NCBI GenBank assembly: GCA_002269645.1
Contig: NIVC01000870.1
Span: 62,001 to 126,000, forward strand
Source: Macrostomum lignano
Taxonomy: Eukaryota
DNA: 64,000 nt
Direction of reading: 5' to 3'
This document shows, one piece after another, positions 1-64,000 of this stretch (the stretch's first letter is position 1; every line of letters starts with the position of its first letter). Position numbers and translations under genes: made by a program. A model generated the notes under the pieces. The model was not told the DNA's origin, did not search any database, and was given only the letters and a program-made list of their open reading frames with translations.

Positions 1-300
1 TCTCGTCATCTATTCTCAGCCCATTCCCAGCCTCTCGTCATCTATTCTCACCCCATTCTCAACCTCTCTTCATCTGTTTTCATCCTTTTCTCAACCTTTT
101 CTCGTCTATTCTCATCTTTTCTTACCTCACTTTGCCGCTCATTATTTATTCTCACCCTATTCCCTGCCTCTCCTCATCTATTCTCATCCTATTTTCAGCC
201 TCTCCTCATCTATTCACACCCTATTCTCAGCCTCTCGTTTATCACCCTCTCGCCATCCATTTTCTCCATCTAATCTAATCTAGCCCATCCATAGCATCTG
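1..300. repeat. Degenerate ~30-bp CT-rich tandem repeat (intronic)
   Basis: Recurrent tctcgtcatctattctcagccc units. Confidence 0.7.
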
Positions 301-426
301 TGCTCAGCTTCCTGATCTTCTAACCATGATTGTTAACACAATTATTAAGTGTCACTTTCATTTAGTATCTAAAAAGTCAGTCAAAACATATCCGTATTCA
401 ACCCAATCTCATCTCATCCATCTCAG

Positions 427-3400
427 GTGAGCCGCCTCACCACAAGCGGCTACCGCCTGCTAGCGGACATCCAATCAATCTACGTGACTCGCGCCTATGC
501 TCAGAAGGACACAGTTAGCCGCCTGAACTCCATTCACTCCGGGTGCAACGCCGAGCTCAGAGCATTCTTCGATGTTGACAGGCTGACCGCCGGACCAGAA
601 GCTGCTGCGGTGGCCTTCGCTCGCAAGGCTGTGCTGTTCAAACAGTGGCTGACAGCCCTGATCGATCGGTGGCAAGGCCTGCTGCAGGAGGCTCTCATGT
701 TTGAGTCCTCTGCAACTGGGCCTGCTCAACCAGCTGCTGCTCAGGCTCCGGCTGCTGCACCTTCTGCATCTGCTGGGACAGCATCAACAGCCGCCTCGGC
801 GACTGCGGCGCCAGATCCTGCTGCTGCACCCGCGCCAGAGTCTGGCGTGTCGCCGCCAGCGCAGTCTGCTGGCGCTGAATCACTGGAGCAACAGCAGCAG
901 CAGCAGCAGCCGCAGATGCAGCGCAAATCAAGTAGAAGTGTTCTGGCTAAACGGCCGGCTTCTTCTCATGTGCCTGCTGTTCAGGTTAGCTGGCTGTTTG
1001 TTTGTCTGTTAGGGATTTGGGAGCTCTTTTAGCCTTATCTGAATGAGTTTCGACAATAATTATGGCCCAGAAACTGGGGATCTGGGAGGTTGGTGGCCCA
1101 GCAACTGGGGATCTGGGAGGCTGGTGGCCCAGCAACTGGGGATCTGGGAGGCTGGTGGCCCAGCAACTGGGGATCTGGGAGCCTGGCCCAGCAACTGAGG
1201 ATCTGGGAGGCTGGTGGCCCAGCAACTGAGGATCTGGGAGGCTGGCCTAGCAACTGAGGATCTGGGAGGCTGGCCCAGCAACTGAGGATCTGGGAGGCTG
1301 GTGGCCCAGCAACTGAGGATCTGGGAGGCTGGCCCAGCAACTGAGGATCTGGGAGGCTGGTGGCCCAGCAACTGAGGATCTGGGAGGCTGGCCCAGCAAC
1401 TGAGGATCTGGGAGTCTGGTGGCCCAGCAACTGAGGATCTGGGAGGCTGGCCCAGCAACTGAGGATCTGGGAGGCTGGTGGCCCAGCAACTGGGGATCTG
1501 GGAGGCTGGCCCAGCAACTGAGGATCTGCGAGGCTGGTGGCCCAGCAACTGAGGATCTGGGAGGCTGGCCCAGCAACTGAGGATCTGGAAGGCTGGCCCA
1601 GCAACTGAGGATCTGGGAGGCTGGCCCAGCAACTGAGGATCTGGGAGGCTGGTGGCCCAGCAACTGAGGATCTGGGAGGCTGGCCCAGCAACTGAGGATC
1701 TGGGAGGCTGGTGGCCCAGCAACTGAGGATCTGGGAGGCTGGTGGCCCAGCAACTGAGGATCTGGAAGGCTGGCCCATTAGTTGAAGATCTGGAAGGCTG
1801 GCGGTTGCCTAGCAACCGAGGATTAGGTACACCAGCTAAGATGAATCCACAAAGACCCCACCTCCGTGCAGGTGTCTATACCCCGGCCAGACATTCTGCC
1901 CAGCACGGAGACCTACTTTGTGCCTCCAATGGTCAGTCAGCCAGTCTGCGTGTACGCCAATGACCCCAGTTCAATCATTGCATTCGCCCTGAGCTCGCTT
2001 AAGCATCAGGACTTTGTGCAGCACTCCTGCTTTAATCTGTCTGGTGAGGTGCCTTCTGCTGCTGCTGGTGCGTCGGCGGCCAGTCACAGCAGGGTGCCGT
2101 CTGACCAGGCTGGAGGTGGGGCCTGCGGCACCGGATCGACGCCTGATGTGCCCACTGACCACGTAAGTATGAGATTAGACTATAGAAGATATTCTAAATA
2201 GATAAAGATTTCTATACACAATTGTAGGTGTGAGACTAGATGATTGGAGTGATATTATAGGTGTGAGACTAGATGATTGGAGTGATATTATAGGTGTGAG
2301 ACTAGATGATTGGAGTGATATTATAGGTGTGAGACTAGATGATTGGAGTGATATTATAGGTGTGAGACTAGATGATTGGAGTGATATTATAGGTGTGAGA
2401 CTAGATGATTGGAGTGATATTATAGGTGTGAGACTAGATGATTGGAGTGATATTATAGGTGTGAGACTAGATGATTGGAGTGATATTATAGGTGTGAGAC
2501 TAGATGATTGGAGTGATATTATAGGTGTGAGACTAGATGATTGGAGTGAGATTGTAGGTGTGAGACTAGATGATTGGAGTGAGATTGTAGGTGTGAGACT
2601 AGATGATTGGAGTGATATTATAGGTGTGAGACTAGATGATTGGAGTGATATTATAGGTGTGAGACTAGATGATTGGAGTGATATTATAGGTGTGAGACTA
2701 GATGATTGGAGTGAGATTGTAGGTGTGAGACTAGATGATTGGAGTGATATTATAGGTGTGAGACTAGATGATTGGAGTGAGATTGTAGGTGTGAGACTAG
2801 ATGATTGGAGTGATATTATAGGTGTGAGACTAGATGATTGGAGTGAGATTGTAGGTGTGAGACTAGATGATTGGAGTGATATTATAGGTGTGAGACTAGA
2901 TGATTGGAGTGAGATTGTAGGTGTGAGACTAGATGATTGGAGTGATATTATAGGTGTGAGACTAGATGATTGGAGTGATATTATAGGTGTGAGACTAGAT
3001 GATTGGAGTGAGATTGTAGGTGTGAGACTAGATGATTGGAGTGATATTATAGGTGTGAGACTAGATGATTGGAGTGAGATTGTAGGTGTGAGACTAGATG
3101 ATTGGAGTGATATTATAGGTGTGAGACTAGATGATTGGAGTGAGATTGTAGGTGTGAGACTAGATGATTGGAGTGATATTATAGGTGTGAGACTAGATGA
3201 TTGGAGTGAGATTGTAGGTGTGAGACTAGATGATTGGAGTGATATTATAGGTGTGAGACTAGATGATTGGAGTGAGATTGTAGGTGTGAGACTAGATGAT
3301 TAGAGTGATATTGTAGGTGTGAGACTAGATGATTGGAGTGAGATTGTAGGTGTGAGACTAGATGATTATAGTGATATTGTAGGTGTGAGACTAGATGATT

Positions 3401-6345
3401 AGAGTGATATTGTAGGTGTGAGACTAGATGATTAGAGTGAGATTCCGTGTGTGAGACTAGATGATTAGAGTGATATTGTAGGTGTGAGACTAGATGATTA
3501 GAGTGAGATTCCGTGTGTGAGACTAGATGATTAGAGTGATATTGTAGGTGTGAGACTAGATGATTAGAGTGAGATTCCGTGTGTGAGACTAGATGATTAG
3601 AGTGAAATTGTAATTGTGAGACTAGATGATTAGGGTGAGATTCCGTGCGTGAGACTAGATGATTAGAGTGATATTGTAAGTGGGAGACTAGATGCTTAGA
3701 GTGATATTCTGTGCGTGAGACTAGATGATAGATATATTGTGAGAATAAATATTAGAATAAATGAGTTCATCAATGGTGACTGCCAACCCCCCTATCGCAG
3801 GTAAAGTACAACCCAGCCCAGCGCGCCATCAAGATCGGCAATCACGCGGCCTCAGTGCTGGATGGCAACTCAATTGAGCAGTCGCTGACCTCCCGCCCCA
3901 GTTCCGCCAGCTTAGCCGGCGGTCACAAAAAGGACATTGTAGAAATCGAATTCATTGGCGGCGATTTGAAAATCTTCTGTCGAGTTTATCACGCCTGCAA
4001 GTTTCACGCCCTCAGGCGGGACATCCTGCCGCAGGGCGAGGCGGCGTTTCTTCACTCCATCAGCCGGTCCGCAGTCTGGGCCACCACTGGAGGCAAGTCT
4101 CGGGCCAGTTTCTATAAAACTGCCGACGATCGATTTGTATTGAAACGCGTGTCCGAGTTCGAATCCGATTCTCTAGACGTGATGGCGCCGCACTATTGTC
4201 AGTACATTCACAAGCGGGCCCGGTCTGGCCTGCCCTGCTGCCTGGCTAAGATTGTTGGCATGTTCTTTTTGGCTTATAGCAACCCCATGTGCATCGGATT
4301 GCAGCTGAAAGGCACCTACGTGCTGATGGAGAATCTGCTCTATAACTGTCGGATTGATCGGGTGTTCGACCTGAAAGGCTCGGAGAGGAATCGGTGAGAA
4401 TAGCATTATCAACATCCCGACTTGGGGATATTTCTGTGCATTATCTACATCCCGATTTGGGGATATTTCTGTGTATTATCAGCATCCCGATTTGGGGATA
4501 TTTCTGTGCATTATCAACATCCCGATTTGGGGATATTTCTGTGCACTATCAACATCCCGATTTGGGGATATTTCTGTGCATTATCAACATCCCGATTTGG
4601 GGATATTTCTGTGCATTATCAACATCCCGATTTGGGGATATTTCTGTGCATTATCAGCATCCCGATTTGGGGATATTTCTGTGCATTATCAACATCCCGA
4701 TTTGGGGATATTTCTGTGCATTATCAGCATCCCGATTTGGGGATATTTCTGTGCATTATCAACATCCCGATTTGGGGATATTTCTGTGCATTATCAGCAT
4801 CCAGATTTGGGGATATTTCTGTGCATTATCAACATCCCGATTTGGGGATATTTCTGTGCATTATCAGCATCCCAATTTGGGGATATTTCTGTGCATTATC
4901 AACATCCCGATTTGGGAATATTTCTGTGCATTATCAGCATCCCAATTTGGGGATATTTCTGTGCATTATCAACATCCCGATTTGGGGATATTTCTGTGCA
5001 TTATCAACATCCCAATTGGGGGATATTTCTGTGCATTATCAGCATCCCAATTTGGGGATATTTCTGTGCATTATCAACATCCCGATTTGGGGATATTTCT
5101 GTGCATTATCAACATCCCAATTGGGGGATATTTCTGTGCATTATCAGCATCCCAATTTGGAGGATATTTCTGTGCATTATCAACATCCCGATTTGGGGAT
5201 ATTTCTGTGCATTATCAGCATCCCAATTTGGGATATTTCTGTGCATTATCAGCATCCCAATTTGGAGGATATTTCTGTGCATTATCAACATCCCGATTTG
5301 GGGATATTTCTGTGCATTATCAACATCCCAATTTGGGGATATTTCTGTGCATTATCAGCATTCTAATTTGAGGATATTTCTGTGCATTATCAGCATCCCA
5401 ATTTGGGGATATTTCTGTGCATTATCAGCATTCTAATTTGAGGATATTTCTGTGCATTATCAGCATCCCGATTTGGGGATATTTCTGTGCATTATCAGCA
5501 TCCGGATTTGGGGATATTTCTGTGCATTATCAACATCCCGATTTGGGGATATTTCTGTGCATTATCAGCATCCGGATTTGGGGATATTTCTGTGCATTAT
5601 CAGCATCCCCATTTGGGGATATTTCTGTGCATTATCAGCATCCCAATTTGGGATATTTCTGTGCATTATCAGCATCCTAAATGGAGGATATTTCTGTGCA
5701 TTATCGGCATCCCAAATTGGGGGATATTTCTGTGCATTATCAGCATCCTAAATTGGGGGATATTTCTGTGCATTATCAGCATCCCAATTTGGGGATATTT
5801 CTTCGCGTTATCAGTCTCCCGATTTGGGGATACTTATAGGGATCCTTCATCAATCAGCAGCTTCCCCATTCTAGGGGCTATTACTGTCAGGGGATACTAC
5901 TGAACATCCCTAACAGAAATCCCCCAACGCACTCGGCAGGCACCTCACTGACGATGGCCAGACGGTGCTGCTGGACCAAAACTTTGCCGACGTGTCCTTG
6001 GAAGAGCCGCTGTTTGTCCGGCGTCCCGAATGGTTGGTGCTGCAGCGGGCCCTGCTGTGCGACACCAACTTTCTGCGACAGCACAACATCATGGATTACT
6101 CGCTAATCCTTGGCCTAGCCGATGATCAAGTGATCTGCGGCATTGTGGACTACATTCGCGACTTTACCATTGATAAAATGGTGGAATACCTGTGGAAGAA
6201 AATTCAAAGCGAGCAGTTGCCAACTGTGATTAATCCTCAGCTGTATCAGGAGCGATTTCTAGCCGCAATGGGTGTCAACTTTATACCCGTGCCGGGTCAT
6301 TGGGACACTTTTAACCTGTACGAGTGCAATTATGATGATGAATGA
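427..6345 (+). CDS. PIKFYVE: PIKfyve/FAB1 phosphatidylinositol-3-phosphate 5-kinase, 3' portion; exons 427-984, 1872-2162, 3801-4393, 5940-6345 (5' exons outside window)
   Basis: GT-AG junctions join in frame. Motifs VYANDPSSIIAFALSS, GGKSRASFYKTADDRFVLK, MENL, FDLKGSERNR, DTNFLRQHNIMDYSLILG, GIVDYIRDFT and PTVINPQLYQERF are typical of the Fab1 PIPK domain. Confidence 0.9.
1060..1800. repeat. 24/27-bp minisatellite in PIKfyve intron
   Basis: Unit gcccagcaactgaggatctgggaggct(ggt)g. Confidence 0.95.
2222..3725. repeat. 33-bp minisatellite in PIKfyve intron
   Basis: Unit ggtgtgagactagatgattggagtgatattata, ~45 copies, degenerating 3'. Confidence 0.95.
4403..5830. repeat. 35-bp minisatellite in PIKfyve intron
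   Basis: Unit gcattatcaacatcccgatttggggatatttctgt. Confidence 0.95.
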
Positions 6346-6669
6346 CCCGTGAAGCTGTGCGCTGTACTCTTGTGGAATTAAAATCTCAATCGGAAACGGT
6401 AACCCATGAAGTCGTGTGAGTCAATTCGAGGCGTGTTTGTGTATATATTTAGTAGTATGCGCTGTACTACGATTTGTGTAAGCAAATTCTAAATCTGTAC
6501 TATTCAAGTTTGATTGTCTAAGAATATTTTATTGTTAATCATTTTTATCAGAGTTTTTTTTATCTGTCCTGATTTTTATTTCTATATGTATTCAAGTTTG
6601 TTAGTGCTTTCTACTCAGATTTGGAGATTATGTGGGAACTAATGATAATTTATGATTTGTGACCCAGAC

Positions 6670-7565
6670 TCTTGTCACTGAGATTCTTGTGACTTTTCAT
6701 ACCGATCCCCACTTGACTTGTCACTCAGATCCCCACCTGACTTGTCACTCAGATCTTCACGTGACTTGTCACTCAGATCCTCACCTGACTTGTCACTCAG
6801 ATCCTCATCTGACTTGTCACTCACATCCCCACGTGACTTGTCACTCAGATCCCCACTTGACTTGTCACTCAGATCCCCACCTGACTTGTCACTCAGATTT
6901 TCACGTGACTTGTCACTCAGATCCTCACCTGACTTGTCACTCAGATCCCCACCTGACTTGTCACTCAGATCCCCACGTGACTTGTCACTCAGATCCTCAC
7001 CTGACTTGTCACTCAGATCCCCACCTGACTTGTCACTCAGATCCCCACGTGACTTGTCACTCAGATCCTCACCTGACTTGTCACTCAGATCTTCATCTGA
7101 CTTGTCACTCACATCCCCACCTGACTTGTCACTCAGATCCCCACTTGACTTGTCACTCAGATCTTCACGTGACTTGTCACTCAGATCCCCACGTGACTTG
7201 TCACTCAGATCCTCACCGGACTTGTCACTCAGATCCCTAAGTGACTTTTCACACCGATCCTCACCTGACTTGCCACTCAGATCTTCACGTGACTTGCCAC
7301 TCAGATCTTCACGTGACTTGCCACTCAGATCTTCACGTGACTTGCCACTCAGATCTTCACGTGACTTGCCACTCAGATCTTCTCGGGATTTGTCACTCAG
7401 ATCTTTTAGGTGACTTGTCACTCAGATCTTTTAGGTGACTTGTCACTCAGATCTTTTAGGTGACTTGTCACTCAGATCTTTTAGGTGACTTGTCACTCAG
7501 ATCTTTTAGGTGACTTGTCACTCAGATCTTTTAGGTGACTTGTCAGTCAAATCCTCACGTGACTT
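6670..7565. repeat. 24-bp minisatellite, intergenic
   Basis: Unit gacttgtcactcagatccccacct. Confidence 0.95.
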
Positions 7566-8137
7566 ATCTAATTAATTCTAATTATATCTAATCACCACTA
7601 ACGATGGTTCTGGCATATACTCTTTACCTATACTAAATATGCATAAATAATCTCGTTACAGCTTCCATGCGTTTGACAAATTGATTAAATTTCGTGAAAA
7701 CTCACAAACCCCAACCAGTCTGCAGTGTTGTGTTTCCATCAAATTTAATTTTTTTTTCATATTTTCGCTTTCATATCAAAAATGGAATCTATATTTTAAA
7801 GTTGCTATTTTGATTAATTGACAATTTGTCATAATTATTAACTGAAGTTGATTAGGTCCAGTGCTTGGTATGAATTTAGAGTTTTTTGTCCAAGTGATGT
7901 TGGTCGATAATTATTATTCCATTCACTGGTATTTTTTCCGCTTGTGGCATGCTCATTTCAAATCATTTGCCGCTAACCTTGTTTAAGCCACTGCTTACTT
8001 GAAAATTGCTTTTTTTAAATTAGAATGTGTGAGTTTTTATAATTTATTAAATTATATTTTTCAGTACAAATGATTCGTTAAACATAAACTGTTTTTTTTC
8101 TTTTTTTGTAACAGCAAAGGTTTCAGTTAAAGGTTTA

Positions 8138-8900
8138 AGATTGCTAATCCCAACATGGGATATTATCAGATTGCTAATCCCAACATGGCGATATTATCAG
8201 ATTGCTAATCCCAACATGGGGTATTATCAGATTGCTAATCCCAACATGGGGATATTATCAGATTGCTAATCCCAACATGGGGTATTATTAGATTGCTAAT
8301 CCCAACATGGGGATATTATCAGATTGCTAATCCCAACATGGGGTATTATCAGATTGCTAATCCCAACATAGGATATTATCAGATTGCTAATCCCAACATA
8401 GGATATTATCAGATTGCTAATCCCAACATGGGATATTATCAGATTGCTAATCCCAACATGGGGTATTATCAGATTGCTAATCCCAACATGGGGATATTAT
8501 CAGATTGCTAATCCCAACATGGGGATATATTATCAGATTGCTAATCCCAACATAGGATATTATCAGATTGCTAATCCCAACATGGGATATTATCAGATTG
8601 CTAATCCCAACATGGGGTATTATCAGATTGCTAATCCCAACATGGGGATATTATCAGATTGATAATCCCAACATGGGGATATTATCAGATTGCTAATCCC
8701 AACATGGGATATTATCAGATTGCTAATCCCAACATGGGGTATTATCAGATTGCTAATCCCAACATGGGGATATTATCAGATTGCTAATCCCAACATGGGG
8801 ATATTATCAGATTGCTAATCCCATCATGGGGATATTATCAGATTGCTAATCCCATCATGGGGATATTATCAGATTGCTAATCCCATCATGGGGATATTTT
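8138..8900. repeat. 30/31-bp minisatellite upstream of the Nup35 acceptor
   Basis: Unit agattgctaatcccaacatgggatattatc. Confidence 0.95.
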
Positions 8901-8926
8901 CAAACAAGCTCCTCATCTCCCCGCAG

Positions 8927-10150
8927 GAGCCGATGCTGATTTCTCCTCTTCAGGCGCAGCAGCAGCAGCATTCGCTGGCCTCCGCCGCAGGTCACCTCAG
9001 CCCCTCCTCGCCGCCACCACCCATGGCAGCGGCAGGCTACATGCCGGGCTATCTGCTAGATGAAGCTTGGAACTCGCCAGCTGGAGCCCAAGCCGCCGGC
9101 AGCTATTACAGTGCGGCCGCGGTGCCCCCGGGTTCGAATCCTGGCCAGCTGCACTATTATCAGCAGCAGCAACAGCAGGCCCATTGGATGCTGTCTGGCG
9201 GTCCTGGGTTCGCTTCGCCGATGCACCAGCAGCAGCAGCTGGCATTGTCAACCGGTCACTATGGCAACCAGCAGTCTTCGTCGGCTTCGCCAATTCGAAC
9301 TTCGCCCCCGTCGCCAAGACAATCGCTAACGGCAATGACTTCGGCGTCGGCTGCTGCTGCTGGCAGTCAGAAACGGCAGCCGCCGCCCACAACCAGCCTG
9401 TGGGCTCTGCAGCAGCAGCAGCAGCAGCAGCAACCTCCCCCTCCGCCGCCTCCACCACCGCCACCGCCCTCTCAAACCAGCACCCCGGTTCGTCCTGGGC
9501 TTCGCAACCATCCACAGCAGCAGCAGCAGCAGTTCTTCTCTCCTGCAGCCAGCCTCAATAATCCTCTGGACACTTCAGCAGCGGCAGGAGCCGCAGGCGC
9601 TAACACAGACGATGGCACCTGGGTGACGGTGTTCGGGTTCCCGTCTGGCTCGGTCAGCTTCGTGCTGCAGCAGCTGGCTCAGTGCGGTCGCATCGAACGG
9701 CACACGGCTCCAGCTGGCGGCGGCGCCAACTGGGTGCACGTGAAGTTCCAGAACCGAGTGCAGGCTAGGCGGGCCCTGTGCCGCAATGGCCGGGTGCTCA
9801 GCGCCAACTGCATGATCGGCGTGCAGCCCTGCCAGGACCCGGCCGCGGCAGCTGACACCTCGGTGCCGGCCGCCATCTCCGGTACGCCGCTGGCTGAGCA
9901 GAACCAGCAGCATCAGTCGAATTTGAACGCCACGGCAGCCAATCAGAGCGCCAACTGCTCGTCCATGCGCTCATTGGCTGTGAGCCGGCTGGGCACTCCG
10001 GCTGCCTCCGCTGCCGTAGCCGGGGTCGCCGCTGGAACTCCGAGGTCAACTAAGATTTCCGCTTCCACGTCCGCTGTTGATGGCAGTCGGGTGCTGAGAG
10101 AGAATCCAGGACTGCTCAATAAGGCCATCAGCTATATGTTCGGCTGGTGA
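8927..10150 (+). CDS. NUP35: Nucleoporin Nup35/Nup53, single coding exon after acceptor ccccgcag|GAG CCG ATG (first ATG 8933)
   Basis: N-terminal EPM..SP / YMPGYLL motif, Nup35-type RRM (WVTVFGFP...NWVHVKFQ...ARRAL..NG...MIGVQPC), C-terminal amphipathic helix GLLNKAISYMFGW. Confidence 0.92.
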   Translation, partial: EPMLISPLQAQQQQHSLASAAGHLSPSSPPPPMAAAGYMPGYLLDEAWNSPAGAQAAGSYYSAAAVPPGSNPGQLHYYQQQQQQAHWMLSGGPGFASPMHQQQQLALSTGHYGNQQSSSASPIRTSPPSPRQSLTAMTSASAAAAGSQKRQPPPTTSLWALQQQQQQQQPPPPPPPPPPPPSQTSTPVRPGLRNHPQQQQQQFFSPAASLNNPLDTSAAAGAAGANTDDGTWVTVFGFPSGSVSFVLQQLAQCGRIERHTAPAGGGANWVHVKFQNRVQARRALCRNGRVLSANCMIGVQPCQDPAAAADTSVPAAISGTPLAEQNQQHQSNLNATAANQSANCSSMRSLAVSRLGTPAASAAVAGVAAGTPRSTKISASTSAVDGSRVLRENPGLLNKAISYMFGW

Positions 10151-10189
10151 AAGCAGTGCATGTTTCTAGGTTATGCTGTTGGGGATTAA

Positions 10190-10790
10190 CCACGTGTCTC
10201 ACTAATCCCTGAGATCCCATGTCTCACTTATCCCTGAAATCCCATCTCTCACTAATCCCGGAGATCCCATCTCTCACTAATCCCTGAGATCCCATGTCTC
10301 ACTTATCCCTGAGATCCCATCTCTCACTTATCCCTGAGATCCCATCTCTCACTAATCCCTGAAATCCCATCTCTCACTTATCCCTGATGTCTCATCTTTC
10401 ACTTATCCCTGAAATCCCATCTCTCACTAATCCCTGAGATCCCATCTCTGATTTATTCTTGATGTCTCATCTCTCACTAATCCCTGAGATCCCATCTCTC
10501 ACTAGTCCCTGAGATCCCATCTCTCACTTATCCCTGAGATCCCATCTCTCACTTATCCCTGAGATCCCATCTCTCACTTATCCCTGAGATCCCATCTCTC
10601 ACTAATCCCTGAGATCCCATCTCTCACTTATGCCTGAAATCCCATCTCCCACTAATCCCTGAAATCCCATCTCTCACTAATCCCTGAAATCCCATCTCTC
10701 ACTAATCCCTGAAATCCCATCTCTCACTTATCCCTGATGTCTCATCTCTCATTAATCCCTGAGATCCCATCTCTCAGTAATCCCTAATTT
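10190..10790. repeat. 25-bp minisatellite
   Basis: Unit atcccatctctcacttatccctgag. Confidence 0.9.
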
Positions 10791-11444
10791 AATTTCGTAT
10801 TTAAATCCTAAAATTATACCTATACAACTATTTATTATATTCCATGGTTTGTTAAACACATAGGCTTATAATATTGATAATAAACAGTTTACCAAAGAAT
10901 CGCTTAAACCCATTCTGCCATTCATGCGATCGCTTAACTTATTCATTGCAATGTTTTTTAATAAAGTCGTGCCAATAAAATTGCGGAATCTTGTCAACAA
11001 TCATTTTCATTGTCAGTTTCGCATTGTAAAGTACAGAATGTACTAAATGTTCCATCCGCCAGTTTCATATAATGGTATTTATTATATTAGCAATCGTGCA
11101 TAACAGCGATTAAATAGGGTTCAGCTCGACTTTGAATGAGTTTTATTTTGTAACACAGTTTTTTATTTGTTTATATTTATCCACGATTTATAAAATATGC
11201 CAAGCTGCTCTGGGCCGAGTTGTCGGTGTTTTATTTGAATAATTATCGGAATAAATCGATAGTTGACCTGTTGAGTCTGTTTTGGGGCAAATTTTGCCCC
11301 GCAGTTTGCTCAGCGGCTTCGGTTTCCAAACTGCTTGAAGTTCTCGATGAAAGAAAAAATCGATAAAACTATTTTTTAAACGGTGAGATCACTTGTGTTA
11401 CTGGGTTCGTTTTTTACAGGGGCTTGTGTCTTTGCCTGATGTCT

Positions 11445-11585
11445 GTGTGTTTGTTTGTCTCTCTGTCTGTCCGTCTGTCTGTCTGTCGTCTGTCTGTGTC
11501 TGTCTGTCTGTCTGTCTTTTTGTCTGTCTGTCTGTCTTTGTCTCTCCGTTTGTCCGTCTGTGTATATCTGTCTGTCTGTCTGACC
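11445..11585. repeat. (GTCT)n complex microsatellite
   Basis: GTCT units with an embedded gtctctccgtttgtccgtctgtgtatatctg segment. Confidence 0.85.
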
Positions 11586-11885
11586 GACGCCTGCCGAGTC
11601 CTTTATTTCCTATCTGCTGGAACAAAACAGAAGAACCCAAATGCAATAAAATGTCACCCTGGGCTGCATGCTTTTTCTGCTAAACGGGACTGCAACATCT
11701 GGAGAATTGCCTGGTCGAGATAAGTGCAGCAGTTTTGGTAGCTTTTTTAGTTGCTAAGACAATTTTGTCACGCACTTGAGCACCTGATAAACTGCCATGG
11801 AGGTGTGTTAACAACCTCTATTTAAACACAAACAACTTTTTTTGGTATTGAGTATTGTTTCTTTGGAAGAATATTTATTGAGAAC

Positions 11886-14800
11886 ATGCTGTGGATTGCT
11901 GCAGTTGTAGCCATAGGTAAGTCGCTGTATTTTTATAACTACTGATTACATGTAGGTTATTCGATTGCCGCTCCAGTGCAGGTGGGTTTCACTAAAACCT
12001 ATTCTAGTGCTGGATGTACTTTTAACACAGGAGTGCTACGTGTGATTTAAGCATCCCTGTTACTTTAAGTATCCTTTATACATGTACCACTTAGGGTACC
12101 CTGACACACTTCAAGCACACCTAACACACTTCAATCGCACCTGACATACTTAAAGCACACCTGACACACTTCAAGCACACCTCACACACTTAAAGCACAC
12201 CTGACACACTTCAAGCACACCTGACACACTTCAAGCACACCTAACACACTTCAATCGCACCTGACATACTTAAAGCACACCTGACACACTTCAAGCACAC
12301 CTCACACACTTAAAGCACACCTGACACACTTCAAGCACACCTCACACACTTAAAGCACACCTGACACACTTCAAGCACACCTGACACACTTCAAGCACAC
12401 CTGACACACTTCAAGCACACTTGGCACACTTCAGTCGCACCTGACACCCGTCAATCAAAAACCCATACAGCCCTGGCCTCAGTGCCCGGCGCCGCGCCCT
12501 ACAAAAACCCCAACTGCGACGGCAACCGTCACGTGGTTGTGCACCTGTTCGAATGGCGCTGGAACGACATTGCGAACGAGTGCGAACGATTTCTCGGCCC
12601 CTACGGCTACTGCGGAGTGCAGGTGTCTCCCCCTAATGAGCACCGCATAGTGACCAGCCCCTACAGGCCCTGGTGGGAGCGCTACCAGCCTGTCAGCTAC
12701 ATCCTGGTCAGCCGGTCCGGAAATGAGCAGGAGTTCAAAAACATGGTGGAAAAGTGCAACCGCAATGGGGTTCGGTGAGGGCATTGCGATTGAACTTCCA
12801 CATTGGCTTGACTTCTGCCTTTGAAGAAAGGAGAGTAGAGAGAGGAGAGTAGAGAGAGGAGAGTAGAGAGAGGAGAGTAGAGAGAGGAGAGTAGAGAGAT
12901 GATAGTAGAGAGAAGAGAGTAGAGAGAGGGGAGTAGAGAGAGGACAGTAGAGAGAGGAGAGTAGAGAGAGGAGAGTAGAGAGAGGAGAGTAGAGAGAGGA
13001 GAGTAGAGAGAGGGGAGTAGAGAGAGGAGAGTAGAGAGATGATAGTAGAGAGAAGAGAGTAAAAAGAGGAGAGTAGAGAGAGGGGAGTAGAGAGAGGAGA
13101 GTAGCCAGAGGGGAGTAGACAGAGGAGAGGACAGACAGAAGAGTAGAGATATGAGAGTAGAGAAATGAGAGATAAGAGTAGAGAAGACACAGGAGAGTAG
13201 ATGTATAATGTGGATATTAACTCGTCTTAACGAGTCTTACGTCTTACGTATTAACTCGTAACAGGGGAAATCGTTAAACTAATCGGATTGTGAAAATAAA
13301 ACTCAGATTCTGATCAATAAAATCTGCCGATATGTATCGAAAGAGCAATAACTTGACCTCCACAGCATCTACGTGGACGCTGTCATCAACCACATGGCGG
13401 GCGTGGGCGTCAGCGGTCGCGGCACCGCAGGCTCCTATTACGACTCGGGTAGGCAGGACTTCCCCGGAGTGCCCTACAGCGACTGGGACTTCAACGGGCG
13501 CGGCCAGTGCTCCACCGCCAGCTTGAACATCGAGAACTATCACGACCCGGTGCAAGTGCGCAACTGCAGACTTGTGGGCCTGACTGACCTGCAGACTGGC
13601 AAGGACTATGTGCAGCGGAGCATCGCCGGGTACCTCAATAAGCTGGTGAGGACTACTGTAGCATAACGGGTTGGGGAACAGGTGAATGGGGGAACGAATG
13701 ACAGATGATCCATGGAACAGGTGTGAACAGGGGAACAGGTGAACAGGTGAACGGGGGAACAGGTGAACAGGGAAACAGGTGAACAGGTGAACGGGGGAAC
13801 AGGTGAACAAGGAAACAGGTGAACAGGTGAACGGGGGAACAGGTGAACAGGGGAACAGGTGAACAGGTGAACGAGGAACAGGTGAACAGGGGAACAGATG
13901 AACAGGGGAACAGGTGAACAGGGGAACAGGTGAACAGGAAACAGGTGAACAGGGAAACAGGTGAACAGGGGAACAGGTGAACAGGTGAACAGGTGAACAG
14001 GGGAACAGGGGAACATGTGAACAGGTGAACTGGGGAACAGGTGAACAGGTGAACAAGGGAACAACAGGTGAACAGGGGAACAGGTGAACAGGGGAACAGG
14101 TGAACAGGTGAACAGGTGAACAGGGGAACAGGTGAACGGGGGAACAGGTGAACAGGGGAACAACAGGTGAACAGGGGAACAAAATACAGTGATCAGGCTA
14201 GAAGCGGACCAACAGAACCGAAACTCGCCCATAAAAACCCGCAGGTGGACATCGGAGTTGCCGGCTTCCGCATCGACGCGGCCAAGCACATGTGGCCGGA
14301 CCACCTCCGCGGCATTCTCGGCCGGGTGAACAACCTGAACTCGCGCTACTTCGGCACCGGCAAGAGGCCCTTCGTCTATCAGGAGGTCATCGACCTGGGC
14401 GGTGAGCCGATCAAGAACTCCGAGTACACCCCGATCGCCAGGGTCACCGAGTTCAACTATGGAGCCCACCTGAGCAGGGCCTTCAGCAAGCACTACCCGC
14501 TGAAGAACCTGCAGAACTTCGGCGAGCAGTGGGGACTCATCCACAGCAACGATGCCATGGGATTTATCGATAATCACGACAACCAGGTGATGGGCGTTCA
14601 CGTGTGTCTAACAGTTAGCGATTGTGTCTAACAGTTAGCGATTGTGTCTAACAGTTAGCGATTGTGTCTAACAGTTAGCGATTGTGTCTAACAGTTAGCG
14701 ATTGTGTCTAACAGTTAGCGATTGTGTCTAACAGTTAGCGATTGTGTCTAACAGTTTGTGATTGTGTCTAACAGTTTGTGATTGTGTCTAACAGTTTGTG

Positions 14801-16305
14801 ATTGTGTCTAACAGTTAGCGATTGTGTCTAACAGTTAGCGATTGTGTCTAACAGTTAGCGATTGTGTCTAACAGTTAGCGATTGTGTCTAACAGTTAGCG
14901 ATTGTGTCTAACAGTTAGCGATTGTGTCTAACAGTTACCGATTGTGTATAACAGTTACCGATTGTGTATAACAGTTACCGATTGTGTCTAACAGTAAGCG
15001 ATTGTGTCTAACAGTTTGTGATTGTGTCTAACAGTTAGCGATTGTGTCTAACAGTTACCGATTGTGTATAACAGTTACCGATTGTGTATAACAGTTACCG
15101 ATTGTGTCTAACAGTTACCGATTGTGTATAACAGTTACCGATTGTGTCTAACAGTTACCGATTGTGTATAACAGTTACCGATTGTGTATAACAGTTACCG
15201 ATTGTGTCTAACAGTAAGCGATTGTGTCTAACAGTTTGTGATTGTGTCTAACAGTTTGTGATTGTGTCTAACAGTTAGCGATTGTGTCTAACAGTTAGCG
15301 ATTGTGTCTAACAGTTAGCGATTGTGTCTAACAGTTAGCGATTGTGTCTAACAGTTAGCGATTGTGTCTAACAGTAAGCGATTGTGTCTAACAGTTAGCG
15401 ATTGTGTCTAACAGTTAGCGATTGTGTCTAACAGTTAGCGATTGTGTCTAACAGTTAGCGATTGTGTATAACAGTTACCGATTGTGTCTAACAGTAAGCG
15501 ATTGTGTCTAACAGTTTGTGATTGTGTCTAACAGTTTGTGATTGTGTCTAACTATTAGCGATTGTGTCCAACAGTTATCGATTGTGTCTAACAGTAAGCG
15601 ATCTACTGTTGTGTCTAACATTGATTTTCCTTAAGGGATTCAGCATAACAGGTGTTACACAAGTATCTAACAGTGCTATCTAGGATGTCTAACAGCCGCA
15701 AAACCACTCCCAACTCCCCTCAGCGAGGTCACGGAGGCGGCGGCGCCATCCTCACCTTCCGCCAGTCGAAGATGTACAAAGCGGCGACAGCCTTCGCCTT
15801 GGCTCATCCGTACGGCTTCCTGAAGATCATGAGCAGCTACCACTGGGACCAGCGCATCGAGAACGGCAAGGACAAGAACGACTGGATCGGACCGCCTGCC
15901 TACGGAGACGGCACCACCAAGCCTGTGCCGATCAACCCCGACCTCACCTGCGGCGACGGCTGGATCTGCGAGCATCGTTGGCGTCAGATCTACGGCATGG
16001 TGAAGTTCCGGAATGTGGTGTCGGGCACCGGCCTGAACAACTGGTGGGACAACGGCAGCCACCAGATCGCCTTCTCCAGAGGCAACCGCGGCTTCGTGGC
16101 CTTCACTCTGGGCGGCGACCTCAGGACCAGCATTCGGTCCGGCATGGCTGACGGCAGCTACTGCGATGTCATCAGCGGCGCCAAGGTGAACGGCAGGTGC
16201 ACCGGCAAGACTGTCAGCGTTAGCGGCGGCGGCTGGGTGAATGTGCAGGTCGGCCAGAGCGAGGACGACGCCGTGTTGGCCATTCACGCCGAGTCCAAGC
16301 TGTAG
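11886..16305 (+). CDS. AMY: Secreted animal-type alpha-amylase (GH13); exons 11886-11916, 12471-12774, 13366-13645, 14245-14586, 15724-16305
   Basis: Signal peptide [14 protein letters not shown] built across intron 1. [32 protein letters not shown] (nucleophile), YQEVID (acid/base), [19 protein letters not shown]. All junctions GT-AG and in frame. Confidence 0.95.
12100..12450. repeat. 20-bp minisatellite in amylase intron 1
   Basis: Unit gacacacttcaagcacacct. Confidence 0.9.
12830..13200. repeat. 15-bp GA-rich minisatellite in amylase intron 2
   Basis: Unit gagtagagagaggag. Confidence 0.9.
13675..14180. repeat. 8-9-bp repeat in amylase intron 3
   Basis: Alternating aacaggtg / aacagggg units. 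Confidence 0.9.
14600..15620. repeat. 20-bp minisatellite in amylase intron 4
   Basis: Unit gtgtctaacagttagcgatt, ~50 copies. Confidence 0.95.
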
Positions 16306-16309
16306 TGAC

Positions 16310-16690
<381 letters not shown>

Positions 16691-16786
16691 TAAAAGCAAA
16701 AAAATAAATGGTATATATTCCCCATTTATTTTGTTGTCTAGCGGGCAACAGCAAGAGGTGTCTCGTTTATTGACCGAGGCGAAGCC

Positions 16787-17029
16787 TGTTAAAGATGTTA
16801 AGTAATCGTTTATCTTAAAATAGTCAACTTTATATTTATAGTAAGTGAATCCAAGTTTTCCTTCTAGAATTTTCTATAACAGACTTCTTAATTATATCTA
16901 TGGTTTTCGACTCCCTTACCTGTACCACTAAGTTTTGTTTGAGCTACGCCAGTGCTAAATTCCATGTTAACCCTTTCTTTTGCTATCTTTCTCAAAACTC
17001 AATAAACGCCGATTCATTATAACTTAACA
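16787..17029 (+). repeat. Copia 5' LTR (243 bp)
   Basis: Identical by eye to 38774-39016; TG...CA termini; aataaa near 3' end. Confidence 0.95.
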
Positions 17030-17043
17030 AGGCTTTCTTAATA

Positions 17044-17057
17044 GGTTATGGGCCCAG
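17044..17057 (+). promoter_or_regulatory. Copia primer-binding site GGTTATGGGCCCAG (tRNA-iMet half-molecule type)
   Basis: Matches the canonical Drosophila copia-type PBS; lies 14 nt downstream of the LTR CA. Confidence 0.85.
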
Positions 17058-17197
17058 CACGCTTCCACTGCGATCTACTGCAGTGTGAATAATAAAGCTG
17101 CTTCAGTGGCAGTGCGTCAGTCGGCGTGATTGTCAGGCTCTACCGTCTCTTAGAAAGTTCAAGCTCAGCAGTCCAGTTGTGCTGGTGGATCGACACG

Positions 17198-17404
17198 ATG
17201 TCTTTCGATGCCAAACTACTGGTTGAGAAGTTGGATAGTTTCAACTACACTGTCTGGAAGTTCAAGATGAAGAACGTCCTGATGGAGCGAGAACTTTGGG
17301 AAGTTGTTGATGGTACAGAGACACTTGCTGAGGACGCGACCAACGAGGTCAAAGTTCAGTTCAAGCGGCGTGCGAACAAAGCCCTAGCGACTATCGTATT
17401 GGCT
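17198..17404 (+). CDS. gag: Copia gag N-terminus (69 codons), truncated by Polinton insertion
   Basis: MSFDAKLLVEKLDSFNYTVWKFKMKNVLMERELW...KALATIVLA continues in frame into VADSQIHLIEDAETPKEAW at 34988 once the insert and one TSD are removed. Confidence 0.92.
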
Positions 17405-17785
17405 AGTAGTAGGGAAAAAGACGCTTCTAGACCCAGAGCACTTTTTTAATAGCAGTTTTAAGGGTCTAGAGGGGGGACACGAGGGGGTAACTAAAAAACA
17501 CATCTAAACACCCTTAACACATCTAATCACCCTTAATCACCTACAACCCCCATAATCACCAAAAAAGCAATATAACCCTTTCTTATAACACCCCTCGTGT
17601 CCCCCCTCTGGAACCTTATAAACGGCCATTAAAAAAGGTCTGATCTAGAAGCGTCTTTTTCCCTACTACTACTCTACCCAACACATCCAACACTTCCAAC
17701 ACTTCTAACACTTACAATACTTCTAACACTTCAAATTCTCTATAACCCCTCGCACGCGCCGCAGGCGCGAAGGGTCTTTTTCTGT
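17405..17785 (+). repeat. Polinton left TIR (381 bp)
   Basis: Reverse complement of 34601-34981 with ~2 mismatches in the aacacttc repeats. Confidence 0.95.
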
Positions 17786-17793
17786 TATAAAAA

Positions 17794-18108
17794 ATGAACC
17801 GAGTTTACACCTTTTCTGTTAGTGATACTTTTGAGACTGTTGCTAAAAATGCAGAGATAATAAAACAACATATTTTGAATGGAATAATTGATGAAGTTTA
17901 TTTAAAGTATGATGATAAGCACGACCTAAAACTTTATCCATTAGAGTTGGATGGGATGTATGATTTAGAACAAGAGGGTGAGTTAATATTTCAACTTGGA
18001 GATTATTTAAATTCGGATGATTGGGAGGTTCGTTCAGTCGATTCCAACTCAACAAATAGCTCATATGAAACTAGTGATTCTGAGAATGAAATTGAAATTT
18101 TTATGTAA
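17794..18108 (+). CDS. Polinton hypothetical acidic protein (104 aa)
   Basis: ORF with TAAAAAATG start context immediately inside the TIR. Confidence 0.65.
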   Translation: MNRVYTFSVSDTFETVAKNAEIIKQHILNGIIDEVYLKYDDKHDLKLYPLELDGMYDLEQEGELIFQLGDYLNSDDWEVRSVDSNSTNSSYETSDSENEIEIFM

Positions 18109-18111
18109 AAA

Positions 18112-18336
18112 ATGAACTATTACTCTATAACAGAAACGACATTTATTGTGAAAAATATATATAAAAAAATGAAGGTAAATTATTCCTATATCGGAAATGT
18201 GCCGATTAATGAACTTAATGAAAATTTAAGTTTGATATCTGTTGAACAAATGTCAATAATAATATTAGTAACAATAATAGTAATAATATTGTTTTTGTTT
18301 GTTATAAAAAATTTACTACCCTGTTGCCTTAAGTAA
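18112..18336 (+). CDS. Polinton small membrane protein (74 aa, C-terminal TM helix + CC)
   Basis: IIILVTIIVIILFLFVI hydrophobic run; TAAAAAATG start. Confidence 0.6.
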   Translation: MNYYSITETTFIVKNIYKKMKVNYSYIGNVPINELNENLSLISVEQMSIIILVTIIVIILFLFVIKNLLPCCLK

Positions 18337-18346
18337 TTGTTCAAAC

Positions 18347-19925
18347 TTAGTTCGCAGACATTAGCTGGTTCTCATAAAAAGAACCTAATATTTCTTCACC
18401 ATCCTTATCAGCAATTATATAGGTTGTAGGATTGGTATTTAAAACTTTACTGATAGTGAATTTCTCACTTATTTTCCAATATCCTTTTCTTCCCTTTTCA
18501 AACTTATCTTTCCATTTATAGATATAAACAGAATCACCAACTTTAAAATCTTTAGTTTTCTTTTTTTCAAATTCTCCAAAAGTAACTTTAACGTTTTCAG
18601 GATTGTTATAAGCTTGTTGAGGAGTCATCTTTATTGCCGAATGATATGAATTGTTATAATCTTTCACGACGTCTGGTAATATTTTTACCCACTTTTGGTT
18701 TCCATTAAGACTAAACTGAAACCACAATTTCTTACCTAAAGTTCGATTAAATCTTTCAATTAATGCATTTTTGCTTTCTCCATAAATAGAATAAATTTTA
18801 TTAATATACTCCCCATTCGCGTCTTTTTTCCTTTCTTGTCCTTTTTCAAAATGATATAATTTATACATATGAGGATTGTAAAATTCTTTTCCCTCATCAA
18901 CACACAAGCGTTCGCTTTTTTCATCAAGACTTCTAAAAGCATTAGCAACATCCTCTCCCTTTTTGGATTTCAAAGGAACTGCCCACGCGTATCGAGTAAA
19001 ACCATCCAATATGGTTAAGATATATTTATATCCACTATCAATCGGCATCGACATTAAATCAGCATACCAAATTTCATTCTTTTTGAAGTTCATGATTTTT
19101 CTATAAAATTTAGGTTTTCGATATTCTTTATGAAGAATCTTTGCCTTATCAGAACTTAACCCACTGCCACCTAATAGTAAACACTCAACACAATTATTTC
19201 CATGTTGATTGTAATTAATTCCCAAACCAAATTTAACTTTAGATTGCAGAATCTTTTTAACCATCCACCTAGTTAATCTTTGGCCTACTGACAAGCCTTG
19301 CAAGTTATCTAATCCTTGAATCATTTTTTGATCGGCTTCATGTTTTAATCTTAATGCTTCCTCGGGTGAGTTCTTATCAGCATCTCTGTATGCTAAGTCA
19401 TGATAGTATGCTAACCAATCAATACCGTTAATGGGAATTGAATCAGGTTTTGGAGTGTCATCAGGATTTAATCTCAAATCTAGCCTAGTGCCGGGTAGTT
19501 TGCCCTCTATCTTTCGAAAGAGGCTGGAGCACACCTTAAGCGGTTAAATTACCGCCCATCTCCGTCTGCTCTCTGAACCTTCTCCTTATATTTAAATACT
19601 TAGGAGCTTGGCTGCGCATTGCCACCGTGTCTTCAAGCTTGTTACCGTTGGGAAGAGGAGTTACCTCTGTTCCTTCAAAAGATTTCTCAATTGAAGTGGT
19701 ACTTGAAGCTGTATGACGGGTTTCACGCAATTTGAAGATGTCGCCACAAATAGTGACTAGCAAGGACATTGCCTTCCTCACTCAGGCCACGGACTAACCT
19801 GTGAAGTTCATTGATGGAAGGTGCAGTTCCCCAGTATACCTTCCAGTAGTAAAAACGCTTGGTAAGCTTGTTAATCCTTTTTGAACATCTAACAATCCGC
19901 CTTCAAACACTAATTGGTCGTTCAT
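18347..19925 (-). CDS. PLA2 (parvoviral VP1u/PLA2X-like)-retroviral-type integrase fusion; exon 1 19925-19797 (43 aa), exon 2 19495-18347 (382 aa); 425 aa after removal of the group I intron
   Basis: Splicing restores ELHLPSMNFTG-PGTRL...PINGIDWLAYYHDLAY (PLA2 Ca loop and HD dyad). Integrase DDE: IWYADL, LCVDEGKEF, LIERFNRTL. Exon 1 ATG has the element's TAAAAATG context. Confidence 0.88.
19496..19796 (-). ncRNA. Group I self-splicing intron, IC1-like, 301 nt
   Basis: P1 CAGGU/GCCUG with U.G at the 5' splice site; P2.1; P3 CAUCUUC/GGAGAUG; J3/4 AAA; P4 UGCGUG/UGCGCA; P5abc with GAAA tetraloop; P6 GCC/GGU; P6a CUCCU/AGGAG; J6/7 UCA; P7 GAGAGCA/UGCUCC; P8 GGCGGU/ACCGCU; J8/7 UAAGGUG; P9 with GAAA loop; P9.0 AG/CU. 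Confidence 0.9.
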
Positions 19926-20475
19926 TTTTAATAGCCTCAAAAATACATGATAGCACCAATTGTTTTGCAAATTCTTCGATGGTTGGTTGTTTAACTTTTT
20001 TATAGCGATTATCTTCACTAGTTAAGTATCTTTTATTTGTCCAATGTTCCGACTTTATCCTTTGATCTTCATCTTTATAACTAAACGAAGAAGCAGGGAT
20101 GAAATGATCAATATCTATCGATCCAGTATAATCTTTTGAAACATAATATTTTCTTGTGAAATTTAACCAATCAAAAAAGAATTCTTTTGTGCAACCAAGA
20201 TATGAGATATAGTCCTTATCATTAAAATTTTTCAACGCCCAATTTATTCTATTTCTAATTAAAACAATATGTTTGTAATTTTCATCAGTGTGATACTTAT
20301 TTTTTCTATATTCATTCCATTTATCTTTATTCTTTTTTATCCACATAATAGATGAAGTATTATGACAAGATCGACAATCATTTCTAAATTTTTTTGAATC
20401 ATTTCTCCAACAAAAAAATTCTTTAGTCATAGGCTTTTCATCTTTACACTTATTACAAATCTTTGTTTCATCCAT
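19903..20475 (-). CDS. Free-standing HNH endonuclease with N-terminal zinc finger (190 aa)
   Basis: CNKC...CRSC, then LGCTKEFFFDWL and IDIDHFIPASSF...HWTNKRYLTSEDNRYK (D-H..N..N), resembling giant-virus/phage HNH families. Confidence 0.8.
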   Translation of the reverse strand: MDETKICNKCKDEKPMTKEFFCWRNDSKKFRNDCRSCHNTSSIMWIKKNKDKWNEYRKNKYHTDENYKHIVLIRNRINWALKNFNDKDYISYLGCTKEFFFDWLNFTRKYYVSKDYTGSIDIDHFIPASSFSYKDEDQRIKSEHWTNKRYLTSEDNRYKKVKQPTIEEFAKQLVLSCIFEAIKNERPISV

Positions 20476-20502
20476 TTTATAAAAAACAAATTTAATAATT
20501 AA

Positions 20503-21171
20503 TTAAACTCCCGTATGTCCAGCAGCTTTCGCAGCAGCTAAAACAAGTTTTCGCGGAGTTTTAAATCCTTCTCCAACAGCCGGTTTGTTATTTATAGAAC
20601 CAACAATTCTTTTATACAACCCAGTATTTTTAACACCTCTTGTTCCTAACTCATCATAAAAAATTTTAGCACTTACTAATTCATCTCTAGTATATAATTC
20701 CGGGTCAAATTTTACATTCGGGTTCATAACAATATTAAATGCTCCACCCAATTCTCTATATAGATCATCCTGATTTTTATCAACTCCACCAATTCGATAA
20801 TTACCATTATCTAAATCTGTCACAGCAATACTAGGTGGTGTTCTCGGAAATTCAACAACTTCACCCCGTTCTGCATCCCTAATCTCATCAACTCTCCTTA
20901 CCGCTTGAGCAGCCTCATAAGTAGGCGGCTCATCTAAAATTTCATCCTCTTTTGGTTCGGTATTCTTAGCAATTTTTTCCAGAAGCTCTTTATCTGTTTT
21001 TTCTAGTTCACTAATTTTCCCCGTAATAGGATTAACAAAAGGAGCAGCAAATCTTTCACCCGCTAATTGTATTCCTAACTTTCTTTTTTGTAAATTTCTA
21101 ACAAAATCAGAATATCTTTGCTTCTCTTTATAAATCGCTAACTCTCCATCAACGTCCATAAATTGACTCAT
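20503..21171 (-). CDS. Polinton conserved-type hypothetical protein (222 aa)
   Basis: Intact ORF with TAAAAAATG start; N-terminal coiled coil; family not assignable by eye. Confidence 0.7.
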   Translation of the reverse strand: MSQFMDVDGELAIYKEKQRYSDFVRNLQKRKLGIQLAGERFAAPFVNPITGKISELEKTDKELLEKIAKNTEPKEDEILDEPPTYEAAQAVRRVDEIRDAERGEVVEFPRTPPSIAVTDLDNGNYRIGGVDKNQDDLYRELGGAFNIVMNPNVKFDPELYTRDELVSAKIFYDELGTRGVKNTGLYKRIVGSINNKPAVGEGFKTPRKLVLAAAKAAGHTGV

Positions 21172-21205
21172 TTTTTAACATAAAAAACTTTTTTAACTTA
21201 AAAAA

Positions 21206-22681
21206 ATGGCTGAAACAAAAACTATATGGAGTGATAAATTTCATTTCAAAAAGCACCGCCAGTATATTAATGAGGTTAGGGCAAGAGATTTGAATTATAC
21301 CCTACCAACAAGTGATAATTCAAATAACTTTACTACCGGAACGGTAACTTTTGACATCGGCGCAACCAACACTATATTGGATATGAAAAATGCGTTTTTC
21401 CGTGTTAGATGGTTGTATACCAAAAATGATGGAACTGCTCTTGCTGCTGGTGATATCGCAGATCGTTCTGGAATAATAATAGAAAATGATTGGTTTTATA
21501 AATGTTTTTCCCAAGCACAACTATCAGTTAATGGAGCCGAGGTTGAGACATCATCAAACCCCGCAGAGATTAATGGAGTTTTGAAACATTTAAATTATAC
21601 TTATTTATCAAAACAAGTTGGTGATAATGTTGGGTGGATGCCTGATAAGGGTAATGGACAAGCAGTAGTTTTCCCTAATGTACAAAACGTAGCAGGTGGC
21701 GCAGATGCTGCAGCTCTTGTTGCTTTTCTTAATACCACTATAGTTCCAGTTGTAACCACCATGACTAATACAAAAGATATTAATACTGGTTTTATTGATC
21801 GTCAGAATAAATTCCCAGTCGCGGTTTTAACCGCTGCAACCGCATATGAGCAGGACTTCTCAATCTTTCCGCTATTTGGGTTCTTCTCACCAAATCGGGT
21901 ATGGAAAGGATTAAAATTTGGGATACAGTTGCAAATATCTGGTGGATATCAGCCTAGGATACTTTATGGAACATCGGTTTCAACCGATATAGCAGTTCGT
22001 ATAGATTCAATTCAATTAGTTGTACCAACTATTGAGGTAACAGCCCAACTTTTAAAACACATCGATAATCAGTTAACCCATGATCAGGAAATATTTTATT
22101 TGAATCGTCGACATTTTATGCGAACCATTAATAATAACCAGGATTCATTCCAGTGGCAGATAATTACATCAAAACGTCGGGTGAGATATATTTTTGTTTG
22201 GTTTAAAATAACAAACAGAAGGAGTAAAAGAGCAAATGGGGATTTATATTGGATTCAATCAGGCACCATAGCAGAACAAGCAGCCACCGCAACAGACAAT
22301 GCGGCTTCAGCTATTAACGAGTTTAATGTTCAGAATATCCGCCTGCAGGTTGATGATCAATATTATCCGGTTAAAGACCCTCTTAATCTAAACATAGCAA
22401 ATAATAATGTTAATGATTTTATAAAATATTATCAAGATTATGTCAAAAATGAAGCGTATGCCGTCCCTCAGTACACACCCACAGAGTTTCTAAACATTCA
22501 TCCAGTGGTTGTTTATGATCTAACGGCACAGAAAGAAAACGTAGCCAATGTTGGACTTAATTACATGTTAGAGATTAATAAAACCGGCAATCAGGCAATC
22601 GACGCCCACGTATTGTTTCTAGAGGAATATATGTCAATTGCTAAAGCTGATGGCACGATTGTTCGTGACGCGCCAATTTAG
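21206..22681 (+). CDS. Major capsid protein (double jelly-roll, Polinton PY/hexon-like), 491 aa
   Basis: Size, beta-rich pattern (FSQAQLSVNGAEVE, RVRYIFVWF, NIRLQVDDQYYP, PVVVYDLT) and position before ATPase and penton. Confidence 0.85.
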   Translation: MAETKTIWSDKFHFKKHRQYINEVRARDLNYTLPTSDNSNNFTTGTVTFDIGATNTILDMKNAFFRVRWLYTKNDGTALAAGDIADRSGIIIENDWFYKCFSQAQLSVNGAEVETSSNPAEINGVLKHLNYTYLSKQVGDNVGWMPDKGNGQAVVFPNVQNVAGGADAAALVAFLNTTIVPVVTTMTNTKDINTGFIDRQNKFPVAVLTAATAYEQDFSIFPLFGFFSPNRVWKGLKFGIQLQISGGYQPRILYGTSVSTDIAVRIDSIQLVVPTIEVTAQLLKHIDNQLTHDQEIFYLNRRHFMRTINNNQDSFQWQIITSKRRVRYIFVWFKITNRRSKRANGDLYWIQSGTIAEQAATATDNAASAINEFNVQNIRLQVDDQYYPVKDPLNLNIANNNVNDFIKYYQDYVKNEAYAVPQYTPTEFLNIHPVVVYDLTAQKENVANVGLNYMLEINKTGNQAIDAHVLFLEEYMSIAKADGTIVRDAPI

Positions 22682-22700
22682 TTAAATTATTTCTTTAAAA

Positions 22701-23459
22701 ATGGTAAAGGCAAAACACGATAGAATATTTCCAAATGATCCTTTTCTTTGTTTAGTAATCGGAGGATCAGGTAAAGGAAAAACACACTTTGTTTACGATT
22801 TATTAACAACAGATGGAATGCTAGACTATAATAATTTAATAATTTATACTAACAAACCTAAAATAAAATATTATGAATTTCTTAAACATGGATTAAAAAA
22901 CAAATTAAAAAAAGATATTATGTTTAGAATGTTAAGAGCATATGAGCAATATGAGGACGATGATGAACCAAGATTTACACTTGATGACATTGAGGATTTA
23001 TGTAAAACAACTGCAAAAGAACCGGAAAACATTAACAACCGAGCCCCAACTGTTAAAGTAGCAACCCAATTATCCTATGATCGAATTCCACAACATGATA
23101 AAACACTAATTATTTTTGATGATTGTATTAATGATAGTGATCAAGAATTACAAAAGGAAATTTTTGTTAGTGGTAGAGGAGATGGAATTGGAGCTTTTTA
23201 TCTTACTCAATCCTTTAGAGATTTAGAATCGATTATAAAAAAGAATGCTAGCTGTTGTGTAATGTTTGATTTAGATAGCTATGATTTACAAAATATACAC
23301 GCTAGATTTAATCCGGGGTTGGATATAAAACCATTTAAAAGTATGTGTAAAAAAATTTGGGATGATAGCCAATACAAACATATTTATATCAATCCGAGGT
23401 TAGAAAGGAAACATAGAATTTTAAAAGATCTTATAAAAGAGGATAACGAGGAGGAATAA
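22701..23459 (+). CDS. A32/FtsK-like genome packaging ATPase
   Basis: Walker A GGSGKGKT, Walker B LIIFDD, GRGDGIGAFYLTQS. Confidence 0.93.
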   Translation: MVKAKHDRIFPNDPFLCLVIGGSGKGKTHFVYDLLTTDGMLDYNNLIIYTNKPKIKYYEFLKHGLKNKLKKDIMFRMLRAYEQYEDDDEPRFTLDDIEDLCKTTAKEPENINNRAPTVKVATQLSYDRIPQHDKTLIIFDDCINDSDQELQKEIFVSGRGDGIGAFYLTQSFRDLESIIKKNASCCVMFDLDSYDLQNIHARFNPGLDIKPFKSMCKKIWDDSQYKHIYINPRLERKHRILKDLIKEDNEEE

Positions 23460-23475
23460 AATTCCCACTATAAAA

Positions 23476-24261
23476 ATGGCTACAAATTTAGACACTATAA
23501 AACAATTGGTAGATCGAACTAATTCAAAATATAGTACAACCTTACAGTTTATAATGACAACCAGTGAACAACGTATTCAATTGCGCAACCCGTTACAACT
23601 CGATCAAAGCCTAAGTTATCAAATAGGTTTGATATTATTTTCAGTTTTTAACATGCCTCAATTAATTAATGCAACAAATAATCAATTTAGATATTCTAAA
23701 GATTCCGGAGCCAATTGGACAACATTTAGCGTTAACCCAGGAGCATATTCTTATACCGATTTGAATGCTTATATAGAAGGAGAATTAACAGCTAATGGAG
23801 ATTGGGTAGCAGGCGCGATTGTTATAGGAGTTGATTTACCATCTGGCAGATTCACACTATCACTAGGATCCGGATATCAGGTTGATTTCACAATTGCAAA
23901 TTCACTCAGAACCATACTCGGATTTAATTCCCGAATCGTTACCACATCAAGCACCGGCGACACAGTGGGAAATATTGAGGGTGGAGTTAATACAATTAAT
24001 ATAACAACCGACATTTCAAACGGTGGTTATATAACAGACGATAATGGGGTTTTGGTTCAACGTGGAATTATTTATTCAATCCCATTTCTTGCTGTTCCAA
24101 TTGGAGAAAAAATGATTGTTTCACCCCAAACCCCCATATATTATCCTTTAAATCAATATAGTGTTCAATCAATTTATATTAGGATTGTAGATGAAAGCGA
24201 TAGATTAATAAGTTTTGGCGGACAGTCAATAACGGTAATTTTACGTATAAAACAGGTTTAA
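23476..24261 (+). CDS. Minor capsid protein (penton, single jelly-roll), 261 aa
   Basis: PGAYSYTDLN, LRTILGF, INITTDI, YYPL..SIYIRIVDESDRLISFGG..VILRIK, typical of Polinton pentons. Confidence 0.85.
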   Translation: MATNLDTIKQLVDRTNSKYSTTLQFIMTTSEQRIQLRNPLQLDQSLSYQIGLILFSVFNMPQLINATNNQFRYSKDSGANWTTFSVNPGAYSYTDLNAYIEGELTANGDWVAGAIVIGVDLPSGRFTLSLGSGYQVDFTIANSLRTILGFNSRIVTTSSTGDTVGNIEGGVNTINITTDISNGGYITDDNGVLVQRGIIYSIPFLAVPIGEKMIVSPQTPIYYPLNQYSVQSIYIRIVDESDRLISFGGQSITVILRIKQV

Positions 24262-24307
24262 AACCGCCCCATAGGGGCGAGGACATCGTCCGTTTCCCAT
24301 AGTAAAA

Positions 24308-24484
24308 ATGGGTAACCATTCTGGAGCGTTAAAAAAACAATCAGATAAAGTTCAAAATGCAAAGGATAACTATGAAATCGAACTAACAAAATTGAAACAA
24401 CTTCAAGCAGAAAAAATTCGAAAGGAACTGTTAAAATCCAAACCTACGAAACTAACCAAAACCAAGAGTTTTTCAGGAACATAA
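24308..24484 (+). CDS. Small basic coiled-coil ORF (58 aa, MGNHSG...), absent from the ORF track
   Basis: TAAAAATG start; fills the gap between penton and protease; stop abuts the next start. Confidence 0.6.
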   Translation: MGNHSGALKKQSDKVQNAKDNYEIELTKLKQLQAEKIRKELLKSKPTKLTKTKSFSGT

Positions 24485-24485
24485 A

Positions 24486-24923
24486 ATGACTTTGAATTGG
24501 CAGTTATTCAAACAAAGATATGGAACAGACACAACAAGCAATATTGAATTAACAAATTGGGCGCGGCAGTTAAAAATAAAACCATTCAGATGTGTTATGC
24601 GAGATGAGATCAAAGACTTACCACAATATGGATCATACATTGTCAATATAGAAACAACAAAAGAAAATGGTGTTCATTGGTCAGCTCTTTATTCCAAACC
24701 CAAACTTGTTTATTTTTTTGATTCATACGCGCTTCCTCCGTTACAGGAAATAAAAGACAAATTTAATCATACTAAAAATCGTTTATGTGGAGATCATCAC
24801 GAACAATTTCAAACATTTGATAAAAGTTATTGCGGGCAAGCGGCGTTGTATTTTTTATATAAAATTAATAATTCTAAGGAAAGACCCGAAGACTTTAAGA
24901 ATATTTTAGACTCTATAAAATAG
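24486..24923 (+). CDS. Adenain-like cysteine maturation protease
   Basis: GVHWSALY, YFFDSYA, QFQTFDKSYCGQAALYFL (His/Asp/Gln/Cys). Confidence 0.93.
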   Translation: MTLNWQLFKQRYGTDTTSNIELTNWARQLKIKPFRCVMRDEIKDLPQYGSYIVNIETTKENGVHWSALYSKPKLVYFFDSYALPPLQEIKDKFNHTKNRLCGDHHEQFQTFDKSYCGQAALYFLYKINNSKERPEDFKNILDSIK

Positions 24924-24933
24924 ACAGTAAAAA

Positions 24934-26805
24934 ATGATATTTTCTGGAACACCCTCATGGAACGGAACAACAAGTACTGGTGGTGGTACATCTGGTGGAA
25001 TAAGTGTTACATTCGGGGATAACCGATATATTAATGAAGATGAAGGTTATAAAAAAACTGAAATTGATAATAAACTAAATTTAAAAAGAAATGTTGCAGA
25101 TTCCTATACCAAAACTGAAATCGATACTTCATTAAATTTGAAAAGAGATATTAGTGATTCATATACAAAAACAGAGGTTGACACCGGGTTAAATTTAAAA
25201 AGAGATATAACCGATTCTTATTCTCGAACTGATTCTGATTCGCGTTATGTTCAAACCACCGCAACCGGAACCTTAGATATGGACAACAATCGAATTATAA
25301 ATGTTGCAATTACAACGAATAACTCGGTAGTTGATAAGAACTATGTCGATAATCAGGTGGGTAGTCGTAACGGCAATATCAATATGAATAATTTTAAATT
25401 AACAAATTTATTATTTGGAACAGAGGCCACAGACTCGGTCAATTTAGGACAAGTCAACGCTCGAGCTAATGTAACCGACGCCGATATTTTTTCCACGCCG
25501 CTTACATCAAATACTTCAAATCCAGATGTTGTTCTTACAGCATCCGAAAATACCAACGATGCTTTTCGAGTTGGAGATGGAAGCCTTGCGACACAATGGT
25601 CACCAAATACCGGAACCACAACCAATATGGAAATTCAATTTGAATTTTTAGGTTATAATCGAAGAATAAATGAATTAAGAATTACAGGCAGCGCAACAAT
25701 TGATATTCCATCGGGATGGTCGGTTCGTGCAAAAAATGTTGCTACCGATGCATGGACGGTATTACGAACGTCGGGATCCCCAATTCAAGCAACTTCATTA
25801 GCATTAACTAATTTAACGGTTAATTTTTGGAAATATTATAGCGTTTTATTCCCAACTGGTGGTACCGCTACACAGCCTATCGAGGTTCGTCTAATACAAT
25901 TATTTGAACACCGAGTTGAAATTCAAGATCTTAATTGGCCGAATCAAATACTTTCTGCAACCCCGCGAGCGTACGTAGATCAGGTAGCAACCCCAACATC
26001 AAATGGGAGAATGTCTGCTGGTGATAAAAATAAATTGGATAACATTCCCGCGATTGATGCTGCATTATTCGAGACAGTAATTTGCAATTGGACTGGATAT
26101 CAAAATCCAACAACCGCCGGAGATATATATCCAGTTGGTTCTTTAATTGGCGACGCTTCTTATATCGATTATCAAAATGGTGCTAGAATTACTCGTGAAA
26201 CTGGTGGAGTAAGTGGTGCATTACAATTTAATTTCACACATTTTCAAAATATATCTGCGTCTTTCTTTTTCAGAGTTGCTAATGCTACAGGAGGTGGTGC
26301 AGATGCGGTTTGGTTTTATGCATATTGTCACGAACGACCAACAAGCGAAGGCGGGACGGGTTTAGCAACAGACGCTGGATTGATAGTTTTTGCAAGTGAG
26401 TGGCATGATAAATTTGGCATAGTTTGGAGCTCTAAAAAATCAGACGGATCAACCCGCGCGGATGTTAATACTGACGCGGATCAAACTGTAGACTATACAA
26501 ATATTGATAATGGTGATTGGCATCTGTTTGAAATAAATATTCTTAATCAAAGGGTTTGGTATCGATTACAATCATACAATGTCTCAGCCGATTCTTATAC
26601 CCTCATTGGGCAGAACGTTTTCACATATGATAGTGGAACTTGGGGAACTTTGGATAAAACGGGAACTCTTATGGGTTTTGGTGCTCGAACTGGAGGAGCA
26701 GATGCTGCACATTTTATTCGTGGCGCTGCCGTTTGTGGTAGCACATCATTTGGTTATATTTTTCCATCTACCGCATATTTGGAAAAACCGCCTGTAGCAA
26801 TATAG
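24934..26805 (+). CDS. Fibre/receptor-binding-like protein (623 aa)
   Basis: YTKTEID..LNLKRD..DS repeats x4, KNYVD motifs, discoidin-like middle (DG...TQWS) and lectin-like C-terminus (FFFRV...GGADAVWFY). Confidence 0.6.
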   Translation: MIFSGTPSWNGTTSTGGGTSGGISVTFGDNRYINEDEGYKKTEIDNKLNLKRNVADSYTKTEIDTSLNLKRDISDSYTKTEVDTGLNLKRDITDSYSRTDSDSRYVQTTATGTLDMDNNRIINVAITTNNSVVDKNYVDNQVGSRNGNINMNNFKLTNLLFGTEATDSVNLGQVNARANVTDADIFSTPLTSNTSNPDVVLTASENTNDAFRVGDGSLATQWSPNTGTTTNMEIQFEFLGYNRRINELRITGSATIDIPSGWSVRAKNVATDAWTVLRTSGSPIQATSLALTNLTVNFWKYYSVLFPTGGTATQPIEVRLIQLFEHRVEIQDLNWPNQILSATPRAYVDQVATPTSNGRMSAGDKNKLDNIPAIDAALFETVICNWTGYQNPTTAGDIYPVGSLIGDASYIDYQNGARITRETGGVSGALQFNFTHFQNISASFFFRVANATGGGADAVWFYAYCHERPTSEGGTGLATDAGLIVFASEWHDKFGIVWSSKKSDGSTRADVNTDADQTVDYTNIDNGDWHLFEINILNQRVWYRLQSYNVSADSYTLIGQNVFTYDSGTWGTLDKTGTLMGFGARTGGADAAHFIRGAAVCGSTSFGYIFPSTAYLEKPPVAI

Positions 26806-26822
26806 AAATATTTCTATATAAA

Positions 26823-27149
26823 ATGGCTTTTAGTAGAACCCCATCGATGCGGCAAAATAATGTTATCATTCCAATTTCTAAACAAGAATCAAATATAAAA
26901 ACTTTTAAATCTCATACGCGAATTTTATTTAGTGGAGTGAATGTTCAGGATAACAAGAAACTTCAAGAATTAATTAAATTATTAAAAAATCATATTATAC
27001 TTCAAGAGTTTTGGAAAATTGGATTTAAATGGGAGAAAAAAGAAAGAATAACTCCAATACAATACCTATTAAGCTCGGGACAAATCCCCAAAGAGCGCGG
27101 GGAATTCATTTTGGTGCTATTAAAAATAGACGAGAATGTCGGTGTCTGA
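26823..27149 (+). CDS. Polinton hypothetical protein (108 aa)
   Basis: TATAAAATG start, intact ORF. Confidence 0.65.
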   Translation: MAFSRTPSMRQNNVIIPISKQESNIKTFKSHTRILFSGVNVQDNKKLQELIKLLKNHIILQEFWKIGFKWEKKERITPIQYLLSSGQIPKERGEFILVLLKIDENVGV

Positions 27150-27663
27150 AGCAGATAAAAGGGAACGTGACCATTTTAACCAACGTAAAGGTCACATGTT
27201 AAGTAATGTTGATCGTATTAACTATGATTATGATTTATATGCTAAAAAAGTAAGAAGAGTTTCAAATCATATCAGAAATATGGATTTCTTCAATATTGGA
27301 TTTGGAAGCTTATCAATGTTATGTGTAATCGTTTTAGGTGTTTTACAATCTATTCCAACTCTTAATTTATCTCAATTATTTTTAGGTATTTCAATTGGCT
27401 CAATATCAGGTTTTGAATTAATTAGAAATTTATCAATACTTTTAGCAATTAAATTATATCTTAAAAAAAGAAAGGAAAAATATAAATCGTTAAGAGATGT
27501 TGCCAAACAATATAAAAATCAGTTATATTTATATGTGCAAAAAATATTGGATGACGGAGAGATAACAATTCACGAGTTATCAACCGCGGTTGAATTATAT
27601 GAAAAATATTTAAAAGATCGAAATAGAATTTTAGATGTTGAAACTTTTACCGATATAGAATAA
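27136..27663 (+). CDS. Polinton membrane-associated helical protein (175 aa, two hydrophobic segments)
   Basis: Hydrophobic hairpin followed by ILDDGEITIHEL...YEKY. Confidence 0.7.
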   Translation: MSVSEADKRERDHFNQRKGHMLSNVDRINYDYDLYAKKVRRVSNHIRNMDFFNIGFGSLSMLCVIVLGVLQSIPTLNLSQLFLGISIGSISGFELIRNLSILLAIKLYLKKRKEKYKSLRDVAKQYKNQLYLYVQKILDDGEITIHELSTAVELYEKYLKDRNRILDVETFTDIE

Positions 27664-27788
27664 AAAGAATTACGTTTGGACAAACCCAAAGCTCCACCTA
27701 TAGATACATTAGGTATTTACGAACCTGAAAGTATTGGTACTGGGGTACAAAGCCCGCGAACCGGTAGTGTGGTAGAACTTAATGTTGT

Positions 27789-28301
27789 TTAATCATGAAT
27801 TGTCATGTGTACAAAGTACAATTTATTTAATGCATACGTTATATATTCTTCCCAAAGTGGTAACTCTCTTGTGATCCTAGGTTTAAATTTTTTATCAATA
27901 CATAAAAATTCCAATGACTTTTTCAGTAACATTTCGTTAGGTATGTTACCTATCCTTATAAACTTTGTATTCTCTCGCATAAGAAAATTAAAATAATATC
28001 CAACTAAAATTAAAATCCTTTTGGAGTCTTTCGAACTTAATCCCTTTCCTTCATTTAAATGGAAAAAGTTGTTATATAAATAAACATTATTTCCGGGTAT
28101 TAAAATTGGATCAGATATGTCTCTTGTAAGATTTCTTAAAATTGTGTTTTTAAAATAGTAATATGAGTTTTCAATCTTTTTTGTTTTTTCAAATTGATAT
28201 ATTTTAGAGCATGAATAACACATATGATATATATCTCCGTTTGCTGTTTGAGCTCTATGCATAGTCACATTACATTTTTTACATACATAAATGTCTTTCA
28301 T
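27789..28301 (-). CDS. Polinton hypothetical protein with N-terminal CxxC...CxxC (170 aa)
   Basis: CKKC...CYSC, intact ORF. Confidence 0.6.
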   Translation of the reverse strand: MKDIYVCKKCNVTMHRAQTANGDIYHMCYSCSKIYQFEKTKKIENSYYYFKNTILRNLTRDISDPILIPGNNVYLYNNFFHLNEGKGLSSKDSKRILILVGYYFNFLMRENTKFIRIGNIPNEMLLKKSLEFLCIDKKFKPRITRELPLWEEYITYALNKLYFVHMTIHD

Positions 28302-28327
28302 TTTTTTGTTATTTTTTTGATTAAAAA

Positions 28328-28672
28328 ATGGAGAGCTGGTTCAAAACCGATTCTAATGTGATTAATTATCTCACACCCAATATGTTGGAGAATAAAGAAT
28401 ATAATATTATATGTTTGAGACAGGTTAAATTTATTGGACTTCAATCGATATTTTTACAATTAGATGGTCAAACAATACTATGTTTAAGTGGGAATGATGT
28501 TAAAAATTTTCCAGTTTTAGTTATTAATAAACCTAAAGCATTCATTATAAAATACAGTCTGGAGGGTGGGTTGCAATTTAAACTAAAACAAACAAATAAT
28601 AAAAAGAGTGACAGGACTGTAAAATTGGCTTCCGTTTGGGAGGCTGATGAAAATGACTACATTTTTTTATAA
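28328..28672 (+). CDS. Polinton hypothetical protein (114 aa)
   Basis: TTAAAAAATG start, intact ORF. Confidence 0.55.
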   Translation: MESWFKTDSNVINYLTPNMLENKEYNIICLRQVKFIGLQSIFLQLDGQTILCLSGNDVKNFPVLVINKPKAFIIKYSLEGGLQFKLKQTNNKKSDRTVKLASVWEADENDYIFL

Positions 28673-29027
28673 GAAAATGGAGACAATAAAAATCCTTATC
28701 ACTAAAGAGCGTGAACATAAAGATATTAATAAAAAAATAAATATAATTTTATCTCAGAAATATAGTGATTATGGTGATGAAATGTTTCCCATCCGATATG
28801 AGTTGGATAAAAAAATGCGTTTTATAAAAGCTGCTATTGCTTATGCTGAAACAGTAATTGAAAACGAAATAGATAGATTGGTTAGAAGAATAAAAGTACT
28901 TAGGAAAAAAATAAAAGAATGTTTAAGTTACCCTGCCGACTGTGAGGACAATTGGTGCTCAATAAAATATGAAATCGAAATGGATATTATGCTTAAACAA
29001 TTACATGCTTTGGTTTTTTTCAAGTAA
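28647..29027 (+). CDS. Polinton hypothetical protein (up to 126 aa)
   Basis: Intact ORF; start may be the internal ATG near 28677. Confidence 0.5.
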   Translation: MKMTTFFYKKMETIKILITKEREHKDINKKINIILSQKYSDYGDEMFPIRYELDKKMRFIKAAIAYAETVIENEIDRLVRRIKVLRKKIKECLSYPADCEDNWCSIKYEIEMDIMLKQLHALVFFK

Positions 29028-29180
29028 TTTTTCTGTTAATCTCATCCAGTTATTCAAGACTTTTTCCTTGTTTAATTTTTTAAGTTCTTTTGGAAATGTT
29101 GCGGTATAATTATCTATATCTTTTTCATATTCTAGAAATGTATTATATTCACATTCACATTCGGATTCACAATCACAATC

Positions 29181-32100
29181 CTAATAATAATTATTTATTG
29201 CCTCTTTGTATTCATTATATTTGCTTATTATATCTTCTTTTTGTTTTTTATCTTTTATCATATTTTTTATCTCTTCTTTTAAACCATATGGATATGTTTT
29301 AATTTTATCATCTAAATATCTTTTATCATCAAATGGACTTAATGTTTTTTTATCTGTCTCGATGACAAACATCTGATGCTTATCTGAATTTAATCGATAT
29401 TGTGGAGCATGATAATTTTCAATTGTATTAAGGTAATCTAAAAGTACGTTTTTATAATCATCAAATGTTATCTTTTTAACTGCTGCCCTTGATACCCCTT
29501 TTATTTTTTTTACCTCTCCCTCCTGTCCTAAAACTTTAAATGCATAGCATTTTGATCTTATTGCTATAAACTCAGTTATGATTTTGCTATTTAATTCATC
29601 TTTCATTTTAAGTACAACTTTCTTATTTTGATTCGATTTTAAGGGATGGTTATCCGGATAGTCTGATGTGTCCAATGTATCCTTAATTTTTTCCATATCT
29701 TTATAGACATCTAGTGTTTCAACCTTAAATACCAAACTGTCGGTGTCCGCATATATTGGATAGTTATCTGGCCATGTTTTATTTATAACATCATAATAGT
29801 ATTCATACATTACTAGCTTTGCATAATCTAAAACAACCATTCCAATAAATATTGGTTTAAGAAATTTTGTTGTTTTATTTCTCATATGTATTCCCATAAA
29901 GTTATCATTAAATTTTATAAAATATTTAAAGTTAGGTTTTGAGAAATATTTCTTTGCTTTATCAATATCCTTTTCTAAATGGAATTGGGTTCTATCTCTA
30001 ATATTTTCAACCGTTTTTCCATAAAAAGCATTATTCATTAATTTCCAATAATCTTTCTCAAAATTTGTTTTTGACATCTGTCTCTGATTTGAATTAAAGT
30101 CAATATATTTAGCTAACCAATCTTCCTCAATAAACGATATTGTTCGATGTACTTTAGACACTTTTAATCCCTGCTTTTCATAAAATTGTAGAAGCTTATA
30201 ATGCACTACATAGTTTTTCTTATCATGTAAATTTAATATTAATTTTTTTGTTGCTAGGTGTTTTGCATTATCTACTTTAAGATAATCTTTTTGTGTTTGT
30301 GATAAATCATCTTCATTAACTGAACAATGCTCTGGAGCTAAAGGATATTTATATGTTTTTGCTTTTGCTTCCCGAGTATATTGCAAATCCACTTCTACGA
30401 TACAGCCCCTTCCTTCGGGAATATTTTTGTAATAATCGGGGTCGTCTTCCCATTGGAAATCAGCTATTGGTAATTTTTGTTTCATACAACCACCGTATAA
30501 ATTGTTTGCATCTAGATATAATACATATGATGATTTTTCTTTTTTATTATAATTTGGTAGATATTTATTATTTACTTTAGTATATCTATCTCCTAGTACC
30601 CCCGAGAATCCACCACGAATTCCTCTCTCAATCATTAACAACATATCATGATCAGTTAGTAAATCAATCTCAACATCTGTGTATTTCAAACCGCAAGCCC
30701 ATGTTAATCCGGGTGCACTGAAACAATAAGCTGGATCAATTTTAAAATTCTCATAAGTATGATTCCTAAAGTTTTCAAATGCATCAGCTAATAGGAGAAC
30801 ATCTGCTTTAAGATATAGATTATGATAATCTTTAAATGTTTTACAATTAAAATATTTCCATACTTTTTGAGTGTGTTCATAATCCGATTCACTTATATTT
30901 GTTTGTGATAATGTTGAATAAAACTTTTCTATGGGTGGTAATTCGGTATGAAAAAATACGTCTTCAGATGTTACATATTCATATGGATAGATGCCCTTAC
31001 GAGTTAATAGCATTAGTTCTTCCTCGGATAGTTTTTCCTTTTTGAAACGATTCAATAGTATTGGAAAGTTTTTCTTTACTATTTCTAAATCCCACGGTTT
31101 TGGAACAAGTGATGAAACAACATTTGCTAAAGATGTTGATAAGAATCTCAAGGAATCTAGAAAAACTAGATGGGAGTATTTCTTACCATATGTTATTGAT
31201 ATGTAATTTTCTGATGTTTTAGGTAACATATTTATTTCATATTCATCCTTTCCTAAATGAAGCAATTCTCGAACTAGGAAATGAAAATCATATCCGGGAC
31301 CATTATGAAAAAATACTGGTATTTCCTTACATCCTTTTCCTTCTTTTGCGTTACATGATCTACATGCTGCCCCTCGATAAATTCCCGTTAGATGACAATG
31401 TTCTCGTATCTTATTTTTCTTACTTAAATATCTTTTGCACATATAACAATTTGTTGCATTTTTATAATTGTCTCTATCCTTATCTGTCATAATAATATTT
31501 TTTGATAATTTATCATATTGATTTTGAATATATTCAAATGCATTTACTAATGATTCTGCCATGTGCTTAGCTGCATCTTTACCGTGGTAAGTAATCATCC
31601 TTGATTTAAATATATGATCGGCTACGGAGTGTACATATATACAATAACTATTAGGAAACTGTTGCGCTAATTTTTTTGTGCATTCACCATCAGATACTGT
31701 CTGTGGTTCTTTTAAGGGAACATTTGTTGCTTCAAAATCAGCATATATTACTATTGGTTTTTTAATTGCCATATAATGTTGTTGGAACATTAGGGTTGCA
31801 TCTTCAGATGCTGGCATTACAGCATTAGTAAATTTGTGATCTAAACAAAATCGTTGATGATTTTTAAGAGCTGTTTCATCCTTTTTAAATGTGAAACAAT
31901 TTCTACATAGTGGATATCTATTTCTATTTTCTCTTAAAAAGGAACTAATGTCCTTTATGTATATATAATGTGTTTCATTTTCACGCTGCATGTACAAAAG
32001 GTCGATTTGATCTGGTGCTGTTATATCTGTTGCTGGCTTAACAAGATAACACCTTTTCTTATACCATTCTGGATCGGTTGAAATTTCTTCTAGATCTTTT

Positions 32101-32933
32101 GGTTCTTCAATTGTAAACACATTAATATTTAAACCATTCATTTTTTCAATCTTATATATATCATCTATTGCTACTGGGTATGATATGTTTTTCATTATTA
32201 TTTCATTCTCATATTGTTTATAATTATATATTTTATTAATGTGTGATTCTACTTGATTGTGATATTTATGAATTAATAAACACCATAATAAACATTTATT
32301 ATCTTTATTGTTTGGATTTATGATCATTGGTGATTTAAATTTGAGATTCATATGTGATCGTCCTTTAAGAATTTCAATAGGAACAATCTTTACTATTGCT
32401 GAATTACAGGATGCAAATATAAACCCGGATCCGTTTTCTGTCATCTTATCTATCCATTTATCAAACTCAGCTTCTATTTGATTAAATTGATTATTGTAAT
32501 TTCCCATTGATAGTAGTGTTTTATATGATTCTTGTGAAAAGTTATTTATTACTTCAATTTCTGAATTTGCATTAAGAATATTTGGTTTTTTAAATTCTGT
32601 TTCAACTTCTATTTTATACTTAATTGGCTGTCGTTTGTTATTTGGCCTTATAGTGTAATTGTTTAATATGATCTTTAATTTATCTTTCATTTGTTTAAAA
32701 TATTCTTTATAATTTGTATTTATATCTATATCTATATATATTACTTCAGCTCCATTTTGTACTTGTGGTTGGGGGTTATCAATATCATTTAATTGTCTTT
32801 CTAAACGTATCTCATTTTCTGCCCTAACTCTAGCTTCTATTTCAGCCCTATCGGCAATTCGTTGTGCTTCGATTTGAGCTATTAATTGTGCTCTAAGTTC
32901 AGGGTTGTCGATTTGAGCTAAAATTGCTTCCAT
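29181..32933 (-). CDS. pPolB: Protein-primed family B DNA polymerase (1250 aa) with inserted endonuclease VII-like Zn module
   Basis: Exo I YADFE, Exo II FHNGPGYDFH, Exo III YLKADV; pol A YLDANNLYG, pol B KLMNNAFYGK, pol C YADTDS; CYMC...EHCHLTG.YRGAAC.SCN. Confidence 0.97.
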   Translation of the reverse strand: MEAILAQIDNPELRAQLIAQIEAQRIADRAEIEARVRAENEIRLERQLNDIDNPQPQVQNGAEVIYIDIDINTNYKEYFKQMKDKLKIILNNYTIRPNNKRQPIKYKIEVETEFKKPNILNANSEIEVINNFSQESYKTLLSMGNYNNQFNQIEAEFDKWIDKMTENGSGFIFASCNSAIVKIVPIEILKGRSHMNLKFKSPMIINPNNKDNKCLLWCLLIHKYHNQVESHINKIYNYKQYENEIIMKNISYPVAIDDIYKIEKMNGLNINVFTIEEPKDLEEISTDPEWYKKRCYLVKPATDITAPDQIDLLYMQRENETHYIYIKDISSFLRENRNRYPLCRNCFTFKKDETALKNHQRFCLDHKFTNAVMPASEDATLMFQQHYMAIKKPIVIYADFEATNVPLKEPQTVSDGECTKKLAQQFPNSYCIYVHSVADHIFKSRMITYHGKDAAKHMAESLVNAFEYIQNQYDKLSKNIIMTDKDRDNYKNATNCYMCKRYLSKKNKIREHCHLTGIYRGAACRSCNAKEGKGCKEIPVFFHNGPGYDFHFLVRELLHLGKDEYEINMLPKTSENYISITYGKKYSHLVFLDSLRFLSTSLANVVSSLVPKPWDLEIVKKNFPILLNRFKKEKLSEEELMLLTRKGIYPYEYVTSEDVFFHTELPPIEKFYSTLSQTNISESDYEHTQKVWKYFNCKTFKDYHNLYLKADVLLLADAFENFRNHTYENFKIDPAYCFSAPGLTWACGLKYTDVEIDLLTDHDMLLMIERGIRGGFSGVLGDRYTKVNNKYLPNYNKKEKSSYVLYLDANNLYGGCMKQKLPIADFQWEDDPDYYKNIPEGRGCIVEVDLQYTREAKAKTYKYPLAPEHCSVNEDDLSQTQKDYLKVDNAKHLATKKLILNLHDKKNYVVHYKLLQFYEKQGLKVSKVHRTISFIEEDWLAKYIDFNSNQRQMSKTNFEKDYWKLMNNAFYGKTVENIRDRTQFHLEKDIDKAKKYFSKPNFKYFIKFNDNFMGIHMRNKTTKFLKPIFIGMVVLDYAKLVMYEYYYDVINKTWPDNYPIYADTDSLVFKVETLDVYKDMEKIKDTLDTSDYPDNHPLKSNQNKKVVLKMKDELNSKIITEFIAIRSKCYAFKVLGQEGEVKKIKGVSRAAVKKITFDDYKNVLLDYLNTIENYHAPQYRLNSDKHQMFVIETDKKTLSPFDDKRYLDDKIKTYPYGLKEEIKNMIKDKKQKEDIISKYNEYKEAINNYY

Positions 32934-33017
32934 TTTATAGAATAAAATTTATATAATGTTTGAATTATTGATTTTTTAATTTTGTGTTTTTGGTGTCCAG
33001 ACCCTCCCCCCAGGAGC

Positions 33018-34005
33018 CTATTCGAGATCTGCTTTTGGTAATAGCAATCCATTGCCCATAACGTTTGAATTTAAGAAAATTCCTGAACCTGCTTTTGGTC
33101 GCATTTCGAGATATAATCCGCTTCCGTCGTGTTTTTCAATGATATTAAAATCTTTTCCTAATTTATTAAAAATTTTCTGAACAGCTGGTCTAAAATTGGA
33201 TCCAATATTGTCAAAAAATCCTTTAGCTTTCTCACCCGTTTTTTCTAAAGTTTGGCCAAATTCATGTAGTTTATCTGCGACAACTCCACTTCCTTGGGTC
33301 GTTCCTTTTAGTACCAAACCGTTGCCATTTAACAGTAAACCATTCCCGCGATTTGTTCCTTGCAAGAGTAAACCTTTTCCGGCTGCTAACCTAGCTTCTG
33401 CATTTCTTTTTTGCTCTGCTGTTGCTGAGCTACTATTAATGGTATCAATAAGTTTCTGTTTGAATTGTGCATCCTGTGTTATTTGCTGTCTTTGAAATTC
33501 AGCATCTCGTTTAGCTTTTTCATCCGCAGCTTTTTTATCATTTACTGCTTTTGTGATTCCAGCTGCGCCCCCTGCTATTCCACCAGCTGCTCCTATTCCT
33601 GCAAAAATTATTGGCAATAAAGTTGCAAGTGGAAGTATGCCTCCTTGTTTTGCTTTTAATTCTGCTAACTGTTTTCGTTATCATGAATTCTTTTACCTGC
33701 TAAACCGGCTAGGCCTAAAAGAATTGGTAAAATAGGTAACAATCGTCTTTTTTAGTGTGAGTCTCCAATAAAAATTTTACATCGGAGTCTGTCAGCCTAT
33801 AATTTCTACCATGATTCTTAAAGGATATTGGCCTTCCTTCTTGTGCATATTTTGCAGCAAGTTTAAATGTATTGATATCGTAGTCAAGTTTTTTACCTAA
33901 ACGATCCAATCTTTTTAACATTGTGTGACTATGTTTATTATCGTCTAGATTTAAAGTATCTACAATTTCTCCTATAAAATATAAGCGGTCGTTATCTGTG
34001 TCCAT
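33018..34005 (-). CDS. Core/membrane-lytic precursor protein(s) with GG|L and GxG|L sites; appears to be one ~330-aa gene broken by two -1 discontinuities
   Basis: QGG|ILPLATLLPIIFAGIGAAGGIAGGAAGITKAVN; GKG|L, GNG|L, GSG|L repeats; no in-frame ATG for 33018-33617. Confidence 0.6.
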
Positions 34006-34015
34006 TTTTATATTG

Positions 34016-34414
34016 TTAAAATTTTTTTAATCCTTTTCCACCTTTTATAGTGGTTAACATTTTATTAAAATCCTGAATATCTTTATTACTTATTGGCGTG
34101 GTTTTCGTGGGGGTTTCTGTTGGTTGTGCGGCTTGTGCCAGCTTTAAATCTTTTATTGCATTTATTTGTGAGAGGGTGGCGTTAAAATCTCTCAATTTCT
34201 TTAGTTCTTCTGCCGCTCTAGCTGCTTCAATTCCTCCTTTTACAGCATTTGTTATAGAGCCTGCTGCGGAGCCTGCTTGCCCTATTAGACCCATATTGTC
34301 TTTAACAAAATTCGCTGCTGTTCCAACCACATCAAAAAGTCCCTCACCTCGGTATTCAATTGGGTCTCCTACCTGCAATTCGTTCAGATTTTGCATATGA
34401 GTAACGTGTGTCAT
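34016..34414 (-). CDS. Core protein precursor (132 aa from ATG 34414)
   Basis: RGEG|LFD and GGKG|L putative adenain sites; A-rich start context. Confidence 0.65.
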   Translation of the reverse strand: MTHVTHMQNLNELQVGDPIEYRGEGLFDVVGTAANFVKDNMGLIGQAGSAAGSITNAVKGGIEAARAAEELKKLRDFNATLSQINAIKDLKLAQAAQPTETPTKTTPISNKDIQDFNKMLTTIKGGKGLKKF

Positions 34415-34600
34415 TTTTTGTTCTATTTTTAGTAACAGAAAAAAGAGACGAAGTGGAAGCACAATAGGTTGGGGTAGAATAATAGAACAGTGGGTAGTAT
34501 AAGAAAAAGAGACGATTTATAACTTATGAATGAAACTCTCGCTACCATATATGGTATTATGCCTCCTCTTCATGAATGGGCTAGTATGAAGTTTCATACT

Positions 34601-34981
34601 ACAGAAAAAGACCCTTCGCGCCTGCGGCGCGTGCGAGGGGTTATAGAGAATTTGAAGTGTTAGAAGTATTGTAAGTGTTAGAAGTGTTGGAAGTGTTAGA
34701 AGTGTTGGGTAGAGTAGTAGTAGGGAAAAAGACGCTTCTAGATCAGACCTTTTTTAATGGCCGTTTATAAGGTTCCAGAGGGGGGACACGAGGGGTGTTA
34801 TAAGAAAGGGTTATATTGCTTTTTTGGTGATTATGGGGGTTGTAGGTGATTAAGGGTGATTAGATGTGTTAAGGGTGTTTAGATGTGTTTTTTAGTTACC
34901 CCCTCGTGTCCCCCCTCTAGACCCTTAAAACTGCTATTAAAAAAGTGCTCTGGGTCTAGAAGCGTCTTTTTCCCTACTACT
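34601..34981 (-). repeat. Polinton right TIR (381 bp)
   Basis: Reverse complement of the left TIR. Confidence 0.95.
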
Positions 34982-34987
34982 TTGGCT

Positions 34988-37900
34988 GTTGCGGATAGTC
35001 AAATTCATCTAATTGAGGATGCAGAAACTCCGAAGGAAGCGTGGGATAAGCTTCAAGCATATTTCGAGCGGAGTTCGCTGGCAAATAAATTGTTTCTTAA
35101 TCGGAAACTACAAGCGCTCAAGATGGTGGAAGGTGCATCCATGCAGGAGCATGTTAATCAGTTCAAGGATATCGTCAAACGACTGTCGGCTATCGGGGCA
35201 GGTGTTCCCGAGGACTATCAAGTCACGATTCTGCTAAACAGTTTGCCGAAGTCATATGACGGGTTGATTACTGCCCTGGAATCGCGAGCGGACGACTTGA
35301 CGATGAATTTCGTACTCGAGCGGCTTTTGCACGAGGAGTCAAAACGACTTGAACAGGAAAGCTGTGAACCTAGCAGCAATTCAAAGGCTCTGGTTGGATT
35401 CAAGAGGCAACAGCACCAGAGTGTCAGACCAAAAGTATGTTTTTTCTGCAATAAGCCTGGTCACCTAAAGAAGCACTGTTACAAATTCAAGAATAGCCTC
35501 TCTGTGACAGGTGGATCGAACACAAATTCAAGACCACAGGATTTGAAGAAATCCAACAGAAGGCATCAGGCGAGGATTGCAGACGCCCCAGCAAAAGACT
35601 TAAAGGACTTTTCAGCTTCAGATGAGGAAGATTCTGCATTTCCGGCGTTGTCTATGGGCACATCATCGACAGCCAACGAGTCTAGTACATGGATTGTGGA
35701 CTCAGGCGCAACGAATCACATGACTAATGATCGGACAAGTTTTGAGAAATTCGAAGATTTTTCGGTACTGGAGAACATTTCGCTAGCAGATGGACATAAG
35801 CTCGAAGCCACTGGAAAGGGAACCGTTCGGTTGTATATCAATACTGGTTCTGGTAAGAAATTGTGCGAGCTGAGCGACGTTCTATATGTACCACTTATGG
35901 AACAGAATTTGTTCTCAGTATCAGCAGTTACAAGAAAAAACTTCAGTGTACAATTCAGCGACGACAAGTGTCAGATTTTGAGCGCAACTGGTAAGATTGT
36001 TGGAGAAGCTTTGAAAGTTGGCAGACTGTACAAATTGAAAGGCTTTAACTTAACTAACGAGACTGCATCTGTCGCAAGAAACAACAGCATCGACCTATGG
36101 CATCAGCGCTATGGACACCTAGGTGAGCAAGACCTGAAATCTCTAATTAATGGAAAGCAAGTGGACGGAATTGAGCTTAGCAAGGATGACGTAAAAACTG
36201 AAGGCATCAGTTTCTGCACAGCATGTGTGGAAGGAAAGCAACATCGAACGCCATTTGCAAAGGGTGAAACGTCAAGGTCAACTGAACTATTGGGTCTAAT
36301 TCACAGTGACGTGTGCGGTCCCATGCAAACTACGTCAATTGGAGGATCAAAGTATTTTGTCACATTTATTGACGACTATTCGCGCTATTGCTCAGTTTAC
36401 TTCATTAAAAGTAAGTCAGAAGTCTTAGAAAAATTCAAGATCTTTCAGGCTCTCGTCACGAATCAAACAGACAAGTCTATCAAGATTCTTCGGACTGACA
36501 ATGGTGGAGAGTATACATCAGGAGAATTTGAGGCATTCTGTGCCCGAAACGGAATCATTCACCAGACTACAGTCACACACTCTCCTGAACAGAACGGAGT
36601 AGCCGAGAGAATGAACCGAACCTTGGTGGAGGCAGCACGAAAAATGATTGCACATGCTCATATTGGCAAGGAATTCTGGGCAGAAGCAATCTCTACGGCA
36701 GCATATCTGCGTAATCGATCAATAACGAGTGCAGTCAACAAAGCGACACCATATCAAATTTGGACCGGCAGCAAGCCGAGTGTTCAGCATTTGCGAGTAT
36801 TTGGATGCGTTGCCTACGCGCATGTCCCAGCTGAGAAACGTCACAAGTTTGACTCAAAAGCTCGGGAAGTCAGATTTATTGGATACTCGGAAACCTCAAA
36901 AGGATATCGTTGTTTTGATTTCCAAACACGATCAGTTTTCGTCAGTCGCGATGTAACATTCCAAGAGTCGTGCTTCGTGAAGCAATTAGTGGAGAAGCAG
37001 GAGACACTTCAACTGAATGCAGGTACCGAACCAGCATCGTCTGATTTCAAATGTGTTCCTGAAACTGTCGACAAGCAAGAAGTTCGGAGATCAACTCGAG
37101 AGAAGAAGCCCGTTGACAGGTACGTGGCATCCGTTGCAACACAAATTGACGAACCGAAAACTCTACAGCAAGCATTGGACAGCTCATTCTCTAAAAACTG
37201 GCAAGAGGCTGCGAACGCAGAGTACGAGTCACTGATGGAGAACAGAACATGGAAACTGGTTGAGCTACCAAAAGGACGTCAAACTATTGGCTGTAAGTGG
37301 GTATTTCGTGTCAAGTATAAGGCAGACAACTCAGTAGACAGATTCAAAGCAAGATTGGTAGTCAAAGGATACTCTCAAGAGCATGGAGTAGATTATGAGG
37401 AGACGTATGCACCAGTAGCTCGATTTACATCAATTAGAACTCTACTGGCTGTTGGAGTTCAACGAGATTGGAAAATTCACCAGATGGATGTCGTAACAGC
37501 ATTTTTAAACGGCAAACTAGACGAAGAAATTTACATGGAACAACCGGAAGGATTTGTGGTGCAAGGCAAGGAAACACTAGTATGCAAACTAGAAAGAAGT
37601 CTATATGGACTCAAGCAGGCTCCTAGATGTTGGAATCAAACTCTACATGATGAACTTTTAAGTCTTAACCTAGTGCAGGCAAAGTCAGAACCGTGTATCT
37701 ATGCTAACTCTCAATCTGCGATCGGTGTGTATGTGGACGACATTCTATTAACAGCATCTGACGACTACATGCCCGTGCTGAAGCAAGAACTGCAATCTAA
37801 ATTTAAGATGAAGGATCTAGGCGAATTTCACTATTTTCTTGGAATTCAAGCTACCTGGAAGAATGGTTCATTGTTTCTAAACCAAGAGCGGTATCTAAAT

Positions 37901-38674
37901 ACCATCCTTTCTAAATTCAACATGATGGACTGCAAACCGGTATCAACACCAATGGACACAAGTGTCAAATTCTACACTACACAGACCTGTGATGCTAAGG
38001 TGGACAAGACTATGTATCAGGCGGCAGTAGGAAGTCTAAACTACGCAGCACTAGCTACACGACCAGATGTGTCATCTGCAGTGGGAGTTCTCGCGCGATA
38101 TTGCTCAGACCCAACTGAACAGCATTGGAGTGGCGTGAAGCGTGTCCTGAGATATCTAAAGGGAACCATTTCATCAGGATTGGTTTTTCAGAAGGACTCG
38201 CGTGCAATCGATCTAATTGGATATTCCGATGCAGACTGGGCTGGAGATCACAATGACCGACGTTCTACAACCGGATACATCTTCAAGTTGGCTGAATGTC
38301 CGATTAGCTGGAGTAGCAAGAAGCAACAAACTGTAGCCTTATCGACGACGGAGGCCGAGTACATGGCACTCTCAGCTGCTACACAAGAAGCCACATGGTT
38401 ACAACAGTTACTACTAGATCTTCGCGTAGAAAGTCTCAAATACGTTACTATCCTTGAAGACAATCAAGGCTGTATTGCTCTAGCTAGGAATCCTGTCTTC
38501 CACAGTCGTTCTAAGCACATTGATATCCGTCACCATTTCGTGCGTGAGAAGTTGGTCGGTGGAACTTTAAAGCTAATTTACTGTCCGTCAGAGGAGATGA
38601 TCGCTGACATTCTTACTAAAGCACTGTCTAATGCTAAGTTTCAAGTGCTCAAGGAACTGATTCCTGTTCGTTAA
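34988..38674 (+). CDS. pol: Remainder of copia gag-pol polyprotein (1228 aa)
   Basis: CCHC knuckle CFFCNKPGHLKKHC, protease WIVDSGATNHM, WHQRYGHL, integrase IHSDVCGP/TDNGGEY/NGVAER, RT YVDDILL, RNase H YSDADWAG; no stops. Confidence 0.97.
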   Translation, partial: VADSQIHLIEDAETPKEAWDKLQAYFERSSLANKLFLNRKLQALKMVEGASMQEHVNQFKDIVKRLSAIGAGVPEDYQVTILLNSLPKSYDGLITALESRADDLTMNFVLERLLHEESKRLEQESCEPSSNSKALVGFKRQQHQSVRPKVCFFCNKPGHLKKHCYKFKNSLSVTGGSNTNSRPQDLKKSNRRHQARIADAPAKDLKDFSASDEEDSAFPALSMGTSSTANESSTWIVDSGATNHMTNDRTSFEKFEDFSVLENISLADGHKLEATGKGTVRLYINTGSGKKLCELSDVLYVPLMEQNLFSVSAVTRKNFSVQFSDDKCQILSATGKIVGEALKVGRLYKLKGFNLTNETASVARNNSIDLWHQRYGHLGEQDLKSLINGKQVDGIELSKDDVKTEGISFCTACVEGKQHRTPFAKGETSRSTELLGLIHSDVCGPMQTTSIGGSKYFVTFIDDYSRYCSVYFIKSKSEVLEKFKIFQALVTNQTDKSIKILRTDNGGEYTSGEFEAFCARNGIIHQTTVTHSPEQNGVAERMNRTLVEAARKMIAHAHIGKEFWAEAISTAAYLRNRSITSAVNKATPYQIWTGSKPSVQHLRVFGCVAYAHVPAEKRHKFDSKAREVRFIGYSETSKGYRCFDFQTRSVFVSRDVTFQESCFVKQLVEKQETLQLNAGTEPASSDFKCVPETVDKQEVRRSTREKKPVDRYVASVATQIDEPKTLQQALDSSFSKNWQEAANAEYESLMENRTWKLVELPKGRQTIGCKWVFRVKYKADNSVDRFKARLVVKGYSQEHGVDYEETYAPVARFTSIRTLLAVGVQRDWKIHQMDVVTAFLNGKLDEEIYMEQPEGFVVQGKETLVCKLERSLYGLKQAPRCWNQTLHDELLSLNLVQAKSEPCIYANSQSAIGVYVDDILLTASDDYMPVLKQELQSKFKMKDLGEFHYFLGIQATWKNGSLFLNQERYLNTILSKFNMMDCKPVSTPMDTSVKFYTTQTCDAKVDKTMYQAAVGSLNYAALATRPDVSSAVGVLARYCSDPTEQHWSGVKRVLRYLKGTISSGLVFQKDSRAIDLIGYSDADWAGDHNDRRSTTGYIFKLAECPISWSSKKQQTVALSTTEAEYMALSAATQEATWLQQLLLDLRVESLKYVTILEDNQGCIALARNPVFHSRSKHIDIRHHFVREKLVGGTLKLIYCPSEEMIADILTKALSNAKFQVLKELIPVR

Positions 38675-38764
38675 TATAACTGCTAACTCTTTATCTAACT
38701 TTGATATTCAAGACACAATATGAACTGTTTGTACCAGTATGCACTAGTTTTTAAGCTAAACATT

Positions 38765-38773
38765 AAGTGGGAG
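38765..38773 (+). promoter_or_regulatory. Copia polypurine tract
   Basis: aagtgggag immediately before the 3' LTR. Confidence 0.8.
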
Positions 38774-39016
38774 TGTTAAAGATGTTAAGTAATCGTTTAT
38801 CTTAAAATAGTCAACTTTATATTTATAGTAAGTGAATCCAAGTTTTCCTTCTAGAATTTTCTATAACAGACTTCTTAATTATATCTATGGTTTTCGACTC
38901 CCTTACCTGTACCACTAAGTTTTGTTTGAGCTACGCCAGTGCTAAATTCCATGTTAACCCTTTCTTTTGCTATCTTTCTCAAAACTCAATAAACGCCGAT
39001 TCATTATAACTTAACA
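38774..39016 (+). repeat. Copia 3' LTR (243 bp)
   Basis: Identical by eye to the 5' LTR. Confidence 0.95.
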
Positions 39017-39780
39017 AGGCTCATTCTCGAGGTCAATGATCGAGACACCGAGTGCTTTTGGCCCTAGACAGCTAAATGAGTGGGGAATATGATATGTATC
39101 CCCCGTTCGTTGTCTATGGTTGTTGTCTCGAATTTATCAGCCCGCGGGGCAGCGGGAAATAAATGATTTATTCACCTAGGGAAATAAATGAAAACATGCG
39201 TCACATAGACACTCGCCCGAGGCAAAAGGGGGATACATAATAATTGCTTGTCAGCGCCATACGACTCTTAACAATAAATAAATGTCATTCATCTGCGATT
39301 TTAATTCTTTATTGATTCTGCACCAGTTTTCCAGTATTAGTTCCATGCCATATGGATTTGAACAGAAGTAGAGAAGAAATATTTAAATTTTGCACTTTAG
39401 TTAAAAAAGCCGAACGGGACAATGGCCAGTCATTTGACTTTATACTGAGTTCACTCATCGCTAATTATTTGCTCATTTCGGACCTCTGACACCTCGTGAG
39501 GCTCAACTTCCGTCTGAATCTCCTGCTGCTCCTCCTTCTTCTTTCGCCTCCTCTGCTTCTGGTCTCGCTCGTCCGCCGGAATCGAACCCCGCACTGCAGC
39601 CTTCGACACTACAAAAGCGTCTGGCCGCGAGTTCAACGAGTGCATGCTGGGCCTCGCGCGCGGCTCCGCCAGCTGCTCCAGCCGCTCCGAAGCCACCCAC
39701 AGCAGTGCCGACTGTGGCACCTGGCTTCCAGGGTCCGCGGCCTGCGTGCGGCAAGAGCCAAGGGATAGTTATTTGATCTG

Positions 39781-39950
39781 TCCTGTCTATCCCTAGCTGA
39801 CCGCTGATTGGCTGATACTCGAATCGCAGCTCTCAACGCCACCAGTTTCCCTGTCTATCCCTAGCTGACAGCTGATTGGCTAATAAGTGAATCGCAGCTC
39901 TCAGTGTCACCAGTTTTCCTGTCTATCCCTAGCTGAGCGCTGATTGGCTA
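39781..39950. repeat. Three ~60-bp direct repeats, each with a reverse CCAAT box
   Basis: cctgtctatccctagctga...ctgattggct x3. Confidence 0.75.
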
Positions 39951-40993
39951 GCCCATTTGTCACTATTTGTCACTATTTGTCACTCTCGAATAATTGACGA
40001 ACCTGAAATTCGAAGCCCACTGGAAGAGGCTTTGGCAAACTCAGCCGCTCCATTCGCACCGAAAAAAACTGATGATGCTGCTGCTGACTTGAAGCAGACA
40101 GAGAAGCAGCTCTTCGACACCTCTGCCATTCCGACTCAGCGGCCACATCGTCTTGACAGTTCGGCAGCCGCCGCTGTCTGCGCGGCGGAGCAGTGGCCAG
40201 GCGCGCCAGACGCTCCATTGAAGGCCCGGAGCAGCTGCTGCTGGTGCCGATGCCTCTCTGAGACGTCCTTCCTTCTGGTGGCTGCGGAGTCGGTCGTGGC
40301 TGACTCAGCTCGAGGATTCTGTCACTGATTGGACTCAACTGACGATCAACCCCCTTGCTGGGCGATTTCTGCTCGCCGCTGCCCCGCCTGTGGCGCTGTC
40401 TCGGCCGGCTGAGCTCGAGCACTCGAGGCGGACAGCTGGCCGAGAGAGCGGCCGGCGGCACCGGCCAGATTGGATCGGGGGTGCCGCAGGAGTACAGATG
40501 AAGGTCGCGGTAGCTGAGATATGCGGGTGACAAGTTGACTGTTTGGTGGGTGATTTTGCGGAATGAAGGAGACAGAATGCAAGTTTGCATAATGAAGTTA
40601 ACAATAATGATAATGATTAAATCGCAGGAAGGTAGGGTTGCGGGCACCTACAAGTGCGCCGAAACTCTACTCAGGCACAGGATGTCCTGACTTTCTAAAT
40701 GTCAGACAAGCTGGTCCCGCAAAGGATTGACGCAATTTTGACGCATGACGTCTTATGACAGCTTTATAAAATTTTAGCTCGTGAATTAATTGCTGTCGTC
40801 AACTGGTTGAGCAACAGGAGCAGGTGAAACTAATATTGACTTAGCCCAAGTATATAAAAGAAGTTGTAGACATGGAGCAAGAACATGAATAAGAAAAATT
40901 GCAGCTCAATAAGAGCTCATTGAGGCCAGACACTGGCTTTCTTTTAGCAGTGCTTCAAGTGCCGCCCGTGCGCTTCGAAGCTCGGAGGCGGGG

Positions 40994-42520
40994 TTGTTGC
41001 TCGTCACGGATGTTCGACTGCCGACCGAAGTGAAGCCTCTGCACTACAATGTCACCCTGGCGCCCTACATCTACGGTAGCAACGCACCAGAGTTCCATTT
41101 CACCGGCTCCATGAAGGTGAGGCTCAGCATCAAAAACTCAACCAGCAGCATCGACCTGGACGAGCCGCTCCCAGCGAACAGCACCGACATCGTCATCGAT
41201 CCGGTCTGCGAAGCTTGTACCTAAGCTTGTACACCAAGAATGGAACCACAAAGTACCTGGCCACCTCTCACAGCTGCAACCGACTGACGCAAGAAAGCCG
41301 TTTCCGTGTTTCGACGAGCCGGAATTCAAGACCAGGTTCGACCGGAGCCTGGGGAACCAATGGGCAGGCGCGTCTCCGTCGTGAGATCTGCTCCCCTCCC
41401 CAAACGGACCGTTCAGGCTCGCTCCCCAGCAAGAACAGTGCCCAGCCCAACCATTACCGGCCGCCCTGGTCCTCCTTCTCTGCTTGGAGCCGGCATTGAA
41501 CCCAACCCAGGGCCCTGGCTCTGCGGAACTTGTAAGAAAGACTTCGGCAAATACAGTGGCTCCGTGCTGTGCAAGCAGTGGCACCACCTAAAATGCACCA
41601 ACTCTGACCAGGCTCACCGAATGGACTAACAGTTTTCGGTGCAGCAGCTGCAAACCTGCCATGCGTCCAACGGCCAGTGTCCACCTCATCAGTAACTCCC
41701 GCTCACCAGCGTTTCCTCTACGCCAGCACTGGGAGATGGATGCCCAGTTCGTGGCATCGGATCAGGGCCATGCGTTTCATCTGGATTCAGTCGGAACGCG
41801 TCGTCCTGTTTATTATCAAGTTTACACTCCCTAGCAGATAGATCAGTTCCATCGGTAAGGACGTTACATGTACCCACATGTATTACAAAGCAGCATTCTT
41901 AACATGCTTCACGGGTTCGTTGGTGACGAGGTCTTTCGCAAAGGTGTCGGAAACTACCTGCGTCAGAACAGCTACGGAAACACATTCCACACCGCTCTCT
42001 ATGACAGTCTGACCCGGCAGTACTCCGAGTCCACAAACAAGTCTCTCGACGTCAGCTCAGTGATGGATCGCTGGATCAAGCAGATGGGCTACCCCGTGCT
42101 CAACTGTTTCGTCACTGCGACTGGACGTCTCACACTGACGCAGAACCACTTTCTCTGGAATGCCAGTCAAGTTCCGAGCTACCTGAGCGACTACAACTAC
42201 ACGTGGATCATCCCTGTCACCATGGGAACCAAGCATAACCTCACCTCGGGAACTCCTGAGGACGTGTCGGGCTTTGTGAACTGGATGACCGAGGAGCAGT
42301 CCTTCGAACTCGACAGCTCGGCCGACTGGTATCTGCTCAACCTTCGCTCGTCCGGCTTCTACAGAGTGAACTACGACTTGGACAACTGGAAGCGGCTCAT
42401 CGATCAGCTGGTCTCGAATCACACGGTGTTCAGTCCGCAAGACAGGGCTCGTCTGCTCGATGACAGCTTCGCTCTGGTCAGTGCTGGCTATCTGGACTAC
42501 AGCATCCCGCTCAACATGTC
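40994..42520 (+). pseudogene. Fragmented M1 aminopeptidase (aminopeptidase N-like) remnant lacking the GAMEN/HEXXH core
   Basis: RLPTEVKPLHYNVTL; LQPTDARKPFPCFDEP in a shifted frame; after an unrelated insert, SILNMLHGFVG...MDRWIKQMGYP...SGFYRVNYD...DRARLLDDSFAL; stops and frameshifts. Confidence 0.8.
41380..41630 (+). mobile_element. Remnant of a non-LTR retrotransposon 5' region (2A-like NPGP + PHD-like finger)
   Basis: GIEPNPGP followed by WLCGTC...SVLC..WHHLKC. Confidence 0.55.
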
Positions 42521-43134
42521 CCTGAATGGAATTTTCAACCATCCATTCGATCTTCAAACGAATGCGATTAGGGGGATGAAGTGATATCGGGCCTGAGGGA
42601 TACTGACCCCTTCAATAGAAAAGCCATGCGAGAACTTCATCTTGTGGGGGCAGTAAAACAGCTCAAAACAGCTGGTTCTCAATAAATGTTGCATGCAGTT
42701 TGGAACTTGTCAATGTTTGCACAAACGTCAATTGAATAATCCGGTCCTGACTATTTGAACTCACAGAGCCTTGTGAAATGCCGCGAAATCCTTGGGTTTG
42801 GCCAGCTGCTCAATCCGACTACTCAGTCGAGTTTCGCCAAGCAGCAGCGATCTTGGCGAGATGGGGAACAACGGCTGCTGGTTGCCCCACTGCACCGCGG
42901 CCGCTCTGGACCTGCAGTGCGCGTTGTCAGACTGGGGACCTTGAGGGACTTGGCTGGGAAGTCACAGATAGGATTTAAATGCCCTGCTAATGCCTGCAGC
43001 CGCATGAGATGAACATTTTGATGTCAAGGGCGACTTAAGAGCAACAGAATGTGGCTGGTATGACTTCTGACTGCTGGGTTGGGATCCACATGAAGCTACT
43101 GGGATGGAATCTGATTGATGGGTGGGATCTGGTT

Positions 43135-43500
43135 AATGGGATGGGATGAGATGGGATGTGATAGGATAAGTTACGGAATGTGATAGTATGTGATGGGATG
43201 GGACGTGATGGGATAAGTTATGGGATTTGATGGAATGGGACGTGATGGGATATGTGATGTGATAGAATAAGTTACGGGACGTGATGGGATAAGTTACGGT
43301 ATGGGATGGGATGTGATGTGATGGGATAAGATACGGGATGTGATGTGATGGGATGTGATGGGATAAGATACGGGATGTGATGTGATGGGATGTTATGTGA
43401 TGGGATGTGATGGGATGGGATGTGATGTGATGGGATGTGATGGTATGGGATGTGATGGGATGGATGTGATGCTATGGGATGAGATAGGGTGAGATGAAAT
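43135..43500. repeat. Degenerate (GGGAT/GTGAT)n repeat
   Basis: Direct inspection. Confidence 0.85.
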
Positions 43501-44084
43501 CTGGCATTTCTGACTTCGCAGACGCATAACTCACAAATTGTCGCACTGCATGTAGGCCCCAGCCGGTAGAGTCCAACAGTTGCTATGGTAACGACTTTTA
43601 GACATTTTTCGGACAACTGCATGAAAAAGAATGCCCAACAGACAGAGACGCTGCAACTCAGTTTATCGCGTATAAATGCAGCAGTCTGTGACTGTGAGTT
43701 TCCATGGAGATCTATCCAGTATTCCTCAACACAGTCTGAATATTTCTACCACTGAGCCTCACACAAATAAAAGCTGATCTGCAATATTAATAAGTCACAG
43801 TGCGACACAAGCAGGGCTGAGTTCATTTATTTATTCATCTAGATTATCCGTGTCTGCTCAACGACAAGAGCAGCTAGTTAAACAATATATTTAAAATTAT
43901 CATAGCAAGCAAAGCAAAACATAATATTAGATAAGTTAATTAAAATAAAATCTGAGGACTGCACTTACCTAGCAATAAATGGTTCTTGTTGTCAAGTACT
44001 TTTGCGTGGAATTTGGCAATTGGCATTGGTCTCTTATGGGAAAGGGGTTGCCTGGACAAGAGATGAACAAAATGATTCTGACGA

Positions 44085-45450
44085 TCTAAGGACACAAATC
44101 TGCCAATCTAAGGACACAAATCTGCCAATCTAAGGACACAAATCTGCCAATCTAAGGACACAAGTCTGCCAATCTAAGGACACAAATCTGCCAATCTAAG
44201 GACACAAGTCTGCCAATCTAAGGACACAAATCTGCCAATCTAAGGACACAAGTCTGCCAATCTAAGGACACAAGTCTGCCAATCTAAGGACACAAGTCTG
44301 CCAATCTAAGGACACAAGTCTGCCAATCTAAGGACACAAATCTGCCAATCTAAGGACACAAGTCTGCCAATCTAAGGACACAAGTCTGCCAATCTAAGGA
44401 CACAAATCTGCCAATCTAAGGACACAAATCTGCCAATCTAAGGACACAAGTCTGCCAATCTAAGGACACAAATCTGCCAATCTAAGGACACAAGTCTGCC
44501 AATCTAAGGACACAAATCTGCCAATCTAAGGACACAAGTCTGCCAATCTAAGGACACAAGTCTGCCAATCTAAGGACACAAGTCTGCCAATCTAAGGACA
44601 CAAATCTGCCAATCTAAGGACACAAGTCTGCCAATCTAAGGACACAAATCTGCCAATCTAAGGACACAAGTCTGCCAATCTAAGGACACAAATCTGCCAA
44701 TCTAAGGACACAAGTCTGCCAATCTAAGGACACAAGTCTGCCAATCTAAGGACACAAGTCTGCCAATCTAAGGACACAAGTCTGCCAATCTAAGGACACA
44801 AATCTGCCAATCTAAGGACACAAGTCTGCCAATCTAAGGACACAAGTCTGCCAATCTAAGGACACAAGTCTGCCAATCTAAGGACACAAATCTGCCAATC
44901 TAAGGACACAAGTCTGCCAATCTAAGGACACAAGTCTGCCAATCTAAGGACACAAATCTGCCAATCTAAGGACACAAGTCTGCCAATCTAAGGACACAAA
45001 TCTGCCAATCTAAGGACACAAATCTGCCAATCTAAGGACACAAATCTGCCAATCTAAGGAGAGAATGATTGCCAATCTAAGGACACAAATCTGCCAATCT
45101 AAGGAGAGAATGATTGCCAATCTAAGGACACAAATCTGCCAATCTAAGGACACAAATCTGCCAATCTAAGGAGAGAATGATTGCCAATCTAAGGACACAA
45201 ATCTGCCAATTAGACACAAATCTGCCAATCTAAGGACACAAATCTGCCAATCTAAGGAGAGAATGATTGCCAATCTAAGGACACAAATCTGCCAATCTAA
45301 GGAGAGAATGATTGCCAATCTAAGGACACAAATCTGCCAATCTAAGGACACAAATCTGACAATCTAAGGAGAGAATGATTGTCAATCTAAGGACACAAAT
45401 CTGCCAATTAGACACAAATCTGCCAATCTAAGGAGAGAATGGTTGCCAAC
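44085..45450. repeat. 22-bp minisatellite
   Basis: Unit tgccaatctaaggacacaa(a/g)tc, ~60 copies. Confidence 0.95.
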
Positions 45451-45519
45451 AAAGCAGCAAAGTAAAAACTTGCTGCAAAAGCAGACACTGCAACAATTTA
45501 CAAAAGGCAGAGGCTGGCA

Positions 45520-47942
45520 TTATTCATCATCAGTCTGCAGGCCATCAAACAGTCTGCCGGCGCAGCCCATCGCAGTGGCCCCGGCGGCGGCAGCGGCGCT
45601 CACCCGGAAGTGTCGGTAGGGATCGAACTGGTCCAGCAGGGCGGAGCAGAGCCAGCAAAAGTAGGCCTTGCAACTGAAGCAGACCATCTTGTTGCAGCCG
45701 GAGATTTTCTGTTAATTGGAAAATTTTTCCGTAGCAATGCTGGGAAATAGTACTAAGATAGTAAGTAATGCAGTGGTTAATACATGCTTTGATGCATAAA
45801 TTATACATTGATAAATACTTGATGTGGAATCAGAAACCTCACCTAGCGATACAACCAAAATCTGGCAGCTGGACTACAAAATCACAAACCTAGATTACAC
45901 TATCTCACACTTAGATTACACAATCTCACACTTAGATTACACAATCTCACACTTAGATTACACAATCTCACACTTAGATTACACAATCTCACACTTAGAT
46001 TACACAATCTCACACTTAGATTACACAATCTCACACTTAGATTACACAATCTCACACTTAGATTACACAATCTCACACTTAGATTACACAATCTCACACT
46101 TAGATTACACAATCTCACACTTAGATTACACAATCTCACACTTAGATTACACAATCTCACACTTAGATTACACAATCTCACACTTAGATTACACAATCTC
46201 ACACTTAGATTACACAATCTCACACTTAGATTACACAATCTCACACTTAGATTACACAATCTCACACTTAGATTACACAATCTCACACTTAGATTACACA
46301 ATCTCACACTTAGATTACACAATCTCACAATTCGATAACAAAATCTCATACTTAGATTACTAAATATTACACAATCGCCCCTAAGGTAATTCACTAACCT
46401 CAACATACGCCTTGCAAGCGGGACATTTCTGCTGCGATTTCATGTAGTCCTGAGTTCGACACTCCTCCTCCAGCGCTCGCAGCCTCTTCAGACCGTACCT
46501 CTGCTCCATCTTGTACCTCTTGTCTCCGTCTGAGTTCATGTAGGTCTCCATCACCTGCTCAAGGCTGGAGCCCCGGATCTGGCAGGGCTCGGTGCCGTGG
46601 TAAGTGGCCCTGCACAGCTGGCAGTAGGCATGGTAGCACGCTTGGCAATGGGCCAGACAGCGGGCCTCTGCTGGGTCCACCAGCACAGTGGCCTGGCAGC
46701 GGGGACAGGTGTCCAGTTTGCCCATGGTGCTCAGAGCCGCGTCGAACAAGCGCTGCTCATATTTGGCGAATTCCTCGGAGAAAGAAGGCGCCTCACTAGG
46801 GATGGGTCTGAGAAGGGTAATTGGGGATGGATGCCTCTGTGATTGGCGTCTGAACTGACAGCCAATCAGATTACAGCAGTGTGAAATATGGCAGCCAATC
46901 AGATTACACGAGTGTGAAATATGGCAACCAATCAGATTACACGAGGGTGAAATATGACAGCCAATCAGATTACAGCAGTGTGAAATATGACAGCCAATCA
47001 GATTTCAGCAGTGTGAAATATGGCAGCCAATCAGATTACACGAGTGTGAAATATGGCAGCCAATCAGATTACACGAGTGTGAAATATGGCAACCAATCAG
47101 ATTACAGCAGTGTGAAATATGGCAGCCAATCAGATTACAGCAGTGTGAACTATGGCAACCAATCAGATTAAAACACACTACCAGAGTGACCATCAGCGCT
47201 CACCAGCAGGCGGCTGCTCCTTCCCGCTGCACTGCAGACAGCCCAATCTGTCCGGTCGGTCTGCTTCTAGAAGAGCCCGAAACGCGGCAGCAACGCAGGA
47301 GTCGCAGAACGCGTGACCGCAGTGGCGGAACATCACGCAGGAGGTGCCGGGCTTCAAGGACACGCACACCGGGCACTCGTGAAAACTCCTCTGAAACTCT
47401 CGGTGCCGCTCGTCAGCATCAACGGCTAGGATTTCCTGCTCAACCTCTTTCGCCGACCTGGCCGTCTGAGTCACCGAGAAGCTGCTGTTGATGTTCAGGA
47501 TGGCGTCTTCCGTGCGCCAGTCCGCACCAAACCTGAGCTCGTCTCCCAGCTGCAGGAAGTCCCACAGCTCCCGTTCGAGAAATTCAAACCAGAACCAGAG
47601 CACCGACTCGGCCGCTCTCTCCGCCGCCAGCTCAACCAACCGGTTGCCAATGGCAACCAACTGCTGGCGACTCAGCCAGCTGCAGCTCAGCCCGAAGCTC
47701 GGCCTGCCATCAGCCTCGGGATAGCCCCATGGCAGCTGGAAATCCAGCACCAGCCGTGGCAGGAACTGCAGCCGGTGCTGCTGGCCGCCGTTCTCGCCAG
47801 CGCACAGCAGGAGGCCCGACTCGGGGATTCGAACCTGGGCCCGGAATGTGCCGCAACGGGAGGGCAGGTCCTTCTGCAGCTGGTCGCTGGAGTAGAAGCT
47901 GCCCAGCATCTCGAACTCCTCGGCGAGGGGGTCTTCGCTCAT
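45520..47942 (-). CDS. RNF14: RNF14/ARA54-like RWD-RING1-IBR-RING2 E3 ligase, copy B; exons 47942-47204, 46807-46399, 45708-45520; apparent 1-nt deletion near 46776
   Basis: RWD (FLPRLVLDFQLPWGYP..GRPSFGLSCSWL), RING1 CPVC...CGHAFC..C, IBR CPRC...C..C...C..C..TYHG..PC, RING2 CPAC..VEKISGCNKMVC..C...FCWLC. Confidence 0.85.
45885..46360. repeat. 21-bp minisatellite in RNF14-B intron 2
   Basis: Unit tagattacacaatctcacact. Confidence 0.95.
46860..47170. repeat. 33-bp minisatellite in RNF14-B intron 1
   Basis: Unit agccaatcagattacagcagtgtgaaatatggc. Confidence 0.9.
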
Positions 47943-47954
47943 GCGGCTGCAGTT

Positions 47955-48610
47955 TTTATGGACTGTTTATGAAAGTCTGTGGTGTTTATGAGAGTCTGTG
48001 GTGCTTAAGGACTGTTTATATAAGAGTCTGTGGTGTTTATGAGAGTCTGTGGTGTTTATGAGAGTCTGTGGTGTTTATGAGAGTCTGTGGTGTTTATGAG
48101 AGTCTGTGGTGTTTATGAGAGTCTGTGGTGCTTAAGAACTGTTTATATAAGAGTCTGTGGTGTTTATGAGAGTCTGTGGTGTTTATGAGAGTCTGTGGTG
48201 TTTATGAGAGTCTGTGGTGTTTATGGACTGTTTATGAGAGTCTGTGGTGTTTAAGGACTGTTTATATAAGAGTCTGTGGTGTTTATGAGAGTTTGTGGTG
48301 TTTAAGGACTGTTTATATAAGAGTCTGTGGTGTTTATGAGAGTCTGTGGTGTTTATGAACTGTTTATGAGAGTCTGTGGTGCTTATGAGAGTCTGTGGTG
48401 TTTATGGACTGTTTATGAGAGTCTGTGGTGTTTATGGACTTTTTATGAGAGTCTGTGGTGTTTATGAGAGTCTGTGGTGTTTATGGACTGTTTATGAGAG
48501 TCTGTGGCGTTTATGGACTGTTTATGAGAGTCCGTGGTGTTTATGGAATGTTTATGAGAGTCTGTAATGTTTATGGGTTGTTTCTGAGAGTCCGTGGTGT
48601 TTACTGGCCT
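47955..48610. repeat. Complex tttatgagagtctgtggtg repeat upstream of RNF14-B
   Basis: Direct inspection. Confidence 0.9.
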
Positions 48611-48864
48611 GTTTATGCGATTCTGAGATGTTTCATAGGATTTTGTGAAATTTATCATTAGATGCAGCTTACGCTTATAAATTCATTATTTTGTATACAG
48701 AGGAATAAAGGCACAAGTGGACACTGCACTTAAGTGCAGCGCAAAACTAAGAAAAAATAAAAAATCGATATTTTTCTATGAAATACTGTAGAGGAAAATA
48801 TTGTGAAAGAACTGAGTACCGATACGTTCATCTAGCAGTTCACTCTGCATAGCCTTCATAACCC

Positions 48865-49010
48865 TAATGTACATCTAGCAATAAATTCTGCCTAAACCAA
48901 ATGTACATCTAGCAATAAATTCTGCCTAACCCCAATGTACATCTAGCAATAAATTCTGCCTAACCCCAATGTACATCTAGCAATAAATTCTGCCTAACCC
49001 CAATGTACAT
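48865..49010. repeat. 34-bp tandem repeat (~4 copies)
   Basis: aatgtacatctagcaataaattctgcctaacccc. Confidence 0.85.
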
Positions 49011-49216
49011 TGAGCATGCCACACTGCACCACCTACTATGCAGAACAATACACATAAGTCAATAAAAGTACAATGAAAACAAATATCACACCACATAGTA
49101 ATTGCAGGATGGAATATGTACAGGCGTATATAATTAATGAACCAATCGTAAGTCAAGGCACAAGTATTGAGTAAAATAAAACTCTATCCATACAAATCAT
49201 TAAACAATCACGCCAG

Positions 49217-52014
49217 TCAATTTCCGCCAGCAGCTTCGTCGCCCTGACCTTCATTGTCACTATCGTCATCAGTAACAGGAATCTGGAACAGCCGGCCGCC
49301 GCAGCCGCCTCCTCTCTGTCTGAAGTGCTTGTAGGGATCAAAGCTGTCCAGGACTGCCAAGCAGAGCCAGCAGAAATGAGTTCTGCACTCCCAGCACTGC
49401 ATATGATTGCAACCCAAGTTTTTCTGAAAAAAATTGCAAACATTTAGCTTATAATAAAGTCTGTGCGCGGCAAAACTCATCTATAGGGTTTGTTGTGCGA
49501 TTCACACCACATGAGGGCCCGCCCCCAAGGCACAGAGAGGCATTTTACAGCTGAGTGAACTAAAGCAATGCAGAGCTAAGTGTCTTGCTCAAGGACACAA
49601 ATTGGTCCGATTGGGATCGGGTATCGAAGCCCCCGACCTTCAAGTCGTGAGTCCAACGCTCCAACCACTAGGCTACAGCACTCCTGCATACACTGTCATA
49701 CAGCATCTGTGTGCTTCTACGCGCGCTTGTTATGTACTCAGGAGTCATTGGAACGGGCAAAGTTGCCGTCGGCACTGGGTTATGTCGACAATGTTGCCGT
49801 CGGCACTGGGTTATGTCGACAATGTTGCCGTCGGCACTGGGTTATGTCGACAATGCTGCCGTCGGCACTGGGTTATGTCGACAATGTTGTCGTCGGCACT
49901 GGGTTATGTCGACAATGTTGCCGTCGGCACTGGGTTATGTCGACAATGTTGCCGTCGGCACTGGGTTGTGTCGACAATGTTGCCGTCAGCAATGGGTTGT
50001 GTCGACAATGTTGCCATCGGCACTGGGTTGTGTCGACAATGTTGTCGTCGGCACTGGGTTGTGTCGACAATGTTGCCATCGGCACTGGGTTATGTCGACA
50101 ATGTTGCTGAAGGCGTTGCGCCAGGGTGCCCCACAGCCCTGTTGCAAATGTTCCCTTTTCCATTGCCCGAATTTGTTGTTGTGTTCAACTATTTCCTGGA
50201 AAACTAAACCGCTTACCTCAATATAGGCGAAACAAGCAGGGCAAGACTTTGCATCGTCCACCTGAAAGTCAAGAACCTCCAGAGATGCATCCTGTATAGC
50301 GTATTCTTGGTTCAAGCCAGCCAGAGCCCTTTGAAGTCCGCCTTCTCGCCGGTCTTGCTGAGCAGCTTCGTTAGCGGCAGCAGCAGCAGCAGCAGCGGCA
50401 GCAGCCGCAGCGCGAACAACTTCAATTGGACCCTTGCAGTTCTCGCCGTGATAAGGCTCCCGGCATTGTATGCAAAATGCATAATAGCAGTGTGCGCATT
50501 GGCCAAGACAGCTGCTGCGCCTGTCCTCTGTGATTACACTGACGGAGCACCTGGGACAGGTCTGCACGTCTGACATGCGCTTGAGTGACAGCTTGAGAAG
50601 GCTCTGCTCGTAGCGACTGAACTCTTCGGTGGAGAGCAGACGGCGCACCAGAGAGGGCTCTGGAAGTTGGGCAATGTCTGTGTCAGATAGTGTAATGTCT
50701 GTGTCTGATAGTGTAATGTCTGTGTCAGATAGTGTAATGTCTGTCAGATAGTGTAATGTCTGTGTCAGATAGTGTAATGTCTGTCAGATAGTGTAATGTC
50801 TGTCAGATAGTCTAATGTCTGTCAGATAGTGTAATGTCTGTGTCAGATAGTGTAATGTCTGTGTCAGATAGTGTAATGTCTGTCAGATAGTGTAATGTTT
50901 GTGTCAGATAATGTAATGTCTCTGTCAGATAGTGCAATGTCTGTGTCAGATAATGTAACGTCTGTGTCAGATAGTGTAATCTCTCTGTCAGATAGTGTGC
51001 AATGTCTGCGTCAGATAGTGTAATGTCTGTGTCAGATAATGTAATGACTCTGTCAGATAATGTAATGACTCTGTCAGATAGTGTAATGTCTGTCAGATAG
51101 TGTAATGTCTGTCAGATAGTGTAATGTCTGTGTCAGATAGTGTAATGTCTGTGTCAGATAGTGTAATGTCTGTCAGATAGTGTAATGTCTGAGTCAGAGA
51201 ATGTTTAATGCCTGTTTCAGGAGATAAATCGTGACTCTGTCAGAAGCACATCACGGAGCTCGCTCACCAGCAGGCGGCTGCTCCTCTCCACTGCACTGCA
51301 GACAGCCCAATCTGTCCGGACGGTCTGCTTCCAGAAGCGCCCGAAACGCGGCAGCAACGCAGGAGTTGCAGAACACGTGACCGCAGTGGCGAAACCTGGT
51401 GCACCGGTGGCCAGGGGTCAAAGTGGCGCACACCGGACAGTCGTGAACGGCCCGCTTGAACTGCATCTCCCTCTCGTAGGCGTCAACAGCAAGGATCTCC
51501 AGCTCAACCTCCCTAGCAGTTCTGCCTGGCAACTCCAATTTGAACCCCAAAGCATCTTCATCATCGGGACTGGTTGAGTCGATTTGACGCCAGTCCGCAC
51601 CAAACCTGAGCTCGTCTCCCAGCTGCAGGAAGTCCCACAGCTCCCGTTCGAGAAATTCGAACCAGAACCAGAGCACCGGCTCGGCCGCTCTCTCCGCCGC
51701 CAGCTCAACCAACCGGTTGCCAATGGCAACCAACTGCTGGCGACTCAGCCAGCTGCAGCTCAGCCCGAAGCTCGGCCTGCCATCAGCCTCGGATAGCCCG
51801 ATGGCAGCTGGAAATCCAGCACCAGCCGTGGCAGGAACTGCAGCCGGTGCTGCTGGCCGCCGTTCTCGCCAGCGCACAGCAGGAGGCCCGACTCGGGGAT
51901 TCGAACCTGGGCCCGGAATGTGCCGCAACGGGAGGGCAGGTCCTTCTGCAGCTGGTCGCTGGAGTAGAAGCTGCCCAGCATCTCGAACTCCTCGGCGAGG
52001 GGGTCTTCGCTCAT
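49217..52014 (-). CDS. RNF14: RNF14/ARA54-like E3 ligase, copy A; exons 52014-51268, 50659-50217, 49423-49217; apparent 1-nt deletion near 51791
   Basis: Same domain order and intron positions as copy B; KNLGCNHMQCWECRTHFCWLC. Confidence 0.85.
49762..50105. repeat. 31-bp minisatellite in RNF14-A intron 2
   Basis: Unit ttgccgtcggcactgggttatgtcgacaatg. Confidence 0.9.
50675..51200. repeat. 20/22-bp minisatellite in RNF14-A intron 1
   Basis: Unit tgtc(tg)tgtcagatagtgtaa. Confidence 0.9.
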
Positions 52015-52084
52015 GCTTCGACGCTGGCTGCAACATGAGCAGCTTTTGTTTTTTTTTCATCTAGATCATCTAGAGCCTTAGTTC

Positions 52085-54240
52085 TCACACCATAGAACCC
52101 TGGATCTCAACTCCAGAACACTGGATCTTAACACCTACAACCTGAATCTCAGCCCTAGGACCCTAAATCTCACACCCTAGAACCCTGGATCTCAACTCCA
52201 GAACCCTGGATCTTAACACCAACAACCCTGAATCTCACACCCTAGAACTCTGGATCTCAATGCTAGAACACTGAATCTCAGCCTAGAACCCTGGATCTCA
52301 ATGCTAGAACACTGAATCTCAGCCTAGAACCCTGGATCTCTATGCTAGAACACTGAATCTCAGCCTAGAACCCTGGATCTCAATGCTAGAACACTGAATC
52401 TCACAGCCTAGATCCCTGGATCTCAATGCTAGAACACTGGATCTTAATGCTACAACACTGATTCTCACAGCCTAGATCATTGGATGTCAATGGTAGAACA
52501 CTGGATCTCAATGCTAGAACACTGAATCTCACAGCCTAGATCCCTGGATCTCAATGCTAGAACACTGAATCTCAATGCTAGAACACTGAATCTCAATACT
52601 AGAACCCTGGATCTCAATGCTAGAACACTGAATCTCAGCCTAGATCCCTGGATCTCAATGCTAGAACACTGAAAGCCTAGATCCCTGGATCTCAATGCTA
52701 GAACACTGAATCTCACAGCCTAGACTAGATCCCTAAATCACACCCTAGAACCCTGAATCTCAACCCTAGAACCCTGGATCTCAATGCTAGAACACTGAAT
52801 CTCACAGCCTAGATCTCTGGATCTCAATGCTAGAACACTGAATCTCACAGCCTAGATCCCTTGATCGCAATGCTAGAACACTGAATCTCACAGCCTAGAT
52901 CCCTGGATTTCAATACTAGAACACTGAATCTCACAGCCTAGATACCTGGATTTCAATACTAGAACACTGAATCTCACAGCCTAGATCCCTGGATCTCAAT
53001 GCTAGAACACTGGATCTCAATGCTAGAACACTGGATCTCAATGCTAGAACACTGGATCTCAATGCTACGAGGGGTGTCCCAAAAGTTCCCGGAATGTCTA
53101 ACGTAACTCTTCAACAGAGCCATGAAATTTCACCCCCATGGTGTCAAATGAAAGGAAATTTTGTCACAAAGAATACAAAGTTAAAATCATGTTGATATCT
53201 TTTTTTATTCAAGAGCTACAGCAAGAAACTTGCGCAAAGGTCAGGGGTAGTGTTACACAATCTCAACAATCTATGGCAATAATTTTTTCATCTCCATTTT
53301 TGGAGTTTTTCATTTTGAATTCATTCTCAGCAGATTGGCCATCTCTAAAGCGTTTAATCCATCCGTAAATTGCAGCTTTTTTCAGGCTGTTCTCATCGTG
53401 GATGGAGAATAAGTGGTCAGAAATCTTGGCTCCACTCCATCCTGCTGACCAAAGGGCAAAAACTTGACTTCGCTGACTTTCAAGGCTCTGAAGAGAACTC
53501 ATTTTCGCAAAGAAATTTCAAGTTGAAAGCAAGCGCTTGGTACGAATTATCTGCACTCGCGCAAAAGCTCAGATTAGCTTTATGAGCATTTCTGCTTTTT
53601 TCCATAGACACTACCACGTCTTTCTGACACGTCAGTAGCTCGATTTCAAAATGAAAAACTCCAAAAATAGAGATGAAAAAATTATTGCCATAGATTGTTG
53701 AGATTGTGTAACACTACCCCTGACCTTTGCGCACGTTTCTTGCTGTAGCTCTTGAATAAAAAAAGATATCAACATGATTTTAACTTTGTATTCTTTGTGA
53801 CAAAATTTCCTTTCATTTGACACCATGGGGGTGAAATTTCATGGCTCTGTTGAAGAGCTACGTTAGACATTCCGGGAACTTTTGGGACACCCCTCGTAGA
53901 TCCCTGGATCTCAATACTAGAACACTGAATCTCACAGCCTAGATCCCTGAATCTCAATGCTAGAACACTGGATCTCAATGCTAGAACACTGAATCTCACA
54001 GCCTAGATCCCTGAATCTCAATGCTAGAACACTGGATCTCAATGCTAGAACACTGAATCTCACAGCCTAGATCCGTAGATCACACCCTAGAACCATGGAT
54101 CTCACAGCCTAGAACCCTGGATCTCACAGCCTAGAACCCTGGATCTCACAGCCTAGAACCCTGGATCTCACAGCCTAGAACCCTGGATCTCACAGCCTAG
54201 AATCCTGGATCTCAGTCCTAGAACCCTGGACCTCAACCAC
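52085..54240. repeat. Complex minisatellite array interrupted by a mariner derivative
   Basis: ctagaacactgaatctcacagc / ctagatccctggatctcaatg units on both sides of the insert. Confidence 0.9.
53068..53896. mobile_element. Non-autonomous Tc1/mariner element (829 bp, 252-bp TIRs, TA TSD)
   Basis: TA|CGAGGGGTGTCCCAAAAG...CTTTTGGGACACCCCTCG|TA; internal minus-strand remnant of a mariner N-terminal HTH (QRSQVFALWSAGWSGAKI...AAIYGWIKRFRDG). Confidence 0.93.
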
Positions 54241-54719
54241 TTTACATCAAGTATAAAGAAAATGAAAAGTCTCAACTACAAGAGTTTCAATAATAAATGT
54301 CGCAAGAAAAGCAGAAAAGGCCGTTAATAAACAAGAAATTGCTATTGAATTTAATTGTGTGAAAACAGGATTGAAACAGTTACTGAGAGCCAAATGCATC
54401 AATTAGGAGTACCAGCTAAAGTGCCACCGGGTAGAATAGTCAAACAAGTTTTTAAAAATGCACAATGAGTAGCTTTATAAGTTAGGATTGAGCACTTGCA
54501 TAAATATTAGCACCGAAATTTACTGAATCAATTATAATAGCATCGATGTGTGCACCAAATTATGAAAAACATACCTAAAAACAAGACATTAGAAAATAGT
54601 TTTGGACATTATCTAGGAAAATGTGTTGGGTTAGGAAGTACCTGAGGACAGAGTACATCTAAATATGGACAGCAGGCGCCTAAATATTCAAAAAGTACGC
54701 AAGGAAACGGAGGGTAGCT

Positions 54720-64000: not shown

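Follow-up and report, generated by a model that had tools for sequence, protein, structure and literature searches.

An IC1-like group I intron in a nuclear Polinton of Macrostomum lignano and its proposed association with an Eco47II-like nuclease

We show that a Polinton integrated in the nuclear genome of the flatworm Macrostomum lignano, where it is present in multiple copies, carries a structurally intact, IC1-like group I intron of 301 nt without an open reading frame (ORF) of its own (19496..19796, minus strand). The window that was analysed is a stretch of 64,000 nucleotides (contig NIVC01000870.1, positions 62,001 to 126,000), and all coordinates are counted from its first nucleotide. 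The alleles and relatives of the intron suggest that it is part of a mobile system consisting of an intron and a restriction nuclease in the Polintons of an animal nucleus. The full model, in which the intron would be removed by RNA splicing and its homing between Polintons would be driven by a restriction nuclease with a short recognition site, has in our estimate a probability of roughly 0.6. More tentatively, and at somewhat less than even odds, we propose the combination of active ribozymes carried in animal chromosomes by Polintons, homing by a 5-bp enzyme originating from giant-virus restriction-modification, loss of its recognition site throughout the elements, an intron replacing the methylase in protecting the single site imposed by the protein sequence, and splicing with a terminal A in the dominant lineage.

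Results

The host element and its genomic setting

The element spans 17,577 bp (17405..34981) within the gag region of a Copia element. It has the features of Polintons/Mavericks, namely terminal inverted repeats of 390 nt that are 98% alike (left, 17405..17794, plus strand; right, 34592..34981, minus strand), a flanking 6-bp target duplication (17399-17404 and 34982-34987), an rve integrase, which scored just under its profile cut-off (29.6 bits, E 9e-7), and an A32-like packaging ATPase over the cut-off (22701..23459, plus strand; PF04665, E 5e-7). Profile searches of the element gave no match for polymerase and capsid and an E of 0.1 for the protease. An ORF of 1250 aa (29181..32933, minus strand), in which B-family polymerase motifs were seen by eye, is probably a protein-primed polymerase, and it holds an EndoVII/HNH insert (PF02945) of a kind reported in the Polinton polymerases of nematodes and oomycetes (PMC10748475). 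Immediately upstream of the gene that contains the intron is a variable slot (19903..20475, minus strand), which is occupied in the window by an EndoVII/HNH-like ORF of 190 aa and in other copies by an Eco47II-like nuclease.

The animal nuclear setting, which had been claimed in an earlier note made from the letters of the window, was supported by several observations in addition to the integration with target duplication. The assembly contains 86 Wnt matches and 140 innexin matches (let-7 scored below the cut-off), the nearest enzymes to an amylase exon adjoining the Polinton are those of animals, and exon 2 of the intron-containing gene has at least 150 matches in the assembly (150 scored among 494 candidates), which are spread over many contigs, some of them megabase-sized. 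The two halves of the disrupted Copia element (17198-17404 and 34982-38674) keep a gag-pol frame that is open apart from the split, suggesting that the Polinton was inserted recently. The remainder of the window (1-17000 and 39000-64000) contains host exons of a PIP5K-family kinase, Nup35, alpha-amylase, an M1 aminopeptidase and RWD-RING proteins, with long minisatellite arrays between them.

The interrupted gene and the boundaries of the intron

The intron interrupts a gene for a PLA2-integrase at the conserved Gly/Pro boundary of the PLA2 motif. Exon 1 has 43 codons (19797..19925, minus strand) and is followed by an in-frame stop at the start of the intron, and exon 2 has 382 codons (18347..19495, minus strand), which encode the remaining PLA2-like domain and the rve integrase. 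Intron-free alleles of the gene match PF08398, and uninterrupted homologues have the same fusion of a PLA2-like domain with an integrase. The split had been placed correctly in the earlier note, which took the gene for a stand-alone PLA2 instead of such a fusion. The boundaries proposed there, 19796 and 19496, were found to be exact: when the exons were searched separately against an intron-free metagenomic homologue (P0001), exon 1 ended at residue 32 and exon 2 started at residue 33, and in those alleles of this assembly that lack the intron the coding sequence runs unbroken across that codon boundary. G residues in the vicinity were rejected as alternative 3' splice sites, since their use would either alter the reading frame or place the junction within the stem of P9.

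Three of the sequencing runs with assembled contigs were guessed to be RNA, and their contigs, like those of one run of unknown kind, did not contain the exact joint between the exons, which is uninformative because contigs drop rare forms. One contig in the run of unknown kind skips 19496-19860, with unknown letters between. RNA runs were not found among the listed runs that hold the element.

Fold and classification of the intron

The group I identity of the 301 nt was borne out by a covariance model, by the helices and by covariation. A fast scan of the whole window with the gathering setting gave no RF00028 match, whereas the targeted comparison did, with a match at 19806-19505 (minus strand) that covers all 253 model positions and scores 72.1 bits against a family cut-off of 50 (E 9e-18). 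The window copy pairs in P3, P4, P5, P5a, P5b, P5c, P6, P6a, P7, P8, P9.0 and P9. P3 and P7 pair exactly at the coordinates first proposed for them, P7 (19573-67 with 19531-26; 19526..19573) enclosing the 3' strand of P3 and P8. P1 and P2.1 had likewise been proposed, and both are formed, together with P2, in the minimum-energy fold, although the z score of the whole fold was only -2.3. In P1 (19783..19801, minus strand) the end of the exon pairs with the internal guide, with U.G at the 5' splice site, and P2.1 is a hairpin (19742..19760, minus strand) whose loop is the place of an Eco47II-like ORF in the introns of a sister family.

The fold was further examined in an alignment of 19 natural introns, of which 18 are distinct, with the structure drawn from the window row. 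In this alignment 97.7% of the cells are paired and both partners vary in 21 of the 72 pairs, whereas sliding the structure as a control gave 1-3 such pairs and shuffling gave 0/500; since the rows are related, the covariation represents about three lineages. Changes on both sides were located in P3, P4, P5, P5a, P5b, P5c, P6, P7, P8 and P9, so that the P3-P9 core with its P3/P7 pseudoknot is backed by compensatory change. The covariation of P7 with its G-binding G-C pair kept, which had been noticed by eye, holds across the natural copies (17 of 18 rows).

The assignment to subgroup IC1 stands in part. The intron has P2/P2.1, a P5abc extension with an A-rich bulge and a GAAA L5b (19631..19708, minus strand), and a tetraloop receptor in P6a; the P9.1/P9.2 extension and P13 are absent. 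There are just 5 nt between P9 and P9.0, and because this leaves no room for P9.1/P9.2 or P13 we refer to the intron as IC1-like rather than as canonical IC1.

In the genome-wide search all 28 scored RF00028 candidates were above the cut-off, and each of the nine that were inspected directly precedes the same exon 2. At the same site in other copies of the element family, a third intron was found (L063:240-570, L072 and L085; contigs C103, C87 and C486) with scores of 42-43 bits. It has P2, P2.1 and P5abc in common with the window intron and a different core with an IE-like look, and is thus an apparent chimera; its 3' junction is unlike the usual start of exon 2. An alternative P2 sequence found in this third intron is also present in introns of the window's family (L020, L026, L029, L036 and L037), which points to recombination between intron types.

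Alleles of the insertion site

The intron-free alleles predicted in the earlier note are present in the same genome: a pattern search for the uninterrupted site gave 27 exact matches in the assembly, against 6 for the control. Three of these belong to the family of the window element (family 1) and 20 to another (family 2), whose integrase is 59% identical and whose capsid-, penton-, protease- and polymerase-like genes also match those of the window; the other four, on contigs C181, C618 and C1294, represent further element families. Family 2 includes intron-bearing copies as well; the start of their intron is 97% identical to that of the window intron over 37 nt, and its P2.1 loop holds an ORF that reads into the core. 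One site therefore exists in three states in one genome, namely intron-free, with an ORF-less intron and with an ORF-bearing intron. Furthermore, an optional insert of 30 nt in P5c has one and the same sequence in the introns of both families (30/30), although four-fold sites of the integrase agree between the families at only 19 of 46 positions, which suggests a recent transfer of intron sequence between families. An independent metagenome contig (L118) agrees in gene, site, intron type and nuclease ORF.

The terminal base of the intron

P9.0 (19525-24 with 19498-97) and the alignment to copies that end in G together fix the register of the 3' end. This register confirms position 19496 as the end of the intron and places there an A, not the G that is normal for group I introns. 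A terminal A is expected to slow the second splicing step. A natural group I intron that likewise ends in A is Cbu.L1917 of Coxiella burnetii, which differs in being a bacterial rRNA intron, whereas A- and G-ending alleles of the Polinton intron segregate among copies. In the 50 distinct loci nearest to the window (60 minus 10 duplicates; 46 parsed and 4 read), a sample biased by having been picked for likeness to the window, the terminal base is A in 38 and G in 12; it is also G in family-2 introns and in the intron of the metagenome contig. The A-ending and G-ending groups do not differ in the G-binding pair or in the unusual sequence of P7. Exon 2 is open in most A-ending copies, and among 11 A-linked haplotypes (40 copies with open frames) exon 1 has a pN/pS of 0.11 at a pS of 0.24. 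This pattern fits continued splicing of the A-ending copies, and it could also be explained by recombination that joined the A-ending intron to exons that had already been under selection.

As far as splicing is concerned, an alternative is that in the A-ending window lineage the ribozyme is dead or crippled and the intron is passively copied. Elements carrying it would then depend for their movement on complementation by G-ending or empty copies, both of which coexist with it, or on an internal start of the integrase, which could be translated without splicing from an ATG at 19324 in exon 2. In the available text of PMC3984707 and PMC11835236 a terminal G is near-universal, though not absolute, among group I introns, and the window intron departs from this rule, as would be expected of a crippled copy. 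Nevertheless, A-ending introns are the majority of the 50 nearest loci, their core is intact and exon 2 is mostly open, and the constraint on exon 1 also argues against loss of splicing, though recombination could account for it. We regard a crippled intron as unlikely, while taking it as a serious contender.

The Eco47II-like nuclease

The ORF within family-2 introns encodes a protein of ~160 aa that matches RE_Eco47II (PF09553, E 6e-7 to 1e-5). Its structural model has a pLDDT of 92.9; the best solved structure is EcoO109I (Foldseek E 5e-5, TM 0.70; Z 10.7, rmsd 3.1, 158 aligned), followed by AvaII (Z 6.8). Both the Pfam match and the restriction fold are those of an Eco47II-type restriction endonuclease, which is present here as a bare core without an added DNA-binding module. 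By analogy with Eco47II, EcoO109I and AvaII, whose recognition sequences we take to be GGNCC, RGGNCCY and GGWCC, respectively, the Polinton nuclease probably recognises GGNCC, although a fold match at 14% identity does not fix specificity.

The nuclease has 111 matches in the assembly, counted as pieces. In family 2 it lies in the P2.1 loop, and in part of family 1 it is free-standing directly upstream of exon 1, where it occupies the slot of the window's EndoVII/HNH-like ORF (11 loci inspected). The window copy has the intron and lacks this nuclease. The interval before exon 2 was examined for 40 hits to the free-standing nuclease: it is the size of an intron in 37 and shows an empty site in none, and the remaining 3 hits could not be positioned; with only three empty family-1 alleles available, the absence of empty sites among the 37 is consistent with the association but not significant. 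All three of these empty alleles carry the EndoVII/HNH-like ORF instead of the nuclease, and for this reason that ORF was rejected as the main driver of homing; its presence in all of the first 30 loci was forced by the query. The slot (window 19903-20475) thus appears exchangeable, holding the EndoVII/HNH-like ORF, the Eco47II-like nuclease or, in one locus (L086), a third ORF with weak similarity to the upstream gene.

Of the 31 giant-virus loci with a relative of the nuclease (~30% identity), 30 contain a C5-methylase motif near it, which Pfam confirmed in one case. A cognate methylase was found neither near the nuclease in the Polinton stretches inspected nor among the ORFs of the window element. 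Among 184 database relatives, 21, many of them from one cluster, have a terminal tail like that expected of read-through into the core of the intron. In the tree, free-standing nucleases nest among intron-embedded ones with supports of 93/83 and 94/90, but a tree grouping the embedded nucleases together was not rejected (p-AU 0.134), and the nuclease may have moved from the free to the embedded state or the reverse. Clusters of intron-type nucleases (P0009, 30 members; P0018, 9 members) occur on many contigs of 7-65 kb, some of them truncated, possibly from another eukaryote with multi-copy elements of this kind.

Depletion of GGNCC

Because a Gly-Pro codon pair always spells GGNCC, the insertion site of the intron is itself a GGNCC, which the intron breaks. 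Judged within the nuclease-associated families alone, this sequence is strongly depleted: the window element has 1 occurrence where 21.0 are expected (0/200), and none was found in 9.9 kb from family 2, for which 9.8 are expected (0/200). The coding sequence of the window element has 1 versus 14.1 (0/1000) and, when the protein was held fixed by synonymous shuffling, 1 versus 6.1 (3/1000), and the dipeptide Gly-Pro occurs once versus 8.2 expected. The sole GGNCC of the window element, at 31297 within the probable polymerase, is missing, with or without the nuclease, in all three other copies in which that motif was readable, out of nine stretches obtained. For comparison, the flanking Copia element has 2 versus 6.4 (23/500), or 2 versus 4.2 in a second test (42/200), and the host exons have 35 versus 42.9. 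The sequences CTNAG, CANTG and TGNCA are depleted about two-fold in the window element. The giant-virus restriction-modification loci (L087-L117) are also poor in these sites, GGSCC (24 versus 119.6) more so than GGWCC (96 versus 147.8).

Discussion

The comparisons described above suggest a family of mobile introns that spreads between Polintons by homing. At the RNA level, the pre-mRNA would fold and guanosine would attack at the U.G pair, after which the exons would be joined at the terminal base of the intron, here A, restoring the PLA2-integrase. At the DNA level, the driver would be the ~160-aa nuclease of the Eco47II/EcoO109I type, which is presumed to cut DNA. In a cell where elements with and without the intron are replicated together, the intron-free allele would be cut by the nuclease at its only GGNCC, and repair would bring in a copy of the intron, either alone or along with the adjacent nuclease gene. 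The intron would provide self-protection in place of a methylase. A 5-bp cutter could act on intron-free Polintons as a single-site cutter, since GGNCC appears to have been purged elsewhere in the element while being forced at the insertion site by the Gly-Pro codons. The window copy, having the intron but not this nuclease, would be a passenger. Several considerations count against this model. An unconfined enzyme with a 5-bp site would be expected to harm the chromosomes of its host, and 20 sites of family 2 have stayed empty within one and the same genome. The scarcity of GGNCC extends mildly to the flanking Copia element, and three other motifs are depleted in the window element as well. 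With regard to splicing, the terminal A and the internal ATG at 19324 also speak against it. As for the host, the simplest guess is that its DNA might be spared by expression confined to the viral phase or to a compartment.

Alternatively, the nuclease may mainly cut other DNA during the viral phase, such as that of the host, of a helper giant virus or of competing elements, and the intron may be kept because it removes the one unavoidable site, so that its spread would be a by-product. This reading does not exclude homing. It would agree with the closest characterised context of the nuclease, which is giant-virus restriction-modification, with the element-wide loss of sites, which fits strong self-protection, and with the many copies in which the nuclease is free of the intron. 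It accounts less well for the fact that in the inspected loci the nuclease is always in or beside this intron, for the relatives with a tail like read-through into the intron core, and for the movement of intron segments between families; we consider it improbable as the main explanation, if worth keeping in view.

It is also conceivable that the restriction fold reads an extended site, as in I-Ssp6803I, and that homing is of the classical type. Known homing endonucleases use long sites (PMC3943268 and PMC3424549, in the parts accessible), toxicity to the host would be avoided, and the scarcity of GGNCC could then have another origin, for instance past passage through hosts with giant-virus restriction systems, whose loci are themselves poor in GGNCC. 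However, the nuclease is a bare core of ~160 aa without a DNA-binding module, third codon positions near the site differ between the families, and the depletion reaches Gly-Pro dipeptides, and for an extended site we see little likelihood. An assembly artefact or a contaminating element from a co-sequenced protist or virus, which might be suspected because the Polinton is AT-rich relative to its flanks and its nearest relatives are environmental sequences, has a negligible probability in view of the target duplication that marks its integration into a Copia element, the animal genes adjoining it, the 150 or more matches on contigs of up to megabase size, and the single organism code shared by all 20 listed sequencing runs (7 studies) that hold the element.

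Homing by a short-site restriction nuclease, the reading that we prefer, has partial counterparts in known systems. In the accessible text of PMC6083498, collaborative homing is described for F-CphI and the psbA intron of cyanophage S-PM2, in which a free-standing nuclease gene adjoins an intron that blocks self-cleavage; the Polinton system differs in being eukaryotic, in having a restriction-type PD-(D/E)xK nuclease and in containing free and intron-embedded forms in one genome. I-Ssp6803I is likewise a PD-(D/E)xK restriction fold encoded in a group I intron, but it has a 17-bp site and belongs to PF11645 (PMC3424549, as far as available), whereas the Polinton nuclease belongs to PF09553 and is accompanied by evidence for a short site and for site avoidance. 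With Eco47II, EcoO109I, AvaII and the restriction-modification pairs of giant viruses it has in common the Pfam family, the fold and the catalytic-type motifs; unlike in type II restriction-modification, it is linked to an intron and has no methylase beside it in the inspected stretches. In the available portions of PMC3943268, PMC3984707 and PMC3424549, six homing families with long targets are distinguished and Eco47II is listed only as a restriction enzyme.

With respect to the intron, the novelty claimed in the earlier note was narrowed by the literature. RF00028 introns of ~300-380 nt have been reported in integrated genomes of Polinton-like viruses, restricted to the protists Paulinella, Desmodesmus and Rhodomonas; these occupy a short gene that precedes the capsid gene, and the accessible text names no nuclease (PMC12220804), whereas the window intron has an animal host, lies in the PLA2-integrase gene and is associated with empty alleles and a nuclease. 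Nuclear group I introns are otherwise described as confined to the rDNA of fungi and protists (PMC9223047, part available). The Tetrahymena-type IC1 introns among them resemble the Polinton intron in the U.G of P1, the G-binding pair of P7, the GAAA loop of P5b with its receptor in P6, and ORF insertion in the P2 region, whereas the Polinton intron is in a protein gene of a mobile element, lacks P13 and the P9 extension, and ends in A in most near copies. Group I introns of animals are known from placozoans, corals and sponges and are mostly mitochondrial and of type IB4 (PMC11835236, available text); the Polinton intron differs in being integrated in the nucleus and IC1-like. Sources on nucleases or homing in Polintons and related viruses (PMC10748475, PMC11296320, PMC8502044, PMC12768974 and bioRxiv 10.64898/2026.10.13.758929) contain no such animal intron in the portions available. 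Our literature search found no report of a group I intron in animal nuclear DNA, the part of the novelty claim that stands, and no description of this nuclease mechanism, with the qualification for both that supplements and subscription papers could hold unremarked hits. Scans of IMG/VR with the PLA2-integrase gave no relative, and a scan with an intron motif gave 122 loci with distant group I cores that had no match to the PLA2-integrase, the Eco47II-like nuclease, the polymerase, the capsid or the ATPase. In some viral contigs (L120-L199, for example L120, L155 and L175), several group I cores lie near one another and in the neighbourhood of ORFs related to the EndoVII/HNH-like ORF of the window.

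Because the intron occurs in many copies in the chromosomes of an animal, the function of a group I ribozyme in the animal nucleus, and within a protein-coding transcript, becomes a testable matter. The natural A- and G-ending alleles of one intron offer a ready comparison for the chemistry of the 3' splice site. If the nuclease is indeed a homing enzyme with a short site, it would break the rule that homing targets are long, and it would reveal a route from restriction-modification to intron mobility. Furthermore, homing would imply encounters and recombination between these Polintons in the form of free DNA, a point of relevance to the question of whether animal Polintons are active viruses.

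Follow-up and report, generated by a model that had tools for sequence, protein, structure and literature searches.

This study indicates that the group I intron in the PLA2-integrase gene of a Macrostomum lignano Polinton probably has a partner other than the HNH endonuclease gene adjoining it. On balance, sequence comparisons and structural models favour a reading in which the intron homes with, and immunises its carrier against, a methylase-free Eco47II-like enzyme predicted to cut GGNCC; the HNH endonuclease would be a competing occupant of the same slot. The first-pass annotation of this DNA had taken the HNH gene and the intron for a two-part selfish module that spreads by collaborative homing. 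A free-standing nuclease, an ORF-less intron protecting its own allele and spread among Polinton copies all fit the locus, but the wrong partner was named: the HNH gene of the window is present regardless of the intron, and the Eco47II-like gene is found inside the intron elsewhere.

The window, i.e. the whole 64,000-nt stretch analysed (contig NIVC01000870.1), contains a 17.6-kb element. Its relevant features are as follows, by position in the window.

17405..34981, no strand: Polinton/adintovirus-like element with 390-nt terminal inverted repeats and a 6-bp target-site duplication, TTGGCT (17399-17404 and 34982-34987)
18347..19495, minus strand: exon 2, the remaining PLA2 domain in in-frame fusion to the rve integrase (382 aa; from the ORF and Pfam)
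19496..19796, minus strand: group I intron type A, 301 nt, ORF-less, last base A and not G, splitting GGT|CC (Rfam RF00028)
19783..19801, minus strand: P1 helix, exon CAGGU with guide GCCUG and a U-G pair at the splice site; type B has the compensatory CGGGU/GCCCG
19797..19925, minus strand: exon 1 of the PLA2-integrase gene, 43 codons, the last being Gly GGT (from uninterrupted natural alleles)
19903..20475, minus strand: free-standing zinc-ribbon and HNH (H124/N147/N156) endonuclease, subtype H6, 190 aa, one of several interchangeable slot occupants
20503..21171, minus strand: conserved 222-aa gene, the upstream boundary of the nuclease slot

The element was assigned to the Polintons/adintoviruses on the basis of its terminal inverted repeats, 6-bp duplication, rve integrase, packaging ATPase, protease and PLA2-like gene; its polymerase and capsid genes are presumed from motifs and gene order. 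Animal-type host genes lie on both sides. The window genes at 8888-10150 and 13394-16305 are a presumed Nup35-like ORF and an alpha-amylase with animal enzymes as its best PDB matches. The DNA polymerase gene (29181-32933) carries an Endonuclease_7 (HNH-like) insert at residues 491-541 (Pfam E 1.9e-7), which resembles the pPolB2 class of nematode and oomycete Polintons as outlined in part of 10.1101/2023.08.22.554363.

With regard to the interrupted gene, exon 2 reads in frame into the rve integrase, so that splicing is required for the PLA2-integrase protein to be produced. The contigs of four sequencing runs, three of them presumed to be RNA, showed no joint between 19495 and 19797, which speaks neither for nor against splicing. 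The intron scores 56.6 bits against RF00028 (cut-off 50, E 2.9e-12), and its P7 is GAGCA/UGCUC. All five P1 pairs are present in 88 of the 89 type A copies and in 21 of the 22 type B copies, and the two types differ by a compensatory change. The intron had been described as devoid of an endonuclease ORF, which was borne out: the longest ATG frame on either strand is just 77 aa, and thus no nuclease is encoded. The 5' splice site lies at 19797|19796, and the junction, as set by the natural intron-less copies, is Gly|Pro, spelled GGT|CC or GGC|CC. The terminal omega-G is absent from the window intron, which ends in A. Among the 89 type A introns, 63 end in CTA and 24 in G, two ends not being called; the G-binding pair in P7 is unchanged in those ending in A, and the introns of a second Polinton family and of an unrelated metagenome contig (L301) end in G. 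An alternative in-frame 3' splice site, 9 nt upstream and ending in G, was rejected: it falls within the P9 stem, and the intron-less alleles read G-P-G. Insertions of ~6.7 kb, 0.8 kb and 3.2 kb within the intron or its ORF were observed at L113 (C986), L140 (C249) and L148 (C954).

The type B intron was found at L009, L061, L067 and in 19 more copies, mostly with a length of 326-328 nt and with the same 5' splice site as type A. P2/P2.1 and the P5 extension are common to both types, but type B has a different P3/P4/P7 core, which gives it a chimeric appearance. Its 3' end resembles that of the L301 intron, and it was not detected by Rfam. After type B, exon 2 seems to read A-G-L-T-R-L instead of P-G-T-R-L, the Gly-Pro being removed.

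The earlier description of the neighbouring ORF as an intact 190-aa zinc-finger and HNH protein proved accurate: the frame is open, two CxxC pairs and the H...N...N residues are present, and PHROG 1035 is matched. As the PLA2 start codon lies at 19925-19923, the ORF overlaps exon 1 by 23 nt, as had been stated, and it ends 106 nt from the intron site, close to the ~110 nt given before. Among 60 homologs, H124 and N147 are invariant and N156 is at least 90% conserved; the family comprises 3011 matches at E<=0.001. PHROG 1035 ('endonuclease VII') was matched at E 3e-7; Pfam gave no match (PF01844 was hit by one member of the 60-member alignment) and a profile search of PDB sequences returned nothing under E 0.07. 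A word-index search with the protein retrieved no homolog. The AlphaFold model (pLDDT 95.6) exhibits a zinc ribbon, a long helix and a strand-strand-helix core (strand 120-124, strand 148-152, helix 153-159). Its matches among solved structures are weak and mostly HNH nucleases, including the Hpy99I zinc ribbon (Z 5.5, the best value, over 42 residues), Cap5 (Z 5.1) and the IscB/Cas9 HNH domains (Z 3-4), with a best Foldseek E of 0.07.

Genome searches yielded 129 HNH matches and 108 scored integrase matches among 1868 candidates, a sample that is a lower bound and biased to close copies. From 124 distinct family-1 loci fetched, the 114 with the upstream gene and both exons were counted and 10 truncated ones were dropped. 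The slot held the HNH gene together with intron A (66 copies), intron B (16) or no intron (3), the Eco47II-like gene with intron A (22) or B (5), and an acidic ORF in 2 copies; collapsing near-duplicates left 86 copies and the pattern unchanged. The HNH gene adjoins 82 of 111 intron-bearing alleles and all three intron-less ones (Fisher p=0.57), and is therefore present regardless of the intron, an outcome that the first-pass annotation had itself named as a refutation. All 29 copies that lack a whole HNH gene keep the intron, and 27 of them have the Eco47II-like nuclease in the slot. When the whole genome was searched by pattern for family-1 junctions devoid of the intron, exactly these three copies were retrieved; they represent two independent insertions, two copies being one insertion seen twice. 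The catalytic H/N/N residues are kept in all three; two of the ORFs are whole and one is frameshifted near its start. Subtype H4 is represented among the intron-less copies. The acidic ORF (153-155 aa; L105 and L117, at 1472-1939 of the latter) has no Pfam match and is followed by an HNH 3' remnant.

We consider it unlikely that the HNH endonuclease itself, or more narrowly subtype H1 with intron B, cuts at the insertion site and moves with the intron. The conserved catalytic residues and a dN/dS of 0.48 across Polinton copies (57 whole ORFs; 0.36 in the nuclease half) argue for it, as does the fact that all 13 copies with H1 have intron B (10 of 10 once near-duplicates are collapsed, p=5e-9); the backbones of these copies vary as much as those of the family at large. 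To this pairing alone the module proposal may still apply, and not to the HNH gene of the window. Nevertheless, the link between H1 and B is only ~130 nt long, and their joint travel may reflect co-mobility or plain linkage and descent over that distance; in the other 9 of the 22 type B copies, the slot is occupied by H6, the Eco47II-like gene or the acidic ORF. The intron-less alleles with intact HNH residues and the persistence of the intron without a whole HNH gene count against the broader version, and no HNH gene was found inside this intron, in the family-2 loci searched or inside the homologous intron there.

Giant viruses provide further evidence for an intron-associated HNH. A search of viral contigs with an 18-nt intron-core motif gave at least 122 matching stretches, of which 80 were fetched with flanks. 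HNH-profile matches were present in 17 of these 80 loci, 15 of them strong, and an intron R element coincides with, or directly follows, the end of 15 of 16 HNH ORFs, which indicates that this HNH family serves group I introns with a related core in giant viruses. In 14 of the 16, a presumed capsid-gene exon follows (the label rests on motifs). These contigs (L179-L258) have several group I introns per presumed capsid gene; some encode the HNH family and others what we take, again from motifs, to be GIY-YIG- or LAGLIDADG-like ORFs. The Eco47II-like gene was found in none of the 80 loci.

The Eco47II-like protein is a predicted 167-aa PD-(D/E)XK nuclease, free-standing beside exon 1 in 27 of the 114 family-1 copies, and is unrelated to the HNH protein (hhalign probability 0.03%). 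Pfam RE_Eco47II (PF09553) matches 11 of 11 members (best E 4e-7), the family-1 protein scoring 20.6 bits, below the cut-off of 25.9. The residues E49, D65, E76 and K78 (E-D-ExK) are invariant. Its modelled structure most resembles that of EcoO109I (Z 9.8, rmsd 3.6, 166 of 167 residues aligned; next Z 6.4), and Foldseek likewise ranks EcoO109I (TM 0.62) first and AvaII next. The dN/dS of the gene is 0.23. A Pfam scan of the 16 ORFs of the element, several of which are without any annotation, found no methyltransferase. Methylase-free restriction enzymes are exemplified by PacI. Homologs of Eco47II are described as GGNCC cutters and EcoO109I as cutting RGGNCCY in parts of PMC10305163 and PMC3089450.

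The intron-borne form of this gene was recovered through the intron. An Rfam search of the genome gave 28 scored loci among 29,353 candidates, and all 15 of the 28 that were fetched belong to a second Polinton family, whose integrase is ~58% identical. In 15 of 15 loci of this first sample, the Eco47II-like gene lies within the homologous intron at the same codon; in a larger, overlapping sample picked by likeness to one locus, it was inside the intron at 28 of 28 two-exon loci. In L301, the gene is again inside an intron at the same GGT|CC site, and the tails of 6 of 9 public homologs of the protein read through a group I core. The free-standing forms make up one clade among intron-borne rows in a 24-row tree, which has a midpoint root only. 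The two intron-less family-2 copies are without the gene, and it is absent from all five intron-less copies fetched, a small number of low power; the family-1 share of this (none of three, p=1.0) is not significant. One intron-less PLA2-integrase locus of family-2 type, L335 (C3589), has another gene order and five GGNCC upstream of the gene, and is possibly a recombinant with a nuclease-free lineage. When viral contigs were searched directly with the HNH or Eco47II-like gene, no relatives turned up apart from two distant matches; the intron pattern was not found in metagenome contigs, and a search of a plasmid collection returned nothing.

The predicted target is almost missing from the element. 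GGNCC occurs once against 15.1 expected under an order-2 model, and its observed/expected ratio of 0.066 is the lowest of the 256 xxNxx words (next 0.47). The single occurrence also compares with 20.6 +/- 4.4 in dinucleotide shuffles and with 5.9 +/- 2.3 when the proteins are held fixed, and Gly-Pro itself is found once against 7.5 expected. The remaining site is the following.

31297..31301, no strand: sole GGNCC of the element, in Gly545-Pro546 of the polymerase, which is Gly-Ser in two other copies checked

All four GGNCC variants are depleted across the element. The host flanks have 56 sites (51.7 expected) and 49 sites (76.9 expected). Other family-1 stretches have 0 to 3 against 7.5 to 11.3 expected, and in 219 kb of family-1 loci there are three GGNCC in all, which are the three intron-less junctions. 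Family 2 has none against 8.1 and none against 4.6 expected. A third family (L159-L168), very abundant with at least 150 PLA2 matches, has PLA2 and integrase as separate divergent genes. With neither the intron nor the Eco47II-like nuclease, it keeps its PLA2 Gly-Pro uninterrupted and spelled GGNCC. It has 3-5 sites against 5-8 expected in 9 of the 10 loci with enough element sequence, and more where host DNA is included; it is slightly under expectation too (5 vs 7.8, p=0.21) and not clearly depleted, and the contrast is one of three families of a single genome whose copies are not independent. No second avoided word that would mark an HNH target was consistent across copies.

The intron falls in the middle of the GGNCC formed by the Gly-Pro codons of a conserved PLA2 loop. 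Given that Gly-Pro codons always spell GGNCC, only an intron or an amino-acid change can provide an escape at this position. Type A escapes by the intron, and type B seems to do so by the intron together with the amino-acid change.

The depletion bears on two further explanations. According to the first, the avoidance of GGNCC is a relic or was forced by an enzyme from elsewhere; the genes in the slot would be neutral cargo, and the intron would lie at a conserved codon pair by coincidence. The slot type is indeed weakly linked to flanking polymorphisms: in the sequence on either side, the similarity of same-slot pairs of family-1 copies exceeds that of different-slot pairs by only ~0.00-0.07, with the maximum next to the splice site, and no co-conversion tract stands out clearly around the slot. 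The unrelated acidic ORF in two copies points the same way. However, both nucleases are under purifying selection, and family 3 keeps GGNCC in the same genome, which makes this explanation very improbable. The second holds that the restriction-type enzyme serves chiefly as a weapon, turned on host chromatin or on competing viruses, the intron being retained for immunity alone and homing being a side effect. The purging of every GGNCC variant genome-wide points to a short site and not a long homing site; chlorovirus restriction enzymes are thought to degrade host DNA (part of PMC7019647), and intron nucleases can act in interference competition (parts of PMC5871332 and PMC11620839). Nevertheless, a gene inside the intron that splits its own predicted site is the classic homing arrangement, and the enzyme is not essential, because most family-1 copies have swapped it for the HNH gene. 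We regard the weapon explanation as having a small chance, slightly better than that of coincidence.

In the favoured reading, the Eco47II-like protein would be the intron's own nuclease, a predicted GGNCC cutter with no adjacent methylase. It would cut the GGNCC junction of intron-less rival genomes, and probably other GGNCC DNA too. A cut PLA2-integrase gene would be either lost or repaired from an intron-bearing copy, which would spread the intron, and intron and site purging together would confer immunity without methylation. The gene may have shifted between the intron and the adjoining slot, and once the intron was nearly fixed, the enzyme would no longer have been needed in cis. HNH homing endonucleases of giant-virus intron ancestry would then have taken the slot in ~3/4 of family-1 copies, which would stay immune as intron and purge persist. 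The HNH endonuclease of the window would be a lodger, most likely homing on a nearby target of its own. A counterpoint is that a 5-bp cutter is dangerous for host DNA, as the sites in both flanks illustrate; expression limited to a lytic phase is one guess as to how the host might be spared.

That group I introns come with nucleases is well documented for phages, organelles and giant viruses; among Polinton-like viruses, our literature search found group I introns in those of protists only, and none in elements of an animal nuclear genome. A close parallel is F-CphI with the psbA intron of cyanophage S-PM2, where, in parts of PMC6083498 and PMC11296320, a free-standing nuclease gene likewise adjoins an ORF-less intron in a conserved viral gene. 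In contrast, the Polinton slot is polymorphic for unrelated nucleases, the nuclease that fits best as a partner is of restriction type and has a predicted site of 5 bp, and the setting is an animal nuclear genome. Turnover at phage collaborative-homing loci, as described in part of PMC10448857, similarly involves loss of an internal nuclease and appearance of a free-standing one beside the intron, whereas in the Polintons the intron-borne and the free-standing form of one nuclease coexist within a single genome, which holds them in two element families. The nuclease-encoding introns of giant viruses, e.g. Bodo saltans virus (PMC5871332, in part), have a related core and the same HNH family inside, whereas the Polinton HNH lies outside the intron and the Eco47II-like gene is missing from the giant-virus loci. 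Protist Polinton-like viruses also have RF00028 introns of ~300-380 nt; in the relevant part of PMC12220804, these are reported only from elements of Rhodomonas, Paulinella and Desmodesmus, where they lie in a short gene that precedes the capsid gene and no nuclease is attributed to them. Eco47II, EcoO109I, AvaII and chlorovirus restriction-modification enzymes (parts of PMC10305163, PMC3089450 and PMC7019647) share the PD-(D/E)XK fold and the predicted GGNCC core; unlike type II restriction-modification, no companion methyltransferase was found in the Polinton, where protection is apparently provided by site purging and the intron. I-Ssp6803I is presented in part of PMC3424549 as an intron PD-(D/E)XK enzyme with a long site. 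PLA2X is described in the adintovirus paper PMC8502044, whose main text, searched by word, gave no intron in these elements. In the literature covered, which includes few subscription journals and no supplements, neither a group I intron nor an intron nuclease of restriction type was found reported for an animal Polinton.

A wider reading joins these elements, and we put it forward tentatively, at somewhat less than even chance for the whole: animal Polintons would use a restriction enzyme with a short GGNCC site and no methylase as the homing endonuclease of a group I intron, and purging plus a self-splicing intron, mostly an omega-A variant gating integrase expression, would hide the one site forced by the code. 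A single genome would hold the intron-encoded enzyme, the free-standing enzyme, its replacement by a rival HNH and a second, chimeric intron competing for the site. If true, this would amount to nuclease warfare between co-resident Polintons in an animal and to a new route to self-immunity, in which site purging and an intron replace methylation. The ribozyme would also have to function in animal cells for the integrase to be produced. The more than 140 copies would then constitute a natural series on intron nucleases moving in or out of introns.
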